From Candidatus Woesearchaeota archaeon (GTDB lineage: Archaea; Nanobdellota; Nanobdellia; Woesearchaeales; GW2011-AR9), in NCBI GenBank assembly GCA_018696595.1, contig JABHQW010000008.1:268522-332521 (forward strand): a stretch of 64,000 nucleotides of DNA, written 5' to 3'. This document shows, piece after piece, positions 1 to 64,000 of this stretch. The position numbers were made by a program, and so were the translations under genes. Numbering within the stretch: position 1 is the stretch's first letter; each line of letters begins with the position of its first letter. Under the pieces are notes generated by a model, which was given only the letters and a program-made list of their open reading frames with translations, did not search any database and was not told the DNA's origin.

Positions 1-701
1 TTTAATAACATTCTGGCTGCTACTTCTAAATTGGCTTTTCCGCCACTAGATAATTTTTTAAACTTAAAGGCAATCTGTTCAAGAATCTCTTCTGGATCTT
101 CACTATTAATATTATAATGGGCAGTAATTTTTTCTGTCTCATCCTCAATTAATCTTAAGGCAGTAGTTTCTATATCTTTAATCTTACCATAACTTAATGC
201 ACCGGTTTTTGCGTGTTTAGCGGGATCCTTCTCTCTTTTTGGTAATACTCCAGGAGTGTCCAAGACCATGATCTTTGGATCCACCCTGATTTTCTGAAAC
301 CCTTTAGTAAATCCAGATTCAGATGATGTTTTGGCAGAACCTTTTCCTGACAAAGCATTAATTAAGGAACTTTTACCAACGTTTGGATAACCTAAGATAC
401 CTACAACGGTGGGATTTCCTTTAGATAGTTCCATGATTTTCTTTTTTAGAATAGTAGTTCCCAACTTATCTCTGCTAGAAATGAATACACTTGGTTTTAA
501 ACTATGTTTTATCGTTTTTAGCTTCTCTTTACTTGCTAAATCACATTTATTGAAAACGTAAAGCAAGATCTTTTCTTCCTTTTTAACTTTATCTTCTACT
601 TCAAAGTTTCTGGTTTCTTCAACCATTCTAGCATCAAGTACTTCGATAATAATATCTGCTTCCTTGATTACTTTGTTTACATGTTTCCAAAATGATGGCA
701 T
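1..701 (-). CDS. Circularly permuted GTPase (YlqF/RbgA/Nug1-like ribosome-biogenesis GTPase). The C-terminus runs off the window start.
   Basis: Reverse-strand translation starts MPSFWKHVNKVIKEADIII. G4 motif FNKCDL precedes G1 GYPNVGKSSLINAL and G3 DTPGVL, which is the circularly permuted order. Confidence 0.75.
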   Translation of the reverse strand, partial: MPSFWKHVNKVIKEADIIIEVLDARMVEETRNFEVEDKVKKEEKILLYVFNKCDLASKEKLKTIKHSLKPSVFISSRDKLGTTILKKKIMELSKGNPTVVGILGYPNVGKSSLINALSGKGSAKTSSESGFTKGFQKIRVDPKIMVLDTPGVLPKREKDPAKHAKTGALSYGKIKDIETTALRLIEDETEKITAHYNINSEDPEEILEQIAFKFKKLSSGGKANLEVAARMLL

Positions 702-763
702 AAAGACCTTTTCTTTTATTAGTATATAAAAGTTTATATTAGATAACGATTTATTTATTATTT

Positions 764-1879
764 ATGGCCCTTTTTAAGTGGATATTTCACAAGCATATCA
801 ACATTGATGAACTTAAAGGTGAAGTGAAAAAGTTATATTCATTTTTTCAAGAGTATATACTTCTCTTTAATCAAAAGGGAAAAACTTTTTCTGGGATTTT
901 CCACGGAGGTTTAAATACATTAAAATTACTTTTACCTCAAATAGAAAAATCAACTAGACGTTTACTTAATGTTTTGAAGAAAGAAAATCAACTAATTGCT
1001 TTGCTTAAAGATAGAAATGTTCTTACTAATAGAGAAACTGATGAAGTTTTAGAGATTAAAGAAAAAATTAATGCTCTTAAAGATATCCTTCAAGAACAAT
1101 TAGAAATTATGAGTGAAATAAAAGAGAAGATCAATAGAATAAAATGGACTTTTGAAGAACAGGTTAAAATTAGTCCTACCATAGATAAGCTAAAAAAATT
1201 ATTCGATCAAGAACATAAAATACTCTTTTCAGAAGAAGAATTTCTTGAGAGATTGGTTTCTGATATTGTTAAAGATAAAGAGTTCCCCTTCTTGAACCGA
1301 GTTTCTTCTCCTGCAACAGAAGCTGCAATTTTAGCAGACAAGTATTTCTCTTTAATGCTTATGCGGGGAATAAGCGGGGGATATGTGAAATCAATTCCAA
1401 AAGCAATTGCTGAGGAAAAGAAAGGAGTAGCATACTACCCTGGATCTTTTGATGACCCAATCATTATTTTTTGTTTCCCAAACATTAAGTACTATGTTTT
1501 ACAAGATCCTCACAGAAGTGGAAGACAACTAAAAACAAATCTGGAACTATTACAAAGGTTTAATATTCTTCACAATTTAAAAAGAAAAGGAAGAAATTCT
1601 TACACTTTTCTTTTCAATGGCAAACAGAAGCATTTAGTTGCTTATTATGGTGTGAAAGGTGATAGTTCTAAATTTATCCCTCCAGAAATAAGAAGAGGGG
1701 TTAAAGTTTTAATGGCAAAAGCATTTACTGTGGGGCTAGAAACAAAGAAAAGAGTTTTTGATAAAATCTCTCCTTATTTGTTACCTGGATCATTTATCCA
1801 TGAAAGGATTGTTAATGAAGATATTCTTAGGCAAAAAGGATTTAAAAAACTAACAGAAATGTGGTGGATAAAGGAATAA
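764..1879 (+). CDS. Hypothetical protein, 371 aa, with a coiled-coil N-terminal half
   Basis: Long ORF with non-low-complexity sequence. I recognise no family. Confidence 0.45.
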   Translation: MALFKWIFHKHINIDELKGEVKKLYSFFQEYILLFNQKGKTFSGIFHGGLNTLKLLLPQIEKSTRRLLNVLKKENQLIALLKDRNVLTNRETDEVLEIKEKINALKDILQEQLEIMSEIKEKINRIKWTFEEQVKISPTIDKLKKLFDQEHKILFSEEEFLERLVSDIVKDKEFPFLNRVSSPATEAAILADKYFSLMLMRGISGGYVKSIPKAIAEEKKGVAYYPGSFDDPIIIFCFPNIKYYVLQDPHRSGRQLKTNLELLQRFNILHNLKRKGRNSYTFLFNGKQKHLVAYYGVKGDSSKFIPPEIRRGVKVLMAKAFTVGLETKKRVFDKISPYLLPGSFIHERIVNEDILRQKGFKKLTEMWWIKE

Positions 1880-1922
1880 TAGTTACGAAATTATTTTATA
1901 CCAGTTAATTCATCGATTCATA

Positions 1923-2219
1923 ATGGCTTTCAGCAAAACATTTCCAAAAACTGTACCTGGGACTAATTATCCGATTTGGGAAGAAGTTTTTCTTACGGAA
2001 GAAGAAGAAAGGCAAGTTGAAGAAACTTGCAGGAAGAGTAACTTTCAGATAATGGATGTTAGTTTACAAGAAGCGAAGATTTTGGCAATCAAACATGGAA
2101 TGAATGAAGATCATAATCTTGTTCAGATTGCCAGGTCATTATTTGAGAAGAAAGCGTCCCATGTTATTTTCTGGAAAGAATCTAAAGCAAAAGAGAAGTT
2201 TGACCAAAAGAATAAATAA
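1923..2219 (+). CDS. Hypothetical small protein, 98 aa
   Basis: ORF only. Same strand as the upstream gene, 43 nt downstream of it. Confidence 0.35.
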   Translation: MAFSKTFPKTVPGTNYPIWEEVFLTEEEERQVEETCRKSNFQIMDVSLQEAKILAIKHGMNEDHNLVQIARSLFEKKASHVIFWKESKAKEKFDQKNK

Positions 2220-2244
2220 GAAATAAAAAATAAGAAAAAAAGAA

Positions 2245-2895
2245 TTACCGTTTTCTTTTCTTTACTGGCCTTTTCTTAGCAGTTTTCCTTCTTGCTATTT
2301 TCTTTTTAGCTGGTTTTCTTTTAACTGTCTTTTTTTTAGTTGCTTTCTTCTTAACCACTCTTTTTTTCACTGCTTTCTTTTTTACTGTCTTTTTCTTTAC
2401 GGTTTTTTTCTTAGCAACCTTTTTAACCTTAACTTTTACACTTTTGACTGTCTTTACTTTTCTTCCTAAATGTTTTAACAAAAAGTTTTCAAATCTTACA
2501 ATCTCTTGTTTAGTGTTAAAAAATAACGGATGTTTATCTCCCAAGTGAGTTAAGACATATCCACCTAAAAAGAACTTATCTAATTTATGATGTTTAATCT
2601 CATTAAGGGGGATTTTAACTTTTTTTATTTTGTTTTTAGTTGCCCGAGTAATCTCCAAATGTGTTGATGAAAGAGTATATTTCTCTTTTACTTGACGAGA
2701 TTTCTGGATCAGGGCTGAGATCAAAACATAAACTCCTAAAAACAGAACTGTAAAAATTACTGCTAAATACCATCTTTCATAACGTAAGAAAGTCATAAAG
2801 AACACTAATACTGCTAAGAACGCTATTAAAATAGTTTCTATCTTAAGCAAGAATACTTTTTTTACTGGAAAATTCCAAGTTAAATTATTTGTCAT
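2245..2895 (-). CDS. Membrane protein with two TM helices plus a bacterial-PH-like (YdbS/YdbT bPH_2-like) domain, followed by a histone-H1-like lysine-rich C-terminal tail
   Basis: N-terminal TM pair LLKIETILIAFLAVLVFF and WYLAVIFTVLFLGVYVLI, then an approximately 80-aa domain, then a (KKxVKKK)n tail. Confidence 0.45.
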   Translation of the reverse strand: MTNNLTWNFPVKKVFLLKIETILIAFLAVLVFFMTFLRYERWYLAVIFTVLFLGVYVLISALIQKSRQVKEKYTLSSTHLEITRATKNKIKKVKIPLNEIKHHKLDKFFLGGYVLTHLGDKHPLFFNTKQEIVRFENFLLKHLGRKVKTVKSVKVKVKKVAKKKTVKKKTVKKKAVKKRVVKKKATKKKTVKRKPAKKKIARRKTAKKRPVKKRKR

Positions 2896-2936
2896 TTTTA
2901 ATACCTCTTTTTTGATTTATAATTGTTTAATATTTA

Positions 2937-3158
2937 TTAATATTTCTCATTAATTTCTGGTGCTTTAGTCATACTAACAAGTGCTGCAATAAACATTAAT
3001 GCGAATATAAACATAAATGTAACTCCAAAATTGAATGTTTTTGGATAAACATAGTACGCTGAAATGAAAAATCCCAACATTGCACTAGCCATAAAACTAC
3101 CTTTTAACGGAACTGCGTGCCATTTCCTTGGAGCTCTTTTAGATTTTCTTTTAGCCAT
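2937..3158 (-). CDS. Small membrane protein with a basic N-terminus (MAKRKSKRAPRK)
   Basis: Internal ATG is preceded by the SD-like GAGGTGG. Hydrophobic C-terminal segments. Start chosen at MAKRK rather than the ORF-track start. Confidence 0.4.
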   Translation of the reverse strand: MAKRKSKRAPRKWHAVPLKGSFMASAMLGFFISAYYVYPKTFNFGVTFMFIFALMFIAALVSMTKAPEINEKY

Positions 3159-3196
3159 TACGACCACCTCTTTTTTATATTTAATAGTAAACAAAT

Positions 3197-4318
3197 TCAA
3201 TTTAAAAACTTATCTACTAACTTCTCTGCTTTTTTACGTTTCTGTTGATGTTCTTTTAGGAACTTAGTAAGCTTGTCAATCACAATTTGTTTTAGTTCTC
3301 CACTCAGTAATTTTCCAGACTTATAATCATCATAAATCTTTTTTAACTTTTTATCATTTGGTTCTAAGCCATACTTTAACATCTGAAATGGAATATCAAC
3401 CTCTGGGTTGCCTCCTTTCTTACGATGTTCTTCTAAAGTTGGTTGTCCACCAGAAAAGGCATACTTTTTAATTTTTCTTGCTGCTTCTTCAGGAGTATCA
3501 GTTAAAGCGATGTAAGATAATGGATCTGAGGAAGACATTTTACCACTTTTTAATCCTGGTAAGAATTTGTGATAAGTTGAACTTAATTGTTTAAACCTAA
3601 ATGCTTTTATTCTTTGAGAAACGTCTCTAGCTAACCTTAAATGCGGGTCTTGATCGGATCCAACGGGAACAATAATTGGAATTGGTTTACCTTCAAATTC
3701 TTTTAGTTGTGGGTGCAACATATCTGCTGCTTGTAATAATGAAGAGCTCATCTTCCCCGGACTGATTTCTCCATAAATCGCTTTGAACTCATTAAAGGTT
3801 GCATGTCTTGCTAACATATTAGCTAGGCTGTAATAAGCATTAGCTTGTTTTCCATTCTTTGATCTTGCTGATTGAAAATAGAAATCACAATTTTTTAATT
3901 TTAATCCCAGGGCAACATAATTTGTTAGATATTCTTTTATTGCAGTTTCTCGCAATTCTTTCATGTTGGGATTTCTAGAATTATATGCTTCAATATCAGC
4001 AACAGCAATGTAAACTTTTGCACCTAAAGATTGATAGAAAATAATTTGATCAGCAACTAATTTATGGCCAAAATGGAATTTGCCGGACGGCATAAGACCA
4101 GTCATCATTACAAAAGTTTTCTTTTTTTGCACTGCTTCTACTATCTGTTTAAAGTCTCGATGAGCAAAAATGATCTCTCTTCTAAATAAAACATTTTTCT
4201 GAAATGTTTCTGGAAGATGTTGTAACGGTTTTAAGCCGAACTGCTTAATTAATTTATCATAATCAATTTTTCCTTTAACTTCCCAGGGTGTTACTTTTTG
4301 TGTTATTTTTTCTGCCAT
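3197..4318 (-). CDS. trpS: Tryptophan--tRNA ligase (archaeal/eukaryotic-type class I aaRS)
   Basis: N-terminal VTPWEVKGKIDYDKLIKQFG. HIGH-type motif FHFGH. KMSSS motif present twice. Confidence 0.8.
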   Translation of the reverse strand: MAEKITQKVTPWEVKGKIDYDKLIKQFGLKPLQHLPETFQKNVLFRREIIFAHRDFKQIVEAVQKKKTFVMMTGLMPSGKFHFGHKLVADQIIFYQSLGAKVYIAVADIEAYNSRNPNMKELRETAIKEYLTNYVALGLKLKNCDFYFQSARSKNGKQANAYYSLANMLARHATFNEFKAIYGEISPGKMSSSLLQAADMLHPQLKEFEGKPIPIIVPVGSDQDPHLRLARDVSQRIKAFRFKQLSSTYHKFLPGLKSGKMSSSDPLSYIALTDTPEEAARKIKKYAFSGGQPTLEEHRKKGGNPEVDIPFQMLKYGLEPNDKKLKKIYDDYKSGKLLSGELKQIVIDKLTKFLKEHQQKRKKAEKLVDKFLN

Positions 4319-4391
4319 TTTGTTTGTTCTTTAGTTTGTTCTTTATTCATTATTGTTTTATTGTTTATAAGTTTTTAGTCATTCTTTTTCT

Positions 4392-4973
4392 TTATCTGCC
4401 AAAACTTGCTAAATAAGCCTCAAATTTAATAATTTTCTTTGTTGTAGATAATTTGCCCCAAATCAAAGCAAAAATAGTTGAAGAAACTATACTGGTCGAA
4501 AATGTTAATATCAATAAGTTGATTAGTTCTGATGAGAAAACTAATAATACTGTTTGTGATAATAACATTGCAGAAACTAAAAACATGCTTGTAAAACTTA
4601 TTGTTGTCCCAATAATAATATCTAAATGTAATGAAGACAATTCTATCTTAAATATCAAATGAATTACTTCAAAGATTATTATTGCAATCACATAGGTAAT
4701 CACTTTATTCCAATTAAATAATCCCAATTCCGCTAAATTGAAAGTAAACATAGCAACAAAGAACATGAATATTGTCGCAATACCGAAACGTTTCAACATA
4801 TCAACACAAATGTTCATCCCAGCAACTAAAAAAAATAAAGAAATAATAAGCAAAGGAGTGGGTGGCAAATAATAATCTGCTAAATAAAAAAATAATGAAG
4901 TAATAGCAGCTACAAATAGTGTAAAAAACAGTTGCTTTATTTTTATCCCTTGGATAAGTTCTATAGCAAACAT
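4392..4973 (-). CDS. Polytopic membrane protein, 193 aa, hypothetical
   Basis: Five or more hydrophobic helices. No recognisable motifs. Confidence 0.45.
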   Translation of the reverse strand: MFAIELIQGIKIKQLFFTLFVAAITSLFFYLADYYLPPTPLLIISLFFLVAGMNICVDMLKRFGIATIFMFFVAMFTFNLAELGLFNWNKVITYVIAIIIFEVIHLIFKIELSSLHLDIIIGTTISFTSMFLVSAMLLSQTVLLVFSSELINLLILTFSTSIVSSTIFALIWGKLSTTKKIIKFEAYLASFGR

Positions 4974-5033
4974 TCTATTTTCCTCTTACTTAATGTTTCT
5001 TTTAAAATCATTTCATTTCACTTTTATTCCATC

Positions 5034-5495
5034 TTATTTTTTAGATTTTTTTTGTTTCTTTCTAGCTTTATTCTTTTTATTTTTACTCCGTTTAGTATTA
5101 TTTTTGATTTTACTTTCCGTTTTAATTTTACTTTTATTGTCTCTCTTTTTACTTAGAATCTTTTTCTCATTGGGGGTAGTATTTTTTTTCTTGAACGGTT
5201 TTGTAATTAATCCCAAATAAGAAAAACTTTTTCTTTCTAATCTCGCTTTTATAATTGGTTGAGAATGTTTAATCTCTGCAATACGTTCTTCATATTTAAC
5301 AACCCGGTCATGATATGTATCAGTATTTATTTTATGTTGAACAAAACATTCTTTTTGTAAAGATTTGATAAGTTCAAGAGTCTTTTTTAGGTCTAATTTT
5401 AATCCTTCAAGTTTTTTCTTAAGATAAATTTTCCGAGACCATGAAAAGATTATTGGTAAGACTCCAGAACAATTATTTTCTAAAAAAGATGCCAC
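5034..5495 (-). CDS. Hypothetical protein with a lysine-rich C-terminal tail
   Basis: ORF. The N-terminal 80 aa are not low complexity. The K-rich tail mirrors F/L-rich ORFs on the opposite strand. Confidence 0.3.
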   Translation of the reverse strand: MASFLENNCSGVLPIIFSWSRKIYLKKKLEGLKLDLKKTLELIKSLQKECFVQHKINTDTYHDRVVKYEERIAEIKHSQPIIKARLERKSFSYLGLITKPFKKKNTTPNEKKILSKKRDNKSKIKTESKIKNNTKRSKNKKNKARKKQKKSKK

Positions 5496-5583
5496 CCTTA
5501 TTAAGAAAATTGATAATCTTTGTTTTAATGGGAAAACTGTCTCTGAGACTTATCTAACCACCATCGGCGGAAAAGAATGTTAT

Positions 5584-7260
5584 TTGCACACTTCTCAAAG
5601 TTCAATTTATGAAAACGGAAAGGTTAACGGGATTCTCGGTATTGTTCGTGACGTTACGGAAAGAAAGAAAGCAGAAGAAAAATTAAAAGAATCTGAAGAA
5701 AAGTATAGGAAATTGTTTGAATCTGCTCAAGATGGCATTTTAATCATTAATACTGAAACTGGAAGAATAACAGATGCAAACCCTTTCATTGAGAAACTTC
5801 TTGGATATAATAAAAATGAATTTGTTGGAAAACAAATATTTGAAATAAGTCCATTTAAAGATATTGTTCCTAATAAAAATAAGTTTAAAGAGTTACAAAG
5901 AAAGAAGTACGTTAGATATAGTCATTTACCTTTGGAAACAAAAAAAGGAAAAAAGATTTCTGTTGAATTTATCTCTAATGTCTACCCCATTGATCACTCC
6001 CTGGTTATTCAAGCAAATATTAGGGACATAACAGAACAAAAGAAAGCAGAAGAAAAGTTGAAACAATATCAAAATACTTTAGAAAATACTATCAAAAAGC
6101 GAACTCAAGAATTATCAAACAAATTAATTGAATTAAAAGTTAGCCAAAAGAAATATCAAACTTTGTTTATTTCTTCTCAAGATGCGTTGATGACTCTTGC
6201 TCCTCCAACTTGGAAATTTACTGCTGGAAATCCTGCTACTGTAAAGATGTTTAATTGTAAAGATGAAAAACAGTTTATTTCTCTTGGACCTTGGCAAGTT
6301 TCACCAAAGAAACAGCCAGACGGCCAGTTATCTTCTGTAAAAGCAAAGAAGATGATTGAAAAGGCAATGAAAGAAGGTTCAAACTTCTTTGAATGGACTC
6401 ATAAACGTTACAAAGGAGAAGATTTTCCAGTAACTGTACTTTTGAATCGAATTCTTATTAATGGAGACACTTTCTTGCAAGCTACAGTGAGAGATATCAC
6501 CGAACAAAAATTAAATGAATCTCAAATTCAAGAACAGATTGAAGAACTTAAAGAATTAGATCAATTAAAAACTCAATTCCTTTCGTTTGTTTCTCACGAA
6601 TTAAGAACTCCTTTAACTCCGATTCGTTCACAATTACAAAGGTTGTTAGGGAAAAAATGTAAACCTCAAGAGCAACAAGGATCTTTGCAAATGATTTTAA
6701 GAAATACCGTTCGTTTAGACAAATTGATTAATGATGTTTTAGAAATATCTCGATTAGAATCAAAACGAATGCAAATATTCAAAAGATCTGTTAATCTTAA
6801 AAATTTAATTAAAAACACTATCACTACTATGCAACCTTTAGCTGAAGATAAAAATGTAAAGATTTCTACTTTGTTCAAAAGAGTTCCTCCAACAATTTCC
6901 CTTGATGAAGATAGGATTAAACAGGTTTTAATCAATTTGATTGATAATGCTATTAAACATAGTAAAACAAAAGAAATAGCCATTTCTGCTAAAAGAACTA
7001 ATCATCATGTAACTATTTGTGTAGAAGATCAAGGTAAAGGCATTTCAGAAAAAGAAAGAAAACATCTTTTTGAATTGTTTTATGTAGGAAAAGAATCAAA
7101 GTATCTAACTAAAGGCGCTGGTTTAGGATTACCAATTTCTAAAGGGATTGTTAATTTACACGGCGGTAAAATTTGGATTAAAACTAAAATTAAGAAAGGA
7201 ACAACTTTTTGTTTTACATTACCTATTAAAAATAGTGGACAAACAAACAAACAAAAATAA
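5584..7260 (+). CDS. PAS/PAC sensor histidine kinase (3 PAS, HisKA, HATPase_c). Probably 5'-truncated: a TTG start inside a PAS domain, with an in-frame PAS remnant from 5461.
   Basis: Repeated DITEQKKAEEKL PAS junctions. H-box FVSHELRTPLTPI. N-box LIDNAIKHS. G-box GAGLGLPISKGIV. Confidence 0.8.
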   Translation: MHTSQSSIYENGKVNGILGIVRDVTERKKAEEKLKESEEKYRKLFESAQDGILIINTETGRITDANPFIEKLLGYNKNEFVGKQIFEISPFKDIVPNKNKFKELQRKKYVRYSHLPLETKKGKKISVEFISNVYPIDHSLVIQANIRDITEQKKAEEKLKQYQNTLENTIKKRTQELSNKLIELKVSQKKYQTLFISSQDALMTLAPPTWKFTAGNPATVKMFNCKDEKQFISLGPWQVSPKKQPDGQLSSVKAKKMIEKAMKEGSNFFEWTHKRYKGEDFPVTVLLNRILINGDTFLQATVRDITEQKLNESQIQEQIEELKELDQLKTQFLSFVSHELRTPLTPIRSQLQRLLGKKCKPQEQQGSLQMILRNTVRLDKLINDVLEISRLESKRMQIFKRSVNLKNLIKNTITTMQPLAEDKNVKISTLFKRVPPTISLDEDRIKQVLINLIDNAIKHSKTKEIAISAKRTNHHVTICVEDQGKGISEKERKHLFELFYVGKESKYLTKGAGLGLPISKGIVNLHGGKIWIKTKIKKGTTFCFTLPIKNSGQTNKQK

Positions 7261-7299
7261 TATAAATGGCGAAGTATTTACAAGCTAAAAGAGGTTAAA

Positions 7300-7674
7300 A
7301 TGAAAAAAGAATATTTAATCATGTCTGTAGATGATGAGAATGATATCAGAGATTCTATTAAATCCGTTCTTGAAGATGAAGGTTTTAAAGTTGAAACTGC
7401 TAAAGATGGCGCTAGTATGCTTAAAAAGCTAGAAAAAATTAAACCAGACTTAATTCTTTTAGACATTTTAATGCCTGGTTTAACAACTCGAGAAATCATT
7501 ACTGAAGTAAAAAAAAGAAAAATAAAAACTCCTGTTATCTTTTTAACAGTAGTTAGATTAGCAGAAGCTACTAAAAAGCATGTTATTAAGGGTAATATGG
7601 TTGATTACATTGAGAAACCATTTGATAATAAAGATTTGATTAAAAGAGTTAAAAGAGCTCTGAAAACAAAATGA
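7300..7674 (+). CDS. Single-domain response regulator (CheY-like receiver)
   Basis: MSVDDENDIRD with acidic pocket. Phospho-acceptor context LILLDILMPG. Conserved K in IEKPFD. Confidence 0.85.
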   Translation: MKKEYLIMSVDDENDIRDSIKSVLEDEGFKVETAKDGASMLKKLEKIKPDLILLDILMPGLTTREIITEVKKRKIKTPVIFLTVVRLAEATKKHVIKGNMVDYIEKPFDNKDLIKRVKRALKTK

Positions 7675-8201
7675 AGACTACTTTAAAGAAAGAATTAGCT
7701 AAGAATAGCATCATTTTATTGGTAGTGCCAAACAAAGATTATAATAAAATTATTCTGCGAGAAGTTAAGAAACTTAAAGGCAAGAATATTTGTTATGTAA
7801 CCACAAATAAAGGTCATAGTGCTTTAGTAAACGATTTTGAAAAAAATAAGATTGATACCAAGAAATTCTTTTTTATTGATTGTGTAACTTCCACAATTCT
7901 TAAACCAAAAATAACTCCTCCGAATTGTGCTTTAGTATCTTCTCCTCGAGCTTTAACAGAATTAAGTTTGGCTATCAATAAGTTTGTAGATATTCATTTC
8001 CCATTAATCTTTATTGATTCTTTGTCTACTCTTTTAGTTTATCATAGTCCAAAAGTGTTGACTAATTTTGTTCATAGTTTAAGTACTAAAGTTAGAGAAA
8101 CTGGTCATGTGGTTCTAGTGATGACTATTGCCGATAAAGATAAGAAAACAGAATTATATAAAAAGCTACAAGTTTTAGCTGATAAAGTTATCAAAGTATA
8201 A
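7671..8201 (+). CDS. KaiC/RecA-fold protein lacking Walker A (DUF835-like). Start overlaps the receiver gene by 4 nt.
   Basis: Strand/helix pattern IILLVVP...ICYVTT...FFFIDCVTS...LIFIDSLSTLL...HVVLVMT resembles the KaiC/RadA core. No GxxxxGK[ST]. ATGA overlap with the receiver gene. Confidence 0.45.
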   Translation: MKTTLKKELAKNSIILLVVPNKDYNKIILREVKKLKGKNICYVTTNKGHSALVNDFEKNKIDTKKFFFIDCVTSTILKPKITPPNCALVSSPRALTELSLAINKFVDIHFPLIFIDSLSTLLVYHSPKVLTNFVHSLSTKVRETGHVVLVMTIADKDKKTELYKKLQVLADKVIKV

Positions 8202-8328
8202 TTATTTATTTCTTATTTTTGAAGATAATCAGAATTACCTTATTCTCAATAAATTTAAGTTTTTAACCAAAAACTTTATATATCTAAGATGCACACCATA
8301 TGCACAGGGGGTACACCCGGAGGTCAAA

Positions 8329-8583
8329 ATGGTTTATGCAAGAATAACTTTGAATGATTATGCAAATAAAGTACTTAATGTAGTTAAAGCTAAATTTAGC
8401 CTTAATGATAAGTCTGAAGCAATTAATAAATTTGTTGAAATGTATGGTGAAGAAGTAGTGGAGAAAGAAGCTAATGATGAATATGTCAAGAAAGTAATTA
8501 AAATGACTGATGAGCATATCAAAAAATATGGTTACCGAAAAATGAATCTAAAAGAATTAGATAAAATTAGTGGTTTAAATTAA
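8329..8583 (+). CDS. Putative antitoxin of a type II toxin-antitoxin pair
   Basis: 84-aa ORF immediately upstream of a RelE/ParE-like toxin (14-nt gap). Preceded by GGAGGT. Confidence 0.45.
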   Translation: MVYARITLNDYANKVLNVVKAKFSLNDKSEAINKFVEMYGEEVVEKEANDEYVKKVIKMTDEHIKKYGYRKMNLKELDKISGLN

Positions 8584-8596
8584 AGGGGTTTTTTAT

Positions 8597-8869
8597 ATGT
8601 TTGATTTTGATTTGCATGATAAATTAAGTACGATTCTTAGTAAGTTATCTAAAAAGGACAAAAAGAAAGTTGAGATTATCAATAAGAAAATTAAAGAAAT
8701 TATTGCCAATGACCATAAAACAATTGACAGGTATAAAAATCTAAGAACTCCGTTACAACATTTAAAGCGTGTTCATATTGACAAACATTTTGTTTTAACT
8801 TTTAATGTCGATAAAGAAAAAAACTTTATTTTATTCGTGGATTTTGCTCATCATGACACTGTTTATTAA
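8597..8869 (+). CDS. RelE/ParE-family toxin
   Basis: 90 aa. C-terminal HFVLTFNVDKEKNFILFVDFAHHDTVY is typical of RelE/YoeB-fold toxins. Confidence 0.55.
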   Translation: MFDFDLHDKLSTILSKLSKKDKKKVEIINKKIKEIIANDHKTIDRYKNLRTPLQHLKRVHIDKHFVLTFNVDKEKNFILFVDFAHHDTVY

Positions 8870-8886
8870 AGAATTAATTATAATAT

Positions 8887-10095
8887 CTAAGGTCCTTGAA
8901 TCTCGCCGAATACTTCTTGTTCAGGATAAACTGTTACACCTTTCTCACCAATACTCATCGCTACAATCTTGTTCTGATGAGAAGTACCACGTAATTTAAG
9001 GATCTCAATCGCTCTTTCCCTGATGTTGCCACGTTTGATGTTATAGATAACAATAACCCCATCGGCAAGGAACTCTTCAACACCAGTAGTAGAGAAAATC
9101 TTAGGAACTTGTTCAGTTTCCGTAATTAAAAGAGCAGTAGCTTTAATATTTTCAAAGAATCTGAACAACTGTTCAATATAAATTCTGTATGATTCATCTT
9201 TAGCAGTAAAAGCAGAAGCAATCGCAGTTAAAGAGTCAACAACAATAAAGTCCGGTTTGAAACCTTTTGGTAAAATCAACGGATCAACTTCAATCATTAA
9301 CTCACCTTTAGCTTGCATTAGAAGAGCATCTACACTACGAGTAATTTCAAAAGGATTAAATCGTTTAACATAAAATTGTTTCTTCTTAATATACTTTCTA
9401 GGATTCCAACCAAACTGTTCCATGTGTCCAATAAGTTTTTCTTCAGATTCTTCAAAACTCATCATAATACATTTCTTTCCTTCAGCAAGATGATGAAATA
9501 AAGTTTGTAAACAGAAAATAGTTTTTCCTGAACCTGCACCACCAGCAACTAAGATTGAACCGTTTTTTGGAATGCCATTATCAAGTAAGTCATCAAATCC
9601 AGGAACCCCTGTATAAATAAACCCTTCTTTAGCTGCAGTAGCATGGCTTCTTTCAAATTGAGATTTAATTTCTGCTTTTAATGAGCCAAGATCAAATAGT
9701 TTATTTCCTGTCGGTTTAGCTGCTACTGTTTCTTCTGTTGGAATTGTTTCTTTACCTTTCGAATCAACATCTTTTACGGTTTCTTGATCTCCTTTTGGAG
9801 CAATAATCTTATCTTTAATTCCTTTAAGTTGATTTTTGATTTTGTCTTTAATCACTACTTTTGTTTTAACTTGAGAAACTTTTACAGTAGGGATTTTCTT
9901 TCCTTTCTTCAATTTAGGTGTTGCAGTCAATTCTTTGCCTAAATGTTTAACAATTTTCTTACGTTTCTTTCTAATTTCTTGGGTTATAACTTTCTTTCTA
10001 GCAGGACTTACTTGATGGATATACTGCTTTTTCTCTTTATCTACTTTGTGCAGCTTCTTATTTCGAGCAGATTCGGCTTTACTTAATAATCCCAT
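8887..10095 (-). CDS. KaiC-like RecA-superfamily ATPase with a 160-aa lysine-rich N-terminal extension
   Basis: GVPGFDDLLDNGIPKNGSILVAGGAGSGKT (Walker A). FIVVDSLTAI (Walker B region). Single KaiC/RadB-like domain. Confidence 0.8.
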   Translation of the reverse strand: MGLLSKAESARNKKLHKVDKEKKQYIHQVSPARKKVITQEIRKKRKKIVKHLGKELTATPKLKKGKKIPTVKVSQVKTKVVIKDKIKNQLKGIKDKIIAPKGDQETVKDVDSKGKETIPTEETVAAKPTGNKLFDLGSLKAEIKSQFERSHATAAKEGFIYTGVPGFDDLLDNGIPKNGSILVAGGAGSGKTIFCLQTLFHHLAEGKKCIMMSFEESEEKLIGHMEQFGWNPRKYIKKKQFYVKRFNPFEITRSVDALLMQAKGELMIEVDPLILPKGFKPDFIVVDSLTAIASAFTAKDESYRIYIEQLFRFFENIKATALLITETEQVPKIFSTTGVEEFLADGVIVIYNIKRGNIRERAIEILKLRGTSHQNKIVAMSIGEKGVTVYPEQEVFGEIQGP

Positions 10096-10100
10096 TTTAG

Positions 10101-11993
10101 CTATTTAACCCCATACTTATTCATAATCTTTTTATAAGTTTTGAAATCTTTTGATTTTGAAAATGCGTTAATTTCTTTTTTAGGCAATTTTCCAAGTAAA
10201 CCATCAATTTTTCTTAATGCCGGTTTAAGATCTTTATCCACATCAACATTAGATTTAACTTTAACCCTAATACGTTTAATCTCTTTAACAATTCTCGTTT
10301 TGATTTTAACAACTTGTACAATTTTTGTTTTTATTTTAATAATTGGTAATTTCTCATCAATAATTAAATGCAACTTGTGTAGTTCATCTCTTAACTTATT
10401 AGCATCATTAACTCTTTTAATTTTTTCTTTAACAACTTTATTTAAGTTTTTAAGTTGTTTATCCCTATCAGATAATTTTTCTGAAATGGCCTTATAATTA
10501 GCTTTAGTCTTCTCTTGTTTATCCTCTAGCTTTATTTCTTCCTCTCTTAATTTTCGAAGAATGTTCTCGTTATTAGCTGTTTTATTTGATATGTTAGATT
10601 TTCTTTTACGAAGAGTTTTAGCCTTTTCTAATAATTTCAATCTATTAGCAGATAACTCTTTCTTTTTAGTTTCCATTTCATTATCGATTTCAGATTTCCT
10701 TTTCTCTAATTGTTTGGAAGCGCTTCCTTTTTTACGATTAAGAACAACAATTTCTTTATCTAAATCAGCAATCTTTAATCCTGCCTGTTTGTTAGCCCGT
10801 GCTTGTTTAAGTTTAAGCCTTTTCTTTTCATTTTCAAGATTATTTTTTAATTGTACTTTTTTTCTCGTCAAATCGACACTAATTTTTTGTTGTTTAATTT
10901 TTTCTAAAGCAATTTCTTTTTCTACATTTTTGATTTTCTTCCAAGTGTTAGATTTAACTTCATCTTCTAATCGGGCAATATAATTATCTAAACGATCATA
11001 AACTGGTTTCTTTAAGAGTGATTGTTTAATTTTTCTTTCTAATTGGATTTTTTGGACTATTTTTCTTAATAACTGTTCTTCTTCAACTAGACTTTGATGT
11101 TTTCTTTTTTCAGAAGAAATTTGATTGTTAGTAGCAGTTAATGATTTCTTATTTTTATTTAACTTAGTCATAGCAAAGTTTTGTTTTTGGTTAAGAGCTT
11201 TAATTCTTTTACCCACTTCTTCTTTTTTCAAAGCTTGTTTTCGATAAGCTTCTTGTGTTCTCGTTAAATCTTTGGAAATATCTTCAATTTGTTTATTTAA
11301 ATCTAAATGTTTCTTAACAATTTTCTGTTGTTTTTCATTTTGAACTTTACTTTCCTTTCTTACTGATAATAATAATTGTCTTTTTACAGCTGCTAATGAA
11401 GTTTCAATATTATCAAGTAAAGTTTGGTGTTCTTTTTTCTCTTTTAAAACTTTAATTTGTAACTGCTCAATATTTCTCTTCTTAGCTAAAAATTCTTTTT
11501 GTGTAGAAAAAGAGTTATCTTGGAACGAACGTAATTGTCTTTTTTTAAGCAACATTTCTTTCTCTATGTTTTTAAGACTAGTTTTAGCTTTAGATTTTTC
11601 AGCTTTAAAACTATCAATCACTGCTGGCATATCTCCAGAAACCGCTTTAACCGCAGTTAACATCTTTTCAATTTTGTTTAATTTTATTTTTCCTGTTTTT
11701 AATTCATTCTCTTTTTCTTGAATGTCAAGCAAAATCATTTTCGTTTTTGCTTCATTAATACTTTTCCTTTGTAATAATTCTTTTTCCAAATCATTCATTT
11801 CTCTTTTAATTTGGTTTAAAGCTTGGCTATCTCTATTCAGTAAACTTAAAGAGGCTGTTCTTCTTCTTTCCCATGACTTTAATTTATTACTGAAGCTTTT
11901 CTTTTCTTTTTCTAAAACTTTAATTTTCCTTCCAGATTCAGAAAGAATTTTGTTAATCTCCTTCTCCAAATTGAGCAATAATTCTGGCATCAC
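10101..11993 (-). CDS. Long coiled-coil protein (630 aa, K/E/L/Q-rich) with no globular enzymatic domain recognised
   Basis: Continuous heptad-like composition. Ends 5 nt upstream of the KaiC-like gene start, so the two are operonic. Confidence 0.55.
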   Translation of the reverse strand: MMPELLLNLEKEINKILSESGRKIKVLEKEKKSFSNKLKSWERRRTASLSLLNRDSQALNQIKREMNDLEKELLQRKSINEAKTKMILLDIQEKENELKTGKIKLNKIEKMLTAVKAVSGDMPAVIDSFKAEKSKAKTSLKNIEKEMLLKKRQLRSFQDNSFSTQKEFLAKKRNIEQLQIKVLKEKKEHQTLLDNIETSLAAVKRQLLLSVRKESKVQNEKQQKIVKKHLDLNKQIEDISKDLTRTQEAYRKQALKKEEVGKRIKALNQKQNFAMTKLNKNKKSLTATNNQISSEKRKHQSLVEEEQLLRKIVQKIQLERKIKQSLLKKPVYDRLDNYIARLEDEVKSNTWKKIKNVEKEIALEKIKQQKISVDLTRKKVQLKNNLENEKKRLKLKQARANKQAGLKIADLDKEIVVLNRKKGSASKQLEKRKSEIDNEMETKKKELSANRLKLLEKAKTLRKRKSNISNKTANNENILRKLREEEIKLEDKQEKTKANYKAISEKLSDRDKQLKNLNKVVKEKIKRVNDANKLRDELHKLHLIIDEKLPIIKIKTKIVQVVKIKTRIVKEIKRIRVKVKSNVDVDKDLKPALRKIDGLLGKLPKKEINAFSKSKDFKTYKKIMNKYGVK

Positions 11994-12390
11994 CGTAAGT
12001 TCTTAAAATTCTTTTGATTGCACTAGCATTACTTCCTGCTGCAGAAACGAACGTGCTAACTCCTAATTTTGCAAATAATTCTTCATTTTTTGGTTTTCTT
12101 ACTAAAGGAACAACTTTTTGTACTTTCTCTGATTTTCCAATTTGTGAAATCATTAAGTTAGTAGTATCATCACCAGTTGCAACCACTAAAGCATCAACTT
12201 TATCAATTTCTGCTTCTTTTAAAATAGAAATATCTGTACCATCACCATGAATGACTAAAGCGTTAGTTTTTTGCGCTAACTCTTTAGCACGGATTTCATC
12301 TTTTTCAACAAGAGTAACTTCCATTTCCTTTTCAAATAGTTTTGCTAGAGTTAGGCCAGTTTCCCCGCCACCAACAATAATAATTTTCAT
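11953..12390 (-). CDS. TrkA-N (NAD-binding Rossmann, K+ transport regulator) domain protein
   Basis: MKIIIVGGGETGLTLAKLF Rossmann motif. 145 aa. Overlaps the 5' end of the downstream coiled-coil gene. Confidence 0.75.
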   Translation of the reverse strand: MKIIIVGGGETGLTLAKLFEKEMEVTLVEKDEIRAKELAQKTNALVIHGDGTDISILKEAEIDKVDALVVATGDDTTNLMISQIGKSEKVQKVVPLVRKPKNEELFAKLGVSTFVSAAGSNASAIKRILRTYGDARIIAQFGEGD

Positions 12391-12480
12391 TTTCTTAACC
12401 TCTTTTTTAATATGATTTTTTAATAATGTTATATAATCTAAATACTTACCTATATAAAAATCTTGCTTTTCTTTAACTAC

Positions 12481-13221
12481 TTAATGTCCCACATGTAAAT
12501 TTAATTTAAGACTCAATTTCTGATAAACAAACCCGGCAACACTTTTTAAATTCTCAATATCTTCACCATTATACTCCAATAACAAATCCAAATACTCTCG
12601 GTCGCCAGAAGCGTGGAACGCTTTCCATAAGTCAACAGGATTGCCATAAAGATGAGCTGGCCTCCCTAATCCCAGTCTCTTCTCAACTTCTTTCAACCCT
12701 CCAACTAATCCTAAATTAACACAAAGTTGTTTCAAGTCTAGATGAGCAACTTTAACAACAATACCCATTTCCTTTCTTAACTTCGGTAAATCAAACGCAC
12801 CACCATTAAACGTAACAATTAATTTGTACTTCGATAACTCTTTTTCAATTTCTCCTTTTGACAAATTAACTCCTTTGACAAAATAATTACTATTGTAATA
12901 ATCAGAAATGCCTACTACGATAACTTTCCCCACAGAATCAACTTCAATATCCAAGTAACCTGTTTCTTCTTTAAAATAGTCATACAATCTCCAAGTCTCA
13001 ACAGCAGCTAATTTTCCAATAAAATAATTACTCTCCTCATTAACTAAAGCTTCTTTAGCCTCTTTAATTTTCCGATTATAATATTCTTTGCTTCGCACAG
13101 AAATTCCTTTAATCTTATCAACACGAAGAAAATCATTCCAATCTTTAATTCCTGAGTTCCAAATATTTTTCTCCTTACCGGAACCAACTTTCTCCAAAAA
13201 AATAAACGATTTTCTGATCAT
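12481..13221 (-). CDS. RNase H-like 3'-5' exonuclease (YprB/COG3359 RNase_H_2-like)
   Basis: Acidic motifs YLDIEVD, TFNGGAFDLPKL and YNGEDIENL match the DnaQ-like Exo I-III arrangement. Confidence 0.55.
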   Translation of the reverse strand: MIRKSFIFLEKVGSGKEKNIWNSGIKDWNDFLRVDKIKGISVRSKEYYNRKIKEAKEALVNEESNYFIGKLAAVETWRLYDYFKEETGYLDIEVDSVGKVIVVGISDYYNSNYFVKGVNLSKGEIEKELSKYKLIVTFNGGAFDLPKLRKEMGIVVKVAHLDLKQLCVNLGLVGGLKEVEKRLGLGRPAHLYGNPVDLWKAFHASGDREYLDLLLEYNGEDIENLKSVAGFVYQKLSLKLNLHVGH

Positions 13222-13327
13222 AACTATTTCAAGAATAAACTAATTTAAATGTTTATGTTTTTCTACCTCGCAGGGACAGGAAATTTTTATAAACTCCTCG
13301 ACATTCTACTTATTTCCTACTGTTCAC

Positions 13328-13393
13328 GGGAGAATTGATTTCACTTGTTGATGTCTTCGGATTGATGCTTGTGTTTGATGCTTCGGACGTGTT
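13328..13393. repeat. Copy 1 of a tandem duplicated, relatively GC-rich, approximately 65-nt element
   Basis: CGGGAGAATTGATTTCACTTGTTGATGTCTTCGGATTGATGCTTGTGTTTGATGCTTCGGACGTG. Near-identical copy 90 nt downstream. Confidence 0.6.
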
Positions 13394-13417
13394 CAGTTAA
13401 ATCGTTTCAGTTGTTTG

Positions 13418-13482
13418 CGGGAGAATTGATTTCGCTTGTTGACGTCTTCGGATTGATACTTGTGTTTGAAACTTCGGACGTG
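13418..13482. repeat. Copy 2 of the tandem duplicated approximately 65-nt element
   Basis: CGGGAGAATTGATTTCGCTTGTTGACGTCTTCGGATTGATACTTGTGTTTGAAACTTCGGACGTG. Five substitutions relative to copy 1. Confidence 0.6.
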
Positions 13483-13573
13483 AACTGCTGAGAATTTCTT
13501 TTTTTCATTCAATGATAAGTTGAATAATAACAAATTTTATATACTTCTCCGTAACGTGATACTCTATTAATCC

Positions 13574-14356
13574 ATGGGGGTGGAAATTAAAATGGTAAAT
13601 TTATTATTGTTTGGGTTATTGAATCCAATTGTTATTGCCGTAATCTTAATCGTTCTGGCAAGTTTGAAAGTTGTTAAAGAATACGAACGGGGAGTTCGAT
13701 TTACATTAGGAAAATATACGGGGATGATGAAACCAGGATTAAGAATGGTTATTCCAGTAATTCAAAGTTGGGAAAGAGTTGATTTGAGAGTGAAAGCTGT
13801 TGACGTTCCTGATCAAGATTGTATTACTAAAGACAATGTTTCTGTAAGGGTTAATGCAGTTTTATACTTTAAAGTAGCCGAAGCAGAGAAAGCAATCATC
13901 GGAGTAGAAAATTACTTTTATGCAACATCTCAGTTATCACAAACTACTATGCGAGATATTGTGGGGGAAGTTACTTTGGATGAACTTTTAAGAGAAAGAG
14001 ATGAAATCTCAAAGAAGATAAAAATGATTGTTGACAAAGCAACTGATCCTTGGGGAATTAAAGTTGAGTCAGTAGATTTGAAACATGTAGAACTTCCAGA
14101 TAACATGAAAAGAACTATGGCTAAGGAAGCCGAATCTGAGCGAGAAAAGCGAGCAGTAATCATTAAAGCAGAGGGAGAAGTTATGGCTGCTAATAATATG
14201 TCTAAAGCCGCTACAATGCTTGCAAAGGCGCCTGGTGCTTTACATCTGAGAACTTTACAGAGTATTAACGACATGAGTTCAGATCAAAGTAACACGATTG
14301 TCTTTGCTGTACCTTTAGAAATCTTGAAATCATTCGAAGGGTTCGCTAAGAAATAA
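13574..14356 (+). CDS. SPFH/band-7 (stomatin/prohibitin-like) membrane protein
   Basis: N-terminal TM. Core RGVRFTLGKY...PDQDCITKDNVSVRVNAVLYFKV...ELLRERDEIS is typical of stomatin. Confidence 0.85.
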   Translation: MGVEIKMVNLLLFGLLNPIVIAVILIVLASLKVVKEYERGVRFTLGKYTGMMKPGLRMVIPVIQSWERVDLRVKAVDVPDQDCITKDNVSVRVNAVLYFKVAEAEKAIIGVENYFYATSQLSQTTMRDIVGEVTLDELLRERDEISKKIKMIVDKATDPWGIKVESVDLKHVELPDNMKRTMAKEAESEREKRAVIIKAEGEVMAANNMSKAATMLAKAPGALHLRTLQSINDMSSDQSNTIVFAVPLEILKSFEGFAKK

Positions 14357-14399
14357 TTTTTTTTATTTTATTTTTTCTTTTTTATTTTTTTAAGAAAGT

Positions 14400-15491
14400 T
14401 CAAAATTCTAGGAGTATTTTTTTATTCTTCAAATCAATCCCTTTGATCTTCTTAACTTTTTTCAACTCGCTTTCAATCTCTTTCCAATCTTTACCTTCTT
14501 TTCTTGCAGATTTAACAAAATCAATAATCTTTTGTAAGGGTTGGTAGTTCTCATAAACAGTCTCTCCCTTTTGGGTATTTAATACAATCTTATCTTCTTG
14601 TTTCTTAATCGATTTTTTCTGGTTAGAAATTATTCCTTTAGCCGAAATTATTCTTTGTTCATAGGGAGATATAATCTCAAACGGATTAAGAATATTGATT
14701 GCTTCATTATACGTTTCAGTTTTCTTTACTACTTTCTCCTCATTAGTTAATTCAAAAGGGGTTATCTGATTTTCATAAATAAATCCAGAAGGTTTCTCAA
14801 TAACTTTCAATAATGTTTTAATCCCTTTAATAATTTCTTTAATCTCTTTTTCAGTAACATCATTTTGTAATTTGTCTTTATCAACATCAGCTAATCTACA
14901 AATCTCTTCTGCATATAATCCACCAAATCCCACTTCTGTAGCAATTGAAGTAGCCAAATTCTTTTTATCACTCTTTTTCAAAACAGTAGTTAACTCTTTC
15001 TCATTCAACTTTTTCCAATCAATTCCTGGCGTAGGAAAAACATACTTCTCTTTCACTCTGATATTACGATCTTTCCATTTCTTTTGTTCAAGGGCAGCAA
15101 TAATCATATCTTTAGAGTCAGTCAAAATCAAATTTCCACGAGAGAACAATTCAATAATTAGATAATACTTCTCCTTTTTTTCAATTTCAAAAACAATAAT
15201 TCTTTCAGCGCCTTTTTGTTCAATCTTTCTAATAGAAGCGTTATCCAAATATTTCCTTAATTGCATACAGAATGAAGATGGTTTTAGGGGGGTATCTTTC
15301 CGCGAAGTCAAACAAAGAAATTTTCCAGGAACAATTTTCAATAATTGTTTGCCTTCGCCTTTAGCATGTAACTGAAATAATAGCTCCATCTTTTCCTGGT
15401 GGTAAACTTGCGATATTCTTCCATCTACTAAGAACTGTAATTCGTTAATAATCGCTGCTAGTTCAAGTGAAGCTAATCCTTTTTTGTTCAT
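14400..15491 (-). CDS. NFACT-N domain protein (short Rqc2/NEMF/FbpA-like)
   Basis: LASLELAAIINELQFLVDGRISQVYHQ...LFQLHAKG matches the NFACT-N start. At 363 aa it is far shorter than full-length archaeal homologs. Confidence 0.5.
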   Translation of the reverse strand: MNKKGLASLELAAIINELQFLVDGRISQVYHQEKMELLFQLHAKGEGKQLLKIVPGKFLCLTSRKDTPLKPSSFCMQLRKYLDNASIRKIEQKGAERIIVFEIEKKEKYYLIIELFSRGNLILTDSKDMIIAALEQKKWKDRNIRVKEKYVFPTPGIDWKKLNEKELTTVLKKSDKKNLATSIATEVGFGGLYAEEICRLADVDKDKLQNDVTEKEIKEIIKGIKTLLKVIEKPSGFIYENQITPFELTNEEKVVKKTETYNEAINILNPFEIISPYEQRIISAKGIISNQKKSIKKQEDKIVLNTQKGETVYENYQPLQKIIDFVKSARKEGKDWKEIESELKKVKKIKGIDLKNKKILLEF

Positions 15492-15560
15492 AGTGTTAAG
15501 AAATCGTCTGTTTATATAAAAATATTCTTTTCTATAGCTTCATCCAGAATAATAACATTT

Positions 15561-15688
15561 TGTATACTGCCTGCAATAGGCGCATTTTTGGAGTAGGGCA
15601 CGGCACCTTAGATTTTACTCATAAAATTCGTAAAATGTGCCTCCATTGGCGCCACTCCAAAAATCCACGCGCCGGCACGCAGTATACA
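15561..15688. ncRNA. Candidate structured element A. Large GC-rich imperfect hairpin that shares its core motif with element B at 24125-24208.
   Basis: Outer stem TGTATACTGC/GCAGTATACA. Inner stem TTTTTGGAGT/ACTCCAAAAA. Core GCACGGCAC-N25-AAAATGTGCCTCCATTGGC. Confidence 0.3.
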
Positions 15689-15722
15689 AATTCATTTTAT
15701 TCTAGATGAAGTTCTTTTCTAT

Positions 15723-18344
15723 CTATTCAATCTCAAATCGAAGTATAGCAGCAATGCCGCCTAAATCTCTAAGTTGTGCCCCTTCTCTAGTTTCTGTAGA
15801 AATAATCCTAACTTCTGCACCACCTGCTTGTGCCTTCTCTTCCAAATCAAAAATCTTATTTTCAGGAATACTCTCTGAAATTAGTAAAATGTCAACTGCG
15901 GCCATTTCTAAAGCTTTCAATGTTTCTTTCTCCCCATAAGTTGCTTTTTTGGGCGTATCTCTAAGAGTGCCTAAGAATTGTTGCATAATTTTTTTCTCGT
16001 GAGCAATTTCTTCTTCTGATAAAAGGTCTTCAGATTTTTCTAATAATTCTTGCAATCCAAAATCTCCGGTATACGATAAATCTTTAGTACCAATAATTTT
16101 TTTCTTTACATCTCCAGTAATATAATCTTTATTCATAAAATCGTTAATCGTAACACCGGGGCCACCAATAATAATGCCTTTCAAATCTTTTCCAAGAGGT
16201 AAGAATTGATCTTTCATATATTCTGCAATTTTTTTAAAATGATCTTTAGCAGCACCTTCTCTTAGACGAGCGAATCTTTGAGCAGAATTATGAACTATTA
16301 ATCCATTTGCTATGAAGTTTTGATTGCCAACAGAAATGTCAATCATTTCAGTTTCTTCATTTCTTTTTTCAATATTAGCAATCTTAACCGGCAAAATGGG
16401 GCTATTATAAACTTCTTCTAATTGTGTATATAATTTCTTATCTTTAACACAAGACAAGATAGAACTCTTAAATGTTTGTTTACTCATCATTCTCTCATTT
16501 CTAAAGAAGTTTGTTACTTTTGGAAATTGGTTTGTGTTGTAACCAGCGTTTTCAATTATCTTTCTGATTTTCGAACCAGAAGCAATAATTTGTCTGACAT
16601 TACTCTTATTTGATCTTAAATCAATACTCTTTTCTAATTTTTGTGATTTTTTATTACAAGTAAATCCAATTTGTTCTTTAAATAATTCTAAAGATTTCTT
16701 TTCTGTAATGTCAATTGTAAAGCGAGGATTATCACTTAGTGGATTTCTTCTATTGTCATATTCATGTAAAGAAGAAATGATTCCAAATCTTAACAAAGCC
16801 ATTTGTATTTGTTGTGCCAATATTTTGTTATTTATTCCAAATGCAGCCTGTTTTCTTTGAGAAACATAACCTTCTGCATCAAAAAATCCTTTCACAAAAC
16901 TTGCAAGAATTTTATTTGGAGAATTTAATATTTTTTCGGGAATTAAAGAATCTCTTGCTTTTTTTATTTCTGGAAATTCTGTTTGAATTAATCTAACTAA
17001 TGGTCTACTTGTAAATCTTAACTGGTGGTAATTCTTACTTTCTCTAAATTTATAACTACAATTCAGATCAAAGTGTTGATCAAACAATTCTTTATAATGT
17101 AAAGCAAGATCTTTACTTTGTTCAAAGAAAGTAATTCTATCTTTTTCTATACAACCATCACCCATTAGATAACCTAAAAATTGAGCGAGATTTGCTTCAA
17201 GAAGAACCGGCAATTTGATGTTTTTGTATAGTTCAGGAGTAGTATAGTTATTTAGGAAATCATAAAAATCAATTTCTAAGGCCGCACAAAGCTTTTGCAA
17301 AGGAATTCTTCCAATATTTCTTTTTCCTTTTTCGTAAGTTGATATTGCTGTTTGGGTAAGCCCAGTAAGTTTTGCAACATCTCTCTGAAATAAACTTTTT
17401 TCTTCTCGTTTTCTCTTGATTTGGTTTTGTCCTTCTTTATTTATTTTGAAAGAATTATAATATTGAACTGCTTTGATGGTTTGAAGTTTACCTTCTACTT
17501 CTATTTTTTCAGGCATAATTAGAAAATCTCCTTCTTGAAGTTCTTCAGCGGCTTTTTCTTTGATTCCATTCTCAGTTTTCACAAAGAAAATATGGTCTTT
17601 AGAAGATTCTACTTGTAGTCTTGGATATTTTGTTGTGATCTTGTAAACTTCATGTTTTTTGGCATTCCATTTATCTGTAATTGGTGAATCTTTAATTGAG
17701 TGACTTTCCATAACCATACTCTTGAGCACAATTGGGTTATGGGAATTTTCAATTTTTAAGATGTCTCCCTGAGTGGATTGAATTAATGTTCCTTTCATAC
17801 AACATTGTCCACCTGCTTTAGTTTTTCCAGGAACTTCCGAATGTGTTTTTTGCATTGGGACAATAGATTTTCCTTTCAACAGAGCAATGGTTGCATCCCT
17901 TCTATCCATAACAACAAGACCATAAACTTCTTTGTTAACCATCATTTCTTCTAATAAATCAGTTACAAAGTTTTTATCACAACGATAAATACGTGTGTTT
18001 AATTGGATTGGTGGTTCAATACTCCAAACTCGAACATCTTGTTTACCTTCTCCTGCGGCAACGTTTCCAGAAAAAACCGCAAAACCATTTTCTGGTGTGT
18101 TACCAATAGTTCTTAAATGTTGAATCATTTTTTCCAAAGCATTCTGGACATTCTTTCTAGTAGCAGCAGATTTAATGTTTGAAGCGGTTCCTTGCTCTTC
18201 TGCTAGATGTTGAATAATTTTTGTCATATCATAACCAGAAGGGATGTAAACTGTAACAAACTCTGTATGTGGAGCCTTATGGCTACGTAACTCACTTACT
18301 ATTTTTTTCAGTTTCAGTTTCTCTTGTGCGGTTATCGCTGCCAT
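15723..18344 (-). CDS. prf1: Peptide chain release factor aRF1 (eRF1 homolog) interrupted by an intein
   Basis: Exteins together are about 367 aa, with NIKS-like region and KTKAGGQ|SAQRFARLRE. The C-terminus GGIAAILRFEIE is eRF1-like. Confidence 0.9.
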   Translation of the reverse strand: MAAITAQEKLKLKKIVSELRSHKAPHTEFVTVYIPSGYDMTKIIQHLAEEQGTASNIKSAATRKNVQNALEKMIQHLRTIGNTPENGFAVFSGNVAAGEGKQDVRVWSIEPPIQLNTRIYRCDKNFVTDLLEEMMVNKEVYGLVVMDRRDATIALLKGKSIVPMQKTHSEVPGKTKAGGQCCMKGTLIQSTQGDILKIENSHNPIVLKSMVMESHSIKDSPITDKWNAKKHEVYKITTKYPRLQVESSKDHIFFVKTENGIKEKAAEELQEGDFLIMPEKIEVEGKLQTIKAVQYYNSFKINKEGQNQIKRKREEKSLFQRDVAKLTGLTQTAISTYEKGKRNIGRIPLQKLCAALEIDFYDFLNNYTTPELYKNIKLPVLLEANLAQFLGYLMGDGCIEKDRITFFEQSKDLALHYKELFDQHFDLNCSYKFRESKNYHQLRFTSRPLVRLIQTEFPEIKKARDSLIPEKILNSPNKILASFVKGFFDAEGYVSQRKQAAFGINNKILAQQIQMALLRFGIISSLHEYDNRRNPLSDNPRFTIDITEKKSLELFKEQIGFTCNKKSQKLEKSIDLRSNKSNVRQIIASGSKIRKIIENAGYNTNQFPKVTNFFRNERMMSKQTFKSSILSCVKDKKLYTQLEEVYNSPILPVKIANIEKRNEETEMIDISVGNQNFIANGLIVHNSAQRFARLREGAAKDHFKKIAEYMKDQFLPLGKDLKGIIIGGPGVTINDFMNKDYITGDVKKKIIGTKDLSYTGDFGLQELLEKSEDLLSEEEIAHEKKIMQQFLGTLRDTPKKATYGEKETLKALEMAAVDILLISESIPENKIFDLEEKAQAGGAEVRIISTETREGAQLRDLGGIAAILRFEIE
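16287..17804 (-). mobile_element. Intein (506 aa) inserted between GGQ and S of aRF1. Contains a LAGLIDADG homing endonuclease and an XRE-type HTH.
   Basis: Starts with Cys directly after GGQ. Ends ...NQNFIANGLIVHN followed by the Ser +1 residue. LAGLIDADG motifs LGYLMGDG and GFFDAEG. HTH LFQRDVAKLTGLTQTAISTYEKG. Confidence 0.85.
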
Positions 18345-18368
18345 GTTTATGTTAGAAATGGAGTGTGT

Positions 18369-18845
18369 TTATAAGAATTTTGCAATCTTTTTAATTAACT
18401 CTCCCTTGCCAAACCTTTTACCAGTATCAATCGTAATAATCTTGTGTTTTCTTTCTTTAGATTCATTTAAACAGATTTGAAAAATCTCTGCATCTAAGTT
18501 CTCACGAACCTTTTTCTTAGAATATTTTCTGTCTTGCAATCTTTTCTCAAGTTTTTTCAAATCAGAACAAGTTAAAACAATACATAAATCTACTTTCTTC
18601 AACAAATGAGAAATGTGAGAATCAACAATAAGATTCTCTCCTTTAGACTTCTCTTTAACTAACTTCTCCAACTTTTTCAAATCAATGTCATAACATTGTT
18701 TACTTCTATCGTAACCAGTAGAAATTTGTTTGTAATAATGGTGTAAGTCTAATCTAGCAAATTTTAACTTTTTCTCTAAGTATTTCGTAAGTGTGGATTT
18801 GCCAGTACCAGGCGTTCCAGTGATTGCAATAACTTTCATAGACAT
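18369..18845 (-). CDS. P-loop kinase, putative adenylate kinase of the Fap7/AK6-like type
   Basis: MKVIAITGTPGTGKSTLTKYL Walker A. Size of 158 aa is typical of archaeal AK6/Fap7. Confidence 0.5.
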   Translation of the reverse strand: MSMKVIAITGTPGTGKSTLTKYLEKKLKFARLDLHHYYKQISTGYDRSKQCYDIDLKKLEKLVKEKSKGENLIVDSHISHLLKKVDLCIVLTCSDLKKLEKRLQDRKYSKKKVRENLDAEIFQICLNESKERKHKIITIDTGKRFGKGELIKKIAKFL

Positions 18846-18879
18846 AATAAAACTAAAGAAGAATATAAATGTTTAGTTA

Positions 18880-20598
18880 TCAAGCATCTTTCTTATTCTT
18901 TTTATCTTTCTGTACATGAGCTCGATGATGGTGCCTCATAAAGCGGTTAACCAAATGCTTATGCAAGATTGATTCCACAATCATGATAACAATAAATAGA
19001 ACTAAAGCATATCCAATTAAGATTACTAAATCTAACCAAACATCTCCTAAAGAACCATGAAAGATAAATACTTCTCTAACTAATTTTTCACCAATTACAA
19101 ACGGATTAAAATAAGTTATTTGTCTTAACCAAGAAGCAATTCCTTCTAACGGAAAAATTGTTCCTGAGAAGAATAATAAAATACTTCCTAAAGAGATTGA
19201 TGCAAGCACAGCAGTTTCTTCAGAGTTAAAGATATAACCAATAACCATGCCTAAGAATGTAAACACAGATGCTACAATGAACAAGACTAATGCCACTGCT
19301 GGTAAGTCTGGCCAAGAATCTTTTAAGAAAATCATTGAAATGCCTAAAATAACGACTATTTGAACAAGAATCAAAACTAAGTTTGTTAAGTATGTTGAAA
19401 TCACAAAAGTTGCTTTCTTAATTGGTAAGAAAAAGTTACGTAAAAATGCTGGACTAGTTTTTTCCATCATTACTAATGTTGTTCCTAATAACAAAGAACT
19501 AAACATAAGTACTAAAATTAAGATTGAGGGGAATAAGTAACCTAAGAATGTGTTGTCTTCACTTACTTTTTCAATTTTAGTTGTTAAGGGATTAGTAATT
19601 GTATTTGCGTCAGTAATCTTCTGTCCTTCAATTGTGTTAATGACCTCATTTAATCCCGCTTGTACGCTATCAATTGTTGTTGCACTTTCACTTAATGCAC
19701 TTGTAACAGAAGCTAAATTAGAGTTTGTACTGTCTACTGCAGAGGCAGCAGCAGTTAATTTTTCTTTTGCAGCAGTTAAGTCTGCTTGCATAGCAGTAAC
19801 CATAGCACCAATTCCTACACTATCACTTACATTTGATCCAGACAATTCGTCCAAAGCATCTTGTAATGGTTTCTTGATTGCAGTTTTACTTGAAGTGATG
19901 TTAGCATTATCTACCGCAGTAATTGCTTTTTCAATTTTAGTGACTGCTGTACTAAGACTGGTACTAATTCCTGCAATTGCAGTTGTATCATACACTCCTA
20001 CCGGGGCATTTAAATCTAAACCAGACAAACTAGATTTTGCAGCTGCTGCTGTTGAAGATGCAGAAGATGTTTTTTCTTTCAAAGCATCAACTTCAGTTTT
20101 CTTAGCAGCAATTGTGTTTTTAGTACTTGTAATTCTTGTAAGAACATCTTGAGTAAGTTCTTGAGAGATTTCTTGTGCTTTAATGTTAAATTTACTTTTT
20201 ACTGTTTCCTGAATCATCCACACTAAATTAACTTTACTTGGATCAATATGGAACGTAACTTCTTTTTGTTCATTTCCAGTTGGCTGTAAGCTTTCAGGAA
20301 GAGAAATACATGTATGGAGTGTACCTTTTTTAACATCATCAATACAATTTTCTAATGAAGACTCATACTTACTAATGCTAAACTCTTCTTCTTGTAACAC
20401 TGCGATAAATGAATTTACATCTTCAGTATAAGAGGGGGCATAAATTCCAATGTTTAATCCATATTGTTCAGAAGTGTTGTAAGATAATCCTAATAATAAA
20501 ATAATAATCAGTGGAGCAAAAATAATAATCAGGGCTGACGCTTTAGATCGGACTAATAGTTTAATATTCTTTTTAGTCAATAACCATAACGATCTCAT
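18880..20598 (-). CDS. ABC-2 type transporter permease with a large extracytoplasmic domain (YhgE/Pip-like architecture)
   Basis: N-terminal TM, a 330-aa S/T/A-rich extracellular region, then 5 C-terminal TM helices. Adjacent to the ABC ATPase gene. Confidence 0.65.
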   Translation of the reverse strand: MRSLWLLTKKNIKLLVRSKASALIIIFAPLIIILLLGLSYNTSEQYGLNIGIYAPSYTEDVNSFIAVLQEEEFSISKYESSLENCIDDVKKGTLHTCISLPESLQPTGNEQKEVTFHIDPSKVNLVWMIQETVKSKFNIKAQEISQELTQDVLTRITSTKNTIAAKKTEVDALKEKTSSASSTAAAAKSSLSGLDLNAPVGVYDTTAIAGISTSLSTAVTKIEKAITAVDNANITSSKTAIKKPLQDALDELSGSNVSDSVGIGAMVTAMQADLTAAKEKLTAAASAVDSTNSNLASVTSALSESATTIDSVQAGLNEVINTIEGQKITDANTITNPLTTKIEKVSEDNTFLGYLFPSILILVLMFSSLLLGTTLVMMEKTSPAFLRNFFLPIKKATFVISTYLTNLVLILVQIVVILGISMIFLKDSWPDLPAVALVLFIVASVFTFLGMVIGYIFNSEETAVLASISLGSILLFFSGTIFPLEGIASWLRQITYFNPFVIGEKLVREVFIFHGSLGDVWLDLVILIGYALVLFIVIMIVESILHKHLVNRFMRHHHRAHVQKDKKNKKDA

Positions 20599-20638
20599 AG
20601 TGCCTACCTCTTTTTTTAAATGAAATTAATTGGGAATT

Positions 20639-21598
20639 TTATTCTCCAATTACATCTTCTTCTTGAGCAATTTTTTCAAATACTTCATGCAAAGATGGTT
20701 TACGTAAATCTAAATCATGTAAATTTAAATTGTCTTCTTTAATCACGCTCATTAAACTATCCATAGTTTTTCCTAAAGTTTCTGGATAAATTACTAAACT
20801 ATGTCCCTTATCAACAATTTTCTTGAAGTGAAGGTCTTTAATTTTTTCTAAAAGTTGTTCTTTTTCTTTTCCAGACTGAACGTTAATAGTAAGGTGATCT
20901 TTTAGATAAGGTTTTTTAACATCTTCAATCAGGCCGTGACTATGAACTTTTCCTTTGTGGACAATCGCGACTTTGTTACAAATTTTCTCAATGTTTCCTA
21001 AATTATGAGATGCAATAACAATTGTAACTCCTTGTCGGCTAACTTCATCAAGAAGACGAAGAATTTCTTTTTGTAAGATCGGATCTAAATCTGCAGTTGG
21101 CTCATCTAAAACTAACAATTTTGGTTTATGAACTAAACTACAAGAAATATCTAGTCGTTTTTGCATTCCTCCGGAAAGATGTTCTGCTAATTTCTTCTTG
21201 TGATGACTTAACTTAGTGAACTCTAATAAATTATTAATGTTATGTTCCAATGTTTTTTTATCAATTTTGTAAAGTTTCCCGAAATGGATTAAGTTTTCTT
21301 TAACTGTTAATTTTGGATAAAAAGAATTGTGTTGCGGTGTAAAACCAAAATGCCTTTTAATTCTATGCAAATTGTCATTCAGATCTTTTTCTTTTCCTTC
21401 CACTTTAGAAAAATAAACCACTTCACCTTTACTGGGTTCAATGAAACCAATAATAAGATTTAATAATGTTGTTTTTCCACTTCCGGATTGGCCAATAACT
21501 CCTAGAACATCTCCCGCTTCTAAAGTTAGATTTACATCTCTGAGAATATTTTTCTTCTTGTACTGCTTGGTCACCCCTTTTAATCTTATTAATTCCAC
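20639..21598 (-). CDS. ABC transporter ATP-binding protein
   Basis: Walker A GQSGSGKTT. Signature LSGGMQKRL. Walker B LLVLDEPT. H-loop. Confidence 0.9.
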   Translation of the reverse strand: MELIRLKGVTKQYKKKNILRDVNLTLEAGDVLGVIGQSGSGKTTLLNLIIGFIEPSKGEVVYFSKVEGKEKDLNDNLHRIKRHFGFTPQHNSFYPKLTVKENLIHFGKLYKIDKKTLEHNINNLLEFTKLSHHKKKLAEHLSGGMQKRLDISCSLVHKPKLLVLDEPTADLDPILQKEILRLLDEVSRQGVTIVIASHNLGNIEKICNKVAIVHKGKVHSHGLIEDVKKPYLKDHLTINVQSGKEKEQLLEKIKDLHFKKIVDKGHSLVIYPETLGKTMDSLMSVIKEDNLNLHDLDLRKPSLHEVFEKIAQEEDVIGE

Positions 21599-21663
21599 AG
21601 CATAAAAGAATAATTATTAGTATATAAATGTTTTCTTCAATTAAACTTACTTAATCGTATCCA

Positions 21664-21942
21664 CTAAACTTTATGTTCTTTTCTTAGTGCATGGATATAA
21701 GCAATCTGGTGCGCTTTTAATTTTATTAGAACTTTGTTATGTTTTTTCATTAAACTATGGATGTCTTCTGTGGTTTTAGTATGTTTCTTCTTATGTTTGG
21801 AACGAGCACCTTCTGTTTCTGCTTTAGTATGTTTATCAACATGTTTTTTTGCTTTCTTACTTAAACGTTTAATTCTTTTATTTAAAACAAGCAATTCTTT
21901 AGAATGAACATACAAATAACCCGCTTCATTAACTAAACCCAT
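21664..21942 (-). CDS. Small basic K/H-rich hypothetical protein
   Basis: ORF only. Confidence 0.3.
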   Translation of the reverse strand: MGLVNEAGYLYVHSKELLVLNKRIKRLSKKAKKHVDKHTKAETEGARSKHKKKHTKTTEDIHSLMKKHNKVLIKLKAHQIAYIHALRKEHKV

Positions 21943-22003
21943 ACAGAAAGAATTCTTTTAATGTTTATAAATTTAATTATAGTTACAATATTTTACCATT
22001 TAC

Positions 22004-22699
22004 TTACTTTTTAATAATGATCATACAGTGATCTTTCTCCAGCGGGTCAAGAGTTTTGTAATCAATAACCGTAAATATTTTGTCAAGCGCTGTTCGAATC
22101 TTAACAAAAATGTCTTCTGGTCTTCTTTTAACGTCAATACTTCTGGCTTTTACTGCTAACAAACCATAACCGCCTTTTTTCAAATACATGTTACAATTTC
22201 TTACAAAAATGTCCATTTGATTCTTCTGAGCAATATCTTGGTAAACAATATCTGCTTGACAAACTCTTTCAATATATTCTTCTGGGTGGTTTGCGTCTGC
22301 TAAAACTGGAATTAAGTTTTTTCTTTGTTCTGCCAAGAAAACAAAATCTCTCATTACTCTCGGAGCAGGATCAACTCCAAAGATTAATCCTTCTTCTCCA
22401 ACAATATCAGAAACAAAACTAGGTGTGTAACCATGGGAACTTCCTAAATATAAAACCACATCATTCTTTCTGATTCCAATGTTAGTGCAACCTTTCATAA
22501 TCATTGCTGCTAACTTACTTCTTTGTGGATCAAACTCTCTGTACTCATCTTTTCCATCTCTTGAAGTTCTTTCTTCGAAATGTGTTTTTCTAGGAAGAAT
22601 AGATTTAGTGAAGATTCTTTTACCTCGAGCTTCCTGATAAATTTCAAATAGTTTATGTTCTTTTATTCTTCTACTCATTTTTATTATAATGCTCCTCAA
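22004..22699 (-). CDS. flpA: Fibrillarin-like rRNA/tRNA 2'-O-methyltransferase
   Basis: KHKLFEIY, EYREFDPQRSKLAA, VLYLGSSHGYTPSFVSDIVGEEG, IPVLADANHP. These are classic fibrillarin blocks. Confidence 0.9.
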   Translation of the reverse strand: MRSIIIKMSRRIKEHKLFEIYQEARGKRIFTKSILPRKTHFEERTSRDGKDEYREFDPQRSKLAAMIMKGCTNIGIRKNDVVLYLGSSHGYTPSFVSDIVGEEGLIFGVDPAPRVMRDFVFLAEQRKNLIPVLADANHPEEYIERVCQADIVYQDIAQKNQMDIFVRNCNMYLKKGGYGLLAVKARSIDVKRRPEDIFVKIRTALDKIFTVIDYKTLDPLEKDHCMIIIKK

Positions 22700-23186
22700 C
22701 TTCTAAATAGCCCCAACCAATTGTTTGTTCCATTGTAAACCCAAGCTTTTCAACATATTCTTTAACTTCTTCTGCGGTTGGTGCTTCAATTTCTAAAAAG
22801 TGTGGGATCTTTTTCCAATTATCAATTTCAAACCGAACTTTTCCAATCGTATAAGATTCTCTGTGTTTTTTACCTTCATGAATTTTTTTCAATCCGCTTC
22901 TTTCTAATATTTCAATAGTATCTGCAAAATTGCTTGTATTAACTTCTATCTCTTCTCTCGACTTGAATACTGAACCTCTATTTGGGCCTTTAAAACAAAG
23001 TTCAACAGTTTCTCCTACCTTTCTTACTCGGATAAAACTGTCTTTCTGATATAATCTCATGTCTGGATGATCGAAAGCAAGTGCATGTATTTCTCCATCA
23101 AAAACTTTCTCTGCCCCTAAATCTAATAGTTTCTTTCTGATCTCTTCAAGATCAATGTCCAAGATTTTCACTTCAATTTCTTTCAT
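22671..23186 (-). CDS. CYTH-domain protein (class IV adenylyl cyclase/triphosphatase fold)
   Basis: N-terminal EIEVKILDID (ExExK motif). 171 aa. Acidic residues alternate on beta strands. Confidence 0.65.
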   Translation of the reverse strand: MKEIEVKILDIDLEEIRKKLLDLGAEKVFDGEIHALAFDHPDMRLYQKDSFIRVRKVGETVELCFKGPNRGSVFKSREEIEVNTSNFADTIEILERSGLKKIHEGKKHRESYTIGKVRFEIDNWKKIPHFLEIEAPTAEEVKEYVEKLGFTMEQTIGWGYLEVEEHYNKNE

Positions 23187-23188
23187 TT

Positions 23189-24073
23189 TTACAACTTAAC
23201 ATCTAACTTTTTTTCTAATTCTTTACGATATTCTTTAGCTTTAAACTCACCTTTAAAGAAGTCTAAGCGAGTACATAACGATAATTTGTCAGCAAGCATT
23301 CTAGCAGCTCTACCTTTTTTTCTTCGTTCAGATCTTTGAATTAATGGGTGGTTTATGATTACTCCATATTTGGGACTTCGAGAACCTGTTTTAATATGTC
23401 TGAATAAAGCTTTCTCTGCTCCCAATAATTGAATTGTGGATGAGGGTAAAAGAGCTAAACGTTTTAAACTTCGGCCAAGTTCAATCAATTTAGCGCCAAT
23501 AGTTGCGCCCGCTAATTCTAATAAGTTTGGACAAAACTTTTTCATTACTCCTTCCAAATAAGTTTCATGTTTCTTACGTAATCCTTGTAATTCACGAATC
23601 TGTTTAGCTAATATTAACATTTCATTAACATCTTCTTTTTTTAGGTCTGCACCCATAGTTTCTTTCAACTTTAATTCTTTCATCAAATCTTCCTTACTCT
23701 CACTAATAACCATCTCAACAAACTTTTCTTGGTTGTTCATAACATTTTCAAACTCTGGTAAATATAAAGAGAACCACTCACGAAGCCTTTTAATTAGTAT
23801 ATTATTTACTTTATCTAATTCGTTAACGTTAGCAATTGCTTGGATAATTAACATATCTTCTGATACAGAAGCTTTGATTCCTTTCTTAGTCAATGCTAAA
23901 TTTTTCTCATAAAACTGAGTATAGTTTTCTCTATCTTTGAATTTTGACAGGACTTCATTTACTTTATTTTTAGGCAATTGTTCAAGTTTCTCACTAGATT
24001 TAGCTTTTTCAATGCTCTTACTTTTAACATCGTAAACAAACTTCCCTAATATATTAGTAAAGGAATATCTCAT
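23189..24073 (-). CDS. nop5: Nop5 (Nop56/58) C/D box RNP protein, short form
   Basis: Nop domain GAKLIELGRSLKRLALLPSSTIQLLGAEKALFRHIKTGSRSPKYGVIINHP. At 294 aa it has a reduced N-terminus and coiled-coil. Confidence 0.8.
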   Translation of the reverse strand: MRYSFTNILGKFVYDVKSKSIEKAKSSEKLEQLPKNKVNEVLSKFKDRENYTQFYEKNLALTKKGIKASVSEDMLIIQAIANVNELDKVNNILIKRLREWFSLYLPEFENVMNNQEKFVEMVISESKEDLMKELKLKETMGADLKKEDVNEMLILAKQIRELQGLRKKHETYLEGVMKKFCPNLLELAGATIGAKLIELGRSLKRLALLPSSTIQLLGAEKALFRHIKTGSRSPKYGVIINHPLIQRSERRKKGRAARMLADKLSLCTRLDFFKGEFKAKEYRKELEKKLDVKL

Positions 24074-24124
24074 GGAAACTCTACAGAAACGTAAGCTATA
24101 TAAACTTTCGCTTAAAAAGTATGA

Positions 24125-24208
24125 GTTTAGTTAGCTTTGCCAATGGAGGCACATTTTTTTCCATTGTTTGAAAAAAATAATCGTGCCGTGCAAGCTTAAC
24201 TAAACACA
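24125..24208 (+). ncRNA. Candidate structured element B, a hairpin with an ACA trinucleotide immediately 3' of the lower stem (H/ACA-like geometry). It shares the core motif with element A in inverted orientation.
   Basis: Lower stem GTTTAGTTAGCTTTGC/GCAAGCTTAACTAAAC, followed by ACA. Core CCAATGGAGGCACATTTT...GTGCCGTGC. Confidence 0.3.
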
Positions 24209-24232
24209 TTCCTTAAAATCGAGGGTTTTATA

Positions 24233-24514
24233 ATGCATTTAGATAAAGTTGTTGATGGTCTGAAGAGAGGAGGCAAATTAGTTTGCCATCGTTGTAACGT
24301 TGAGTTAGATCAAGAAAAGTGGACTTCTGAATGGGATTCTAGTAATCCTAACCACCATTACAAATCTGCAATATGTGAATGTGGTAAAAAGAATTGGGTC
24401 CAAGTAGATTTTCATGGTTCTGGACATGATCGGCATTTACAAGACCCAGATAAAGTAATTGAATCTGCAATTAAGAAAGTCGCAGATGATCTGCCTAAGA
24501 CACTTGGGAAATGA
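24233..24514 (+). CDS. Small Cys-rich (zinc-ribbon-like) hypothetical protein
   Basis: CHRC...CECGKKNW pairs of cysteines. 93 aa. Confidence 0.4.
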   Translation: MHLDKVVDGLKRGGKLVCHRCNVELDQEKWTSEWDSSNPNHHYKSAICECGKKNWVQVDFHGSGHDRHLQDPDKVIESAIKKVADDLPKTLGK

Positions 24515-24533
24515 AGCTTCTAATGCCGAAACC

Positions 24534-24541
24534 TTTATAAA
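24534..24541 (+). promoter_or_regulatory. Putative TATA box (CTTTATAAAC) about 155 nt upstream of rpl3
   Basis: An identical 10-mer CTTTATAAAC is also found upstream of rpl34e at 41268. Confidence 0.4.
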
Positions 24542-24696
24542 CAAACTCGTTCCCAAGAGAGAAACACGATTATAATCAAACTACTTTCCTGAGAAAGTAA
24601 GTGATTATAGTTATGATTAGCCTGAAAAGGTGACCAACACCGAATACCGTTCTTTGTTGGAAACCAGTTAAAGGCAATTTAGGAAGTATAAACAAT

Positions 24697-25662
24697 ATGG
24701 GAAAACCACATAATCCAAGACGAGGAAGTATGCAATTTTGGCCTAGAAAAAGGTCTAGACACTCTTTAGCTAGAATTAGATCTTGGGCTGAAGAAGGCAA
24801 AACTAAACCTCTGGGTTTTATTGGTTATAAAGCAGGAATGACTCATTTGTTGGTTAATGACAACCGGCCGAAATCGTCCACAAAAGGAGAAAAGATTTCT
24901 ATGCCTGTAACTGTTATTGAATGCCCACCAATGATTATGATTGGAGTTTCTTTCTACAAAAAATCTTTATTTGGAGTTCAAAAATCAACTTCTGTTTTGG
25001 CTACAAAAATACCTAAAGAAGTTTCCAGAAAAATTCAATTACCTAAAAAAATCACTAAAAAATTCGACGAAATCAAAGAATTTGACGATTTACGATTATT
25101 ATTTGTATCCACTCCAAATTTAACTGGAACCGGAACGAAGAAACCCAAATTATTAGAAATTGCTTTAGGCGGTTCTAATGAAGACAAATTAGCTTTTGCT
25201 AAAGAGAATCTTGGTAAGGAAGTTAAAGTTGCAGATGTTTTTGACAGCGGTAAACAAGTAGATGTTCATGGAATTACTAAGGGAAAAGGTTTCCAAGGAA
25301 CTGTTAAAAGATTTGGTGTTCCTATTAGACAACACAAATCCGAGAAAACTAAACGAGGAATTGGTAACTTGGGAGCTTGGACACCTAAAAGAGTTGACTT
25401 TAGAGTGCCTCAACCAGGTAAAATGGGATTCCACCTAAGAACCGAATATAATAAACAAATCATTAAAGTTGATAATAATGCAGCGGAAGTTAATCCTACT
25501 GGTGGATTTCAACAATATGGCTTAATCAAAAATGACTATCTATTATTAAAGGGATCTGTATCAGGTCCTAGGAAAGGTGCAATTGTATTAACAGCATCAA
25601 TCCGTGCAAACAAAAAAATAACTAAAGAAGCACCAGGAGTTGCTTACATCCATAAAAAATGA
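24697..25662 (+). CDS. rpl3: Ribosomal protein uL3
   Basis: MGKPHNPRRGSMQFWPRKRS and conserved L3 core. Confidence 0.95.
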   Translation: MGKPHNPRRGSMQFWPRKRSRHSLARIRSWAEEGKTKPLGFIGYKAGMTHLLVNDNRPKSSTKGEKISMPVTVIECPPMIMIGVSFYKKSLFGVQKSTSVLATKIPKEVSRKIQLPKKITKKFDEIKEFDDLRLLFVSTPNLTGTGTKKPKLLEIALGGSNEDKLAFAKENLGKEVKVADVFDSGKQVDVHGITKGKGFQGTVKRFGVPIRQHKSEKTKRGIGNLGAWTPKRVDFRVPQPGKMGFHLRTEYNKQIIKVDNNAAEVNPTGGFQQYGLIKNDYLLLKGSVSGPRKGAIVLTASIRANKKITKEAPGVAYIHKK

Positions 25663-26465
25663 AAATACCAATCTTAAGTCTGGATCAGAAAAAAACAAGT
25701 GAGAAAGAATTACCTAATCAGTTCTCCGAATCTTATCGTCCAGATCTAATTAAAAGAGCAGTTCACGCTTTACAATCAGCGGCTAGACAAGCTTACGGAG
25801 CTAAACCTGACGCAGGTATGAGACATTCTTCTGATTTAAGTAAAAGAAGAAGAAAATATCGGGGCTGTTACGGATTTGGAATCAGTAGAGTTAATCGAAA
25901 GATCTTAAGCCGAAGAGGAACTCGAATGCATTGGGTTGGAACATTTTCCCCACAAACTGTTGGTGGAAGAAGATCTCACCCTCCTAAAGCTGATAAGATT
26001 TTTGAAAAAGATATTAATAAAAAAGAAAACAGAAAAGCAATTCGATCAGCAATCGCTGCTACAATTGATAAAGAGCTTGTTCAAGGACGAGGTCATAAAG
26101 TACCTGAAAGTTATCCATTCATTATTGATTCATCTCTAGAAAAAACAGACAAAACCAAAGATGTTCAAACAATCTTGTTAAATCTTGGTTTTAAAGATGA
26201 ATTATCTCGATCATTAATTAAAAAAGTAAGAGCAGGACTTGGAAAAGTTCGAGGAAGAAAATATCAAAGAAAGAAAGGAATCTTGATTGTTGTAGGGGAA
26301 GATTGTTCTTTACTAAAGGCTGCTAATAATATATCTGGAATAGATGTAGTTAAGGTTAATGCTTTGAATGCAGAATTATTAGCTCCTGGGGCAATGCCTG
26401 GAAGAGTAACTTTATGGACTGAAAACGCAATCAATATCTTAGAAAAAGATAAACTATTCAACTAA
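25659..26465 (+). CDS. rpl4: Ribosomal protein uL4
   Basis: Archaeal L4/L1e blocks. Position after L3. Confidence 0.9.
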   Translation: MKIPILSLDQKKTSEKELPNQFSESYRPDLIKRAVHALQSAARQAYGAKPDAGMRHSSDLSKRRRKYRGCYGFGISRVNRKILSRRGTRMHWVGTFSPQTVGGRRSHPPKADKIFEKDINKKENRKAIRSAIAATIDKELVQGRGHKVPESYPFIIDSSLEKTDKTKDVQTILLNLGFKDELSRSLIKKVRAGLGKVRGRKYQRKKGILIVVGEDCSLLKAANNISGIDVVKVNALNAELLAPGAMPGRVTLWTENAINILEKDKLFN

Positions 26466-26485
26466 TCAAATAAATTCAAACAAAA

Positions 26486-26818
26486 ATGGCAAAAAAAACC
26501 GAAATCAAAGGAACTGAAACTCAAGAAGTGAAGGAGAATGTTAAGGCAGTTAAAGACTTTAACCCTCATGAGATTATCAAATATCCTTTATCTACTGAAA
26601 GAAGTATTCGTCAAATTGAGTTTGAAAATAGATTATCTTTTGTTGTTCATTCAAGAGCAACTAAAGGAGATATTAAAAGAGCGGTTGAAGAATTGTTCAA
26701 AGTAAGAGTTGTTAAAATTAATGTTCAAAATTCATTCACTGGGGAAAAGAAAGCTTACGTTAAACTAGGGCCAGAAAGTGTGGCTGCTGATGTAAGTGCA
26801 GACTTAGGATTAATTTAG
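26486..26818 (+). CDS. rpl23: Ribosomal protein uL23
   Basis: KGDIKRAVEELFKVRVVKINV is L23-like. Operon position. Confidence 0.9.
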   Translation: MAKKTEIKGTETQEVKENVKAVKDFNPHEIIKYPLSTERSIRQIEFENRLSFVVHSRATKGDIKRAVEELFKVRVVKINVQNSFTGEKKAYVKLGPESVAADVSADLGLI

Positions 26819-26826
26819 GTATAAAA

Positions 26827-27528
26827 ATGGGTAAACGAATCATACAACAAAGGCGAGGAAGAGGAACTGGCGCATATCGTGCACCTAGTTTTAATTACCA
26901 AGGTAAAGTTGTCCATAATAATTTAGACACTTCCGGTACTGTTGTAGATATTATTCATTGTGCTGGTCATAGTGCTCCATTAATAGAAGTACAATATTTG
27001 ACTGGAAATAAAAGTTTAGCCTTTGCTCCTGAAAAAATTAAAGTTGGAGATTCAATTATTGTTGGTGGCGAAGAAATTAAGTCTGGAAACGTATTACGAT
27101 TAAAAAATGTTCCCGAAGGAACTTTAGTTCATAATTTAGAATTAAGACCTGGAGACGGTGGAAAATTAGTTCGAGCAAGTGGAAGTTTTGCTAAAGTTGT
27201 AGCAAAGACTGAAAAAGCTATCAGAGTTAAATTACCTTCAAATAAAGAAAAATTATTTTTACCTGAATGTCGAGCATCTATTGGAATTATTGCTGGTGGT
27301 GGAAGATTAGAAAAACCTTTAATGAAAGCAGGAAACAGATTCCATAAAATGAAGGCAAGAAACAAATTATATCCGAAAGTATGCGGAATCTCTATGAATG
27401 CGGTGGACCATCCATTTGGTGGATGTCACAGTACTCATAAAGGAAGACCTACTTTATCTCCAAGAAGCGCACCACCTGGAAGAAAGGTTGGTAAGATTGC
27501 TCCTAGAAGAACAGGTAGGAGAAAATAA
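26827..27528 (+). CDS. rpl2: Ribosomal protein uL2
   Basis: L2 core with SAPLIEVQY, GGGRLEKPLMKAGN and HKGRP. Confidence 0.95.
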   Translation: MGKRIIQQRRGRGTGAYRAPSFNYQGKVVHNNLDTSGTVVDIIHCAGHSAPLIEVQYLTGNKSLAFAPEKIKVGDSIIVGGEEIKSGNVLRLKNVPEGTLVHNLELRPGDGGKLVRASGSFAKVVAKTEKAIRVKLPSNKEKLFLPECRASIGIIAGGGRLEKPLMKAGNRFHKMKARNKLYPKVCGISMNAVDHPFGGCHSTHKGRPTLSPRSAPPGRKVGKIAPRRTGRRK

Positions 27529-27573
27529 AATAAAAATAAAATAATATTAAAATATAAACTAAAAAAATAAAAA

Positions 27574-27954
27574 ATGGCAAAAGAATTAACTTGGCACGGA
27601 AAAAGTGAACAGGAAGTAAAGGAAATGGACATTAAGGAGTTCATGAAAGTAATTCCTACTAGACAAAGAAGATCTTTGAAAAGAGGATTTACTGACGCAC
27701 AAAAAGCTTTAATGAAACTTATTGAAGCTGATAGTCAGAATATTAAAACCCATTGCCGAGATTTGGTAATTATGCCAATCATGTTAGGAAAAATGATTAA
27801 AGTGTATAATGGAAAAGACTTTTTCCCGGTTACAGTTACATTAGAAATGTTAGGACATTATTTGGGGGAATTTTCACAAACCCGAAAGAGTGTAACTCAT
27901 AGTTCGGCTGGAGTTGGAGCAACAAGATCAAGTAAAGCTGTTTCAGCAAGATAA
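27574..27954 (+). CDS. rps19: Ribosomal protein uS19
   Basis: GKMIKVYNGKDFFPVTVTLEMLGHYLGEFSQTRK is the S19 signature. Confidence 0.9.
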   Translation: MAKELTWHGKSEQEVKEMDIKEFMKVIPTRQRRSLKRGFTDAQKALMKLIEADSQNIKTHCRDLVIMPIMLGKMIKVYNGKDFFPVTVTLEMLGHYLGEFSQTRKSVTHSSAGVGATRSSKAVSAR

Positions 27955-27977
27955 ATATAAAAAATAAAGATACAAAA

Positions 27978-28640
27978 ATGACACAAAAAACAAAAGTAGA
28001 AAAAAGTGAACACGTTGCTCGGGCTAAAGTAATTAGTGCGTCAATCTCTACTAAGCATTGTGTTGAAATTTGTAAATTTTTACGATACAAAAATACTGAT
28101 TTTGCTAAAGATTACTTAGAAAGTGTAATTGATTTGAAAAAACCAATTCCTTTCAAGAAGTTCAATAAAGATACTGGACATAAAGCAGGAATGGCTGCGG
28201 GAAGATTCCCTCAGAAAGCTGCTAAAGAGTTTTTGAAATTAATTAAGTCTGCTGAAGCTAATGCTCAGTTTAAAGGATTAAATACATCTGGATTAAAAAT
28301 CACTAAAATTTTAGCTAATAAGGCATCAATTCCGGCTACTGGCGGTCGACATAGAAGAGGAACAAAAAGATCTCATGTAGAAATGGAAGTTGAAGAAGTT
28401 GCTGTTAAAAAGAAGGAAGTTAAAAAGAAATCTTCAAAACCTGTTGCGAAGGAAGTAAAAGAAGAGAAGCAACCAGAAACTAAAGTAGAAGAGAAAGTTG
28501 CGGAAGTTAAAACTGAAGAAGTAGCAAAAGTTGAAGAAAAAGTTGAACTACCTAAAGAAGAAATTAAAGAAACTAATAATCAAGAAAATCAAGAAGCAAC
28601 TAAAGAAGCTGAAAAAGAAGTTGAGGAACAAAAAAAATGA
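27978..28640 (+). CDS. rpl22: Ribosomal protein uL22 with a K/E-rich C-terminal extension
   Basis: L22 core AKVISASISTKHCVEICKFL. Approximately 80-aa KEE tail. Confidence 0.9.
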   Translation: MTQKTKVEKSEHVARAKVISASISTKHCVEICKFLRYKNTDFAKDYLESVIDLKKPIPFKKFNKDTGHKAGMAAGRFPQKAAKEFLKLIKSAEANAQFKGLNTSGLKITKILANKASIPATGGRHRRGTKRSHVEMEVEEVAVKKKEVKKKSSKPVAKEVKEEKQPETKVEEKVAEVKTEEVAKVEEKVELPKEEIKETNNQENQEATKEAEKEVEEQKK

Positions 28641-29575
28641 TTGAGAGAGAATTCATCGCCCAAAAGACGAAAGAGTACTACATCAAGAAGCATATTGAGT
28701 CTAAGTTAGACAAAGTTGGAATTTCCTCAATCAAATTAAAAAAGATTCCTTTGGGAGAAAAGATTATTATTGAAACTAGTAGGCCTAGTTTAATTGTTGG
28801 ATCTAAAGGTTCTAACATCAGAGAACTTACTAAAACATTAAAGAAACAATTCAAATTAGAAAATCCACAAATTGAAATTAATGAAGTAAAAGACATTTTC
28901 CTTGACCCTCATATTGTTGCAGAAAGAATCTCTTCATCTTTAGAAAGATTTGGAGCAGCAAGATTCAAAGGTGTTGGTCATAAAACTATGGAGAATGTAA
29001 TGAACGCTGGCGCATTAGGTGTTGAAATAATTATTTCCGGAAAAATTCCAAGTTCTAGGGCAAAGAATTGGAGATTTTATTTAGGTTACTTAAAAAAGTG
29101 CGGAGACATTGCTATTCACGGAGTAAAGAGGGCACAAACTGTTGCTTTATTGAAAAGTGGAATTATTGGAATTAAGGTTGCAATTATGCCTTCCGATTTA
29201 GTATTACCTGATCATATTGAAATCTTAGACGAACCTCAACAAATTGTTGAAGAAACAGAAGTTGAGAAAAAACCAGCTAAGAAGAAAGCTACAAAGAAAA
29301 AAACTGCTACTAAAAAGAAACCAGCTAAGAAAAAAGAAGCTAAGGTTGAAGAAGTTGCAAAAGTAGAAGAGAAAGTTGAAGAAAAAACTGAAGCGGTTGC
29401 AACTAAAGAAGTTAAAGAACCTGTTGTTGAAGAAACAGAAACAAAAACAAAAGAAGAAGTTACTGAAAAAACTCCTAATCAAGAAACCGTTCCTGAAGAA
29501 TCTGAGAAGAAAGAAACAGAACAAAAAGAAGAAACTAAAGAAGAAACTAAAGAAGAGGAACCTAAGCAAGAATGA
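28637..29575 (+). CDS. rps3: Ribosomal protein uS3 with a long K/E-rich C-terminal tail
   Basis: KH domain LIVGSKGSNIRELTK. S3 C-domain. Approximately 110-aa tail. Confidence 0.9.
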   Translation: MIEREFIAQKTKEYYIKKHIESKLDKVGISSIKLKKIPLGEKIIIETSRPSLIVGSKGSNIRELTKTLKKQFKLENPQIEINEVKDIFLDPHIVAERISSSLERFGAARFKGVGHKTMENVMNAGALGVEIIISGKIPSSRAKNWRFYLGYLKKCGDIAIHGVKRAQTVALLKSGIIGIKVAIMPSDLVLPDHIEILDEPQQIVEETEVEKKPAKKKATKKKTATKKKPAKKKEAKVEEVAKVEEKVEEKTEAVATKEVKEPVVEETETKTKEEVTEKTPNQETVPEESEKKETEQKEETKEETKEEEPKQE

Positions 29576-29775
29576 AAATCACTAAAGAATTAAGGGAATT
29601 ATCTCCTGAAGAACTGAACACAAGAATGGCTGAGTTTAGAACAGAATTACTTAAGTTAAGTGTTGAAGTTGCTAGTGGAGCAAACCCTTCCAGTCCTGGA
29701 AAGATCAAGCAAGTGAAAAAGAATGTTGCAAGAATATTAACCTTACTCAAAGAGAAAGAGAAGGGGGTTAACTAA
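29572..29775 (+). CDS. rpl29: Ribosomal protein uL29
   Basis: LRELSPEELNTRMAEFRTELLKL is an L29 motif. Confidence 0.9.
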   Translation: MKITKELRELSPEELNTRMAEFRTELLKLSVEVASGANPSSPGKIKQVKKNVARILTLLKEKEKGVN

Positions 29776-29781
29776 AAAAAT

Positions 29782-30087
29782 ATGGTAGGTGTATGTAATC
29801 AATGTGGGCTACCACAAGACCTTTGCGTTTGTGAAACAATCGCACGGGAACAACAAAAAATCAAAGTGTTTATCGAGAAAAGAAAATTTGGCAAGAAGTA
29901 TACCATCATCACTGGGGTTGGCAAGGAAGCTAACATTGATGAAATACTTAAAACCTTAAAAACCAAGTTTGCTTGTGGCGGGACTGCTAAAAACGGTCAA
30001 ATGGAACTACAAGGCAACCACAAGTTGAGAATCAAACAAACTTTAGTGGATCTGGGTTTTGCTGAAGAAACAATCGAGATTGCTTAA
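29782..30087 (+). CDS. Translation initiation factor SUI1 (aSUI1/eIF1)
   Basis: SUI1 fold motifs KRKFGKKYTIITGV...FACGGT. Expected position in the archaeal cluster. Confidence 0.85.
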   Translation: MVGVCNQCGLPQDLCVCETIAREQQKIKVFIEKRKFGKKYTIITGVGKEANIDEILKTLKTKFACGGTAKNGQMELQGNHKLRIKQTLVDLGFAEETIEIA

Positions 30088-30091
30088 TCAG

Positions 30092-30343
30092 ATGAAAAAA
30101 ACAATTTATCCTAACGAACTGGTTGGGGAAGAAATTGAAATCATTGAAGCAAAAAACACTTACAACTTATCAATCAAAGGCAAGGTTGTTGACGAAACAA
30201 AAACAACTTTGAAAGTTGAACAAAACGGTAAGTTTAAAACGTTATTGAAAAATAACATCACAATCAAGTTGATCAAGTCTGGAAAAATCATCTCCGGGCA
30301 AGAGATTGCTAAGCGACCAGAAGAACGGTTGAAAGGCAGATAA
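30092..30343 (+). CDS. rnp1: RNase P protein subunit Rpp29 (Pop4)
   Basis: ELVGEEIEIIEAKNTYNLSIKGKVVDETKTTL matches the Rpp29 Sm-like core. Start moved to the ATG after the SUI1 stop. Confidence 0.75.
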   Translation: MKKTIYPNELVGEEIEIIEAKNTYNLSIKGKVVDETKTTLKVEQNGKFKTLLKNNITIKLIKSGKIISGQEIAKRPEERLKGR

Positions 30344-30369
30344 AAACAATCAAAAAACTGAAACGAAAA

Positions 30370-30717
30370 ATGAAAAAAGAAATACTTGGTGCAAAAGCAC
30401 CTGGAAAGGAATGTACTGACCAAAAATGTCCATTTCATGGGCAGATTAATGTAAAGAATGAACTATTCAAAGGAACAGTTGTTAAGAAAGACATTAATCA
30501 CTCTGCTACAATTGAATGGAGTAGACAACATTATGTTCCTAAATTTGAAAGATATGAAGTTAGGCGTAGTAGAATGAGAGTTCATAACCCTGCTTGTATC
30601 GATGCAAATATTGGTCAAACCGTTTTAGTTGCCAAAACTCGACCAATCAGTAAGACAAAAAATCATGTTATTATCAAAATCATTGAAGCTGAAGAATCTA
30701 AGGGGACTAAGAAATAA
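30370..30717 (+). CDS. rps17: Ribosomal protein uS17
   Basis: S17 OB-fold motifs. Position. Confidence 0.9.
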   Translation: MKKEILGAKAPGKECTDQKCPFHGQINVKNELFKGTVVKKDINHSATIEWSRQHYVPKFERYEVRRSRMRVHNPACIDANIGQTVLVAKTRPISKTKNHVIIKIIEAEESKGTKK

Positions 30718-30719
30718 AA

Positions 30720-31121
30720 ATGAAAGCACTAAGCAGTAAAATAACAAAAGCACTACCTTCACAATGTCAATTAGGTACTTGTGATAACTCTGGTGCTAAG
30801 TTAATAAAAATAATTGCAGTAAAAGGACATAAGACTGTTAAAGGTAGAATTCCTGCTGCTGGTGTTGGCGATTTAGTTTTTGCTTCAGTTAAGAAAGGAA
30901 AATTAGAAATGAGAAAAACTGTTGTTCCTGCGGTAATTGTTAGACAAAAGAAAGAATACCGAAGAGCTGACGGAACTCGAATTAAATTTGAAGATAATGC
31001 AGCAGTTGTGTTAAAAGATCTTAAAGGAAACCCAAAGGGAACAATCTTTAAAGGTCCAATTGCTAAAGAAGCGGCAGAAAGATGGCCAGCAGTAGCTAAA
31101 GTGGCTAAAATAATTGTTTAA
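30720..31121 (+). CDS. rpl14: Ribosomal protein uL14
   Basis: CDNSGAKLIKII...GVGDLV is L14-like. Confidence 0.9.
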   Translation: MKALSSKITKALPSQCQLGTCDNSGAKLIKIIAVKGHKTVKGRIPAAGVGDLVFASVKKGKLEMRKTVVPAVIVRQKKEYRRADGTRIKFEDNAAVVLKDLKGNPKGTIFKGPIAKEAAERWPAVAKVAKIIV

Positions 31122-31130
31122 GGTTAAAAA

Positions 31131-31586
31131 ATGGTAAAAACAAGTTTTGCAAAAACATGGAATAAAAGTACTCAACCTAGAAAGCAACGTAAGTATAGGT
31201 ATAATGCTCCATTACATGTTAAACAAAAAATGGTACATGTTCATTTATCTACAGAATTAAGAAAGAAGTACAGTTTCAGAAATGTACAACTTAAAGCTGG
31301 AGATAAAATTAAAGTTTTACGTGGTAAGTTTGCTAAGAAAGAAGGTAAAGTGGACAAAATCAGTTTAAAAAATGAAAAAGTTTACGTGGCTGGTATTGAA
31401 ACTATCAAGAAGGAAGGAACAAAATTACCTATTGCATTAAATGCAACCAACTTAATGATTATTGAATTAGACTTGAGTGATAAAAAAAGAAAACAGAAAT
31501 TAGAAAGCAAAGGTAAGACTGAACCTAAAGCTGAAGTTAAATCTGAATCAAAAAAAGTAGAATCAAAAGTAGAGGAAAAGAAATAA
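31131..31586 (+). CDS. rpl24: Ribosomal protein uL24 (KOW) with a K-rich tail
   Basis: KOW GDKIKVLRGKFAKKEGKV. Confidence 0.9.
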   Translation: MVKTSFAKTWNKSTQPRKQRKYRYNAPLHVKQKMVHVHLSTELRKKYSFRNVQLKAGDKIKVLRGKFAKKEGKVDKISLKNEKVYVAGIETIKKEGTKLPIALNATNLMIIELDLSDKKRKQKLESKGKTEPKAEVKSESKKVESKVEEKK

Positions 31587-31587
31587 A

Positions 31588-32274
31588 ATGAAAAATCACT
31601 TGAAAAGAATCGCATCCCCTCATACCTGGGTTATTGATCGGAAAAGTTCCGTTTTTATTACTAGGCCTAAACCTGGAGCTCATAAAATGGGTAGTGGTTT
31701 ACCACTTGGTGTTATTTTAAGAGACTTTTTAGGATTATCTACTACTATGAATGAATCAAAGAAAGTGCTTAACAATAATGATATCTTAGTTGATGGAAAA
31801 AGAAGAAAAGATTATCGTTACATTGTTGGTTTATTTGATGTGATTACTATTCCAATTCAAAAGAAATCTTTCAGATTAATGTTTAATAAGAAAAAACAAA
31901 TTGTTATCAACGAAATTAGTGATACAGAAAGTTTAATTAAACCTTGTAAAGTTGTAGGTAAGACCATCTTAACAAAAGGAAAGATACAATTAAACTTACA
32001 TGATGGTAAGAATATCATTAGTGATACTAAAGTTAAAGTTGGGGATACCTTATTATTATCATTACCAAAATTAGAAGTTAAAGAAGTGTTACCTCTTGAA
32101 AAAGAAAGTACAGTTTACTTAATTGATGGAAAACATTGCGGTGATGTTGGATTATTCAAAGAAATTAGAAAAGAAGAAGCAATTTATACTAAAGATAAAA
32201 AAGATATCGAAACTGCAAAAGAATATTTATTTGTAGTGGGCAAAAAAAAATCAATGATTGAAATTAAAAATTAA
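31588..32274 (+). CDS. rps4e: Ribosomal protein eS4
   Basis: MKNHLKRIASPHTWVIDRKSSVFITRPKPGAH is S4e-like. Confidence 0.9.
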   Translation: MKNHLKRIASPHTWVIDRKSSVFITRPKPGAHKMGSGLPLGVILRDFLGLSTTMNESKKVLNNNDILVDGKRRKDYRYIVGLFDVITIPIQKKSFRLMFNKKKQIVINEISDTESLIKPCKVVGKTILTKGKIQLNLHDGKNIISDTKVKVGDTLLLSLPKLEVKEVLPLEKESTVYLIDGKHCGDVGLFKEIRKEEAIYTKDKKDIETAKEYLFVVGKKKSMIEIKN

Positions 32275-32282
32275 CTGAAAAA

Positions 32283-32798
32283 ATGGAAAAAAACAATAAC
32301 CCAATGATGGAAATTAGAATTAGCAAAGTTACCTTAAATATTGGTGCAGGTAAGAACGAAGATTTGCTAAAGAAAGGTATTGTTTTACTGAAAAAGTTAT
32401 CACCTTTAACTCCTGTTAAAACTTTTACTCAGAAAAGAATTCCTGGTTGGGGATTAAGACCTGGCTTAGCAATTGGTTGTAAAGTAACTGTTCGTAAAAA
32501 CACTGAAGAATTACTTAAAAGATTGTTAGTGGCTAAAGAAAATATATTAAAAGAAAAATGTTTTGATAATAATGGAAACTTTTCTTTTGGAGTTCCCGAA
32601 TATATTGATATTGAAGGATTAGAATACGACCCAGATTTAAAGATTCTGGGCTTAGAAGCAGCAGTAACTTTGGAAAGACCAGGATTTAGAATTAAGAAAA
32701 GAAAAATTTCCAATAAAGCAGTTGGTAAAGATCATTTAATCACTAAAGAAGAAGCAATCGAGTTTGTGAAGAGCAAACTTGGTGTGGAGGTTGAGTAA
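32283..32798 (+). CDS. rpl5: Ribosomal protein uL5
   Basis: L5 blocks. Position. Confidence 0.9.
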
Positions 32799-32803
32799 AC
32801 AAA

Positions 32804-33034
32804 ATGACTACTAGTGACTATAAAAAAGCATTCAAACAACTGAACGCTAAACCAATTAAAAAATTAAAGTATATCAAGTTTAATCAACCTAAAGAGCGAT
32901 CTTGTGGAAGAGCTTTGAGAAAATGTCGGAACTGTGGCCGGAATGGTGGCCATATTAACAAATATGGTTTACATTTGTGTCGACAATGTTTCCGAGAAAT
33001 GGCTTTAGGATTAGGTTTCAAAAAATACAGTTAA
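32804..33034 (+). CDS. rps14: Ribosomal protein uS14 (zinc-binding type)
   Basis: [25 protein letters not shown]. Confidence 0.85.
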
Positions 33035-33057
33035 GAATAAGAGGATAAATTAAGAAA

Positions 33058-33447
33058 ATGTTAAACGACCCATTGGCAGCAACGTTAGCGAAAATAATGA
33101 ACGCAGAGAAAGTAGGAAAGAAGAATGTAGTTGTTAAACCGGCCTCTAAGATAATTAAAAAGATCTTGGCAATGATGAACGAGAATAATTACACTGGCGA
33201 AGCTACAGAAATTACTTCAGAGCGAGGTGGAGAACTGAATGTTAACCTATTAGGCAACCTTAATGGTTGTGGTGTAATCAAACCAAGATTTTCAACTAAA
33301 CAAAATGGATTTGAGAAATGGGAGAAACGTTACTTACCAGCTAATAACTTTGGATTACTTTTTGTTTCAACCCCAAAAGGAATCATGACTCAAGATCAAG
33401 CTAAAGAGAAAAAGATGGGCGGAAAACTATTAGCCTATTGTTATTAA
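33058..33447 (+). CDS. rps8: Ribosomal protein uS8
   Basis: MLNDPLAATLAKIMNAEKVGKK is S8-like. Confidence 0.9.
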   Translation: MLNDPLAATLAKIMNAEKVGKKNVVVKPASKIIKKILAMMNENNYTGEATEITSERGGELNVNLLGNLNGCGVIKPRFSTKQNGFEKWEKRYLPANNFGLLFVSTPKGIMTQDQAKEKKMGGKLLAYCY

Positions 33448-33469
33448 TCATACTAAACAGAAAACAAAA

Positions 33470-34015
33470 ATGAAAGCAGACTTAAAAAAAGAAATTGAAC
33501 TTCCTGACGGAGTGACTGTACAGTTGAATGGGGCAGTTTTAACTATAAAAGGAGCTAAAGGAGAAGTTAATAGGGATTTTATTCATCCTAAAGCAAATAT
33601 TTTAGTTGAACAAAATAAAATTGTTTTGTCTGCTTTGAAAGCAACTAAAAGAGAAAAAACATTATTAGGAACAATGGTCTCTCATATTAAGAATATGATT
33701 ACTGGTGTACAAGAACCTTTTACTTACAAAGTTAAAATTTGTTCTGGTCACTTTCCAATGAATGTAAGTGTTTCAGGTAAAGATTTAGTTGTTAAAAACT
33801 TTTTGGGAGAAAGTGTCCCTAGAAAAGTTGAATTAATTGAAGGAACAAATGTTAAAGTTAACGGTGATGAGATTGTTATTGTTGGCGTAGATAAAGAAAA
33901 AGCTGGACAAATGGCAGCAAGAATTGAAAACCTATGTCGAATTACTAATCGTGATACTAGAATATTCCAAGATGGATGTTATATCACCCATAAAGCTGGA
34001 AAAGATTTAAACTAA
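33470..34015 (+). CDS. rpl6: Ribosomal protein uL6
   Basis: Two-domain L6 pattern. Position. Confidence 0.9.
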   Translation: MKADLKKEIELPDGVTVQLNGAVLTIKGAKGEVNRDFIHPKANILVEQNKIVLSALKATKREKTLLGTMVSHIKNMITGVQEPFTYKVKICSGHFPMNVSVSGKDLVVKNFLGESVPRKVELIEGTNVKVNGDEIVIVGVDKEKAGQMAARIENLCRITNRDTRIFQDGCYITHKAGKDLN

Positions 34016-34045
34016 ACATAATAAAGATATAATAAAGGCAATAAG

Positions 34046-34666
34046 ATGGAAACTAAAAAAATGTTAGAAGTACGGGAAAAAATTCGGAAAACTAGACCTA
34101 AATTCGTAGTTAAGGAATCTAAGTTTTCAGCGCGAGTAAAGAGTAGATGGCGTTTCCCTAGGGGTAAACATTCAAAAGTTAGACAAATGCATAAAGGAAG
34201 ACCATTATTAGTTAATGTTGGAAGTAGATCTCCTCGACTTGTAAGAGGATTAAACAAAGTGGGATTAGAAATTGTTGCTGTTAGTAATAAAAATGAATTG
34301 TTAAGTTTGAATAAAGAAAAACAATCTGCTTTGTTAACAAACATTGGTAATAAAAAAAGATTAGAATTATTAGAATTAGCTAAAGAAAACAAGATCCATT
34401 TATCTAATGTTAAAGATATTGAAAAAACTGTTGAGAAAATCAAATCTAGCTTCGATGCAAGAAAAAAGTTGAAATCAGACAAATCTCAGGCGAAGAATAA
34501 AAAAGAAACAGAAAAGAAGAAGAACGCTGAAGAGAAAAAGAAAAAGGAAGAAGAAGAGAAAATAAAAGCTGAAAAGAAATCTATCGAAGAAACTGTTGAA
34601 GATAAAAAGGAAAAGATTAAAGAAGAGAAGAAAGAGTCGGAAAAGACCATCATTAAAAAACAATAA
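34046..34666 (+). CDS. rpl32e: Ribosomal protein eL32 with a K/E-rich tail
   Basis: RPKFVVKESKFSARVKSRWRFPRGKHSKVR is L32e-like. Approximately 70-aa tail. Confidence 0.9.
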   Translation: METKKMLEVREKIRKTRPKFVVKESKFSARVKSRWRFPRGKHSKVRQMHKGRPLLVNVGSRSPRLVRGLNKVGLEIVAVSNKNELLSLNKEKQSALLTNIGNKKRLELLELAKENKIHLSNVKDIEKTVEKIKSSFDARKKLKSDKSQAKNKKETEKKKNAEEKKKKEEEEKIKAEKKSIEETVEDKKEKIKEEKKESEKTIIKKQ

Positions 34667-34699
34667 TCAAAAATATAATAACTAAACATAACGATAAAA

Positions 34700-35149
34700 A
34701 TGAAAAGCAAAAAAAGACTGGCTGGAGAAATCCTGAAAGTATCACCAAAGAAGATTAGTTTTGTAGCTGATGCTTTAGAAGATATTAAGAAAGCAATTAC
34801 TCGGTCAGATTTAAGAGGATTAATTGCTATTAAGAAGATTGTTAAAAGTAGAAAAAATCAACAATCTCGTGCAAGAGCAAGAAAAATAGCAACTCAGAAA
34901 AGAAAAGGTCGACAAAAGGGTCAAGGTAGCAAAAAAGGAGCTAAACATGCAACCGTAACCAAGAAAGAAAAATGGATGGCTAAAGTAAGAATTCAAAGAA
35001 GACTGTTAAAAGAATTAAGAGATAAGAAATTAATTTCAACCGGTAATTACCGATTACTTTATCGTAAAGTTAAAGGTGGTTTTTTTAGAAATAAGAGACA
35101 CATTAAACTTTATTTAACTGAATATCATTTGATTGAGGAAAAAAAATAA
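34700..35149 (+). CDS. rpl19e: Ribosomal protein eL19
   Basis: MKSKKRLAGEILKVSPKKISF...RKGRQKGQG is L19e-like. Confidence 0.9.
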   Translation: MKSKKRLAGEILKVSPKKISFVADALEDIKKAITRSDLRGLIAIKKIVKSRKNQQSRARARKIATQKRKGRQKGQGSKKGAKHATVTKKEKWMAKVRIQRRLLKELRDKKLISTGNYRLLYRKVKGGFFRNKRHIKLYLTEYHLIEEKK

Positions 35150-35156
35150 TTAAACA

Positions 35157-35663
35157 ATGGCAACTAAAAAACCAAAAACAATTCCTTATAGAAGGAAAAG
35201 AGAAGGAAAAACTAACTATACCAAAAGGTTAAAGTTATTACTTTCAAAGAAACCAAGATTGGTTGTAAGATTAACAAATACTCAGGTTATTGCTCAGTTA
35301 ATAGAATTCTCTAGTGAAGGAGACAAAGTTTTAGTTAGTGTTGATTCTTCTACATTAAAGAACATGGGTTGGAATCATTCTTTTAAGAATCGATCTGCTG
35401 CTTATTTGGCTGGTCTTTTATTAGGAAAGAAAGCTGTAGAAAAGAAATTGGAAGGAGCAGTTTTAGACACAGGATTCAAATTATTAATGAAGAAAGGCAA
35501 GTTAACTGCTTTCCTTAAGGGAGTAATTGATTCAGGATTTACTGTTCCTTACGGAAGTGAAGAAATCTTCCCTGATGAAGAAACTATTGCAGGTAAACAT
35601 ATTATTAATCAAGAAAAGATTACTGAAGAATTTAATCAAGTTAAAGCAAAGATAATGGGATAA
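35157..35663 (+). CDS. rpl18: Ribosomal protein uL18
   Basis: PYRRKREGKTNYTKRLKLL...RLVVRLTNTQVIAQL is L18/L5e-like. Confidence 0.9.
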   Translation: MATKKPKTIPYRRKREGKTNYTKRLKLLLSKKPRLVVRLTNTQVIAQLIEFSSEGDKVLVSVDSSTLKNMGWNHSFKNRSAAYLAGLLLGKKAVEKKLEGAVLDTGFKLLMKKGKLTAFLKGVIDSGFTVPYGSEEIFPDEETIAGKHIINQEKITEEFNQVKAKIMG

Positions 35664-35671
35664 TACTAAAA

Positions 35672-36718
35672 ATGGCTGAAGAAAAAACAAAATCTGCTGG
35701 AAATGCAAGAAATACAGGGAATGCAAGAAATGCTGGAAATGCAAGAAACGCAAGAAATCCTAGGAATTCAAGAAATACAAAGAATGCACGGTATTCTAGA
35801 CCCAGAGAAGAACCTCGGCCACTTTCAGAAACTTGGACACCTAAGACTCAATTAGGAATCGAAGTAAAGAAGGGCGAAGTTACAGATATTGAACAGATTT
35901 TTGCTCAAGGAAAAATGATTCTGGAAGCAGAGATTGTTGATATGCTTTTACCAAACCTGGAAGACGAGTTATTATTAGTTGGACAAGCTAAAGGTAAATT
36001 TGGCGGTGGTCAAAGAAGAATTTTTAGACAAACCCAAAAGAAAACTAAAGAAGGAAATAAAATTCACTTTTTAACTTATGCAGCTGTTGGAAACAAAAAT
36101 GGCTATGTTGGCGTTGGAACAGGAAAAAGTAAAGAAACAGTTCCCGCAAGAGACAAATCAAAACGTAAAGCTAAATTAAATTTAATGAGAGTTAGAAGAG
36201 GATGTGGAAGTTGGGAATGTAATTGTAAACAACCGCATTCAGTTCCATTTGCTAGCAGTGGTAAGTGTGGTTCCGTTGAAGTTACTTTAATGCCCGCTCC
36301 GAAAGGAAAAGGACTTTGTGTAGAAAAAGAATGTGCAAAGATTTTAGAGTTAGCTGGGATCAAAGATGTTTGGAGTAGAACATCTGGACAAACTAAAGTT
36401 AAAGTTAATCTAATTGCGGCATTAATGGATGCTATTAAGAATTTATCTCAAGTTAAACTTAAACCAGGTGATATTGAAAAGTTAGGAATTGTTGAAGGTA
36501 AAATGAAATCTGACGACGAAGAACTCCCTACTGTTGCTGTTGAAGCGGACTCAGAAACCGAAGTGGCTGAAGAGAAAACTGAAGAAGTTGCTGTTGAAGA
36601 AGCAAAAGAAGAAGAGAAGGTAGAAGTTAAAGAAGAAAAGACTCCTGATCAAGCTGAACTAACTGAAGCGGAAGCAGATTCAGAAGCAAGTGAAGAAGAG
36701 AAAGAGGAATCAAGTTAA
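35672..36718 (+). CDS. rps5: Ribosomal protein uS5 with an N-terminal GNARN tandem repeat and an acidic C-terminal tail
   Basis: S5 dsRBD and C-domain, with GKFGGGQRR and VGVGTGKSKETVPA. Cys cluster GCGSWECNCKQPH. Confidence 0.9.
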   Translation: MAEEKTKSAGNARNTGNARNAGNARNARNPRNSRNTKNARYSRPREEPRPLSETWTPKTQLGIEVKKGEVTDIEQIFAQGKMILEAEIVDMLLPNLEDELLLVGQAKGKFGGGQRRIFRQTQKKTKEGNKIHFLTYAAVGNKNGYVGVGTGKSKETVPARDKSKRKAKLNLMRVRRGCGSWECNCKQPHSVPFASSGKCGSVEVTLMPAPKGKGLCVEKECAKILELAGIKDVWSRTSGQTKVKVNLIAALMDAIKNLSQVKLKPGDIEKLGIVEGKMKSDDEELPTVAVEADSETEVAEEKTEEVAVEEAKEEEKVEVKEEKTPDQAELTEAEADSEASEEEKEESS

Positions 36719-36719
36719 A

Positions 36720-37244
36720 ATGACTCAAGAAGAAAAAGTTCAAACAACTGAACCTAAGACTGAAGTTAAAACTGAAGTTAAGAAAGAAGCTAGTGTTAAG
36801 GAGACTCCTAAAAATACTAGTGGAAAGATAGCAATAGTTTTAGTTCGTGGAATTGTTGGATTACCTCAACCAGTTAAAGACACATTATTTTTACTTAATA
36901 TAAACAGAAAAAATCATTGCGTTGTTGTTAAAAACAGTCCCGTTAATTTGGGTATGATCAAGAAAGTAAAAGATTATGTTACTTGGGGAGAAATCTCTGA
37001 TGATGTATATAATCAGTTAGTTGAGAAACGTGGAGAAGAATACGAAGGAAGATTATCTGATAGCAAAAAGAAGTATAATTATAAAACGTTAGACATCAAT
37101 GGTAAAAAATATAAAAGATATTTCAGATTAAATCCGCCAAGAAAAGGTTTCGGCCGAAAAGGTATAAAGATTGCTTTCAAAGTTGGTGGAGGATTAGGAG
37201 ATAGAAAGGAAAAGATGAATGATCTGATCCTAAGAATGTTATAA
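36720..37244 (+). CDS. rpl30: Ribosomal protein uL30
   Basis: IAIVLVRGIVGLPQPVKDTLFLLNINRKNHCVVV is L30/L7e-like. Start placed at the ATG after the rps5 stop. Confidence 0.85.
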   Translation: MTQEEKVQTTEPKTEVKTEVKKEASVKETPKNTSGKIAIVLVRGIVGLPQPVKDTLFLLNINRKNHCVVVKNSPVNLGMIKKVKDYVTWGEISDDVYNQLVEKRGEEYEGRLSDSKKKYNYKTLDINGKKYKRYFRLNPPRKGFGRKGIKIAFKVGGGLGDRKEKMNDLILRML

Positions 37245-37264
37245 TTATTTAAGGAAATAAAAAA

Positions 37265-37750
37265 ATGGTAACTAATAAAGCAAAAAAAGTAACTAAGTAC
37301 AGAAGTCATACTACTCATGGCGGCGGTCATCGTAAGAAAAGACGTGGCGCTGGTTCCCGAGGAGGAAGAGGAAATGCAGGTACTGGTAAAAGAGCAGGAC
37401 AGAAGAAAGCAGGTATCTCTCGAAAGTTAGGGAAACATGGATTTACTAGTAAAAGTAGAACTAGAGTAAGATCTATTAATGTTAACTATTTTACTGAAAA
37501 AGTTATGGAAAAGTTGGTTGCTAATAACAAAGTTAAAAAAGAGGGAGAACTTTACATTATTAATCTGGCCGATTTAGGTTATCAGAAACTACTTGGAACG
37601 GGTCAAACTAAATTTAAACTTAAGTTATCTGTTGCTAAGTTCACCGCAAAGGCAGAAGAAAAAATCAAATCTGCAGGTGGAGAAATAGTTTTTGGTACCG
37701 TTGAAGAAACTAAAAAAGCAATTAAAGAAGAAAACAAAACTCAATCTTAA
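37265..37750 (+). CDS. rpl15: Ribosomal protein uL15
   Basis: HTTHGGGHRKKRRGAGSRGGRGNAGTGKR is L15-like. Confidence 0.9.
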   Translation: MVTNKAKKVTKYRSHTTHGGGHRKKRRGAGSRGGRGNAGTGKRAGQKKAGISRKLGKHGFTSKSRTRVRSINVNYFTEKVMEKLVANNKVKKEGELYIINLADLGYQKLLGTGQTKFKLKLSVAKFTAKAEEKIKSAGGEIVFGTVEETKKAIKEENKTQS

Positions 37751-37752
37751 AA

Positions 37753-39177
37753 ATGTCTATCTTAGATACAATTAGTAGGTACTTACCAGAGGTAAGAGGA
37801 CCGAAACAAAAAAGATTACCATTTAAAGAGAAACTAAAATGGACTTTGGTTGTTCTGGTTATTTTTTATGTGATGGGAATGATTCCATTATTTGGGTTAG
37901 GTAAAAACGCTTTATCTCAATTTGAATTTTTATCAATTATTTTAGGTGCATCTTTTGGAAGTATTATTTCTTTAGGAATTGGTCCGATTGTTACTGCATC
38001 TATTGTATTACAATTATTGTCGGGAACGGGAATATTAAACATGGACATGACTACTACTGAAGGTAGGCAAAGGTTCCAAGGGTTACAAAAGATTTTGGCA
38101 ATCTTCTTTATTGTTTTTGAAGCAATAATTTATGTCGCTATGGGTGGTTTAGCTCCTAGTGATGCTTTCATGGGGACACCAATATTTTTTCAGTTAGAAA
38201 TGTTGTTAATGTTCCAGTTAATTCTAGGTGGAATTGTAATTATGTTTTTGGACGAAGTTATTAGTAAATGGGGTTTTGGTTCTGGTATTTCGTTATTTAT
38301 TGCGGGTGGAGTAGCTCAGCAAATTTTAATTAGGTTACTTAGTCCTTTCACTGCTAGTGGAATTCAAGGAGGAGCAGTTGGATTGGGATACCCTTTTGGG
38401 ATAGAACCAGCTTCTGGAAAGATCTGGGAAATATTTTATGCTTTAAGTCAGAATGATTTACAATTGTTTGGATTGGCATTCGCTTCTATATTAGCTACGG
38501 TGATTGTATTCTTAATTTGCGTTTATGGGCAAGCAATGAAAGTTGAGATCCCGTTATCTTTTGGAAAAGTACGTGGTTACGGAATGAGATGGCCATTAAA
38601 TTTCTTTTATACATCTAACATTCCGGTTATTTTAGTTGCTGCACTGATGGCAAACATACAATTAGTAGCTAGTTTACTGGAGAAGTGGGGTCATCCTTGG
38701 TTTGGAACTTTTTCTGGAAACACGCCAGTTAGTGGTTTAGTTTATTGGGTACATTCTCCTGACATTTTACAGAATGTTATTAAAGGAAGTTTTGTTTGGA
38801 GTATGTTGGGACAAGCAGCAATTTATATTATCATTTTTATTTTAGGTTCAGTGTTGTTTTCTGTATTTTGGATGCAGACTGCTAACATGGATGCTAAGAG
38901 TCAAGCTAAACAGATATTATCTTCTGGTTTACAGATCCCTGGTTTTAGAAGGGATGAACGGGTTTTGGAAAGGATTCTGAAAAGGTACATTTGGCCATTA
39001 ACTATTGTCGGTGGAGCAGCTATTGGATTATTAGCAGCACTTGCTGATTTGACTGGTGCATTATCGCGAGGAACTGGTATTTTATTAGCTGTTATGATTG
39101 TCTATAAGTTGTATGAAGAAATTGCTAAGCAACATATGATGGACATGCATCCTGCTATGAGAAAGTTCATGGAGTGA
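37753..39177 (+). CDS. secY: Preprotein translocase SecY
   Basis: 10-TM topology. SecY motifs. Position after rpl15. Confidence 0.95.
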   Translation: MSILDTISRYLPEVRGPKQKRLPFKEKLKWTLVVLVIFYVMGMIPLFGLGKNALSQFEFLSIILGASFGSIISLGIGPIVTASIVLQLLSGTGILNMDMTTTEGRQRFQGLQKILAIFFIVFEAIIYVAMGGLAPSDAFMGTPIFFQLEMLLMFQLILGGIVIMFLDEVISKWGFGSGISLFIAGGVAQQILIRLLSPFTASGIQGGAVGLGYPFGIEPASGKIWEIFYALSQNDLQLFGLAFASILATVIVFLICVYGQAMKVEIPLSFGKVRGYGMRWPLNFFYTSNIPVILVAALMANIQLVASLLEKWGHPWFGTFSGNTPVSGLVYWVHSPDILQNVIKGSFVWSMLGQAAIYIIIFILGSVLFSVFWMQTANMDAKSQAKQILSSGLQIPGFRRDERVLERILKRYIWPLTIVGGAAIGLLAALADLTGALSRGTGILLAVMIVYKLYEEIAKQHMMDMHPAMRKFME

Positions 39178-39246
39178 GGTTTAATTCTATTAGAAACGCA
39201 GCAAATCCATAACCTTTATATATAATCCTTTAATAAAAACTATAAA

Positions 39247-40047
39247 ATGGCTTTTGAAAATGTATTAGATCCGGTGTTTAATCCGATACTACAACCTTTA
39301 CTAAATAAGAGTCCGTTCTTGGCAATCTTAATCTTGGCTGTAGTAATTTCTGTAGTAATTGTTATTGTTTACAAATTAATGACCGATCAAGTCAAAATGA
39401 AAGAAATGAAAGATCAGCAGAAAGAATCTCAAAAGAAGATGAAAGAACTTAAAGATAATCCTGCTGAGATGATGAAAGTTCAGAAAGAAGCAATGAAAAT
39501 GAACATGGAATATATGAAAAAGTCTTTCAAACCAACATTAGTTACTATGATCCCTATCTTATTAATCTTTGGCTGGATGGCTGGTCACTTTAGTTATGAT
39601 CCTATTCTTCCTGGTGAAACTTTTAATATTACCGCAGATTTCTTGGAAGGTATCAAGGGAGAAGCCGAACTTATCCCGGATGCTGGGATGGAACTGATTA
39701 GTGAAGCCAAACAAGAAGTATCTGGGGCTAAAGTGAATTGGAAACTGAAAAGCACGGCCGGAGAGCATGCCATTAAAGTTAAAGTCGGTGATTCGATCGA
39801 AGAAAAAGAAATTTTAATTACAACAGAAGTTAAGGTTGCTCCCATATCTAAAGCGTATGAACATTCAGACATTAAATCTATTACAATTAATTACGATCAG
39901 TTAAAACCATTAAATCATTTATTTAGTGATGGTGAAAAACAAGCTAGTTTGTCTATCTTTGGCTGGCAACCTGGTTGGTTAGCTCTTTACATCATATTTT
40001 CATTGATCTTTAGTATGGGATTAAGAAAATTATTAAAGATTTACTGA
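39247..40047 (+). CDS. Archaeal Oxa1/YidC-superfamily insertase (DUF106/EMC3-like) with a C-terminal extension
   Basis: TM, K-rich coiled coil, then TM PTLVTMIPILLIFGWM. It occupies the conserved position downstream of secY. Confidence 0.65.
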   Translation: MAFENVLDPVFNPILQPLLNKSPFLAILILAVVISVVIVIVYKLMTDQVKMKEMKDQQKESQKKMKELKDNPAEMMKVQKEAMKMNMEYMKKSFKPTLVTMIPILLIFGWMAGHFSYDPILPGETFNITADFLEGIKGEAELIPDAGMELISEAKQEVSGAKVNWKLKSTAGEHAIKVKVGDSIEEKEILITTEVKVAPISKAYEHSDIKSITINYDQLKPLNHLFSDGEKQASLSIFGWQPGWLALYIIFSLIFSMGLRKLLKIY

Positions 40048-40097
40048 TTTATTTTTTTAAATATTTAATTTAATATTTAACTTAAGGGAGGGGAAAA

Positions 40098-41234
40098 ATG
40101 ACACATTTTGAGAAGAAAGAAGAAAGTGATTCAACAAGTCACGAAAATAAAAATCATCATGAACACAGTAAACACCATGAACATCATGAACCTAAAACGG
40201 AAGTTTATCACGATCATAAACACAAATCCGAGGTTCATAAACCACATGGCGAGAAAAAGAAAAAAAGTATGAAAGTTAATTTATGGAAAGTTTTTACGGG
40301 AGTATTAGCAATATTATTATTAGTTTCGTTATACTTTAATTTTAGTGGAACTGCTTTTTCTTCAGAAGAAACAGTTGCAACTGAAACTCTTGGATTTGTT
40401 AATAGTGTACTATTACAAGGACAATCAGCAGCAAAGTTGCTAACTATTGAAGAAAAGTCCGGTTTGTATAACATGAAATTAAGCCTTTCTGGACAAGAGA
40501 TTGACAGTTACGTTACTAAAGATGGAGAAATATTCTTCCCACAAGGTTTAATGACTAATGAGGAAGTTGAAACTTCTGATGCTTCTGCTCAGGCAGCCGC
40601 AACTGTTGATGTTCCTAAAACTGATAAGCCAGTAGTCGATTTATTTGTAATGTCACATTGTCCTTACGGAACTCAAGCAGAGAAAGGAATCTTACCAATC
40701 GTAAATTTATTGGGAGATAAAGTTGACTTTGAGTTGAAGTTTGTTAATTATGCAATGCATGGTAAGAAAGAACTTGACGAACAGCTTAACCAATATTGTA
40801 TCCAGAAAGAACAAAATGATAAGTTTAATGCTTATTTGGAATGTTTCTTAGGTGCTGGAGATGGTGAAAGTTGTTTAACTTCTACTGAAGTTGATGTGGC
40901 TAAAATGAAATCTTGCGTTGATAAGGCTGATAAAGAATTTAAGATCTCTGAACTTTTTGCTGATCAAACATCTTGGCAAGGGGGAAAGTTTCCTCAGTTT
41001 AACACCCACGATCAAGAAAATGAGTTGTATGGCGTTCAAGGAAGTCCAACTTTGATTATTAATGGTGTTAAGGTTTCTTCCGCTAGGAGTCCAGCTGCTT
41101 ATTTAGACACCGTTTGTGGTGCTTTCTCAGAGCAGCCTGTTGAGTGTACTGAATCAACTGGGGTAAGCACAGAAACTTACCAACCTGGATTTGGTTACGA
41201 AGCAGGAACAGCTACAGCAGCAAGTTGTGGTTAG
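40098..41234 (+). CDS. Membrane-anchored thioredoxin-fold (DsbA-like) protein with a His-rich N-terminus
   Basis: N-terminal HHEHSKHHEHHE. One TM. CxxC-like SHCPYG. GSPTLIINGVKV is thioredoxin-like. Confidence 0.5.
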   Translation: MTHFEKKEESDSTSHENKNHHEHSKHHEHHEPKTEVYHDHKHKSEVHKPHGEKKKKSMKVNLWKVFTGVLAILLLVSLYFNFSGTAFSSEETVATETLGFVNSVLLQGQSAAKLLTIEEKSGLYNMKLSLSGQEIDSYVTKDGEIFFPQGLMTNEEVETSDASAQAAATVDVPKTDKPVVDLFVMSHCPYGTQAEKGILPIVNLLGDKVDFELKFVNYAMHGKKELDEQLNQYCIQKEQNDKFNAYLECFLGAGDGESCLTSTEVDVAKMKSCVDKADKEFKISELFADQTSWQGGKFPQFNTHDQENELYGVQGSPTLIINGVKVSSARSPAAYLDTVCGAFSEQPVECTESTGVSTETYQPGFGYEAGTATAASCG

Positions 41235-41268
41235 TTTTTTATTTTTTCTTTCTTTTTTCTTAGTAAAC

Positions 41269-41276
41269 TTTATAAA
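41269..41276 (+). promoter_or_regulatory. Putative TATA box (CTTTATAAAC) about 110 nt upstream of rpl34e
   Basis: Same 10-mer as the rpl3 promoter. Followed by a leader carrying the GC-rich palindrome GACTCGAGTC (41325-41334). Confidence 0.4.
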
Positions 41277-41384
41277 CCACATTCTTTCTGGGTATAATAA
41301 GTCCCAAGTGGACGATTCGGAGGCGACTCGAGTCATATATTGATTCTAATTAGCTTCTTAAAATAACATAAAGGTGAAATAAAC

Positions 41385-41660
41385 ATGCCAAGAGGAATGC
41401 ATAAATCGAGAACATTAAGACAAGTATTCGTTAAAACTCCCGGTGGAAAGACTGTAAAACATTTCAGAAGAAGAAAACCATCTAAGACAATTTGCGGATC
41501 TTGTAAAAAAGAATTAAAGGGAGTACCTAAAGATATCCCTTCAAAAGTGAGAGCAATACCAAAATCTGCAAGACGACCAGAGCGACCTTATGGTGGCGTA
41601 TTTTGTTCAGCTTGTACTAGAAAGTTATTACAACAAAAGGCTAGGGAGGGAGAAAAATGA
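41385..41660 (+). CDS. rpl34e: Ribosomal protein eL34
   Basis: MPRGMHKSRTLRQVFVKTPGGK...CGSC is L34e-like. Confidence 0.9.
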   Translation: MPRGMHKSRTLRQVFVKTPGGKTVKHFRRRKPSKTICGSCKKELKGVPKDIPSKVRAIPKSARRPERPYGGVFCSACTRKLLQQKAREGEK

Positions 41661-42088
41661 GTTTATTCCAAGTAGGACGATTAGCAGTGAAAATCGCAGG
41701 CCGTGACGCAGGAAGAAAGTGCGTAATTGTTGAACTAATTGATCAGAATTTTGCAGTTATTGATGGTGATGTAAGAAGGAAAAAAGTTAACCTTAGACAT
41801 TTAGAACCGTTAACACAAACTGTTGATCTTAAAGACAAAGCTTCTCATGATGAAGTTAAGAAAGCTTTTGAAAAGTTGGAATTACCGGTTTGGGAAAAGA
41901 AAAGTAAAACTCCAGCCCCAAGAGTAAAGAAGACTAAAAAAGTTAAGGCAAAACCCGCTACAGAGAAAAAGGTTAAGAAAGAAACTAAGAAAGAAGAGAA
42001 AACTGTAGAAAAGAAGGAAGTGCCTAAGACCGAAGAGAAGCCTGTTGAGAAGCCAGTAGAAGAAAAAGCTGCAGAGAAGAAAGAGTAA
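41657..42088 (+). CDS. rpl14e: Ribosomal protein eL14 (KOW) with a K/E-rich tail
   Basis: VGRLAVKIAGRDAGRKCVIVELID is L14e-like. Confidence 0.85.
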   Translation: MSLFQVGRLAVKIAGRDAGRKCVIVELIDQNFAVIDGDVRRKKVNLRHLEPLTQTVDLKDKASHDEVKKAFEKLELPVWEKKSKTPAPRVKKTKKVKAKPATEKKVKKETKKEEKTVEKKEVPKTEEKPVEKPVEEKAAEKKE

Positions 42089-42106
42089 TTTCTTTTATTT
42101 ATTTTT

Positions 42107-43762
42107 TTATTTTTTATTTTCTTTTAAAACTTCAAACAATTTCTCAAGATCCAATTCCATTCCAACAACTGGAACAACTAATTCCCAATTGTTAAGAACT
42201 TTTGGAGACAATTCTCCGATAAAGCCAACAATAATATCTTTAATAATAATTTCACCAACCCTACCCAATATAAAACTAGGATGCGAAGTTTCTTTTACAG
42301 AAAATTCTAATCCTAAAGAACCCATTAAAGCAGCTAAGATTTGCCTAACCTCAGTAAAGTCAGTTTTCTCATGACAAATAGTAATCCCTAAGTGCTCAGT
42401 TTCAACAACTTTCGTTTCAGTATCTCCTGAAACAAAAGTTCTTCCAATCTCAAAAATGTTTTGTGGATATTCGTGATGCTGATTATCTTTTAAATTTAAT
42501 AATAAGCTTGGTAAAATCCAATTTCTGAGATGGTTATGTTCACCTAATGCATTCTTTAAAGGAATAATCTCATTTTCTAAAAGCATTTTCTCATTAAGGT
42601 TTTCTTTAGTAATCAAATGATAATTCTTAACTTCTAATAATTTTAATCCTACTAAGATCTCTCTAATTTTTTTAGAAAACTTTTCCAAAGGATCTTCTTC
42701 TGCTACAGTTGCAACGTTGGGAATTGTTTCTTCAAAGTTTTCATAACCATAAGCAATAGCAATATCTTCAGCTAGGTCTACTTGGTGTAAAATGTCTGAA
42801 CGATAAGCTGGAATCATCACAATTCCATTTTCATAACCGTAACCCATTTTTTCAAGTTGGGTTTTAGCTTCTTCCTCAGAAAGATTCAACCCTAACCACT
42901 TGTTGATATATCTTAAATCTAATTTCATCTTTTCTGGAGTTAAATCTGGACTTGTTTTTTTACTGTCTGGGTAATCTAATTCTAATGAATAAATTTCACC
43001 ACCCATCTCTGCAAAAGCAGTAACGACCATATTCAAACATTTACTTAACACTTCATAATCAAATCCAGAACATTCAATAAAAACTTCTTTAGTTTCTTCA
43101 GTAATCTTTCCTAGATTATCTGAATTAATAATTGGGGGCATACTTAGAACCTGATTATTATTATCTACAAAAATTGGGAACTTATCTTGTCCTTCTAACA
43201 AATGGCCAAATTCTCTTCCAGTTTTATGTTGAGATAATATTTGCAAACCAGTCATTTCTTTATTTGCTTCTAAAGGTTGAAACTTAATCTTATTTGGGTC
43301 TTCTGCTTTGTAGGTTATTGGGAAACCAATCTTTTCCATTGGATACACACCAAGGGCCATCTTCTTTCTATTTCTGCCATAAGTGATATGTAACTTTTCT
43401 TGGATCTGAATTATTTCTTTTATTTTCTCATCATCAAAATTAATATTCTTTATAATTGCACAAGCAGTATAGGGACGAACTACTTTGACAGATTCCTCAA
43501 CAATTACTTTTTGTCCTGAGCTTTTAATGTCATAATATTTTAATCCGACTTTTTCTCCAATGAAACTAGAGAATGCTCTAGCGAACCCTTGAACTGATAA
43601 TAGGTCCGGCCGGTTAGGAAATATTTCTACAGTAATTTCATTACCTTCAATAGATTCTAAATCCGTTCCTAACATACTAATTCTATCTTTAAGTTCTTCT
43701 AGTGGGAGTTCTTTTCCTACTAGTTGTTCAAATACTTTCTTGTTTAGTGTTATAGTTGGCAT
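42107..43762 (-). CDS. pheT: Phenylalanine--tRNA ligase beta subunit (archaeal type)
   Basis: MPTITLNKKVFEQLVGK...FPNRPDLLSVQGFARA is the archaeal PheT N-terminus. B3/4 and B5 regions. Confidence 0.9.
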   Translation of the reverse strand: MPTITLNKKVFEQLVGKELPLEELKDRISMLGTDLESIEGNEITVEIFPNRPDLLSVQGFARAFSSFIGEKVGLKYYDIKSSGQKVIVEESVKVVRPYTACAIIKNINFDDEKIKEIIQIQEKLHITYGRNRKKMALGVYPMEKIGFPITYKAEDPNKIKFQPLEANKEMTGLQILSQHKTGREFGHLLEGQDKFPIFVDNNNQVLSMPPIINSDNLGKITEETKEVFIECSGFDYEVLSKCLNMVVTAFAEMGGEIYSLELDYPDSKKTSPDLTPEKMKLDLRYINKWLGLNLSEEEAKTQLEKMGYGYENGIVMIPAYRSDILHQVDLAEDIAIAYGYENFEETIPNVATVAEEDPLEKFSKKIREILVGLKLLEVKNYHLITKENLNEKMLLENEIIPLKNALGEHNHLRNWILPSLLLNLKDNQHHEYPQNIFEIGRTFVSGDTETKVVETEHLGITICHEKTDFTEVRQILAALMGSLGLEFSVKETSHPSFILGRVGEIIIKDIIVGFIGELSPKVLNNWELVVPVVGMELDLEKLFEVLKENKK

Positions 43763-43791
43763 TTTGTTTTTCTCTGTTCTTGGTGATTATT

Positions 43792-44538
43792 TTAAACTAA
43801 TGTTGGTACATCGATAAATTCTACTTCAACATTAAACTTTTCTTTTAACAAAGGCATTAAAGCTTTAACTCCAAACACTTCTGTTTCATAATGTCCACCA
43901 AAGATTACATTAATTTTATTTTCTTTAGCTAAGTGATGTAAATATTGTGAAGATTCTCCAGTAATATAAAGATCTACACCTTTTTGAATTGCTTCAAATG
44001 TATTTTCTGCTGCTCCTCCAGAAATGATGGCAACAGTTTTTATTTCTTTTTTTCCAAAATCTAGACTTCTTGTTTTCATTCCATTTTCTTCTAATGCTTT
44101 TTTAACATCTTCTAATGTTCCAGAAAATTCTCCTTGATATCCAATTGTTTGGTTGTGATGTTCTCCAAATGGTTTAATTTTTTTTAACTTTAGAATATTT
44201 ACAATTTGAATGTTGTTGCCATGGATTGGATGTGCATCTAATGGTAAATGTGCACAATAAACAGCAATATTATTTTCAATTAAGAACTTAACTCTTTCAT
44301 AATGGTGTCCATTAATATGTGTTAATCCTTTATACATCATTCCGTGATGTGTGATTAACATTTGACAGCCAGCTTCTTTAGCTTTTTCAAATGTTTCTAG
44401 GCTTGCATCTACTGAAAAACCAATCTTTTTGATTTCTTCTGTATTTTCTACTTGTAAACCATTATTGGCATAATCCTCAAAGTCTTTGGTCTTCAATTCT
44501 TCGTTTAAAAATCCGCTTATTTCTTTTGCATTTACCAT
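43792..44538 (-). CDS. NIF3-family dinuclear metal centre protein
   Basis: QMLITHHG...HLPLDAHP...DLYITGE are NIF3 metal-binding blocks. Confidence 0.8.
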   Translation of the reverse strand: MVNAKEISGFLNEELKTKDFEDYANNGLQVENTEEIKKIGFSVDASLETFEKAKEAGCQMLITHHGMMYKGLTHINGHHYERVKFLIENNIAVYCAHLPLDAHPIHGNNIQIVNILKLKKIKPFGEHHNQTIGYQGEFSGTLEDVKKALEENGMKTRSLDFGKKEIKTVAIISGGAAENTFEAIQKGVDLYITGESSQYLHHLAKENKINVIFGGHYETEVFGVKALMPLLKEKFNVEVEFIDVPTLV

Positions 44539-44540
44539 TT

Positions 44541-44939
44541 TTATTCTATTACCAACTCCTTAAAATTTGTTTCTTCATCAAGTTTACGACAGAATCTTAA
44601 TGATTCCTCTTCGCCAATGATTAATTCTGCAGTTGTGTAAATTACGCATCCTTCTTTAAGATGTCCCCCAATAACATTTCCTTCTTTATCAGATAAAGAA
44701 ATATGTAGGTGTAAACCATCTTGTGATAAAGTCCCCACTAATGAAACAATTTCAAACTTTTCATTGTACTCTTTTATAACTTCTTCATCTGCTAATCTTA
44801 ACTTTGCTTTCTTTAAACTTCCAACACAGCTGACAATAAAACCCGCAGAAATGTTTTTTTCTTTAGTGAGTAGATTTAATTCTTTCTTTAGATCCATTTC
44901 TGGTTTTAATCTTAATGCATAACTTTTCATTTTAACCAT
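44541..44939 (-). CDS. PPC (DUF296) domain protein
   Basis: YALRLKPEMDLKKEL...GFIVSCVGSL...EIVSLVGTL...HLHISL...GGHL is the PPC pattern. Confidence 0.65.
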   Translation of the reverse strand: MVKMKSYALRLKPEMDLKKELNLLTKEKNISAGFIVSCVGSLKKAKLRLADEEVIKEYNEKFEIVSLVGTLSQDGLHLHISLSDKEGNVIGGHLKEGCVIYTTAELIIGEEESLRFCRKLDEETNFKELVIE

Positions 44940-46447
44940 ACCTTCATTTCTCTAATTTGTTTTAAATCGTTTTTATATAATTCTCTAATATCCATTATTT
45001 TCCAATATTCTGAAATGATTCTGCCCATTCCCTGTCCCCAAGCTAAAACAGGGCATTCAAATCCTAATAATGGTTTAACAACTTCTGGCCGGAAAATTCC
45101 TGCTCCACCTAATTCGACCCATTCTTTCTTTACAGGATGAAACACATCCACTTCTACACTTGGTTCTGTATAAGGAAAATGTGCTGGTCTCATTCTTACT
45201 TTTGAGAACCCCATCTTTTGATAAAACTCTTTTAAGTATCCTTTCAGATGTTTCAAATTAGCATTTGGATCAATTACAATCCCTTCAACTTGATAAAACT
45301 CAAATAAATGTTTCCAATCAAGAGCTTCGTTTCTAAAAACCTTATTCACAGAAAAGAATTTTGCAGGAAGGTCTTCTTTTTTAAGTCCAGCAATAGTTTG
45401 TGCAGATAAAACTGTGGTGTGTGTTCTCAACATAATTTTTTCTGCTTCTTCTTTTGAATATTTACTTTGCCATCCTTTACTATTAGTTTCTCCACCGGTT
45501 TCATGGACTTCTTTAATTTTCTCCCAGAATTCTGGCAGCTTAGCTTTTCCATTTAGATAAAACGTATCTTGCATTTCTCTTGCTGGATGATCTTGTGGAA
45601 CAAACAATGCGTCTAAATCCCAGAAAGCAGATTGAACATAATTTCCAGTCATTTCTTTAAAACCAAGGTCCATCCAAATTTGTTTAATATAATCAACTGC
45701 ATCATTAACAAAATGTTTTTTTCCCATTTGAACTTTAGGAACATTAATCTCAACATCATAGGCCCGGAATTGTTTATCTTTCCAACTACCTGTTTTTAAC
45801 ATTCCAGTTGTTAATCTGTTAACAAATTCTCCCGACAAATCCTCGTTTGCTAACTCTTTTCCTAATTCTGTTAGTTCAATAGTTAATTTCTTTTCATCTT
45901 CAACTTTAAGAAAACTTTTCCTTTTCTTTAACTCATCAAAAGCTAGTTTTTCAACATCTTTGACAGAAGACAAATCAAGCGGAAATTCTTTTTCCAAAAA
46001 CTTTTCTTCATAAGTTCCTTCTTTAAGAATTTTTTCTGCTTGTGATCCTAATTTAATCATTAATTCTTCTTCTTTTTTAACTTCAATTGCTAGTTTTCTT
46101 TTTAATAAACCAATACAGGCATTAAGTTCTTCTCGTTCTAATTTGGTTTTTTCAGCAACAACTGTTAATGATTGAAATTCTTCAGATAATGATTCTAAGA
46201 ACTTTCTTTCTGGGAATCCTTCCTCTTTATACTTTAAGCCATTTGAATCTAAAATCACAATCTTTTTCTCTTCCTTGTTAACTTTAACAACTTCTTTATT
46301 CTCTAACCATTGCAAAGCTCGCATGACTTCAATTTCTTGCAATTTAGAGGCTTTAACAATTGCAGATAATTCAGTATTCTCTTTTAAAACAGGTAATACT
46401 TTTCTCTCTAAATCGTGCAATTTTGAGATTATTGGTTTTAAGTCCAT
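44927..46447 (-). CDS. pheS: Phenylalanine--tRNA ligase alpha subunit (archaeal type)
   Basis: Class II motifs FVPQDHPAREMQDTFY, FSVNKVFRNE and GAGIFRPEV. Confidence 0.9.
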   Translation of the reverse strand: MDLKPIISKLHDLERKVLPVLKENTELSAIVKASKLQEIEVMRALQWLENKEVVKVNKEEKKIVILDSNGLKYKEEGFPERKFLESLSEEFQSLTVVAEKTKLEREELNACIGLLKRKLAIEVKKEEELMIKLGSQAEKILKEGTYEEKFLEKEFPLDLSSVKDVEKLAFDELKKRKSFLKVEDEKKLTIELTELGKELANEDLSGEFVNRLTTGMLKTGSWKDKQFRAYDVEINVPKVQMGKKHFVNDAVDYIKQIWMDLGFKEMTGNYVQSAFWDLDALFVPQDHPAREMQDTFYLNGKAKLPEFWEKIKEVHETGGETNSKGWQSKYSKEEAEKIMLRTHTTVLSAQTIAGLKKEDLPAKFFSVNKVFRNEALDWKHLFEFYQVEGIVIDPNANLKHLKGYLKEFYQKMGFSKVRMRPAHFPYTEPSVEVDVFHPVKKEWVELGGAGIFRPEVVKPLLGFECPVLAWGQGMGRIISEYWKIMDIRELYKNDLKQIREMKVWLK

Positions 46448-46539
46448 ATTAGAAAATGTGAAGGGCTATTTATTTATAAAATCTTCTTTAAAATAGACTA
46501 GATATTAAAATAAAAGAGAAAAAAGAAAAAGGTAAAAAT

Positions 46540-47334
46540 TTACTTCTTGTTCCAAGAGTCAGTAAACATTTGATCCATTGCAGTTGCGAAGTAAGGTGTT
46601 TTAACCCAAACGCCCAAATCATAAGAAGGATGTACTTCTTGATCATTTAGCATCATGAAAACTAAGTCTTTACTATCTACTGTAACAAATCTGGATTTAA
46701 CTTTGTCGTTATGTTTAACTTCTGCTAATCCTTTTAGACTATCTGCAAATACTTTATTTTCTTTGTTTAGTGGTGCAGCAATTCTAACCTTTACTCCTCT
46801 TTTCTTAGCAACTTCTAAATTTGCCCGCAATCCTTCAACCTTTCTAATAAATCCTTTGTCAGAAGTCATGATATTAACACTTTTCTTAGCATCCTTAATT
46901 AACAAGTCTAGGTGGTTATAAATATTATTTCTGCCTCTTAAGCATCCACTTAATTCAGATGGGTCTACCAAACTAATACCATTAGTGTGCAAACTTTCTA
47001 ACTCTACTAATAATGGTGATGTCTTAATGCCATCTAATCTTTTAACTTTTTCTTGCGCTTCGTTGTGCATATTCTTTTTAACTCTGTCAACAACTTCGCT
47101 TGGTGGAATCGCAATATATTTAATTGGCTTACCCAATTTCATAACAACAAAACCTTTCTTTTCCAAACTTTCTAAAACATCATAACTTCTAGATCTTGGA
47201 ACATCAGCAATATCTGATAATTCTCCTGCTGTTGAAACGCCTCGACTTAACAAAGCAGCCCATAACTTAACTTCATACAAATTCAGATCAAAGTAGCGTC
47301 TTAGCTTACTCAATAATTCTTCTTTTACAATCAT
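46540..47334 (-). CDS. TrmB-family transcriptional regulator
   Basis: N-terminal wHTH LYEVKLWAALLSRGVSTAGELSDIADVPRSRSYDVLESLEKKGFV. C-terminal TrmB sensor-like region. Confidence 0.8.
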   Translation of the reverse strand: MIVKEELLSKLRRYFDLNLYEVKLWAALLSRGVSTAGELSDIADVPRSRSYDVLESLEKKGFVVMKLGKPIKYIAIPPSEVVDRVKKNMHNEAQEKVKRLDGIKTSPLLVELESLHTNGISLVDPSELSGCLRGRNNIYNHLDLLIKDAKKSVNIMTSDKGFIRKVEGLRANLEVAKKRGVKVRIAAPLNKENKVFADSLKGLAEVKHNDKVKSRFVTVDSKDLVFMMLNDQEVHPSYDLGVWVKTPYFATAMDQMFTDSWNKK

Positions 47335-47533
47335 TTTTTCAAAACCCCTCCTTTTTCACGAAAATAAAAATCCCTCCATTATGATTCCAGGAATTTTTAA
47401 TCTTGCCTAACAAGCAAGAAATTAATTTTCATTACTTGGTTATCAGTAAAACAAACTACTATTAAAAGGTTGTGGTTTTCCAAAGTATAGCTTGACTTGT
47501 TTTAGTAGTAACAATATCTAGTTTGCGGTTTTA

Positions 47534-48589
47534 CTACCACTCTAATTTGTAACGTAGAATTGCGGCAATTCCCCCTAGGCCGTCTAACTTTTGCCCGGTT
47601 TCTTGTTTAGAAGAAAGAATGTTAATTTGTCCTTTTAGTACATCAATCTGTTTCATCAACTTGTCTAGTTCTATGTAATGGCCTTCTTCTCTCTTTTGTT
47701 GAATGAAATCATCTGTTAACAATAATTTACTAACCGCTCCTGCATCAATTGCTTTTTTTACTTCTCCCCAAGCATATACTGCCAGTCCATTTTTGTTGAT
47801 TTCGCTTAACAGTTCATCCATTAATATTTTTTCTGTTCTTGCCCTAGAAGATTGTAATGTTTTTTCTAATTCTTTACTTCCTAACACTTCGTCAATAGAT
47901 CTTTCACTAACATCAGAACAATTAACCAAAACTATTTTCTTTTTTACTTCTGGATCAGAAATTTTCTTTAACAAATTTTCTTTCCAAAAAGCAGGAGAGG
48001 CAAGAATTATTTTTTCTGGCAAATGCCTTTCATTGTAAGTATTAATTGTTTTAATAATTTCTTGTTGAAAATCTGTTTTGATTTCTACGGTCTTGGCTTT
48101 TTTAGGAACGTCACCTTTTATTTTTAGAATAACTTGGTAGCCAAACTTTTTAGTTAATGCAAACAATGATTCCTCCCGGTCAAAAATTATAATTAAGAAA
48201 TTATGTTTCTTTTGAGCAGATTCTTCCAACTTTTGTTTTTGAAATTCCATCCAGCCAACTTTTTCTAAAACAAATTCGCTACCTTCCTCTAAAGGAATTG
48301 CTTGATAACTATCTTTTGGAACTTCCTCTGGCCCTTCCTTAATTTTACCGTTAACTCTTAAAATGTCTCCCGACTGATCAAAATCTATGGTTTCTGCTTC
48401 GATTTTTAAGAAATAAGTTTTTTTAACAGTTTTAGCATTATCTCCATCACCAATTTTAATTTTTCTAGTAGTTTTCCCTTTAACAAAATCTCCCGGATCA
48501 ATCAAATGGCTTAGGTACCATAAGTCTTCAGGATCTGTTATTCTTAGTTTTACGTCTCCTTTCTTAAAATCTGCATGGATTATGTTCAT
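47534..48589 (-). CDS. pelA: Pelota (Dom34 homolog), mRNA surveillance factor
   Basis: Pelota N-domain. C-terminal eRF1-like domain ending GGIAAILRYKLEW. Confidence 0.85.
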   Translation of the reverse strand: MNIIHADFKKGDVKLRITDPEDLWYLSHLIDPGDFVKGKTTRKIKIGDGDNAKTVKKTYFLKIEAETIDFDQSGDILRVNGKIKEGPEEVPKDSYQAIPLEEGSEFVLEKVGWMEFQKQKLEESAQKKHNFLIIIFDREESLFALTKKFGYQVILKIKGDVPKKAKTVEIKTDFQQEIIKTINTYNERHLPEKIILASPAFWKENLLKKISDPEVKKKIVLVNCSDVSERSIDEVLGSKELEKTLQSSRARTEKILMDELLSEINKNGLAVYAWGEVKKAIDAGAVSKLLLTDDFIQQKREEGHYIELDKLMKQIDVLKGQINILSSKQETGQKLDGLGGIAAILRYKLEW

Positions 48590-48696
48590 GTTGGTAAGAA
48601 AAAGGTTAAGATATAATAAGTTTTGTGTTTGTGCTTAATCAACCCCTTTACAAAACAGAATACTTTATATATAAAAAGTATTTCTTTTATAGTAAA

Positions 48697-49908
48697 ATGG
48701 TTACACTAAATAAAAGAGGTCAAGCTGCTGGCGCAGCTGTTTTTCTGGCAGTAGTTGCCGGTTTACTAATTGGATTTATTATTTTAATTCCTCCCGCTGA
48801 GAGGGCAGAACTTTTAGGAGAAGATATTGATGTTATTGATAATAGTGATTCTAGCAGTTCTGATGACGAAATAGAAGAAGCAGTTCCAGAAGCTAATCTG
48901 TTAACTGTTTCTCCAGGAAGAATTGATTATCTTTCGCAGAAAGAGATAGAACATCCCTTGCCCGTTGTCAATATTTATACTAAAACTGAAAGTAAGATTC
49001 TAGCACAAAAAAATGTTGCTTATGCTAAAAATGGTGCATTTTCTAATGAACAAGGCGTGTTTAAGTTTAATGTTCCCGATTTAGACAATACTCAAGATTT
49101 CTTGCTAAATTTTAAAGTAAATGAGATTAAAGGAGACTTAACTGTTGATTTAAATGGTGAAAGTGTTTACAAATCTGCAGTTACTAGTGGTGAATCCTTA
49201 ACAGTAAGTTTTCCTGAAAACTTAATTCAAGAAGAAAATGAACTTATTTTTAGTGCTTCTTCAATCGGGGTTGCATTTTGGGCAACTAACGAAGTTAATT
49301 TAGAAGGACTTAAAGTTGTAGCTGATGTGACTAGTGTTGAAGCACAATCTTCAAAAAATATTTTCTTAGTTTCTGAAGTTGAGAAAAAGAATCTTGAAAA
49401 AGTTGTATTAAGATTTCAACCTGAATGTCAGTACACTGAAGTTGGTAAGTTAGAAATTCTGATTAACGGCAAAGAAATTTACTCTGCGGTTCCCGATTGT
49501 GAATTAGCAATGATTCCGATTGAGTTTTCTTCAGATATGGTTTTCCAAGGAGAGAACGAGATTATCTTTAGAACAAACAGCGGAACTTATATCTTATCGC
49601 ATGTAACAATTGAATCTGAATTGAAAGAATTAGAATATCCAACATATTATTTCGATGTTTCTTACGAACAGTATGAAGATGTAATGTCTGAAAAGAGAAG
49701 AATTCGATTAGAAATGGAATTTGTTGATGTTGTTGTAAGTAAATATGGTGAAGTTGTTTTCAATGGTCACACTAAACATTTTGATACTAAAGAAGTTGAT
49801 TATGTGATTGATCTGAGTGATGATTTAGTACAAGGAACAAATGCATTGAAAGTCAAACCAAAGAAGACGTTAGACATGAGAGAAATTAAGATTGATTTGG
49901 TAAAGTAA
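48697..49908 (+). CDS. Secreted/surface protein with an archaeal class III (type IV prepilin-like) signal peptide
   Basis: MVTLNKRGQAAGAAVFLAVVAGLLIGFIIL: a basic KRG, then Q+1, then a hydrophobic helix. Large beta-rich domain. Start chosen at an internal ATG behind an A/T-rich promoter. Confidence 0.55.
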   Translation: MVTLNKRGQAAGAAVFLAVVAGLLIGFIILIPPAERAELLGEDIDVIDNSDSSSSDDEIEEAVPEANLLTVSPGRIDYLSQKEIEHPLPVVNIYTKTESKILAQKNVAYAKNGAFSNEQGVFKFNVPDLDNTQDFLLNFKVNEIKGDLTVDLNGESVYKSAVTSGESLTVSFPENLIQEENELIFSASSIGVAFWATNEVNLEGLKVVADVTSVEAQSSKNIFLVSEVEKKNLEKVVLRFQPECQYTEVGKLEILINGKEIYSAVPDCELAMIPIEFSSDMVFQGENEIIFRTNSGTYILSHVTIESELKELEYPTYYFDVSYEQYEDVMSEKRRIRLEMEFVDVVVSKYGEVVFNGHTKHFDTKEVDYVIDLSDDLVQGTNALKVKPKKTLDMREIKIDLVK

Positions 49909-49956
49909 AATTTTTTATTTTATTTTTTTATTTATAATTTAACAAAAAAGAGGTTA

Positions 49957-51921
49957 ATGATGGGAAAAGCAGCGGCGATAGGTGGAGCATTAAAGAGCGC
50001 AGGGTCTAAAGTTACTCCTGGATTAACAGGTGCTGGTGCCGGTGCAACAGCTGTAGCAACACAAAGTGCAGCTAAGTCTTTCAGAAACAAAGGTTTCCCA
50101 TTGTTTTTAGCAGCAGTAATTATTTTTATCATTTCACAGGTTCTTGGTCTTTCCGACTTTTATGGTTATGCTTCAGTATTGTTTATGGTCTATTGTGCAT
50201 ATGCTGTTTTTGAAGGACGGGGCGCGTACATCGTAACTATTTTTTGTGTTTGGTATTTCTTATTAGGGAGAGCTAGCTTAGAAAGTGTTTTATACTATGT
50301 TGTGCCAATTGCTTTAATTGGTTCAATAATTCACGGGTTATTGGGAAAATTTAAAAGCAAAGATACTTTTGCTCATGGTTTTACTGAAGAGATTCTTTAC
50401 GGTCTTGGCGCAATATTAATTTTCTTTCTGGATATTGGTCTGGTTGAAATGGTCTCTCAAGGAGTCGTAAATTTACCTTACATTCTTACTGAAATCTTAA
50501 GGTTAATTCCTTTGTGGGGGTATGTGGGTTTGTTTGTGATGATTCAAGACGAAGAGAAAGGAGAAAAAAGTTTCTTTATTACAGTCGCAAAGTGGCTTGG
50601 GATTGCATACCTCGTTTCTATTATTATCTTCGCTTCTAGTATTGCTTCAGGGGCTGAAGGGGAAGAATTACTTCCAGGTATAGAACAATTTATTGAGGCA
50701 AAGGAAACTGCTCAAGGTAAATTTGCGAAGACAGAGAACCCTGCTTATTCTAACCTTAAATGTGTGGTCCAAGGAAGATTTAACGATCTGCCGGTTTGTA
50801 TAAAAGATCGTCAAGATGATTCTAAAAGAAAAGTGGCTTGTGAAGCAGAAGGTTTCCCAGAAGGAACTACTAGTTTTAATGAATGTACTGCCGAGTTAAA
50901 AGAACTTGATAATAAGAATATCAATGTTGTTGGTTTTAACGATAAAACAATTAAAGAACCAATTACTGCAGAATTAATTCCTAAAGAGGCAAAGAAGTAC
51001 GATTTACTTCACGAGAAAGGACAAGCAATTAAAATTCCAATAGATTTGGAAATAAAGAATCCTCGTTTAGATCCATTTGAAGTTTATGTTTCATGTAACA
51101 TTACCACCCAGAGAAGGAAAACTTCTATTGGCGAAGCAGAAATTGTGGGCTTTGAAAATAAGGGGGAAAATAATGAGAAAGGAAGCAAATGGAAACATTT
51201 TACCATTTATAAAACAGAATCATCTATTCCTTTAATTTGTCAACCTACTAAGTTAGATTACGAATTAAATGAAGAAACGAGAATATTTAATGGTTCTTAT
51301 AATGTTGTTTTTTATGTTGAATTTAAAGGAGTAAACACAACTTCTAGATTAGAAAGAAGTTTTTTCAATGACTTAAAGATTTACGATGAAATTAATAAAA
51401 TTAAAGACTTAACATCTGAACAAGAACAAGAATTAAGGGGAAAAGCCAGAAAAGATTTTGAAGAAGAGATGAAAGAATTCCTTAACCTTAAATATTCTTC
51501 AATAGAAAGTCGTCATTCTACTGGTCCTGAAGATTTCGCTAGAATCGATTTTTCTTTTGGTCCTTCAGAAGGAGAACCGATTATTGAAACTTCAGATTCC
51601 ATTTCTTTTGAAGCAGATGTGGATAATTTAGGTAATGGAAAAATAACAAACATCAATAGTTATAATTTTATTGGTTTTAATGGGGTGACTTTTTCTGGTT
51701 CTGGTTGTAGTCTAAGTGGATCTTTAAATGTCCCTCAGAAATTTATGAAATCTTCAGGAATCCCCATACATCTCTGTTGGGTTGACAATCTTCCTGAAGA
51801 AATGGCTAACCCTGCTTTGGGAGACGAAACAGTTGAATTCCGAGCAGAATTGGAGTACGATTACTTAATTGAAAGAGAAGTGGGAATAACTGCGGGAGTG
51901 ATTGATGATAAAAGCAAATAA
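49957..51921 (+). CDS. Large membrane protein with about 7 N-terminal TM helices and a 450-aa Cys-containing extracellular domain
   Basis: Hydropathy profile. No known motifs. Co-oriented with, and 49 nt downstream of, the pilin-like gene. Confidence 0.55.
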   Translation: MMGKAAAIGGALKSAGSKVTPGLTGAGAGATAVATQSAAKSFRNKGFPLFLAAVIIFIISQVLGLSDFYGYASVLFMVYCAYAVFEGRGAYIVTIFCVWYFLLGRASLESVLYYVVPIALIGSIIHGLLGKFKSKDTFAHGFTEEILYGLGAILIFFLDIGLVEMVSQGVVNLPYILTEILRLIPLWGYVGLFVMIQDEEKGEKSFFITVAKWLGIAYLVSIIIFASSIASGAEGEELLPGIEQFIEAKETAQGKFAKTENPAYSNLKCVVQGRFNDLPVCIKDRQDDSKRKVACEAEGFPEGTTSFNECTAELKELDNKNINVVGFNDKTIKEPITAELIPKEAKKYDLLHEKGQAIKIPIDLEIKNPRLDPFEVYVSCNITTQRRKTSIGEAEIVGFENKGENNEKGSKWKHFTIYKTESSIPLICQPTKLDYELNEETRIFNGSYNVVFYVEFKGVNTTSRLERSFFNDLKIYDEINKIKDLTSEQEQELRGKARKDFEEEMKEFLNLKYSSIESRHSTGPEDFARIDFSFGPSEGEPIIETSDSISFEADVDNLGNGKITNINSYNFIGFNGVTFSGSGCSLSGSLNVPQKFMKSSGIPIHLCWVDNLPEEMANPALGDETVEFRAELEYDYLIEREVGITAGVIDDKSK

Positions 51922-52774
51922 AATTATTGGGATTGTACTTCTTTCCTTATTTCTATTAGGTTGTGGTTCTGGTGGTGGAACAAAACAAATAGATTATAAT
52001 TTTAAGCAAGGCACTTCTGGATTACAAGTAAGTTTTATGGATAATGCTCCTCCAAAAAAGATTTACGAAAACTCTAATTTTAATGTTATTCTTAAAATGG
52101 AGAATAAAGCTGCTTATGATTTGGTTAATGGCCAAATAACTTTATCTGGGATTAATCCTCAATATTTTGTTTTTGAAAAAAAGACTGAAACCTTTTCTAT
52201 TTTAGAAGGACGGAACTTATATCTTCCAGATGGAGGGGTCTCTTATATTGAATTTCCTGCAAAATCCGAGAAATTATTTTTAAATGCAGAAAGTTATCAA
52301 GGAAAGTATTTTCTAAACATTGATTTTGATTCAACAATGGAATTTGTTGATACTATTTGCATTAATCCCAACTTATATTCAGTATACGATGCAGGGTGTC
52401 AAATTGAAGATCGAAAATCTTATTCTGGTCAAGGTGCTCCTCTTGCAGTTGTTGAAGTTGAAGAAATAATTCATCCTGAAACTGTTGGTGGGCAAGTCGA
52501 GTTTAGATTTTTGTTAAGAAATAGAGGCCAAGGAGAAGTTGAATATATTGAACTAACTAAGGCTATGCTCGGTAGCAGTGAATTTGATGAATGTAAGTTT
52601 AAAGAAGGATACTTTGATAGTAAAAAAGTATTACTGACAAAACAGAACCAAGAAGCATTATTAGTTTGTAAAACACATTTAAAAGAACAGGGTTCTTATA
52701 CTACAACTGTATTGCTTGATTTTAATTATCATTATGAAATGCAAGAAGTTCATAATCTAATGCTTTATGAATAA
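51905..52774 (+). CDS. Putative lipoprotein/secreted protein (LLGC lipobox-like signal)
   Basis: MIKANKIIGIVLLSLFLLGCGSGGG. Overlaps the upstream gene end by 17 nt. Confidence 0.5.
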   Translation: MIKANKIIGIVLLSLFLLGCGSGGGTKQIDYNFKQGTSGLQVSFMDNAPPKKIYENSNFNVILKMENKAAYDLVNGQITLSGINPQYFVFEKKTETFSILEGRNLYLPDGGVSYIEFPAKSEKLFLNAESYQGKYFLNIDFDSTMEFVDTICINPNLYSVYDAGCQIEDRKSYSGQGAPLAVVEVEEIIHPETVGGQVEFRFLLRNRGQGEVEYIELTKAMLGSSEFDECKFKEGYFDSKKVLLTKQNQEALLVCKTHLKEQGSYTTTVLLDFNYHYEMQEVHNLMLYE

Positions 52775-52829
52775 TTTTTAGTTCTCTAGAATCAGAAAGA
52801 ATTTAAATGATTACTTTTTCTGAGATGGG

Positions 52830-53336
52830 ATGGTGATGGGGAAAACAACATTCTTAGTAGTTTTATTGTTATCATTCAGTTTTGTGCAAGCTGGATTTTA
52901 TGATGGTTTCTTTGATCGGTTTGATGATCCTACATTAAATGTTAAATTGGAACAGCAACTATTATTTTCTTCTCCATTTGATTCTCTTGATGTTCCTGTT
53001 GTTGCTGAGAAAGTCGTAGTTCCGGTTACTAAGAAAATTATTGTTCCAGTTACTAAAGTGAAAAAGGTAGAAATAACACTTCCCCCTATCATTAAAATAA
53101 CTGATTCTGGGTTTGAACCAAAAGAAGTTAAGATTCAGAAAGGTCAGACTGTTGTCTGGAAAAATGAAAGGAAGAGGGTTAATTCTTTGGTTTACGGTTT
53201 AAGAGAGATTGTTGACATGAAAAGCGAATTTATTCAACCAGGGGATGATTTCAGTTGGACTTTTGAAGAGAAAGGAGAGTTCACTTATATTGATGCAGTA
53301 GTTATCGGTAGGGTTGGCAAGGTTATTGTTGAATAG
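52830..53336 (+). CDS. Small secreted protein with a cupredoxin-like beta-sandwich signature but no Cu ligands
   Basis: Signal peptide MVMGKTTFLVVLLLSFSFVQA. KEVKIQKGQTVVWKNE and FSWTFEEKGEFTY resemble cupredoxin strands, but the His/Cys/Met ligands are absent. Confidence 0.45.
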   Translation: MVMGKTTFLVVLLLSFSFVQAGFYDGFFDRFDDPTLNVKLEQQLLFSSPFDSLDVPVVAEKVVVPVTKKIIVPVTKVKKVEITLPPIIKITDSGFEPKEVKIQKGQTVVWKNERKRVNSLVYGLREIVDMKSEFIQPGDDFSWTFEEKGEFTYIDAVVIGRVGKVIVE

Positions 53337-53376
53337 AATCACAATTATTTTAAACTCTAACTAATTCTTAACAAAC

Positions 53377-54321
53377 ATGAAAATCGCAATCTTAGGTGGG
53401 GGAAGTTGGGGTACAGCTTTAGCAGTACACTTAGCTAAAAATGATAATGGTATTAAAGTCTGGGAATTCTTTGAAGAACAGGCTAAAGAAATGCAAGAAG
53501 GAAGAGTTTGCAAATTACTCCCAGAAGCAAAGTTGCCAGAGAACATCTTTGTTTCTCATAAAATTGAAGAAGTGTTATCTGATTTTGAATTATTGTTATT
53601 AGTGGTTCCTTCAAATCATGTTGAGAAAACAATTGAACAAGCTAAAGAGTTTATTCAAGAACAAGCAGTAATTATTTGTTCAAAAGGATTTGGTTCAGAT
53701 TTAAAATTCTTAAGTGATGTTGTCAAAGAAAAAATTTCTGGAGAAGTTTATTGTTTATATGGTCCAACTCATGCGGAAGAAGTTTGTAAAGACATGTATT
53801 CTGGAATTGTGTTGGCTGGTGGAAAAGGTAAAGAAGGACTTCAGAAAGTTATTGCATCTGACAGTTTGAAAGTAGATTTAACTGATGATCTAATTGGCGT
53901 GCAAGTTGCTGCTGCTTTGAAAAATATTTTAGCAGTATTTGTTGGCGTACTTGACGGCATGGGTTTAGGAGATAACGCTAAGGCTTACATCATGACTCGT
54001 GGCTTGCAAGAGATTAAGGATGTTGGTGTTGCTCTAGGAGCGAAAGAAGAAACGTTCTACGGTCTTGCAGGCATTGGTGACATGATTGTAACATCTACAA
54101 GTCCACATTCTAGAAATAGGTCTGTGGGGGTAGAAGTTGGTAAAGGTCGTAAATTACAAGAAGTAATCGATGAAATGGCAATGGTTGCAGAAGGAGTAAC
54201 AACGTTGAAAGAAGCCATTGGTCTGAAAGAGAAGACGGGATTGGAATTACCTTTGATTTCTGGTTTGTATGAAATTTTGTTTGAAGGAAAAGATCCGCAG
54301 GAAATACTGAAAGGAATTTGA
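53377..54321 (+). CDS. gpsA: NAD(P)H-dependent glycerol-3-phosphate dehydrogenase (bacterial-type GpsA)
   Basis: MKIAILGGGSWGTALA Rossmann. GPTHAEEV. SPHSRNRSVG signature. Confidence 0.85.
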   Translation: MKIAILGGGSWGTALAVHLAKNDNGIKVWEFFEEQAKEMQEGRVCKLLPEAKLPENIFVSHKIEEVLSDFELLLLVVPSNHVEKTIEQAKEFIQEQAVIICSKGFGSDLKFLSDVVKEKISGEVYCLYGPTHAEEVCKDMYSGIVLAGGKGKEGLQKVIASDSLKVDLTDDLIGVQVAAALKNILAVFVGVLDGMGLGDNAKAYIMTRGLQEIKDVGVALGAKEETFYGLAGIGDMIVTSTSPHSRNRSVGVEVGKGRKLQEVIDEMAMVAEGVTTLKEAIGLKEKTGLELPLISGLYEILFEGKDPQEILKGI

Positions 54322-54323
54322 GT

Positions 54324-54608
54324 TTATTCCTCTTTCAAAGCTGCTTCTAATTTCTTTTCTTCAAAGCCAACAACTACATTTTCTTTAACCAATGTTTTTA
54401 TGATTTCTCCATCTTCTTCTTTCTCTTCAAAGAATTTGACAATAGTTACAGGTGTAGCCATTTGATGAGATTTTTCAATCATTTCATCTCTAGCAGAATC
54501 ACTTTCAGTAAGATCATGTTCGATAAAAGAAATCTTTTTCTTTTTCATCCATGTTTTTAATTTTTCGCACCAAGCGCACGTTGGTATTGAATAAACATTA
54601 ACTTCCAT
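54324..54608 (-). CDS. Glutaredoxin/NrdH-like thiol-disulfide protein
   Basis: MEVNVYSIPTCAWCEKLKTWM CxxC. TPV cis-Pro region ATPVTIV. Start at a leaderless ATG right after TTTATAAAA. Confidence 0.75.
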   Translation of the reverse strand: MEVNVYSIPTCAWCEKLKTWMKKKKISFIEHDLTESDSARDEMIEKSHQMATPVTIVKFFEEKEEDGEIIKTLVKENVVVGFEEKKLEAALKEE

Positions 54609-54683
54609 TTTTATAAACCTCAAATCGTTTTCTAACACTAAATAAAGATAACTTTTATATATAGTTTTTCTTTTATTTAGTTT

Positions 54684-55034
54684 ATGAATGATAAAATCTG
54701 GGCTACGATGAATGTTTCTCTAGTTTTGGTAGCATTGATTTTAACTTTAACTTTGTTTGAAGTAGAACTGCCTACGTTAGGGCAAGCGAAATATGCTTTA
54801 GACAAATCAGAACCTTTATGCATAGTTAATTGGCAAGATTCTTACAATGAATGGAATGATCTAGATTCTTGTTGTGTTGAAGCAAGGAAACAGTTAGATT
54901 GTTCTGAAGGAGAATGGTATTATCAAGACAAAACCGTAGAGTGGCAATGTAAAACCGGTTCTGGAAATGTATTAAAGTACTGGTTGAATGATAAAGCTTA
55001 CAATTATTGCAGACAATTGAATATTTGGAGATAA
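54684..55034 (+). CDS. Small TM-anchored Cys/Trp-rich extracellular protein, hypothetical
   Basis: TM VSLVLVALILTLTLF, then 8 Cys. Confidence 0.4.
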   Translation: MNDKIWATMNVSLVLVALILTLTLFEVELPTLGQAKYALDKSEPLCIVNWQDSYNEWNDLDSCCVEARKQLDCSEGEWYYQDKTVEWQCKTGSGNVLKYWLNDKAYNYCRQLNIWR

Positions 55035-56135
55035 ATGGCTAAGAAAAAACAAAAAAAGAGTAGGTGGAGTTTACAGCAGAAAGTTTTCCTAGTTCTAATT
55101 ATCATTGTTTTAACTTTAGGGAGTTTAAATGTTGCTAAAGCTAAAGGTTGGCTAATTCCTGAACAACCAGAAATCATAATTGTCGATAATACTATTTTAT
55201 TAGATTCATTAACTTTAGAACAAAAAATTGGTCAGATGGTTATTGTTCACGGAGGGTTATGGAATTTAAAACCATGGCAAGATATGCAACTTGGTGGCAT
55301 ACATCACTTCGCGATGCAAACTCCTGAATTATTTCAAGATATAACTGCAAAGTTTCAAGAAGATATGCAAATCCCATTCTTTGTTACTGCAGACTTAGAA
55401 GGTTGTTGGAGTCCTTTTTCTAATTTCAAACAGTTTGTTCCTGTTAATGAAATCAACACAACTGGTGAAGCTTTTGAGAAAGGTTCGATTGAAGGAAAAT
55501 ATTTGAAAGAACTTGGATTTAATTTTAATTTTGCTCCTGTTGTTGATTTAGATGACCAAATTTGGAACTGCCGTGCTTTCCTTGGCAATGAAACTCAAAT
55601 AACTCAATTAGCAGAAGCTTATGCTATTGGATTACAAAACGAAGGTATTATTGCTACTGCAAAACATTATCCTGGAAACACTTTAGTGGCGAATGATCCA
55701 CATAAAGGATTAGTTATAGCGGAGATTAGTTCAGAAGATCAATATCCTTACAATTACTTTTCGGAGAAAGGAAATATTCAAGCAGTTATGGTGACCCACA
55801 TAATCGCTTTTGGTGAAGTAGATTCTAAGGGGGTCCCTTCTGTGGTTTCTGAAGAAGCTGTTGGACAACTTAAGGATGAATATTCTGGGTTAATCGTTAC
55901 TGATGATACAATGATGTTGGGGTTAAGAAATTTTTTCCCTTCCACCGAGGATATGTATGTTGCTGTGTTTAAGGCTGGGAATGATTTAATTATTAACTTT
56001 GATGAAGATCCCAATGAAATTAAACACATGATTGAAGTTGTTCAGGGGGCGGTTCTTGCTGGAGAAATTCCTCAAGAACAAATTGATGATTCTGTAAAAA
56101 GAATTTTGGAAGCGAAAGGCTTTATTGTTGGGTAA
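55035..56135 (+). CDS. Glycoside hydrolase family 3 N-terminal domain protein (NagZ-like beta-hexosaminidase), membrane-anchored
   Basis: KHYPGNTL...DPHKG and GLIVTDDTMMLG match the GH3 catalytic blocks. N-terminal TM. Confidence 0.6.
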   Translation: MAKKKQKKSRWSLQQKVFLVLIIIVLTLGSLNVAKAKGWLIPEQPEIIIVDNTILLDSLTLEQKIGQMVIVHGGLWNLKPWQDMQLGGIHHFAMQTPELFQDITAKFQEDMQIPFFVTADLEGCWSPFSNFKQFVPVNEINTTGEAFEKGSIEGKYLKELGFNFNFAPVVDLDDQIWNCRAFLGNETQITQLAEAYAIGLQNEGIIATAKHYPGNTLVANDPHKGLVIAEISSEDQYPYNYFSEKGNIQAVMVTHIIAFGEVDSKGVPSVVSEEAVGQLKDEYSGLIVTDDTMMLGLRNFFPSTEDMYVAVFKAGNDLIINFDEDPNEIKHMIEVVQGAVLAGEIPQEQIDDSVKRILEAKGFIVG

Positions 56136-56190
56136 AAATAGATGGTGTTTTTATATTATTTAGATTTGGTCTCTTTGGGTACCCTCATAT

Positions 56191-56913
56191 TCATTTCTTA
56201 TTAGTTTTTAAGTGTAATGTTTTATTATCTATCTCTATTATTTCTTCTTGTTTTATTTTCTGCCATTCTATGTTTGGTAATTGCGGCAATTCTTCTGAAC
56301 TCACAATCAAAAAATCTTTTTTCTTTCCCATTTTCATTTGGTAATACTTTGGTTGGTTATTCTTTTTAATGAACACATAAGATTTATTTCTATTAGCTAG
56401 GATAAAATTTATTCCAGTGTAATTTTGATATTTGTTAAGATTATTTCTAATGGCTTCTATTATATTTTTTTCTTTTTTATTCTCTGTTAGAATCGAACCA
56501 AACAAATGTTCGGAATCTGTGTCTCCTTTAACCGTAAATTTAGAATCATAATAAATTTTATCTCTAACAGTGCCATTATGGCAGAAAATAAATTCATTAA
56601 GTTGGAATGGGTGTGTATTTTCCATCGAAATTTTCCCAATTGTCACTTTTCTAGCATGTAATATCACTAAATTTGTTTTTACGTTTCTGAATTTATTAAC
56701 TTTGGGATCTTTGAAAATAGGTTTTGTTGATTTTTCTACTATCCACCTATTATTCTCTAAATAAGCAATCCCCCAACCTCCGTCATGTTTCCAGTTGCCA
56801 TTCTTGTTTTGATTTCTTTCGTGTTTTTCATTTTCGTCATTGGCCATAGTGACCAAACCATCTAGAAGTAGATTAACATTTACATTTCCAACCGCAATTA
56901 ACATCCGACACAT
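56191..56913 (-). CDS. Class II (Ntn) glutamine amidotransferase-like protein (YafJ/EgtC-type)
   Basis: N-terminal MCRMLIAVG (Cys2 nucleophile). LHARKVTIGKISMENTHPF. FCHNGTV. Confidence 0.7.
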   Translation of the reverse strand: MCRMLIAVGNVNVNLLLDGLVTMANDENEKHERNQNKNGNWKHDGGWGIAYLENNRWIVEKSTKPIFKDPKVNKFRNVKTNLVILHARKVTIGKISMENTHPFQLNEFIFCHNGTVRDKIYYDSKFTVKGDTDSEHLFGSILTENKKEKNIIEAIRNNLNKYQNYTGINFILANRNKSYVFIKKNNQPKYYQMKMGKKKDFLIVSSEELPQLPNIEWQKIKQEEIIEIDNKTLHLKTNKK

Positions 56914-58124
56914 TGTTCAAGGTAACTTTGTTGTTTGTGGGGTTGGTAATCTAAACTTTTTAAATATTCCTGTCTCATAAACAATTGGCCCTGGGCTGCG
57001 GCTTTCTCTGGGTTGGGGTACGGTCCTTTTTCTTTTAAATGTTCCATGATTTTATTTGATGGGTTCATTCTTGTTTGGATCATACCAAAAATTGGTGTTA
57101 AGTACGGAAGATCTTCTTCTGGCAAACCTTCGGATGAGAATTTTAATGTGTCTGATAAATATTGAGCAACATTATTTGACATTAACCCATATTTGATAGC
57201 TTCTGTTTCAAGGGCTTTAAGCGTTGTATAATTTGGTAACACTACTTCTTTATTATCAAATGAATAAACCCCATCTGTTCCTGATATTCTAACTGGGATG
57301 TCTTCTTTTGTTATTCTGTCATTACATCCTTTATACAATGCAATCATGCCTAAAGAGATATCCAAAGGGGTTGTATCAAAACTTCTAATTTCCCACGTGC
57401 CGGTTTCTCCAATTGAATCTCTTTTTCTAATTGGGTGATATCCTGTGCTTTCTGGTTTGAAAAGTTCTTTGAATGCCTCCCTGTCTGTACCTGGTGCGTT
57501 CAACCATTGGTTGAATCTAATGTTATCTCTTATATTAATTTCTTCAATTGATTGAACATAAGGCTGAAGTTGAGCATGTAATGGATAATCCATAAACATT
57601 TGATTTCGTGTCGCATTGATCCTGTGGCAATTAACTCCTTCATTAATTCCATTTAACATTGGTGAGGTTGATGTAGTAGCATAAGATAATGGGTCTAATG
57701 CTGTGAATAACCACATTTGTTCTAAAAGATGATTTGGTGATTGTGAGAAATGGCCATGTATTCCTGATATTCTTCTTTTTAAATCGTTGGCTTCCTGGCC
57801 AATTATTGGGATATAAAGACTCCACTTTTCTTTGTCGTGTCTTTGTTGACTTTCCCCTCCTCCTAATTCACTAACTGTACTAACAGAAATATCATGTTTA
57901 TCACAAATCTCTTCTAATAAATTGAGTTTTGGAAGAATTCCCCTATGTAATTCTTTAACTGTGTTTGCTGGATCTGAGTTCACTTCTACTCTGGCATGGT
58001 TGGATTCATCTACAATTGATCCATCATTTAAAGGATCTTCAATTATTTCTTTTGCCCTATTGGCTAAATAACCTTGCTCATCAATTAAAGCAAATTCATA
58101 TTCTATCCCTGTTGTTGAACTCAT
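56898..58124 (-). CDS. Carboxylate-amine ligase, GCS2 (glutamate-cysteine ligase family 2, YbdK-like)
   Basis: N-terminal TTGIEYEFALID is the GCS2 hallmark. About 400 aa. Overlaps the downstream amidotransferase gene by 16 nt. Confidence 0.6.
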   Translation of the reverse strand: MSSTTGIEYEFALIDEQGYLANRAKEIIEDPLNDGSIVDESNHARVEVNSDPANTVKELHRGILPKLNLLEEICDKHDISVSTVSELGGGESQQRHDKEKWSLYIPIIGQEANDLKRRISGIHGHFSQSPNHLLEQMWLFTALDPLSYATTSTSPMLNGINEGVNCHRINATRNQMFMDYPLHAQLQPYVQSIEEINIRDNIRFNQWLNAPGTDREAFKELFKPESTGYHPIRKRDSIGETGTWEIRSFDTTPLDISLGMIALYKGCNDRITKEDIPVRISGTDGVYSFDNKEVVLPNYTTLKALETEAIKYGLMSNNVAQYLSDTLKFSSEGLPEEDLPYLTPIFGMIQTRMNPSNKIMEHLKEKGPYPNPEKAAAQGQLFMRQEYLKSLDYQPHKQQSYLEQCVGC

Positions 58125-58346
58125 CTTATCATAATTTTTTTATTTTATACTTTTGATTTTTCTTATCTTTTAGTATAGGTAATAGTACACTAATATATAA
58201 ATATTTCTGCAATGGAGTGCTTAAATGGTCTCTTAATCTATTTATTGGTTAATAAAATGGCCAATCCTTAATTCTAAAGAATAATTATTATATGGATTGG
58301 ATTTAAAAGCTAAAAATTGCCTTTATTTGTATTTTGGCAGTCATAA

Positions 58347-58946
58347 TTAAGAGAATTCAATCATTCGGTGATCACGAAATTTTTTTGTTTCCAAAGTATA
58401 AAACGCTTCTTCCATCAATTTTTCGGGTACAGATATACCACCTAAAGCAGGGTCAAAAATATGATAATAATGATTGGAATGTCCAAAAACAACAATAAAA
58501 TTGGAGGTATTTCTTTTTTCATTTCTAATTGGTTTAGTATTTACTCTAAGAAGAAGAATCTTATTTTGATTTAATTTACTTTTAATGTTTACAAGATTGA
58601 TGGTTTTCTCCTCGATTTTAACACCTTGTCTTTCTGCTTCTTTAAGGTGTTGTTTGGAAGAAAACTTTGCTTCTTCAATCTCTTCTTTTTTATATCTATA
58701 AAAACGATAATCTGGGAAGTTATACTCTTTTTTTTCTACAATTACTTTTAGGTTTAATCCTTGTTCTTTTGCATAAGTGGCTAAAGCAAAAATAGAAGAA
58801 CCTCTTGTGGGTAAATTAACTGTTTTTCTCCAAATCTCAAACTCTTTTTCTTTAGTTGCTTTTATTCTTGAATCTAAAGTGGCAAGGATAGTAAGTAATG
58901 AAGAAGCTGCTGTTGTGAAGGGTGTTGTTTGATTGTGGGTTTGCAT
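58347..58946 (-). CDS. Peptidase C39-like/papain-fold domain protein with the catalytic Cys replaced (Q...TTAASS), His/Asp retained
   Basis: QTTPFTTAASSLLTILATL aligns to the C39 Q...CGxAAL block. VVFGHSNHYYHIFDPA aligns to the His/Asp block. Confidence 0.35.
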   Translation of the reverse strand: MQTHNQTTPFTTAASSLLTILATLDSRIKATKEKEFEIWRKTVNLPTRGSSIFALATYAKEQGLNLKVIVEKKEYNFPDYRFYRYKKEEIEEAKFSSKQHLKEAERQGVKIEEKTINLVNIKSKLNQNKILLLRVNTKPIRNEKRNTSNFIVVFGHSNHYYHIFDPALGGISVPEKLMEEAFYTLETKKFRDHRMIEFS

Positions 58947-59047
58947 TTAATATGAGAAAACATTACTATTATAAGAATTTTTGTGAAAACCTTTTTAAAT
59001 AACTGCAATAATAGATATAAAAATAGGGTATCTAAGGAGATTTAAAC

Positions 59048-59785
59048 ATGGCACAGAAAAGTAAAAAGAAAGTAAGTAAAATCAAAGTTAAAAAGAAAGT
59101 ATGGTACAAAGTTATTGCTCCTAAAATATTTGGAAACAAAGAAATCGGAGAATCTTATTTACAAGCTCCTGAGAATTCTATTGGTAGAAAGTTAACAGCT
59201 AACCTAAAAGATTTGACTGGAAATGTTAAAGATCAAAACGTTCATATTGGATTACAAATCAACAAAGTTGATGGAAGCACTCTAAGGACTTCAATTGTTA
59301 GTTACAAATTATCTTCTCAATATGTTAAAAGATGTGTGAGAAAGAACTGTAACAAATTAGATCATTATTTTACTTCAAAAACTAAAGGCGGTAAGAATGT
59401 GATTGTTAAATGTTTAATGGTTACTGTGGGTAAAACTCAAAGTTCTACAAGAACTTCTTTAAGACATGAATTACAGAAGAACTTAGAAGAAAGTATTACT
59501 AAATCTGACTTCGCAACATTTATTTCTGGACTAGTTAGTAGAAGAACTCAAATGGACTTGAAAAAGAAACTGAAAAAGATTTATCCAGTAAAAGAAGTTT
59601 CTGTAAGGATGCTTAAACTTAACGAGAAAGGAATTGCGACTGAAGAAACAACAGTGGAAGATAAAACTAAAAAACCTGAAGTTAAAGAAGCTCCAAAGGA
59701 AGTTCCAAAAGAAGTTACAAAAGAAGCTAAAGAAGAAGCTAAAGAGACTCTAAAGGAAACTCCTAAAGAAACAAAAGAAGAATAA
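59048..59785 (+). CDS. rps3ae: Ribosomal protein eS1 (S3Ae) with a K/E-rich tail
   Basis: KKKVWYKVIAPKIFGNKEIGESYLQAPENSIGRKL is S3Ae-like. Confidence 0.85.
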   Translation: MAQKSKKKVSKIKVKKKVWYKVIAPKIFGNKEIGESYLQAPENSIGRKLTANLKDLTGNVKDQNVHIGLQINKVDGSTLRTSIVSYKLSSQYVKRCVRKNCNKLDHYFTSKTKGGKNVIVKCLMVTVGKTQSSTRTSLRHELQKNLEESITKSDFATFISGLVSRRTQMDLKKKLKKIYPVKEVSVRMLKLNEKGIATEETTVEDKTKKPEVKEAPKEVPKEVTKEAKEEAKETLKETPKETKEE

Positions 59786-59817
59786 ACTCTTCTTTCTTTT
59801 TTTAATCTATACTAAAA

Positions 59818-60414
59818 ATGAAATTTTTAACATTCGTAGATTTACATGAAGATAAAAAATATCTGAAAGAACTAATTAAACGAGCTTCGCAAGATGATAT
59901 AGACTTTGTCGTTTGTGCTGGTGATATAACTCTATTTGGTAGGGGCTTACGTTATATTCTCAAACAATTAAATAATCTTAATAAGAAAATATATATTATT
60001 CCCGGAAATCATGAAAGTGATCGAATGTTTAAAGAAGTAATTTCTGATTATCCAAATTGTATCAACTTTAATCGTAAAGTCATTAAGAAAGATGGCTATG
60101 TTTTCTTAGGTTACGGGGGTGGCGGATTTTCTGCTCAAGACCCAGAATTCAGAAAAATATCTCGTGATTGGTACAGCAAGTATCAAGATGATAAAGTTGT
60201 TTTGGTAACTCACGGTCCGCCAGCAAACACAACACTAGATCTCTTAGAAAAAAGGCATGTTGGCAATATGGACTATCGTAAATTTGTGGAGAGAATGAAA
60301 CCTAAATTAATGATTTGTGGTCATTTACATGAGAATGTTGGTATGCAAGACAAGATTGGTAAAACCATTGTTATTCACCCTGGTTGGGAAGGAATGGTAA
60401 TAGAATTAAGTTAA
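59818..60414 (+). CDS. Calcineurin-like metallophosphoesterase
   Basis: DLHED, GDITLFG, GNHES, VTHGPP and GHLHEN metal-binding blocks. Confidence 0.8.
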   Translation: MKFLTFVDLHEDKKYLKELIKRASQDDIDFVVCAGDITLFGRGLRYILKQLNNLNKKIYIIPGNHESDRMFKEVISDYPNCINFNRKVIKKDGYVFLGYGGGGFSAQDPEFRKISRDWYSKYQDDKVVLVTHGPPANTTLDLLEKRHVGNMDYRKFVERMKPKLMICGHLHENVGMQDKIGKTIVIHPGWEGMVIELS

Positions 60415-62138
60415 GCTGCTTTTTGATAAGCAGTAGTTTTCATTGCTTCTTTATATGCTGCTCCCGCTTGGGCATTAGCTTTTTGTAACTGTTCTCCAAA
60501 CTTACTTGCTTCGCCCATATATTTTTTATCCATGCCTAACTTCTTGTGCATCATTGTTCCCATAGAATCGGCTAGATGTTTTGATTGTAATTTATGTAAT
60601 GTTTCGTTTTCATCAATCTTATCTTCTTCTTTTTCAATTAATTCATTCAGTCTTTTAAATGTAAACATTGTTTCTTGTTCAGTTCTTTGGTTTAATGCTG
60701 CAAGATATTTATCCATTCTTTTTTCATCTTCCAATACTCCAGAACTTGCTTGTATTGCTTCTGCTTGGTCTTTCAAAGTTCCTGCAACATCTTGAGTGTA
60801 CATTATAGCAACTAATTTCAGAACAGCAGCAACACCTGCATTTAATGCTTCTTCAGACTGATCTAATGCAGGTAATAACTTAACAAAAGCTTCCATTTTT
60901 CTTTGAGTCATTAAGTTTTGTTCAAGAATTTCTTTTAATTTTTCTTCAAAAGCAAGATCTCCTTTCAATGCTTTAATGTAGTAAGTAAAATATTCATTGA
61001 TACTAGAAGAAGCAGATAAAACCATTCCATGCAATTTTTCACTTCCAGAATTGTCTTCAATACTTTTTTCTAAGGCTCTCTGTTTTTTCTCAACTTTATC
61101 TAATCTATTACTTAATATTTTTTCTCTACTTTTTAATCCTTTACCATATTTACGCTGACTTTTTCCAATCTTAATTACATTTTGTAAGATAGCTCTTAAT
61201 TGTTTAATCTCTAATTCAATGATTTCATTTGCTTTAACAACCTGTTTATGAATTACTTCTAATTCTGCAGAATTTCTTTTTAACATAGAAATTTCCTTCT
61301 TTAATTGAGCAATTAATGCAGGGTCAGCATTATCTCCTTTAGCTTCTTCAGCAATTAACTTATTTCTTTTTTTCCTGATTGCTTTTTTTAATTTTGAAAA
61401 TTCTTTCTTAAAATCTTTTCTTTCTTTCCTTTCTTTTTTCTTAATTCCTTTTAATTCTTTTTTAGCGCGTCTAGCAATTGGAATAAAATCAGCAATTGCT
61501 TTCCTCAACTTTTTAACAAGTTCTTTTTGATGTTCAGAATTTTGTTCTTCATAACTTACTTGATCTTTTAAGTTCTTAGCCAACGCTTCTAATGATTCTT
61601 TAACAAATTCAGCAGTTTTACTATCAATTTGATCAAAATTTCTTAATCCGCGAATCTTATTTTCCAATACTTCTAACTTAGCAACTTCTATTTCTTGTAT
61701 TTTTTCCATCTTAGATTTTTGTTCAACTTCATCTAAGATTGCTCTTGTAGAGTTTTCTAAGTCTGCGGCCATTGCAGCAGTGGTTTGTTCTAACTCTGTG
61801 GTCTTTTCTTCTAACGCTTCAGTATCTCCAGCAACTTTAGCTGCACCTTTGCCTGCTTTCTCTGTTGCACTAGAAACATCATCACCTTTTGGTTTTTTTG
61901 TTACTAACTTTTGGTAAGCTTTTTGTTTTTTCTTATATCCAGCAAAACGCTTATACACTCTCCAAAATGTCGAACCTGCGGATTTTGCTTCTCTTCTTTC
62001 TTTACCGCCTTCTGTTTTACTACGAACAAAAAAAATTAAAATGATCATAACAATAATTACTCCACCTATGGGTAAAGCTTTTGTTCCAAGGTTTGAGAAT
62101 ATATCTCCCAAGTTTGAAAAAACATCTAATATTGCCAT
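60411..62138 (-). CDS. Membrane-anchored coiled-coil protein, 575 aa, hypothetical
   Basis: N-terminal TM GGVIIVMIILIFFV, then a long K/E-rich coiled coil. Confidence 0.5.
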   Translation of the reverse strand: MAILDVFSNLGDIFSNLGTKALPIGGVIIVMIILIFFVRSKTEGGKERREAKSAGSTFWRVYKRFAGYKKKQKAYQKLVTKKPKGDDVSSATEKAGKGAAKVAGDTEALEEKTTELEQTTAAMAADLENSTRAILDEVEQKSKMEKIQEIEVAKLEVLENKIRGLRNFDQIDSKTAEFVKESLEALAKNLKDQVSYEEQNSEHQKELVKKLRKAIADFIPIARRAKKELKGIKKKERKERKDFKKEFSKLKKAIRKKRNKLIAEEAKGDNADPALIAQLKKEISMLKRNSAELEVIHKQVVKANEIIELEIKQLRAILQNVIKIGKSQRKYGKGLKSREKILSNRLDKVEKKQRALEKSIEDNSGSEKLHGMVLSASSSINEYFTYYIKALKGDLAFEEKLKEILEQNLMTQRKMEAFVKLLPALDQSEEALNAGVAAVLKLVAIMYTQDVAGTLKDQAEAIQASSGVLEDEKRMDKYLAALNQRTEQETMFTFKRLNELIEKEEDKIDENETLHKLQSKHLADSMGTMMHKKLGMDKKYMGEASKFGEQLQKANAQAGAAYKEAMKTTAYQKAA

Positions 62139-62172
62139 ATCTCAATTAGAATTATTTGTGCTTATATAAAGT

Positions 62173-63111
62173 TTATTCAAAAGCTTCCATAAACACTTTC
62201 TTAACATCAACAGCTAAACCTTTATCTTTCATGTTTACTTCTACTGCTGACATTAAAGCTTCACCAATCGCAACAAGCTCACCTTTCAAAGTTACAATGG
62301 CAACAAATTCACCTTTCTTAAAATTTTCTAACTTACTAATCCCTGGAATCCCTAAATCTCTACCATGGGTTAAACTTTTAATTGTGGTGTCAAAGATCCA
62401 ACATTTAGCTAAATGCCTTAACGCATTCTCAATCGGTTGAATACAATGGCGTAAGAATTTGTCATTCTTTTCTTCTTTATAATAATGAATTGCGTCATTT
62501 AAATCGTTTAATGTTACTAAGTTATCTTCTTCTCCAAATGGTCCTGCTTGGGTTCTTCTTAGTTCAACCATATGTGCTCCAGTGTTTAATTCTTGTCCAA
62601 TATCGTGGCAAAGTTTTCTAATATAAGTTCCTGCTTGACATTTAACTCTGAAAAGAACATCCCTATCTTTAATTTCTAGAATTTCAAAATCATAAATTTC
62701 TCTGGTACGAACTTGCCTTTTTACTGCTGACTTAATTGGAGGGAGTTGTTGAATCTTCCCCACAAATTTTGTAATAGTTTCCCGAAATACTTTTTCTTCC
62801 ACATTCTTATGTAAATACATCAAACAAATGTACTCTTTTGGTGCTGTAAGAAAGAAATGCGTGATTCTTGTGGCTCTACCTATAGCAATCGGTTGTACTC
62901 CTGTAACGGCCGGATCAAGGGTTCCTGAATGACCTGCTTTCTTAACAGGAATAATTTTTTTCACATAATCTGCTGTTTGGTGTGAAGTTGGACCTTTTAG
63001 TTTATCAATATTAATAATTCCGTACTTCAGCAAAGTTTCTGTTGTTTTCTCTTCTGGACTGATTCCAAATTCTCCTTCTACTTTTTTCTTCACAAAGATC
63101 TGTTTTGTCAT
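62173..63111 (-). CDS. cbf5: tRNA/rRNA pseudouridine synthase Cbf5 (TruB family, H/ACA RNP) with PUA domain
   Basis: KGPTSHQTADYVKKI...GHSGTLDPAVTGV catalytic Asp block. C-terminal PUA. Confidence 0.9.
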   Translation of the reverse strand: MTKQIFVKKKVEGEFGISPEEKTTETLLKYGIINIDKLKGPTSHQTADYVKKIIPVKKAGHSGTLDPAVTGVQPIAIGRATRITHFFLTAPKEYICLMYLHKNVEEKVFRETITKFVGKIQQLPPIKSAVKRQVRTREIYDFEILEIKDRDVLFRVKCQAGTYIRKLCHDIGQELNTGAHMVELRRTQAGPFGEEDNLVTLNDLNDAIHYYKEEKNDKFLRHCIQPIENALRHLAKCWIFDTTIKSLTHGRDLGIPGISKLENFKKGEFVAIVTLKGELVAIGEALMSAVEVNMKDKGLAVDVKKVFMEAFE

Positions 63112-63231
63112 TATTATTGTTTTTCAACTTTGTTGAAATGCTTAAAAACTATTGTTTTTATTGTTTTTACTTGCTGTTTTTAAATAGTTTACTACAAAAC
63201 TTTATAAATGACTCCACGAATTAACATTTAA

Positions 63232-63549
63232 ATGGCATATACCCCACCCGAACAACCAATGATTAGAGTGCGTTTACCGCAAGGCAAAGAAGTTCTAGGA
63301 ATTGTTCAACAAAGAGTGGGTGGTAGCAGAATGAAAGTTCTTTGTTTAGATGGGAAAGAAAGAATGTGCAGAATCCCAGGAAGATTAAGAAGAGGGTTAT
63401 GGGTAAGAGAAAATGATGTTATTATTGTTGAACCTTGGGAACTTGGTGGAGACACTAAGGGTGATGTGATTTATAAATATCGAAGTAAAGCAGAAGTATC
63501 ATTCTTAAAGAAGAAAGGTTTATTGAAAAGTATTGAAGAAGAATTTTAA
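63232..63549 (+). CDS. eif1a: Translation initiation factor 1A (aIF1A/eIF1A)
   Basis: OB-fold IRVRLPQGKEVLGIVQQRVGGSRMKVLCLDGKERMCRIPGRLRR. Confidence 0.9.
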   Translation: MAYTPPEQPMIRVRLPQGKEVLGIVQQRVGGSRMKVLCLDGKERMCRIPGRLRRGLWVRENDVIIVEPWELGGDTKGDVIYKYRSKAEVSFLKKKGLLKSIEEEF

Positions 63550-63726
63550 ACATTATTTCTAATCATATTCAATCCACTATAGAAATACTTATAACTATTT
63601 TTACTCTAAATTAATGGATGGTAGAAGAAAAAAGTAAAGGAAAACTATTTATTTACGCAATCATCACTGTTTTATTGTTTTTTGGTTTGATAAGATTGTT
63701 TATTAATTCTAATGGGAATTTTTTCA

Positions 63727-64000
63727 TGTTAGAGTTAGTTGGGACATTATTTTTGTTGTTGTTAACACTTATTGGTTTTATTGGTTACAACAAATGTTGG
63801 GGAGAGAGGGTATTATTTTTTGTTTACTTGACGTATTTAGTAAACTTAGTTATGATTTGGTTTTACGATGGAAGATTGTCATTGATTTTGTTGTTCCTAA
63901 CTTTGTTAGCGTTCTTAATGGCAGTACCTAAGCGAGCATGTTGCGGTTCTAGTTGTCAAGCTACAGAAAAACCTTCTGAGGAACCACATAGTGAAGTGTT
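63727..64000 (+). CDS. Membrane protein, N-terminal fragment that runs off the window end
   Basis: Hydrophobic ORF MLELVGTLFLLLLTLIGF..., open to the end of the window. Confidence 0.3.

Follow-up and report, generated by a model that had tools for sequence, protein, structure and literature searches.

A probable mobile class 1 intein with LAGLIDADG and Cro/C1-type domains at the GGQ motif of archaeal release factor aRF1

Introduction

DPANN archaea have tiny genomes, and the routes by which they exchange genes are poorly known. The window analyzed here, a stretch of 64 kb from a Candidatus Woesearchaeota genome, contains a class I release factor gene (aRF1) whose reading frame is extended by 506 codons. 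These codons lie within the universally conserved GGQ catalytic loop, immediately after its Gln codon. We asked what this insertion is, whether the gene that carries it could still give rise to a functional release factor, and whether the insertion has moved between genomes independently of its host gene.

Results

The interrupted gene is arranged as follows, with coordinates counted from the first nucleotide of the window:

15723..18344, minus strand: aRF1 precursor gene, comprising N-extein, intein and C-extein in a single ORF of 873 aa plus stop
17805..18344, minus strand: N-extein, aa 1-180, ending ...VPGKTKAGGQ, with Gln180 as the -1 residue
16287..17804, minus strand: intein, 506 aa (precursor aa 181-686), beginning CCMKGT and ending NFIANGLIVHN
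15723..16286, minus strand: C-extein, aa 687-873 plus stop, beginning SAQRFARLREGA, with the Ser+1 of GGQ/SAQRFARLRE

The identity of the host protein is well supported. The precursor scores 387.8 bits against the NCBIfam equivalog TIGR03676 (cutoff 234.7), eRF1 domains 1-3 (eRF1_1/2/3) are matched by Pfam within its 873 aa, and the TASNIKS, YRCDKNF (YxCxxxF) and GGQ motifs are legible in its translation. The junction DNA reads GCA GGT GGA CAA/TGT TGT ATG on the 5' side and ATA GTT CAT AAT/TCT GCT CAA on the 3' side, and the GC content is 29.1% in the intein and 35.4% in the exteins. An intein at GGQ/S of aRF1 had been proposed in the initial annotation of this DNA, with coordinates that proved exact and with which the Pfam and NCBIfam domains agree.

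The exteins had also been expected to rejoin as a contiguous aRF1 upon alignment with orthologs, and they do so. Excision of the intein leaves a 367-aa protein in which GGQS is uninterrupted. Of the intein-free aRF1 proteins among the matches listed, 116 have lengths of 361-372 aa and are collinear with it, and two more are 405-408 aa long. The best intein-free aRF1 among the matches listed, P0121, is 91% identical and likewise 367 aa in length. All intein-free proteins among the matches listed read GGQ/SA.R, and GGQ/SAQRFAR is unbroken in 118 of the 120 aRF1 matches listed, the remaining two being carriers of mini-inteins. The exteins are under strong purifying selection (dN/dS 0.01-0.11). 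With 506 residues interposed in the loop, the precursor should be inactive as a release factor. No further class I release factor gene was seen in the 64-kb window, where the sole paralog found is Pelota-like. It is plausible that splicing is obligatory for viability; a second aRF1 copy beyond the window is conceivable.

The intein itself can be divided into splicing, DNA-binding and nuclease modules:

17469..17804, minus strand: N-terminal splicing (HINT) region, intein aa 1-112, with block A Cys1, block B S68-K-D-H71 and beta strands at aa 7-98 in the model
17244..17456, minus strand: Cro/C1 (XRE, Pfam HTH_3) domain, intein aa 117-187, lying after the N-terminal splicing region and before the nuclease
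16656..17213, minus strand: LAGLIDADG homing endonuclease (HEN) domain, intein aa 198-383, matched by LAGLIDADG_3 in two stretches (1.8e-20)
17154..17177, minus strand: LAGLIDADG motif 1, LGYLMGDG, read in translation
16869..16889, minus strand: LAGLIDADG motif 2, GFFDAEG, read in translation
16401..16655, minus strand: helical module, intein aa 384-468, after the nuclease, where VMA inteins have their 'accessory domain'
16287..16400, minus strand: C-terminal splicing region, intein aa 469-506, with block F (MIDISV...NFIANG) and block G (LIVHN)

The splicing regions are recognized by several profiles. Pfam Intein_splicing is matched at 5e-19 on the precursor and at 1.7e-19 in a hit spanning intein aa 31-506, the match to intein_Cterm (TIGR01443) exceeds its NCBIfam cutoff, and the best NCBIfam match in the intein region is the IF-2 intein-containing model PRK14845 (7.5e-22). 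The splice junctions that had been read from the translation, Cys1 and HN/Ser+1, are present and conserved in all 109 homologs, as are the block B Ser and His and the Gln-1. Cys1, S68 and H71 are also invariant across 56 aligned homologs, and D489, H505 and N506 of the intein are invariant in the homolog alignments. The canonical intein block F consensus has His at a position where the window intein has Gln (NQNFIANG), a substitution that is probably compatible with splicing.

An AlphaFold2 model of the intein (pLDDT 93.9, pTM 0.92) was compared with solved structures using Foldseek, which returned TliVMA (7qss, E 3.8e-25), PI-PfuI (1dq3) and PI-TkoII (2cw7) as the best matches. The model also fits the solved HINT+HEN inteins PhoVMA and PI-SceI. 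The element thus combines Cys1, an S-x-x-H block B, HN/Ser+1, a HINT fold and a host protein that is contiguous after its removal, which are the features of a class 1 intein.

Both LAGLIDADG motifs and the extra Cro/C1-type helix-turn-helix (HTH) pointed out at the outset were recovered by profile searches. The catalytic Asp of motif 1 is found in 108 of 109 homologs and an acidic residue in motif 2 in all 109 (Glu in 100, Asp in 9). Foldseek matched the nuclease to I-DmoI and I-Tsp061I (TM ~0.7 on target), and the alpha-beta-beta-alpha-beta-beta-alpha pseudo-dimer fold is seen both in these matches and in the secondary structure of the model. The HTH_3 domain (PF01381) was detected at 38.2-39.3 bits against a cutoff of 23, with E-values of 1.5e-9 (precursor aa 309-362) and 6.7e-10 (intein aa 129-182). 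Its matches in a phmmer search of the PDB were the controller proteins C.BclI (2b5a, 3e-8) and C.AhdI (1y7y, 1e-3), and the model places five helices at aa 123-187 (pLDDT >90). What is unusual here is that the segment linking the N-terminal splicing region to the nuclease is occupied by an XRE/HTH_3 domain recognizable from sequence.

The HTH can be absent. In a related intein, P0249, aa 113-197 are replaced by 4 aa, which marks the HTH as a discrete indel within one intein lineage. The HTH is therefore unnecessary for finding GGQ, since relatives without it share the site, and any contribution that it makes to targeting is a matter of conjecture. The HINT-HTH_3-LAGLIDADG architecture recurs in other host proteins, such as FttA/aCPSF1. 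The helices of the post-nuclease module are predicted with a pLDDT of 84.9. Comparison of this module with PDB folds gave no significant match (best E 5.7, with faint XRE/HigA-like hints), and every match of a family-specific HMM built for it was either a protein that the aRF1 extein HMMs also recognized or a short piece of such an intein. Estimates of dN/dS lie at 0.05-0.19 in most pairs for the nuclease, mostly at 0.03-0.25 for the HTH and at 0.05-0.18 for the post-nuclease module; across the HINT, HTH, HEN and post-HEN modules they are mostly 0.05-0.2.

We found the same architecture in at least 120 database clusters (90% identity), and the splice junctions are identical in all 120 clusters among the matches listed. 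GTDB species genomes contained 209 related stretches, from which 80 loci in Woesearchaeota/Nanoarchaeota-type MAGs were retrieved. At least 77 of these 80 carry the intein at the GGQ site; of the other three, two show the junction but a C-flank of SQ.RF, and one (L020) has an internal stop. The 209 stretches include one in the complete genome of archaeon GW2011_AR20. A second release-factor intein site, at the YxCxxxF motif, was observed in other archaea. Family HMMs found no other inteins in the 64-kb window.

All stages of a homing cycle are represented within the family: empty sites, full inteins, inteins without the HTH, mini-inteins, and one copy interrupted by a stop. Two mini-inteins of 137 aa, P0230 and P0235, occupy the same GGQ site and keep the C-terminal splicing block, and the nuclease/HTH block is wholly missing from them. 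The empty allele P0121 and the occupied allele P0001 come from one JGI sample and share upstream gene order. For the DNA comparison with intein-free alleles, L001-L004 were used in place of P0121 and P0001; the uninterrupted site of L001 and L002 is identical to the joined 32 nt of the window (-15..+17).

Presence/absence polymorphism in close relatives is accompanied by a history decoupled from that of the host gene. Pairwise distances correlate at 0.26 between extein and intein, at 0.76 between N- and C-extein and at 0.62 between the intein halves. In some pairs the inteins are 83-91% identical with exteins of only 46-58% identity, and the opposite pattern is also seen. Within the same gene pair, intein and extein dS were 0.03 and 0.55, 0.13 and 0.51, and 0.36 and 1.30, respectively, so that extein dS exceeds intein dS by up to ~18-fold, and nucleotide identity rises stepwise at the intein borders. 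The decoupled histories, together with intein dS values far below those of the exteins, argue for active homing of the intein family. The nearest relatives of the window intein are ~70% identical and no close mobile twin was found in the data; recent homing is therefore established for the family and not for the window copy. A scan of viral contigs for a possible vector found no relative of the intein, and neither a virus nor a plasmid was identified as its carrier.

Joining the exteins across the intein gives the following predicted homing site:

16270..17819, minus strand: predicted reconstituted homing site, formed by the last 15 nt of the N-extein, AAAGCAGGTGGACAA (17805..17819), and the first 17 nt of the C-extein, TCTGCTCAAAGATTCGC (16270..16286)
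Reconstituted site of ~60 bp, predicted target: GTTCCTGGAAAAACTAAAGCAGGTGGACAA joined to TCTGCTCAAAGATTCGCTCGTCTAAGAGAA

The joined 32-nt sequence is the putative target of the endonuclease.

Discussion

We consider it likely, with a probability of roughly 0.8, that the element is a canonical class 1 bifunctional intein, mobile and selfish, inserted between the Gln and Ser of GGQ in the aRF1 of DPANN (Woesearchaeota/Nanoarchaeota-type) archaea. Following the established intein pathway, on which the proposed splicing steps are modelled, the 873-aa precursor would be translated and Cys1 would undergo an N-S acyl shift at Gln180-Cys181. Ser+1 would then attack the thioester to give a branched ester, and cyclisation of Asn506, assisted by His505, would release the intein. 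An O-N shift would restore a normal peptide bond, yielding an aRF1 of 367 aa in which the GGQSAQRFARLR loop is whole again. The freed intein would act as a LAGLIDADG homing endonuclease that cleaves, at the sequence coding for GGQ, those aRF1 alleles that lack the intein; the intein would then be copied in as the cut is repaired. The Cro/C1 HTH_3 domain, and perhaps also the post-nuclease helical module, would serve as accessory DNA-binding modules that extend or tune target recognition.

An alternative, which we regard as unlikely, is that the intein has been domesticated and is used by the host, either through conditional splicing (for example by redox control of Cys1) or through the freed XRE-bearing intein acting as a transcription regulator. 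The closest solved relatives of the HTH are indeed transcription regulators, the controller proteins of restriction-modification systems, and the element is very common within one clade, in the one loop whose splitting certainly destroys function. Yet many close relatives lack the intein, including the 91%-identical one in the same sample, and a host-used element fits poorly with a history decoupled from the host gene. The purifying selection on all modules, HTH included, could be taken as a sign of host use, but an actively homing element would show it equally, and the HTH is dispensable in sister inteins, as is the entire nuclease/HTH block in the mini-inteins. The window copy starts with Cys-Cys, whereas position 2 is mostly Leu in homologs, so that Cys2 is unconserved, and no operator-like element was identified. 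Since the intein interrupts the sole catalytic loop of aRF1, probably the one class I release factor of the cell, the rate of splicing would set the supply of active aRF1. That conditional splicing, promoter binding by a freed XRE intein, or both, couple termination capacity or transcription to the environment is a quite doubtful proposition. If true, it would amount to a post-translational switch on termination, none of which was found for release factors in the literature searched.

It is also improbable that the intein is a fixed relic that still splices, with a dead endonuclease and vertical inheritance only. The ~70% identity of the window copy to its nearest intein relatives would fit such a history, and decay is evident in some members (the mini-inteins P0230 and P0235, and L020 with its internal stop). 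The window copy and nearly all homologs nevertheless retain both catalytic acidic residues, nuclease dN/dS stays at ~0.05-0.2, horizontal transfer is clear in the family, and susceptible empty sites coexist with occupied ones. That the insertion is no intein but the product of chimeric assembly, gene fusion or transposition, with aRF1 left as a pseudogene, is no more than an a priori possibility for metagenome-derived sequence and can be dismissed: the ORF is uninterrupted, the exteins are constrained, the same junctions recur in all 120 clusters listed and in 77 of 80 genome loci, and terminal inverted repeats and target duplications are absent at the borders.

With the mobile, selfish intein that we favour, the class I release factor joins the known hosts of inteins, and the insertion lies in its universally conserved catalytic loop. 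This location follows the rule that the DNA targeted by inteins is that which is conserved most and can mutate least. Within the family, recent horizontal transfer among DPANN archaea is documented in quantitative terms. The mesophile-type intein with its Ser+1/Gln-1 junction and the LAGLIDADG enzyme with its modular, added DNA-binding domains are both of potential use in protein and genome engineering.

The full-text literature searched contained no description of an intein occurring naturally in aRF1 or eRF1, and release factors go unmentioned in the main texts of Green 2018 and of the Anaeramoeba paper. The Bodo saltans virus paper was considered as a precedent and set aside, as its inteins lie in polymerases and not in eRF1. 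The initial annotation knew of no intein at this site in class I release factors. The element is nevertheless common and already carries the JGI automatic annotation 'eRF1/intein/homing endonuclease', so that it counts as unknown only insofar as the literature searched offered no description of it. The host gene and insertion site appear to be undescribed in the searchable literature, and the mechanism of inteins is already known. NCBI labels are mostly 'helix-turn-helix domain-containing protein' or 'LAGLIDADG family homing endonuclease', so that aRF1 may seem to be missing from these genomes.

Comparison with known systems

Archaeal VMA-b inteins (TliVMA and PhoVMA; 7qss, 7qsu, 7qst) are the best match in both sequence and fold (phmmer 2e-15; Foldseek E 3.8e-25, TM 0.75 on target). 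They share the layout of HINT, LAGLIDADG HEN and accessory module with the aRF1 intein, with the accessory module likewise following the nuclease, and they too interrupt an essential protein in one of its catalytic loops. Their host loop is the P-loop of the V-ATPase, whereas that of the aRF1 intein is the GGQ loop, and overall identity is ~15%. The connection between HINT and nuclease also differs, being an unstructured loop of 28-32 residues in VMA inteins and a complete five-helix XRE/HTH_3 domain in the aRF1 intein.

Modulation of intein endonuclease specificity by HTH-like accessory domains is a described design principle, and the acquisition of accessory DNA-binding domains by inteins has been proposed and mimicked by grafting a 434-repressor domain into TliVMA (Beyer and Iwai, 2022; PMC8966425). 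This chimera is an artificial analogue of the HTH embedded in the aRF1 intein. The recruitment of an XRE domain fits the published hypothesis, since the aRF1 intein carries a natural Cro/C1 repressor-type domain alongside its endonuclease (PMC8966425).

PI-TkoII (2cw7) and PI-PfuI (1dq3) are, like the aRF1 intein, archaeal inteins that combine a HEN with further modules for DNA binding; PI-TkoII possesses an extra 'domain IV' as well as an HTH-like accessory domain. They differ in their hosts (DNA polymerase and ribonucleotide reductase) and in that their extra domains cannot be recognized as Pfam HTH_3 by sequence. The yeast VMA1 intein PI-SceI offers a functional analogy, with a DNA-binding module N-terminal of the nuclease that contacts DNA outside the core LAGLIDADG site. 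Its DNA recognition region is an insertion inside the HINT fold rather than an XRE domain, and the match to our model (E 1e-10 to 1e-13) has TM scores of only ~0.4-0.5, which indicates a different domain arrangement.

The controller proteins C.BclI and C.AhdI resemble the intein HTH in sequence and in its five-helix layout. They are free-standing dimeric repressors that act on palindromic operators, whereas the intein carries a single embedded copy, which would therefore presumably bind a half-site beside the cleavage site.

With regard to the host, a parallel exists with the inteins of aIF2/IF-2 listed by Novikova et al. (2016), which also interrupt a core translation protein; aRF1 is another host and provides another site. 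Core transcription and translation components hold few inteins according to Novikova et al. (2016; PMC4760082), the main text of which lists no release factor among them.

Results

The aRF1 precursor and its junctions

A canonical class 1 intein interrupts the catalytic loop of aRF1 and has a two-motif LAGLIDADG homing endonuclease nested within it. The precursor gene and the modules of its intein are as follows.

Features of the aRF1 gene and its intein
15723..18344, minus strand: aRF1 precursor ORF, 873 aa
Precursor aa 1-180, minus strand: N-extein, C-terminus VPGKTKAGGQ
16287..17804, minus strand: intein, precursor aa 181-686, 506 aa, first residues CCMKGT, last residues NFIANGLIVHN
15723..16286, minus strand: C-extein, beginning SAQRFARLREGA
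Intein aa 1-112: N-terminal HINT part
Intein aa 117-187: five-helix Cro/C1 domain (Pfam HTH_3, 39 bits, cutoff 23)
Intein aa 198-383: LAGLIDADG nuclease
Intein aa 384-468: conserved helical module
Intein aa 469-506: C-terminal HINT part (blocks F and G)

The coordinates and all sequence details of the initial annotation proved exact when the junctions were recomputed. The junction codons (GGA CAA|TGT TGT on the N side, CAT AAT|TCT GCT on the C side) bear out its Cys start and HN|Ser end, and Pfam matches on the precursor to LAGLIDADG_3 (two stretches) and HTH_3 agree with the two LAGLIDADG motifs and the extra Cro/C1-like HTH that it described. The remaining Pfam matches are eRF1 domains 1, 2 and 3 and Intein_splicing. 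Among NCBIfam models, the aRF1 equivalog scored 387.8 bits (cutoff 234.7), the intein C-terminal model matched, and many intein-containing "exception" models matched partially. The intein is more AT-rich than its host gene (29.1% vs 35.4% GC), and no terminal repeats or target duplications were found at its borders.

The proposed insertion at GGQ|S was likewise upheld when the joined exteins were compared with aRF1 orthologs. Removal of residues 181-686 leaves 367 aa whose halves rejoin contiguously, restoring the GGQ|SA.R that is unbroken in all 118 intein-free aRF1 proteins among the 120 matches listed for this spliced query (116 of 361-372 aa and two longer ones of 405-408 aa). The best match, the database homolog P0121, is intein-free, exactly 367 aa long and 91% identical. 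The aRF1 of the window clade is short (367 aa), and a C-extein HMM matches the aRF1 of other lineages (P0241, P0244, P0245 and others) in two pieces some 30-55 residues apart, so that the domain 3 insertion seems to be missing from this clade.

Conservation and structure of the intein

The whole precursor retrieved 625 matches. The best 120, reaching down to 54% identity, all combine eRF1, intein and LAGLIDADG in about 870 aa with GGQ|C, and all but one also carry HTH_3. The residues at the splice junctions (Cys1, His-Asn at the C-terminus, Ser+1 and Gln-1) and the Ser and His of block B (S-K-D-H) do not vary across 109 full-length homologs, and the LAGLIDADG catalytic acidic residues are kept in 108/109 (one motif) and 109/109 (the other). 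The intein structure predicted by AlphaFold2 from 55 homologs (pLDDT 93.9, pTM 0.92) best matches TliVMA (7qss; E 3.8e-25, TM 0.75 on target), followed by other endonuclease-bearing inteins (PI-PfuI, PI-TkoII, PhoVMA and PI-SceI) and then by free-standing LAGLIDADG enzymes such as I-DmoI.

Among solved proteins, C.BclI and C.AhdI, controllers of restriction-modification systems, are closest in sequence to the Cro/C1 (XRE) domain. This domain behaves as a discrete module: the related aRF1 intein of P0249 has four residues in place of aa 113-197, and both flanks remain 50-54% identical; it is also absent from several other representatives at the same insertion site. Inteins of HINT-HTH_3-LAGLIDADG architecture occur in other archaeal hosts (P0328, P0367, P0317 and P0300), namely FttA/aCPSF1 (a beta-CASP transcription termination factor), a metallo-beta-lactamase-fold protein and a DHHA1-domain protein. 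The post-nuclease module, modelled alone (pLDDT 84.9), gave no significant fold match in the PDB.

Distribution

The intein alone served as query in an exhaustive, profile-free search of 1.84 billion representatives. It had 3984 matches at E<1e-3, of which 93 reached E<1e-30. We classified the best 149 of the 3984 with HMMs built from the family, and about 60 were GGQ-site inteins in aRF1, with identities to the window copy down to about 29%. Some archaeal aRF1 proteins have two inteins, the GGQ|S one and another at YLY(M/R)|CDDH (P0289, aa 125-364; P0318, aa 132-634). The latter lies directly ahead of the conserved Cys in YxCxxxF, the motif for stop-codon recognition, and this Cys is its +1 nucleophile. 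The JGI pipeline already labels these proteins "eRF1/intein/homing endonuclease", and NCBI names are mostly "helix-turn-helix domain-containing protein" or "LAGLIDADG family homing endonuclease".

In a scan of one genome per GTDB species, 209 stretches encode a relative. The best 80 lie on contigs that bear a Woesearchaeota, Nanoarchaeota or Aenigmatarchaeota label, apart from a few in evidently mislabelled bins, and include the complete genome of archaeon GW2011_AR20. Woesearchaeota-type aRF1-intein contigs are also found in MAGs titled "uncultured Methanosarcinales archaeon" or "Candidatus Aminicenantes bacterium" (loci L006, L008-L010, L016, L017, L028, L031, L033, L037 and others); these bins are probably mislabelled or contaminated.

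Evidence for homing, and stages of decay

Intein-free P0121 and intein-containing P0001, which is essentially the window protein in the same gene neighbourhood, come from one JGI sample (3300072015), and in both the genes leading up to aRF1 run ABC ATPase - ABC-2 permease - AAA_18 kinase. Joining the extein DNA of the window gives AAAGCAGGTGGACAA|TCTGCTCAAAGATTCGC, which over -15..+17 does not differ from the uninterrupted site in the intein-free alleles at genome loci L001/L002, a predicted susceptible target. Among 109 proteins, the rank correlation of pairwise extein and intein distances is 0.26, against 0.76 for N- versus C-extein and 0.62 for the two intein halves; ten pairs combine intein identity above 80% with extein identity below 60%, and 42 show the reverse pattern. 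Within the same gene pair, dS is 0.03 in the intein vs 0.55 in the extein for L073/L076, 0.13 vs 0.51 for L018/L019 and 0.36 vs 1.30 for L063/L064, and the inteins of L014/L016 are 88% identical with saturated exteins (56% aa identity). There is also an upward step in sliding nucleotide identity at the borders of the intein. For the intein modules (HINT, HTH, nuclease and post-nuclease), nearly all pairs have a dN/dS of about 0.05-0.2; exteins give 0.01-0.11. This presence/absence polymorphism, empty target, discordance of histories and purifying selection throughout together point to ongoing homing in the family. The window copy has no relative above about 70% intein identity in the data, and recent transfer is therefore demonstrated for the family and not for this copy.

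Two 504-aa homologs (P0230 and P0235) carry 137-aa mini-inteins at the same GGQ|S site that have lost the HTH, nuclease and post-nuclease module and kept block F/G (MIDISVxNxNFIANGxIVHN). The intein at 981-2497 of L020 (DUFZ01000037.1, Woesearchaeota UBA10194) is interrupted by an in-frame stop codon after about 438 of its residues, which may reflect a decaying copy or a frameshift/assembly error.

Other features of the window

Directly after aRF1 comes a same-strand gene (14400..15491, minus) that encodes an NFACT_N protein (7.4e-49), a member of a ribosome quality control family, so that a release factor and a ribosome-rescue-type factor adjoin; this neighbour is not conserved in intein-free relatives. 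Three large ORFs of 630, 654 and 575 aa (10101..11993, minus; 49957..51921, plus; 60411..62138, minus) had no Pfam match at E<=1e-3, and ARAGORN found no tRNA genes in window 1..64000.

Discussion

Following the established intein pathway, splicing would begin with an N-S acyl shift at Gln180-Cys181 and proceed through transesterification to Ser+1, cyclisation of Asn506 and an O-N shift. This would yield a 367-aa aRF1 whose GGQSAQRFARLR loop is intact and set free the intein as a 58-kDa endonuclease. Empty aRF1 alleles would then be cut by this enzyme at their GGQ-coding sequence, with extra DNA contacts contributed by the XRE domain and post-nuclease module. An unspliced precursor cannot release peptides, since its loop that reaches into the peptidyl-transferase centre is divided. 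Strong purifying selection on the exteins implies a functional gene and hence working splicing; splicing would be strictly obligatory only if the genome has no second aRF1 copy. Within the 64-kb window the only aRF1 paralog is Pelota-like: a 351-aa ORF (47534..48589, minus) that resembles the C-terminal part of aRF1 (family HMM 1.2e-14), has no intein and is most likely Pelota.

Conditional splicing, or regulation of transcription by the freed XRE-bearing intein, would place the supply of active release factor under control. We consider this very improbable: the data do not favour it over plain selfish homing, and the existence of close relatives without the intein argues against host dependence.

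Mechanistically, the aRF1 intein is a standard endonuclease-bearing intein. The literature searched yielded no description of a natural intein in aRF1 or eRF1. The old InBase allele list is not known to include a release factor. The main text of the principal archaeal intein survey lists aIF2 and not a release factor, and reports few inteins in core transcription/translation proteins (PMC4760082). On these grounds we rate the host gene and insertion site as new and the mechanism as familiar.

Two points lift this intein above the routine: its insertion into the universally conserved catalytic GGQ, and a Cro/C1 domain, recognisable from its sequence, that separates the nuclease from the N-terminal HINT part. 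The archaeal VMA-b inteins, PI-PfuI and PI-TkoII are the nearest relatives of the aRF1 intein. The post-nuclease module occupies the position of the archaeal "accessory domain", between nuclease and C-terminal HINT part; such domains, some of them HTH-like, modulate cleavage specificity (Beyer & Iwai, PMC8966425). Where the aRF1 intein has its XRE domain, VMA inteins have a mere unstructured loop of 28-32 residues leading from the N-terminal HINT part to the nuclease (Beyer & Iwai, PMC8966425). The Cro/C1 domain is a natural equivalent of the 434-repressor graft that the same authors constructed, and it supports their hypothesis that inteins acquire DNA-binding domains from transcription factors (Beyer & Iwai, PMC8966425).

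Follow-up and report, generated by a model that had tools for sequence, protein, structure and literature searches.

We suggest that the long charged termini of ribosomal proteins (r-proteins) in this uncultured member of the Woesearchaeota (DPANN) are most probably genuine, translated and lineage-conserved terminal extensions, carried by a specific subset of r-proteins and falling into three structural classes. All named r-proteins were found in the window, the 64-kb stretch of DNA analyzed here, on the + strand, in-frame and confirmed by Pfam, and at least 8 proteins within it bear extensions of 24–107 aa. A K/E-rich stretch (30 aa, at least 55% K+E) was detected in 9 of the approximately 77 window ORFs, and 7 of these 9 encode r-proteins, out of the 25 r-proteins present in the window (Fisher OR 9.7, p=0.004). 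With the boundaries taken from the alignment ends against solved archaeal ribosome chains, the seven C-terminal tails (uL22, uS3, uL24, eL32, uS5, eL14, and eS1) extend past the archaeal cores and sum to 477 residues (Table 1), confirming the claim of an earlier note on this DNA that these proteins carry long charged tails. The sizes given there were about right for uL22 (about 80 aa, measured 79), uS3 (about 110, measured about 107) and the acidic uS5 tail (about 65, measured 70), and eL32 was underestimated (about 70, measured 85).

The fraction of charged residues is 0.54–0.65 across the seven C-terminal tails, and the window tail composition spans 0.10–0.38 for K and 0.21–0.37 for E. Six of the seven C-terminal tails contain 25–38% K, the uS5 C-tail (10% K) being the exception. 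The DNA encoding the seven tails is 74% purine, vs 60% for the cores. No rRNA gene was detected within the 64-kb window.

Table 1. Coordinates of the r-protein genes, tails and tail segments in the window, with the basis of each assignment
Feature	Coordinates	Strand	Basis
uL22 gene (220 aa)	27978..28640	+	Pfam Ribosomal_L22 at aa 20-134
uL22 C-terminal tail, aa 142-220, K/E/V/P linker type	28401..28637	+	alignment and composition
uS3 gene (312 aa)	28637..29575	+	Pfam KH_2 and Ribosomal_S3_C
uS3 polybasic block, aa 211-233, KKPAKKKATKKKTATKKKPAKKK	29267..29335	+	charge profile
uS3 distal acidic/mixed brush, aa 234-312	29336..29572	+	charge and AF2
uL24 C-terminal tail, aa 128-151 (24 aa)	31512..31583	+	core aligns to aa 127; models 118-122 aa
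eL32 gene (206 aa)	34046..34666	+	Pfam Ribosomal_L32e at aa 18-121
eL32 C-terminal putative helical extension, aa 122-206	34409..34663	+	AF2, conservation
uS5 N-terminal extension, aa 1-41	35672..35794	+	core starts at about aa 42 vs T. kodakarensis uS5 (235 aa)
uS5 acidic C-terminal tail, aa 279-348 (70 aa)	36506..36715	+	alignment vs T. kodakarensis
uL30 N-terminal K/E/T/V extension, about 35 aa	36720..36824	+	about 36 aa precede the Pfam L30 domain in the ATG-start protein
eL14 C-terminal tail, aa 83-143 (about 60 aa)	41903..42085	+	core aligns to about aa 82; archaeal models 81-103 aa
eS1 C-terminal tail, aa 195-245 (about 50 aa)	59630..59782	+	core aligns to about aa 191-194; archaeal models 198-208 aa

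The first class is represented by uS3, whose core ends at about aa 202–205 by comparison with Pyrococcus/Thermococcus uS3 (209–210 aa). Its tail appears to consist of an acidic hinge, a conserved polybasic block and a variable acidic brush, all predicted to be disordered. According to the AF2 model, aa 206–312 have pLDDT of 34–41 and no secondary structure, and the tail as a whole has a fraction of charged residues of 0.58, a net charge per residue of –0.04 and 6% Pro, suggesting an intrinsically disordered polyampholyte. Over the last 30 aa the net charge per residue is –0.27, and a period-15 tandem repeat occupies the polybasic region (29265–29344). A tail of at least 48 aa was detected in 80/80 sister species and the polybasic block in 74/80. 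The net charge per residue in the sisters averages +0.35 to +0.41 over tail positions 11–30, and the first 40 residues of the tail contain 13.8 ± 2.3 K/R whatever the tail length. The basic-proximal/acidic-distal layout was found in 64/80 sisters vs 3/97 distant representatives. D/E-rich uS3 tails were also seen among the distant representatives.

In the second class, variable-length K/E(/A/V/T/P) linkers, probably disordered, are found on uL22, uL24, eL14, eS1, the uS5 C-terminus and the uL30 N-terminus. The uL22 core, aligned to solved archaeal uL22 chains of 150–156 aa, ends at about aa 141, and the tail (fraction of charged residues 0.56, net charge per residue –0.03, 4% Pro), judged by composition alone, would be of the disordered polyampholyte type; in-frame tandem repeats lie within it at 28553–28620. 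All 80 sister species have a uL22 tail of at least 21 aa (range 21–272 aa), short tails of 21–32 aa being seen in some of them. A conserved module of about 48 aa closes the tail in 37/80 sisters, where the linker would serve as its tether; the uL22 of the window's lineage has no such module. The uL24 tail reaches at least 20 aa in 54% of the 80 sisters. For eL14, conservation rests on one relative (51% core identity) bearing a K/E tail of about 45 aa. Period-12 and period-24 repeats were detected at 59678–59772 in the eS1 tail, and a period-12 repeat at 36746–36781 in the uL30 N-terminal extension, which measures 1–49 aa in the sisters. The uS5 C-tail has a net charge per residue of –0.34 (37% E, 10% K); it is at least 20 aa long in 32% of the sisters (median 10 aa, range 1–77 aa), so most sisters lack a long acidic tail on uS5. 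The uS5 N-terminal extension contains a 9-nt (xRN) repeat of about 10 copies at 35700–35788 (TRF period 9, 9.9 copies), which is absent from the sister species and limited to the window's own lineage.

The third class, the eL32 type, is a conserved, length-constrained extension of about 85 aa, predicted to form a single alpha-helix of the ER/K-like type; its basic positions and terminal motif are conserved. The eL32 core ends at aa 121 (archaeal models 125–130 aa), and the extension comprises an amphipathic start, a KKE..KKKNAEEKKKKEEEE block, a spacer and the terminal motif EKTITKRQ, which reads EKTIIKKQ in the window (34640–34663). AF2 predicted a single helix over aa 125–203, with pLDDT of 93–96 at aa 121–160 and only 54–70 in the distal half, AF2 being prone to drawing helices for K/E-rich sequence. 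The tail resembles ER/K single alpha-helix (SAH) domains in its continuous modelled helix, high charge (fraction of charged residues 0.65, E+K 58%), lack of Pro and Gly in 85 aa, and pairing of opposite charges at i to i+3/i+4 (score +0.21 vs 0.00 ± 0.09 in shuffles, z=+2.3), suggesting that it is of the ER/K sequence type; the pairing score was negative for every other tail. Unlike SAH domains, it has conserved positions and a motif, and the AF2 confidence falls distally. The tail is present in 98% of sisters with a length IQR of 82–91 aa, and R139, K153, K157, K159, E199, K200, and K204 are near-invariant; the conserved positions and the terminal motif suggest binding contacts and not a pure spacer.

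The sister genomes show where the tails occur and what is kept in them. Tails were never found in the sisters on about 13 other operon proteins, including uL3, uL4, uL23, uL2, uS19, uL14, uL5, uS14, uS8, and uL6, and also the uL30 C-terminus, SecY, SUI1, and Rpp29. In the pooled sister tails K is about 0.2–0.28, E 0.12–0.26 and A about 0.1. Net charge was under-dispersed across the sisters for uS3 (SD 0.060 vs 0.065–0.089 for the random-sign null) and for eL32 (SD 0.032 vs 0.066–0.094), and tails persisted over sister GC contents of 29–52% with a weak length-GC correlation, all of these statistics being optimistic due to the phylogenetic non-independence of the 80 species. As GC rises, K gives way to A; AT bias shifts the tail composition and is not the origin of the tails. 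The lineage-wide expansion claimed previously holds for uL22, uS3 and eL32 and does not extend to the long uS5 C-tail, and the description of the tails as disordered low complexity fits the predicted disorder of the uS3 tail and fails as a uniform trait, given the conserved helical domain predicted for eL32 and the conserved charge-block layout of uS3.

The tail raw material comes from in-frame slippage or duplication of purine-rich codon repeats, with turnover much faster than that of the cores. The features that persist are presence, reading frame and charge layout, together with sequence and length in eL32. The strongest rival reading, which we consider unlikely, is that the tails are a neutral by-product, AAR/GAR codon-repeat slippage adding functionless junk at tolerant termini of highly expressed, AT-rich, purine-loaded genes in small-population symbionts. 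It agrees with the in-frame tandem repeats in nearly every tail, the strongly purine-skewed coding strand, the dependence of K and A on GC, and the strain-to-strain nucleotide identity of about 69–70% in tails vs 88–93% in cores, the uS3 distal brush diverging fastest (69–79%, indels all multiples of 3). The wide length range of the linker-type tails and the near-tailless sisters for uL22 and uS5 would also be expected if much of this material were under little or no constraint. However, neutrality would not readily account for the retention of the uS3 and uL22 tails in every sister species and of the eL32 tail in nearly all, the uS3 charge-block order kept in this order of archaea and not elsewhere, the polybasic block size independent of tail length, the conserved eL32 tail sequence, length and terminal motif, or the near-independence of tail length from GC, and for a streamlined genome it is costly to add about 477 residues to proteins made in such large amounts. 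Neutral slippage probably describes the origin of the variable linker material.

For the tails as retained extensions, function can be proposed from analogy. By comparison with homologous ribosomes, the tails would project from solvent-exposed ribosome termini, and their polybasic segments may contact rRNA or mRNA; uS3 is located at the mRNA entry channel. Acidic and mixed segments could form an electrostatic or entropic brush or provide flexible tethering, and the eL32 helix could be a rigid spacer, or a strut on the surface, that presents its terminal motif. A more specific proposal, that the tails make up for reduced rRNA or for absent r-proteins in a reduced DPANN ribosome, or that they mediate host-symbiont interactions, appears quite improbable. 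DPANN genomes are reduced, and polybasic blocks could replace RNA-RNA or protein-RNA contacts. However, charged uS3 tails of at least 40 aa were detected in 87% of 111 distant archaeal uS3 cluster representatives, and the uS3 chain of the free-living methanogen Methanosarcina acetivorans is 318 aa long. Such long uS3 tails far outside the order make a symbiosis-specific role less likely, and direct contact of cytoplasmic ribosomes with a host is hard to envisage. The same M. acetivorans chain limits the earlier statement that the tails are absent from model archaeal orthologs, which is correct for most solved orthologs and fails for uS3.

Sequence evolution, which is our evidence for translation, indicates that the tails are genuine and translated in-frame. 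The exact uS3 protein recurs in independent ENA, JGI and Logan assemblies (at least 24 contigs), 11/11 indels between close strains in the uL22 and uS3 tails are multiples of 3, each tail ORF abuts or overlaps the start of the next gene, with tail ends coinciding exactly with downstream gene starts, and K and E codon usage is alike in tails and cores. The 80 species-level genomes have tails, as do 120/120 of the top database homologs. The T-poor tail DNA leaves all three forward frames open (e.g., the alternative-frame ORF 29376–29585), so an open frame alone is weak coding evidence, yet the recurrence across assemblies, samples and species, the in-frame indels and the gene junctions effectively refute a frameshift, misassembly or missed stop codon in proteins of truly normal length, in agreement with the earlier note.

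The tails are a lineage-specific example of a documented r-protein habit and not a new kind of system. C-terminal, A/E/K-dominated low-complexity regions (LCRs) on bacterial and archaeal r-proteins, inferred to lie at the ribosome surface and conserved among orthologs, have been described, with archaeal S3 listed explicitly, in a survey of 102 mostly cultured archaeal genera using very stringent LCR criteria (average LCR about 36 aa; Ntountoumi et al., NAR 2019, PMC6821194). The tails share with these LCRs the location on r-proteins, mostly C-terminal (seven C-tails; N-terminal in uS5 and uL30), the A/E/K dominance, the sister composition sliding from K/E to K/E/A with GC, and the presence among orthologs, full or nearly so for uL22, uS3, and eL32 and partial for uL24 and uS5. 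They differ in the number of extended proteins within one 64-kb window, in the length of the extensions (24–107 aa) and in eL32, a conserved, putatively helical domain that hardly qualifies as low complexity.

Judged from chain lengths and alignment ends, at least 6 of the 7 C-tails share extended termini with eukaryote-specific extensions (uL22/L17, uS3, uL24/L26, eL14, eS1, uS5/S2), and for eL14 and uL22 the alignment with the eukaryotic chains runs on into the tails. Homology of the extensions was not detected, the position at the terminus alone being shared: the isolated tails had no Pfam match and no PDB sequence match, and the eL32 model matched solved eL32 chains in the core only (at most 134 alignment columns). 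In eukaryotes the extensions generally adopt an ordered form on rRNA expansion segments, whereas disorder is predicted for most of the tails described here, and eukaryotic eL32 is without a comparable extension. Haloarchaea also have long charged C- or N-terminal extensions on uS3 and eL32 (H. marismortui eL32, 240 aa), but these are D/E-rich with almost no K. The tails described here are not of this type; the uS5 C-tail, the sole net-acidic one, still contains appreciable K.

The earlier note reported similar tails on a KaiC-like ATPase and a PH-domain membrane protein. No Pfam match supported a PH domain in the membrane protein (2245–2895, – strand). Extensions exist on both proteins, and they are basic and not K/E-mixed: the KaiC-like ATPase (8887–10095, – strand) has a K-rich N-terminal extension of about 155 aa, and the membrane protein a purely polybasic tail of about 65 aa. 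Histone H1-like lysine-rich tails on r-proteins and on DNA/RNA-binding proteins, e.g., mosquito RpL23a and RpS6, are among the work cited in PMC11764897. The uS3 block KKPAKKKATKKKTATKKKPAKKK differs from them in being short (about 23 aa) and in leading into a long acidic segment, so that the tail is a block polyampholyte of nearly neutral charge, and the block shares with them, as does the membrane protein tail, K/A/T/P repeats.

We demonstrated that the charged terminal extensions on ribosomal proteins of the window are real, in-frame, protein-specific and conserved, and that they fall into three structural classes. Core limits were set by Pfam and by alignment to chains of the solved archaeal ribosomes (Pyrococcus, Thermococcus, Methanocaldococcus, Sulfolobus, Haloarcula, Methanosarcina and Pyrobaculum), which bore out the charged tails described in the earlier note; its observation is confirmed and its interpretation is supported in part. 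The seven C-terminal tails add 477 residues, with a fraction of charged residues of 0.54-0.65, and the N-terminal extensions of uS5 and uL30 add about 75 more. The window has low GC (about 31%), and in its long + strand gene block the coding strand is strongly skewed towards purines. The window contains the canonical archaeal S10-spc operon, from uL3 to SecY, with SUI1 and RNase P Rpp29 included. The scan of about 77 window ORFs detected a 30-aa stretch with at least 55% K+E in nine, seven of them among the 25 ribosomal proteins (OR 9.7, p=0.004). No tRNA and no Rfam RNA were detected by tRNA and Rfam scans of the window. The closest homologues carry the names Candidatus Woesearchaeota, Nanoarchaeota or Nanoarchaeia, and in NCBI taxonomy Woesearchaeota belong to the kingdom Nanobdellati (the DPANN group).

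Features of the window, their extensions and the tails of the same proteins at sister loci (C-tail, C-terminal tail)
Feature	Coordinates (strand)	Extension in the window	Length in model archaea	Sisters with tail of at least 20 aa	Sister tail length
S10-spc operon	24697-39177
uL22	27978-28640	79-aa C-tail	150-156 aa	80/80	21-272 aa, median 108
uS3		~107-aa C-tail	209-210 aa	80/80	48-148 aa, median 83
uL24		24-aa C-tail	118-122 aa	54%	median 20 aa
eL32		85-aa C-tail	125-130 aa	98%	IQR 82-91 aa
uS5		41 aa N-terminal, 70 aa acidic C-terminal	235 aa	32%	median 10 aa
uS5 N-terminal repeat	35700-35788
uL30		~35 aa N-terminal
eL34 and eL14	41385-42088	~60-aa C-tail (eL14)	81-103 aa (eL14)
eS1	59048-59785	~50-aa C-tail	198-208 aa
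uS17				53%	median 21 aa
uL18				44%	median 17 aa
uL23	26486-26818	~26 aa N-terminal
uS14	32804-33034
Small membrane protein	2245-2895 (-)	~65 aa C-terminal
Tandem repeats in its tail	2303-2413
KaiC-family ATPase	8887-10095 (-)	~155 aa N-terminal
629-aa K/E/Q-rich protein	10101-11990 (-)
575-aa K/E/Q-rich protein	60411-62138 (-)

The exact 312-aa uS3 was found on at least 24 contigs of independent ENA, JGI and Logan assemblies, with matching lengths of the neighbouring genes. The best 120 database homologues were all 219-361 aa long for uS3 and all 169-254 aa long for eL32, and tails and cores have similar codon choice for K and E. In a strain with cores 88-93% identical at the nucleotide level the tails were merely about 69-70% identical, and all 11 tail indels from two strain comparisons were multiples of three. 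The tail DNA is very T-poor and other frames are open as well, so an open frame alone is weak proof of coding; the coding case follows from the frame-preserving indels together with the conservation of the tails. An origin of the tails in a frameshift or misassembly, which the earlier note had considered, is rejected by the independent assemblies, the sister tails and the multiple-of-three indels, along with the homologue lengths and codon choice. As a separate observation, contig L086 (ENA ERZ27250158) compared with window positions 27978-29775 is 100% identical across uL22 and 99.3% across the uS3 core; in the uS3 tail and uL29, identity falls to 79% and 91%, respectively. The drop at the tail start has the look of a recombination breakpoint or of a junction in a strain-chimeric assembly.

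The scan of GTDB species representatives yielded 80 sister loci (uS3-core identity 71-84%, flank of at most 10 kb each), at which the sequence past the conserved core was measured for every operon protein and counted as a tail at 20 aa or more. C-terminal tails were never found at these 80 loci on uL3, uL4, uL23, uL2, uS19, uL14, uL5, uS14, uS8, uL6, uL30, SecY, SUI1 or Rpp29. The counts therefore describe a protein-specific feature, order-wide for uL22, uS3 and eL32 and patchy for the others, and the lineage-wide expansion proposed earlier holds for these three proteins and not for uL24 or uS5. The long acidic uS5 tail of the window is unusual among the sisters. K/E tails of about 20 aa on uS17 and uL18 are present in about half of the sister species and absent from the window's own copies, so lineages differ in which proteins carry tails. 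For eL14 the metagenome scan recovered a single further relative, with a K/E tail of about 45 aa. Tails persist across sister-locus GC of 29-52% and their length correlates only weakly with GC (rho=-0.25 for uS3, not significant for uL22 and eL32), and AT bias is rejected as the cause of the tails by this persistence and accepted as a modifier of composition, with K falling (rho -0.58) and A rising (rho +0.71) in uS3 tails as GC rises.

Several N-terminal features were also detected. The uS5 N-terminus contains 9.9 tandem copies of a 9-nt unit encoding an xRN = (A/T/P/S)RN repeat (GNARNTGNARNAGNARNARNPRNSRNTKNAR), which the 60 sister uS5 genes do not share; with its Arg content and low complexity, this extension is reminiscent of eukaryotic uS5, whose N-terminus is RG-rich. 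The N-termini of uL23 (110 aa) and uS14 (76 aa) look longer than those of typical archaeal orthologues, and the length of the uL23 extension is conserved among sisters (IQR 23-28). Many uS3-core matches (72-84% identity to Woesearchaeota; L007, L008, L010, L012-L014 and others among the relatives' loci) are bulk TPA_asm records titled 'uncultured Methanosarcinales archaeon', and the titles of these GTDB records are almost certainly mislabelled organism names.

The uS3 tail starts with an acidic hinge (net charge per residue -0.23), followed at tail positions 11-30 by a polybasic block (+0.35 to +0.41), present in 74 of the 80 sisters, and by an acidic distal part (about -0.19). The polybasic block contains 13.8 +/- 2.3 K/R whatever the tail length, the acidic part grows with tail length (r=0.91), and the net charge of the tail is under-dispersed relative to a random-sign null. 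AF2 predicts residues 206-312 as disordered (pLDDT 34-41), and the isolated tail gave nothing above noise in the Pfam scan and no phmmer hits against PDB sequences. At locus L088 (976-1251) uS3 (255 aa) is separated from uL29 by a 91-aa hydrophobic ORF, which encodes an unrelated small membrane protein and is not a split uS3 tail.

The exhaustive uS3-core search of 1.84 billion cluster representatives gave 111 full-length distant representatives (33-63% identity), and in 87% of these the tail reaches 40 aa or more (median 83). The 97 tails of this length comprise 69 with mixed K plus D/E and eight of halophile-like look, and only three of the 97 have the basic-proximal, acidic-distal layout, versus 64 of the 80 sisters. 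Among the solved ribosomes, M. acetivorans uS3 has 318 aa, and the paper on that structure is silent on the tail. Archaea thus commonly carry long charged tails on uS3, contrary to the earlier statement that they are absent from model orthologs, and these data suggest that the short uS3 proteins of Thermococcales and Sulfolobales do not represent the diversity of archaeal uS3. With uS3 tails so widely distributed, the proposal that the tails may compensate for reduced rRNA or have a symbiotic role becomes less likely.

In nearly every tail, Tandem Repeats Finder detected in-frame repeats, with periods of 9, 12, 15 and 24. Divergence is several-fold faster in the tails than in the cores, and the tails change through indels of multiples of three; in a strain with a 99%-identical uS3 core the lengths were 213 versus 220 aa for uL22 and 304 versus 312 aa for uS3. 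The repeats, the indels and the strain length differences indicate slippage/duplication of purine-rich codon repeats as the generator of the tails, which turn over fast with the frame kept; the charge layout and the eL32 sequence are retained. Neutral slippage is probably the origin of much of the linker material, but it fails to account for the universal retention of tails, the conserved layouts and eL32.

Both the sequence and the length of the eL32 extension are conserved. It consists of an amphipathic start (VKDV...F..RK), a KKEEEKKKKAEEKKKKEE block, a short variable spacer and a terminal EKTITK(R/K)Q motif, with near-invariant R139, K153, K157, K159, E199, K200 and K204 and no Pro or Gly in its 85 residues. 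An ER/K-type excess of opposite-charge pairs at i to i+3/i+4 (z=+2.3) was detected for eL32 alone among the tails, and AF2 models residues 125-203 as a single helix (pLDDT 93-96 at residues 121-160, 54-70 distally). The picture of disordered low-complexity tails does not extend to eL32. No comparable extension is present in solved eL32, Foldseek against PDB matched eL32 cores alone, and the Pfam scan of the isolated tail gave nothing above noise.

The uL22 tail starts with a basic segment, followed by a near-neutral K/E/V/P linker. In 37 of the 80 sisters (including loci L010, L011, L012, L016-L018, L022, L023 and L025-L027) the K/E/V/P linker, of 42-215 aa, ends in a conserved module of about 48 aa, always 1-15 residues from the C-terminus, with the consensus ELSxEELLxxAQxKAAELNKKEK...LYEELQKKGTLR (also written ELSSxELLxxAQxKAAELNKKEK...EEVxxLYExLQKKGTLR). 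The module is absent from the window uL22 and from several close relatives, and this patchiness implies repeated loss. Elsewhere in the window tblastn found low-complexity noise alone, and neither the isolated uL22 tail nor two modules had a Pfam match above noise. The profile search of 5.8 billion proteins, word-indexed and under-recalling, with full-length uL22s missed, gave three hits, each the C-terminal part of a uL22 gene that immediately precedes uS3, and found no standalone module or fusion to other proteins. At locus L089 (2-573) uL22 is called as two ORFs with a 4-nt overlap, and the second corresponds exactly to the terminal module (58 aa); the split is either genuine or the product of a frameshift or assembly error.

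Low-complexity regions are frequent in bacterial and archaeal ribosomal proteins, with archaeal S3 a carrier, and are mostly C-terminal, at the ribosome surface and A/E/K-dominated (Ntountoumi et al. NAR 2019, PMC6821194). H1-like K-rich extensions of insect ribosomal proteins are already known (for example mosquito RpL23a and RpS6, cited in PMC11764897), and so are eukaryote-specific extensions. The tails are a new, unusually extensive lineage-specific instance of this pattern; literature searches within one library found no account of them in Woesearchaeota or DPANN, nor of the eL32 helix or uL22 module. By chain lengths and alignment ends, eukaryotic ribosomal proteins are extended at six of the seven termini that carry C-terminal tails in the window, which we read as probable shared structural permissiveness and not homology.

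The tails would be solvent-exposed, with polybasic segments potentially contacting rRNA or mRNA, acidic and mixed segments possibly forming an electrostatic/entropic brush or tethers, and the eL32 helix acting as a putative rigid strut or spacer that presents the terminal motif. It is conceivable, although we consider it unlikely, that at least two extensions are functional tethered docking elements and not passive charged brushes, comparable to the peptide conserved at the C-terminus of the ribosomal P-stalk. The candidates would be the rigid eL32 ER/K helix ending in the conserved EKTITKRQ peptide and, in the 37 sisters, the flexible uL22 leash ending in its module. uL22 lies on the solvent face of the large subunit, with a hairpin lining the exit tunnel, so its partner might be a nascent-chain, membrane-targeting or hibernation factor. 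If such docking takes place, these would be order-specific additions to the archaeal translation apparatus.

To our knowledge, DPANN ribosomes have never been seen structurally. DPANN organisms are usually discussed in terms of loss; in this operon, by contrast, a defined subset of ribosomal proteins has residues added, in order-specific conserved layouts. The tails lengthen ribosomal proteins and can upset both the alignment and the trimming of marker genes in DPANN phylogenomics. As candidates for ribosome functions specific to the lineage, the eL32 helix and the uL22 terminal module are concrete and testable, and both merit experimental follow-up.

Similar tails had been noted on a KaiC-like ATPase and a PH-domain membrane protein; the extensions exist, and they are basic and not K/E-mixed. 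The small membrane protein had no PH-domain in Pfam, with a sub-threshold DUF4131 match alone; its C-terminal extension is purely polybasic and H1-like (KKKTVKKKTVKKKAVKKRVVKKKATKKKTVKRKPAKKK...), resembling the uS3 polybasic block. The KaiC-family ATPase (Pfam PF06745, aa 160-392) has a K-rich N-terminal extension that appears disordered. Two K/E/Q-rich proteins of 629 and 575 aa, with no Pfam family, look like coiled coils, and the gene for the longer one is the immediate upstream neighbour of the KaiC-like gene, with which it shares the strand.

Follow-up and report, generated by a model that had tools for sequence, protein, structure and literature searches.

Three adjacent genes, g1, g2 and g3, constitute an undescribed cell-surface module that occurs throughout Woesearchaeota-type DPANN archaea, and parts of this module, judging from the sequences of its relatives, probably bind, and in some of them cut, the bacterial cell wall. 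The genes lie in a 64,000-nucleotide stretch of a contig from a Candidatus Woesearchaeota MAG (JABHQW010000008.1, positions 268,522 to 332,521), referred to here as the window; coordinates below count from its first letter. All four of the co-oriented open reading frames predicted there (g1, g2, g3 and g4) were found. The features discussed are the following.

48664..48680, + strand: TATA-like box ctttatatataaaaagt, ~29 nt upstream of the g1 ATG, read from sequence.
48697-49908, + strand: g1, a 403-aa N-terminally anchored surface protein, the most conserved member of the module.
48697..48720, + strand: basic leader of g1, residues 1-8 (MVTLNKRG), from the alignment of homologs.
48721..48792, + strand: hydrophobic helix of g1, QAAGAAVFLAVVAGLLIGFIILIPP, residues 9-32 in the alignment (AF2 helix, 7-30).
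48817..48864, + strand: acidic low-complexity tether of g1, residues 41-56, predicted to be disordered (AF2 pLDDT <50).
48880..49905, + strand: three predicted tandem beta-jelly-rolls of g1, of galactose-binding-domain or CBM type.
49909..49956, + strand: T-rich g1-g2 spacer with a GAGGT Shine-Dalgarno-like element before the g2 ATG, read from sequence.
49957-51921, + strand: g2, a 654-aa polytopic membrane protein.
51902/51905-52774, + strand: g3, a lipoprotein of 290 aa (TTG at 51902) or 289 aa (start at 51905).
52830-53336, + strand: g4, a 168-aa secreted cupredoxin-like protein with a signal peptide.
54684..56135, + strand: neighbours outside the core, a Cys-rich membrane-anchored 116-aa protein and a TM-anchored GH3 of NagZ type.

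The order g1-g2-g3 was the same in ~130 loci from diverged Woesearchaeales-like genomes. In the genome set g1 was followed by g2 in 68 of 75 loci, and by both g2 and g3 in 62; in a more diverged metagenome set these numbers were 56 of 81 and 41. The remaining loci were mostly truncated contigs. The overlap between g2 and g3 was exactly 4 nt in 45 of 62 loci, and 31 loci from deeper lineages carried three g3 paralogs. The module is near-universal and single-copy across the order, with a fixed position beside Pelota, PheRS and the ribosomal superoperon, and the divergent Pelota(-)/g1(+) pair was seen again in 52 + 64 related loci. Because the whole Pelota-TrmB-PheRS region is syntenic within the group, the conservation of gene order around the module is partly just inherited. 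The linkage of the trio nevertheless exceeds this background, since it persists without the downstream neighbours: in the diverged set GpsA, Grx, GH3 and g4 were all missing and g1-g2-g3 was still kept.

The tightly organised, co-oriented surface cluster of the original prediction is thus real and recurs, in the order g1-g2-g3, in more than 100 relatives. Conservation of a four-gene block was borne out for these three genes and not for g4, which accompanied them in only ~13-15 of ~62 loci and was missing from every one of the 81 divergent loci. The core unit with conserved linkage therefore comprises three genes, not four, and g4 is an accessory gene specific to some lineages. Its description as cupredoxin-like without copper ligands was correct: the Pfam scores for Cupredoxin_1 (24.4 bits, gathering score 27) and Copper-bind (20.5 bits, gathering score 21.2) were both just below threshold, and the sequence has no Cys or His and therefore no copper ligands. 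The statement that the proteins match no recognised family holds for g1-g3, as none had a passing match in Pfam, NCBIfam or PHROGs and their family profiles (A1, A3 and A7) gave no significant PDB sequence match. We found no description of the module in the literature on Woesearchaeota murein transglycosylases and Nanoarchaeota hydrolases (PMC8204110, PMC9723730, PMC12352652).

The g1 protein begins MVTLNKRGQAAGAAVFLAVVAGLLIGFIILIPP; an alternative in-frame GTG start at 48625 had no homolog support. The TATA-like box lies between g1 and the divergently oriented Pelota gene and would serve as the g1 promoter, its distance from the ATG being consistent with a leaderless start. The T-rich spacer may act as a partial terminator or internal promoter. 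About 7 relatives carry inserted, unrelated genes separating g1 from g2, and g1 can thus be a separate transcription unit.

The N-terminus of g1 had been read as prepilin-like, and the K-R-G-Q sequence followed by a hydrophobic helix proved to be family-wide, with the [KR][GAS]Q motif present in 121 of 150 family representatives and 128 of 151 locus homologs (~85%). Q9 was invariant and G8 more than 90% conserved among 116 aligned homologs, in which residues 1-5 varied in sequence and length. The motif equals the KGQ/RAQ sites of EppA substrates, where Gln is required at +1 (PMC4371748), and the bond between G8 and Q9 is a putative class III, EppA-like cleavage point. Residues 9-32 are predicted to be a membrane anchor, or the H-domain if g1 is processed. 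This helix is followed by a conserved PP-x-ER-x-x-LL motif; A14, F27, P32/P33, R36 and L40 were invariant or nearly so in the alignment. No other ORF in the window has a class-III-like N-terminus.

These features could mean that g1 belongs among the type IV pilin-like subunits, as a minor pilin, a tip pilin or a surface protein of the bindosome kind, and that a FlaK/PibD/EppA-type peptidase cleaves its class III signal. Assembly would then depend on an ATPase and platform encoded elsewhere, with g2 and g3 as accessory or anchoring parts of the appendage. The position of [KR][GA]Q directly before the H-domain throughout the family, together with the lack of a class I (AxA-type) site after the helix as judged from the sequence, favours such a signal. 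Among FlaFind-positive proteins, large all-beta ones (250-550 aa) are counted as putative minor pilins (arCOG02911; PMC4858521). Class III signals are also found on Sulfolobus proteins that bind sugars and are not pilins (PMC2910488), and one study reports flaB/H/I/J/K genes from the majority of its Woesearchaeota MAGs (PMC11606122). Moreover, in seven loci of one lineage (L080-L082, L084, L085, L093 and L095) the module adjoins a T2SSF-T2SSF-T2SSE operon of convergent orientation; where the sequence runs past the ATPase, in L080 and L081, this operon also includes a clear class III protein (KKA|FTYLLV...) and a VWA protein. However, these 7 were the only ones of the 81 metagenome loci with adjacent type IV pilus genes, the other 74 having none, and no PilB, PilC or peptidase A24 was found in the window, in the ~12 kb beyond it or in 71 genome-set loci. 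The neighbourhoods examined in the main lineage held no other class-III-like protein. The g1 sequence has neither a match to the Pfam class III signal (DUF361) nor the QxSxExxxL motif, only 30 of the 150 representatives meet a FlaFind-style pattern, and remote members have charged or polar spacers of up to ~12 residues between the KRG motif and the helix. The AF2 model of g1 contains no pilin module, with no alpha1-C packed on a beta domain. With no ATPase, platform or peptidase nearby outside that one lineage, the pilus or appendage proposed earlier is not supported, and we consider it unlikely that g1 is a pilin-like subunit.

Instead of a pilin, AF2 predicted (pLDDT 85) a 24-residue helix that stops at Pro-Pro, a disordered acidic linker and three CBM-like jelly rolls; g1 is lectin-like and, as in the original prediction, beta-rich. 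The jelly rolls span approximately residues 62-212, 213-310 and 311-403, each with an (L/I/F)NG motif, and the tether varies in length among homologs, its alignment columns being variable and gappy. Conserved aromatic motifs include AFWxTN and FPTYYF, with W195 and the FPTYYF motif contributing invariant aromatic residues. The confident model and these aromatic residues suggest a glycan theme, so that g1 may bind glycan or murein; jelly-roll or CBM-like folds are, however, widespread and are not always lectins. The only match of g1 in Pfam and NCBIfam was to a GH127 middle domain (E 0.05, under the gathering score), with no PDB sequence match and no sequence-level match to CBM families. More than 270 close homologs (53-70% identity) were all from Woesearchaeota/Nanoarchaeota, and the family comprises 1184 representative clusters at E<=1e-3.

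The earlier description of g2 as a protein with 7 TM helices and a Cys-rich ectodomain was recovered in the AF2 secondary structure and the invariant cysteines; the three-dimensional model was unusable as a fold (pLDDT 46.6), and only secondary structure was taken from it. A low-complexity cytoplasmic N-terminus is followed by ~7 TM helices (residues 34-228, DNA 50056-50640) with conserved FLDxG and PWW motifs, and then by a large extracellular C-terminal region of ~420 aa (residues 229-654) with conserved disulfide cysteines. Eight cysteines are invariant among close homologs and four (C380/C428/C584/C607) are family-wide. The protein evolves fast, with 14-30% identity across the family. The g3 gene overlaps g2 by 20 nt (51902 start) or 17 nt (51905 start), and is translationally coupled to it. 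As predicted, g3 is lipoprotein-like: the Cys of its L-L-G-C lipobox (C21, codon 51962-51964) was invariant in 49 homologs. The protein also has two further conserved Cys pairs and a YSGQGAPLAV motif. Its C-terminal domain resembles that of g2 (hhalign, 78% probability, E 1.8e-5). A gene for Peptidase_A8 (signal peptidase II) lies just past the end of the window, on a contig that matches the window's gene order and product lengths and shares one of its proteins exactly. Surface location of the module is thus supported by the basic N-terminus and helix of g1, the seven helices and Cys-rich ectodomain of g2, the g3 lipobox and the nearby signal peptidase II.

A membrane protein with tethered partners would also fit an uptake system, in which g2 would let glycan or muropeptide fragments through as a channel or permease, and g1 and g3 would capture the substrate in the manner of solute-binding proteins anchored as lipoproteins or by a class III signal. 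A precedent for the class III signal exists in binding proteins of Sulfolobus (PMC2910488), DPANN archaea depend on scavenging (PMC8204110; PMC9723730), and a NagZ-like GH3 is encoded nearby. Yet no ATPase or energy-coupling partner is conserved in the vicinity, the TM region of g2 is poorly conserved with a single conserved acidic residue (in FLDxG), and neither g1 nor g3 has a solute-binding-protein fold. Profile matches of g2 to channels in the PDB were marginal (E ~1e-4) and typical of TM-composition matches. We regard uptake as quite improbable.

The target of the module is suggested by its relatives. Six independent fusions, all C-terminal, join peptidoglycan hydrolase domains of three kinds (SLT, M23 and glucosaminidase-like) to g2 or g3 homologs. 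SLT domains follow g2 in L115 (45.6 bits) and, together with fn3, in L141 (24.2 bits; gathering score 21.3 for both), and g3 in L158 (71.5 bits, with the ES...GLMQ motifs present). An M23 domain follows g2 in L128 (60.1 bits, gathering score 28.7) and in L126, where it was found by a local jackhmmer search seeded with the L128 domain; the glucosaminidase-like domain on g2 of L140 scored below the gathering score. All six lie beside g1 homologs, and five of them downstream of archaeal Pelota, L158 having no Pelota match. The link to episymbiosis raised by the original prediction is strengthened by these fusions. Extracellular murein transglycosylases of Woesearchaeota and Pacearchaeota have been proposed to act on bacterial hosts (PMC8204110; PMC9723730), and peptidoglycan hydrolases are prominent in Nanoarchaeota (PMC12352652). 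Hydrolase domains were nevertheless carried by only 6 of the ~300 g2/g3 homologs examined, and none could be recognised in the g2 and g3 of the window itself; the fusions could be a lineage-specific add-on rather than an ancestral role. A further suggestive point is the GH3 neighbour (Pfam N-terminal domain, E 8e-34), whose nearest relatives of known structure are a GH3 beta-N-acetylglucosaminidase (6k5j), YbbD/NagZ of B. subtilis and LpqI of M. tuberculosis. This gene and that of the 116-aa protein occur as a pair in 18 loci from the window's own lineage and nowhere in the divergent set, so that their connection with the module is no more than suggestive.

The fusions would be incidental additions if the module were a housekeeping complex for the archaeon's own surface, such as an S-layer or glycocalyx anchor or scaffold, or an envelope-biogenesis or cell-shape factor, with no dedicated role in bacterial contact. 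The near-universal, single-copy occurrence beside core genes, the strong TATA-like promoter and apparent leaderless start of g1, and the lack of catalytic domains in the window's own proteins all agree with such a role, and a precedent exists in FlaF (PMC4425475), a monotopic S-layer-binding protein with a beta-sandwich fold. The high conservation of g1 fits housekeeping at least as well as a contact role, and counts against host recognition because host-recognition proteins usually diverge fast. In contrast, the divergence of g2 is typical of proteins facing other organisms, and the independent recruitment of three murein-specific hydrolase types would be difficult to account for in a complex that had no contact with murein. 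We found no report of murein synthesis in Woesearchaeota in the literature searched, and two abstracts attribute pseudomurein only to Methanobacteriales and Methanopyrales. A housekeeping complex seems to us rather unlikely, if a serious contender.

The explanation we favour, tentatively, is that g1-g2-g3 form a membrane-anchored, glycan-directed envelope assembly particular to Woesearchaeales-type DPANN archaea, with bacterial peptidoglycan as its likeliest target, used for contact with bacteria. In this scheme g1 would be inserted N-in/C-out, possibly after trimming behind Gly8 by a prepilin-type peptidase, and its helix would hold the three jelly rolls outside on the flexible acidic tether. 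The 7-TM g2 would act as a membrane platform with a large disulfide-bonded ectodomain, and g3, present once here and three times in deeper lineages, as a lipid-anchored partner sharing a beta-sandwich domain with g2. The three proteins would together hold the archaeon onto the bacterial cell wall; with SLT, M23 or glucosaminidase domains on g2 or g3 the assembly could also cut the wall locally, and secreted neighbour enzymes such as the NagZ-like GH3 might then trim the released fragments.

Several known systems resemble parts of this module. The short basic [KR][GA] leader, +1 Gln and immediate hydrophobic helix of g1 are shared with Methanococcus EppA-processed type IV pilins (DUF361) and with class-III-signal surface proteins such as the Sulfolobus bindosome sugar-binding proteins. 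As in the bindosome proteins, a linker connects this N-terminus of g1 to a large ectodomain that is not a pilin. Unlike these systems, g1 has no QxSxExxxL/DUF361 signature and no pilin fold, and no ATPase, platform or peptidase is encoded next to it; its ectodomain is a predicted triple jelly roll, not a solute-binding protein, and its processing is putative. Compared with carbohydrate-binding jelly rolls (the BcsB CBDs of bacterial cellulose synthase, the sugar-binding domains of GH2/GH35, PNGase F and CBM6/29/35), g1 shows sequence identity of only 4-18% with no family-level sequence match; it is anchored N-terminally rather than C-terminally, has no flavodoxin-like domains and has no glycosyltransferase partner in its cluster.

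The wall-spanning parts of Gram-positive conjugation systems include a VirB6-like polytopic protein and VirB1-like SLT/M23/CHAP hydrolases, some of them lipoproteins. The module is similar, by analogy only, in its polytopic protein with a large ectodomain, its SLT and M23 domains and its lipoprotein component; it differs in having no VirB4/VirD4 ATPase, relaxase or mobile-element context, in its fixed chromosomal position beside core genes and in showing no detected sequence similarity. The Woesearchaeota murein transglycosylases, for their part, each consist of one very large polypeptide (up to 3000 aa) and are defined by SLT, whereas the module is a three-protein membrane set whose core families carry no annotated domain. 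Some g2/g3 homologs share the SLT domain with these enzymes, and the two have in common the same organisms, the same proposed target, the bacterial wall, and the same idea of host attachment (PMC8204110).

The four co-oriented ORFs that the original prediction placed at 48697-53336 were all present at exactly those coordinates:

48697-49908, + strand: g1, an ORF of 403 aa
49957-51921, + strand: g2, an ORF of 654 aa
51902/51905-52774, + strand: g3, an ORF of 290/289 aa that overlaps g2
52830-53336, + strand: g4, an ORF of 168 aa

A TATA-like box lies ~29 nt 5' of the g1 ATG, which homolog alignments identified as the start in preference to an upstream GTG; the g1-g2 spacer is T-rich, with a GAGGT element preceding g2. 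Searches of g1, g2 and g3 against Pfam, NCBIfam and PHROGs yielded no usable family match, and the profiles built for the three families (A1, A3 and A7) found no significant match among PDB sequences, in agreement with the earlier impression that these proteins fit no recognised family. The best Pfam/NCBIfam match of g1 was the GH127 middle domain (E 0.05, below the gathering score), and no CBM or lectin family passed threshold. The description of g4 as cupredoxin-like without copper ligands also held. Its Pfam scores fell just under gathering for Cupredoxin_1 (24.4 vs 27) and Copper-bind (20.5 vs 21.2), and the sequence contains no Cys or His, so it does not offer the His, Cys, His, Met set of a type-1 copper site. 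Judged from its sequence, g4 resembles cupredoxins in fold only and is incapable of the usual mode of copper binding. A role for g4 as a redox partner was rejected on the basis of the missing metal ligands and its patchy distribution.

The window has a G+C content of ~31%, and it also encodes an archaeal ribosomal-protein superoperon with SecY, together with Pelota, TrmB and PheRS. Several further genes were observed at a distance from the cluster:

5584-7674: PAS/HisKA kinase and response regulator, near the KaiC-like ATPase gene set
8887-12390, - strand: KaiC-like ATPase (402 aa), a 629/630-aa protein without family and a TrkA_N-domain protein, co-oriented and tightly spaced
15723-18344, - strand: aRF1/eRF1 release factor of 873 aa; Intein_splicing and LAGLIDADG_3 matches between its eRF1 domains indicate an intein-containing release factor
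39247-41234, + strand: EMC3/TMCO1-family (YidC-like) insertase directly after SecY, then a 378-aa protein without family
56191-58946, - strand: co-oriented GATase_4, GCS2 (carboxylate-amine ligase) and DUF3335 (Peptidase_C39-like) genes; in related loci GATase_4 recurs ~26 times, DUF3335 15 times and a 408-aa GCS2-sized family 11 times

The N-terminus of g1 reads MVTLNKRG/QAAGAAVFLAVVAGLLIGFIILI, a short basic leader ending in [KR][GA] (slash) directly before a hydrophobic domain. Across the family, a variable leader of 3-10 residues is followed by K/R-(K/R)-G/A-Q, an Ala/Gly-rich hydrophobic helix running to Pro-Pro, and then x-E-R-x-x-L-L. Among 116 homologs Q9 was invariant and G8 more than 90% conserved, and [KR][GAS]Q was present in 121 of the 150 family representatives and in 128 of the 151 homologs taken from the fetched loci. 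The motif agrees with the cleavage sites of EppA-dependent Methanococcus pilins, which are KGQ and RAQ and require Gln at +1 (PMC4371748). No class I cleavage site follows the g1 helix. The DUF361 class III motif is QxSxExxxL (PMC2910488); the corresponding g1 segment, QAAGAAVFL, has neither Ser at +3 nor Glu at +5, and the Pfam class III signal family did not match g1 at E<=1. A FlaFind-style pattern for positions +2 to +4, written as our own regular expression, matched only 30 of 150 representatives and missed the window g1 at +4 (Gly). Remote members of the family carry polar or charged spacers between motif and helix. The proposed prepilin-like signal therefore stands as to its basic leader, [KR][GA], Gln at +1 and helix, all conserved family-wide, but not as to the DUF361 signature or a Pfam class III match.

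Other class-III-like proteins were encoded neither in the window nor in 71 related genome loci; the hits were to lipoproteins or internal TM segments. Among 5369 ORFs of the ~150 fetched loci, no membrane protein carried the GxGD[VIALFM]K motif of an A24-type peptidase. The possibility that g2 is itself a divergent prepilin peptidase was rejected, as it lacks a GxGD motif and did not match A24, and small ORFs upstream of g1 in one related locus (L004) were rejected as pilins for want of a signal or hydrophobic N-terminus. T2SSE, T2SSF and A24 peptidase genes were encoded neither in the window nor in ~12 kb past its end, and the neighbour families conserved in the 71 genome loci included none.

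Distant g3 relatives (P0198, P0191) led to two loci, L080 and L081, in which an operon in convergent orientation comes after the module (a 560-aa g1, g2 and three g3 paralogs):

L080 13064-21344 and L081 12513-21332, convergent with the module: type IV filament operon

This operon encodes two T2SSF proteins, a T2SSE ATPase with a weak PilB3_C match, a 385-aa protein, a VWA protein of ~900 aa, and a protein of 335-344 aa whose N-terminus is of textbook class III type (KKA/FTYLLV... or KRG/FTYLLV...). Type IV filament systems thus do exist in relatives of the window organism, which agrees with the flaB/H/I/J/K genes reported for the majority of Woesearchaeota MAGs from one lake (PMC11606122) and disagrees with a preprint stating that T4P parts are missing in DPANN. 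Convergent adjacency of the module to T2SSE/T2SSF was seen in only 7 of 81 loci, all of one lineage, and jackhmmer searches with the T2SSE, T2SSF, 385-aa and 344-aa proteins of that lineage had no match in the genome set (one genome for each GTDB species). Such adjacency is weak evidence for a functional tie between the module and type IV pili.

The AF2 model of g1, built from a 116-sequence alignment (mean pLDDT 85), consists of a helix at residues 7-30 that stops at P31-P32, a second, short helix (33-39), an acidic linker that is disordered (41-56), and three beta domains thereafter. The large beta-rich domain anticipated for g1 is thus there, and the ectodomain has a beta-jelly-roll fold, which alone does not imply sugar binding. 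The model shows no alpha1-C segment packed on a globular domain, as a pilin would have. Given this architecture, the missing DUF361 signature and Pfam class III match, the spacers in remote family members and the absence of T2SSE/T2SSF linkage in the window and the genome loci, the idea of a pilus or appendage was not supported, and we consider it unlikely that g1 is a minor pilin or an adhesin dependent on a type IV filament, the class III-like N-terminus and the L080-lineage operon being the features that speak for it. A cellulose-synthase-like reading that arose from BcsB matches was rejected because no glycosyltransferase is encoded in or near the cluster. Variants of g1 of 560 aa (L080 4495-6177; P0233, P0245 and others) carry an insert of ~160 aa between jelly rolls 2 and 3; it comprises two repeats rich in Cys (CG..DG.CP..CD...D.DCCF...YWC), in which many Cys and Asp are invariant, and has no Pfam match.

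As had been described, g2 combines seven TM segments with a Cys-rich ectodomain. A low-complexity cytoplasmic N-terminus precedes seven predicted helices (residues 34-228) with few conserved positions (FLDxG, PWW), and in the ectodomain of ~420 aa four Cys are invariant family-wide and eight among close relatives. The structure model of g2, from 5 aligned sequences, reached a pLDDT of 46.6, too poor for a fold search. Profile matches of g2 to Flycatcher1, Piezo and pLGIC (E 1e-4 to 1e-2) were set aside as artefacts that arise from TM composition. The lipoprotein character of g3 and its start inside g2 were both borne out: the lipobox reads LFLLGC and its C21 does not vary among 49 homologs, distant paralogs keep a lipobox (e.g. 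LTGC, LIGC), and two further Cys pairs are conserved. The C-terminal domains of g3 and g2 are related (hhalign probability 78%, E 1.8e-5), which points to a common beta-sandwich module; hhalign of g3 against g1 gave no relationship. A Peptidase_A8 gene (signal peptidase II, LspA-like; 160 aa) lies at 7936-8418 of L161, a locus that shares an exact 312-aa protein, gene order and product lengths with the window, and this places it ~0.7-1.2 kb past window position 64000. Such a gene is unusual for archaea and would imply bacterial-type lipoprotein processing relevant to g3; its presence just past the window end makes genuine lipoprotein processing of g3 plausible.

More than 270 close g1 homologs were found, all of ~400 aa and 53-70% identical, and those with a named source came from Woesearchaeota or Nanoarchaeota. 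A g1 profile search of 1.84 billion representatives gave 1184 clusters at E<=1e-3, including the 560-aa subfamily; the few with a named source were from Woesearchaeota. Homologs of g3 were 35-52% identical and those of g2 only 14-37%. For g1 an S-layer protein was also considered, a type of outer protein that is abundant, forms a lattice and usually diverges fast; g1 is unusually conserved across the order and tethered by an N-terminal helix.

Scanning one genome per GTDB species gave 71 loci, whose gene order was established by local HMM searches. The order g1, g2, g3 was found in nearly every sufficiently long locus: g1 and g2 occurred together in 68 of 75 loci, with g3 next in 62, and in 45 of the 62 the overlap of g2 with g3 measured exactly 4 nt. 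In ~7 loci g1 and g2 are separated by unrelated genes, e.g. a methyltransferase, and g1 occurs without partners in four. This indicates that g1 is a separable transcription unit, unlike g2 and g3, which are translationally coupled. In one locus (L012 6806-12897), the place of g3 after g2 is taken by three distinct small lipoproteins with lipoboxes IIGC and LAGC, along with a secreted protein of 1317 aa; from this locus the lipoprotein slot of the module appears replaceable.

In the lineage of the window the whole region is syntenic, including Pelota, TrmB, PheRS, GpsA, glutaredoxin and GH3, so that gene order alone is weak evidence for a functional link. We also scanned JGI metagenomes with the 560-aa g1 subfamily (6-sequence alignment), which gave 79 far more diverged loci. 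The order g1, g2, g3 was retained there, with three g3 paralogs in 31 loci and Pelota divergently upstream in 64, while the downstream neighbours all differed; GpsA, glutaredoxin, GH3 and g4 were absent downstream in every locus of this set. Persistence of the trio despite changed neighbours indicates that the core is a three-gene module (up to five with paralogs) characteristic of the order. Synteny of the block elsewhere accordingly holds for g1, g2 and g3 across both sets of loci but not for g4, which came next in only 13-15 genome-set loci and is accessory to the module.

GpsA, a bacterial-type NAD-dependent glycerol-3-phosphate dehydrogenase (53377-54321, + strand), is conserved nearby in 37 related loci and matches the N-terminal, C-terminal and bacterial GPD C-terminal domains. 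It fits the bacterial lipid genes reported in Woesearchaeota (PMC8204110).

We scanned 46 diverse g2 homologs singly against Pfam, and then long g2 and long g3 variants. Six homologs carried an additional domain related to peptidoglycan hydrolases:

L115, g2: C-terminal SLT (45.6 bits vs gathering 21.3)
L141, g2: C-terminal SLT and fn3 (SLT 24.2 bits vs gathering 21.3)
L128, g2: C-terminal Peptidase_M23 (60.1 bits vs 28.7)
L126, g2: domain related to the L128 M23 domain (local jackhmmer seeded with the latter)
L140, g2: C-terminal glucosaminidase-like domain, below the gathering score
L158, g3-family lipoprotein: C-terminal SLT (71.5 bits; ES...GLMQ motifs)

All six loci contain g1, and all except L158 contain archaeal Pelota, which indicates that they are not bacterial contigs. 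Independent recruitment of three catalytic types at the same position argues for a complex that acts in the presence of murein. Literature searches found no report of murein synthesis in Woesearchaeota, and two abstracts on pseudomurein name it only for Methanobacteriales and Methanopyrales. Alternatively, the module could be a housekeeping scaffold in the envelope of the archaeon itself. In favour of this are the strongly conserved g1 and the fixed place of the module in the core genome; weighed against the hydrolase fusions, we think it rather improbable. The window g2 and g3 have no recognisable murein hydrolase domain, so the window module is associated with hydrolase-bearing surface proteins and is not a member of that class.

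Giant extracellular murein transglycosylases of Woesearchaeota and Pacearchaeota have been proposed to act on bacterial hosts (PMC8204110, PMC9723730, PMC10936187, PMC12352652). The g1-g2-g3 module is not described in these papers; it may belong to the families left unannotated in their 'Module 98'. In the lineage of the window, a TM-anchored GH3 is encoded 1.7 kb downstream of g4:

54684-56135, + strand: Cys-rich membrane-anchored 116-aa protein, then TM-anchored GH3

The closest solved relatives of GH3 are the beta-N-acetylglucosaminidase 6k5j, YbbD/NagZ and LpqI, of which the latter two are murein-recycling enzymes. This suggests an extracellular enzyme trimming muropeptides or chitooligosaccharides in the archaeon, and it fits the murein theme, though GH3 is not conserved with the module elsewhere.

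The existence and surface location of the module are close to certain. As its best explanation we propose, with confidence slightly short of even, a glycan- or murein-directed envelope complex for contact with bacterial cell walls, a target and mechanism that we infer. Here g1, perhaps after trimming by a prepilin-type peptidase, would act as a tethered arm bearing three lectin domains, with g2 as the membrane platform and g3 as its lipoprotein partner; the complex would contact bacterial cell walls and, in some lineages, may cleave them locally. The main weaknesses of this proposal are that the window g2 and g3 carry no catalytic domain, that hydrolase domains occur in only six of ~300 g2/g3 homologs, and that g2 is structurally opaque. 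An uptake system, for which a surface-exposed polytopic protein with a lipoprotein partner could be read, seems very improbable. A conjugation or T4SS function was rejected, as there is no ATPase or relaxase and the position in the core genome is fixed. More specifically, and more doubtfully, the module could be a dedicated murein-engaging machine throughout Woesearchaeales, in which EppA-like trimming and display by g2 and g3 of the g1 lectin arm would permit docking on, and opening of, bacterial sacculi, some lineages having the hydrolase domains as fusions and others providing them in trans. If so, this very large DPANN order would usually partner with bacteria rather than archaea.

Among uncultured archaea, Woesearchaeota are very abundant and rank with the most widespread groups. 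A near-universal module at a fixed position, with repeated gain of murein-cleaving domains, offers a molecular handle on what they attach to, and how. It is also a test case for a possible use of class III (prepilin-type) processing in the tethering of non-pilin surface proteins in DPANN. With LspA and GpsA encoded nearby, it further fills in the picture of envelope biochemistry of a bacterial type in this group. Even if purely structural, it would still be a core component of the Woesearchaeal envelope that lacks annotation.

Since the core families have by sequence no curated family or solved structure, and the module has no described counterpart, we rate it as outside the known kinds, the proposed function being putative. 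Its closest analogues are surface proteins with a class III anchor, tethered CBDs of the BcsB kind and the sets of a polytopic protein plus hydrolase in Gram-positive conjugation, each of which shares only single features with the module.
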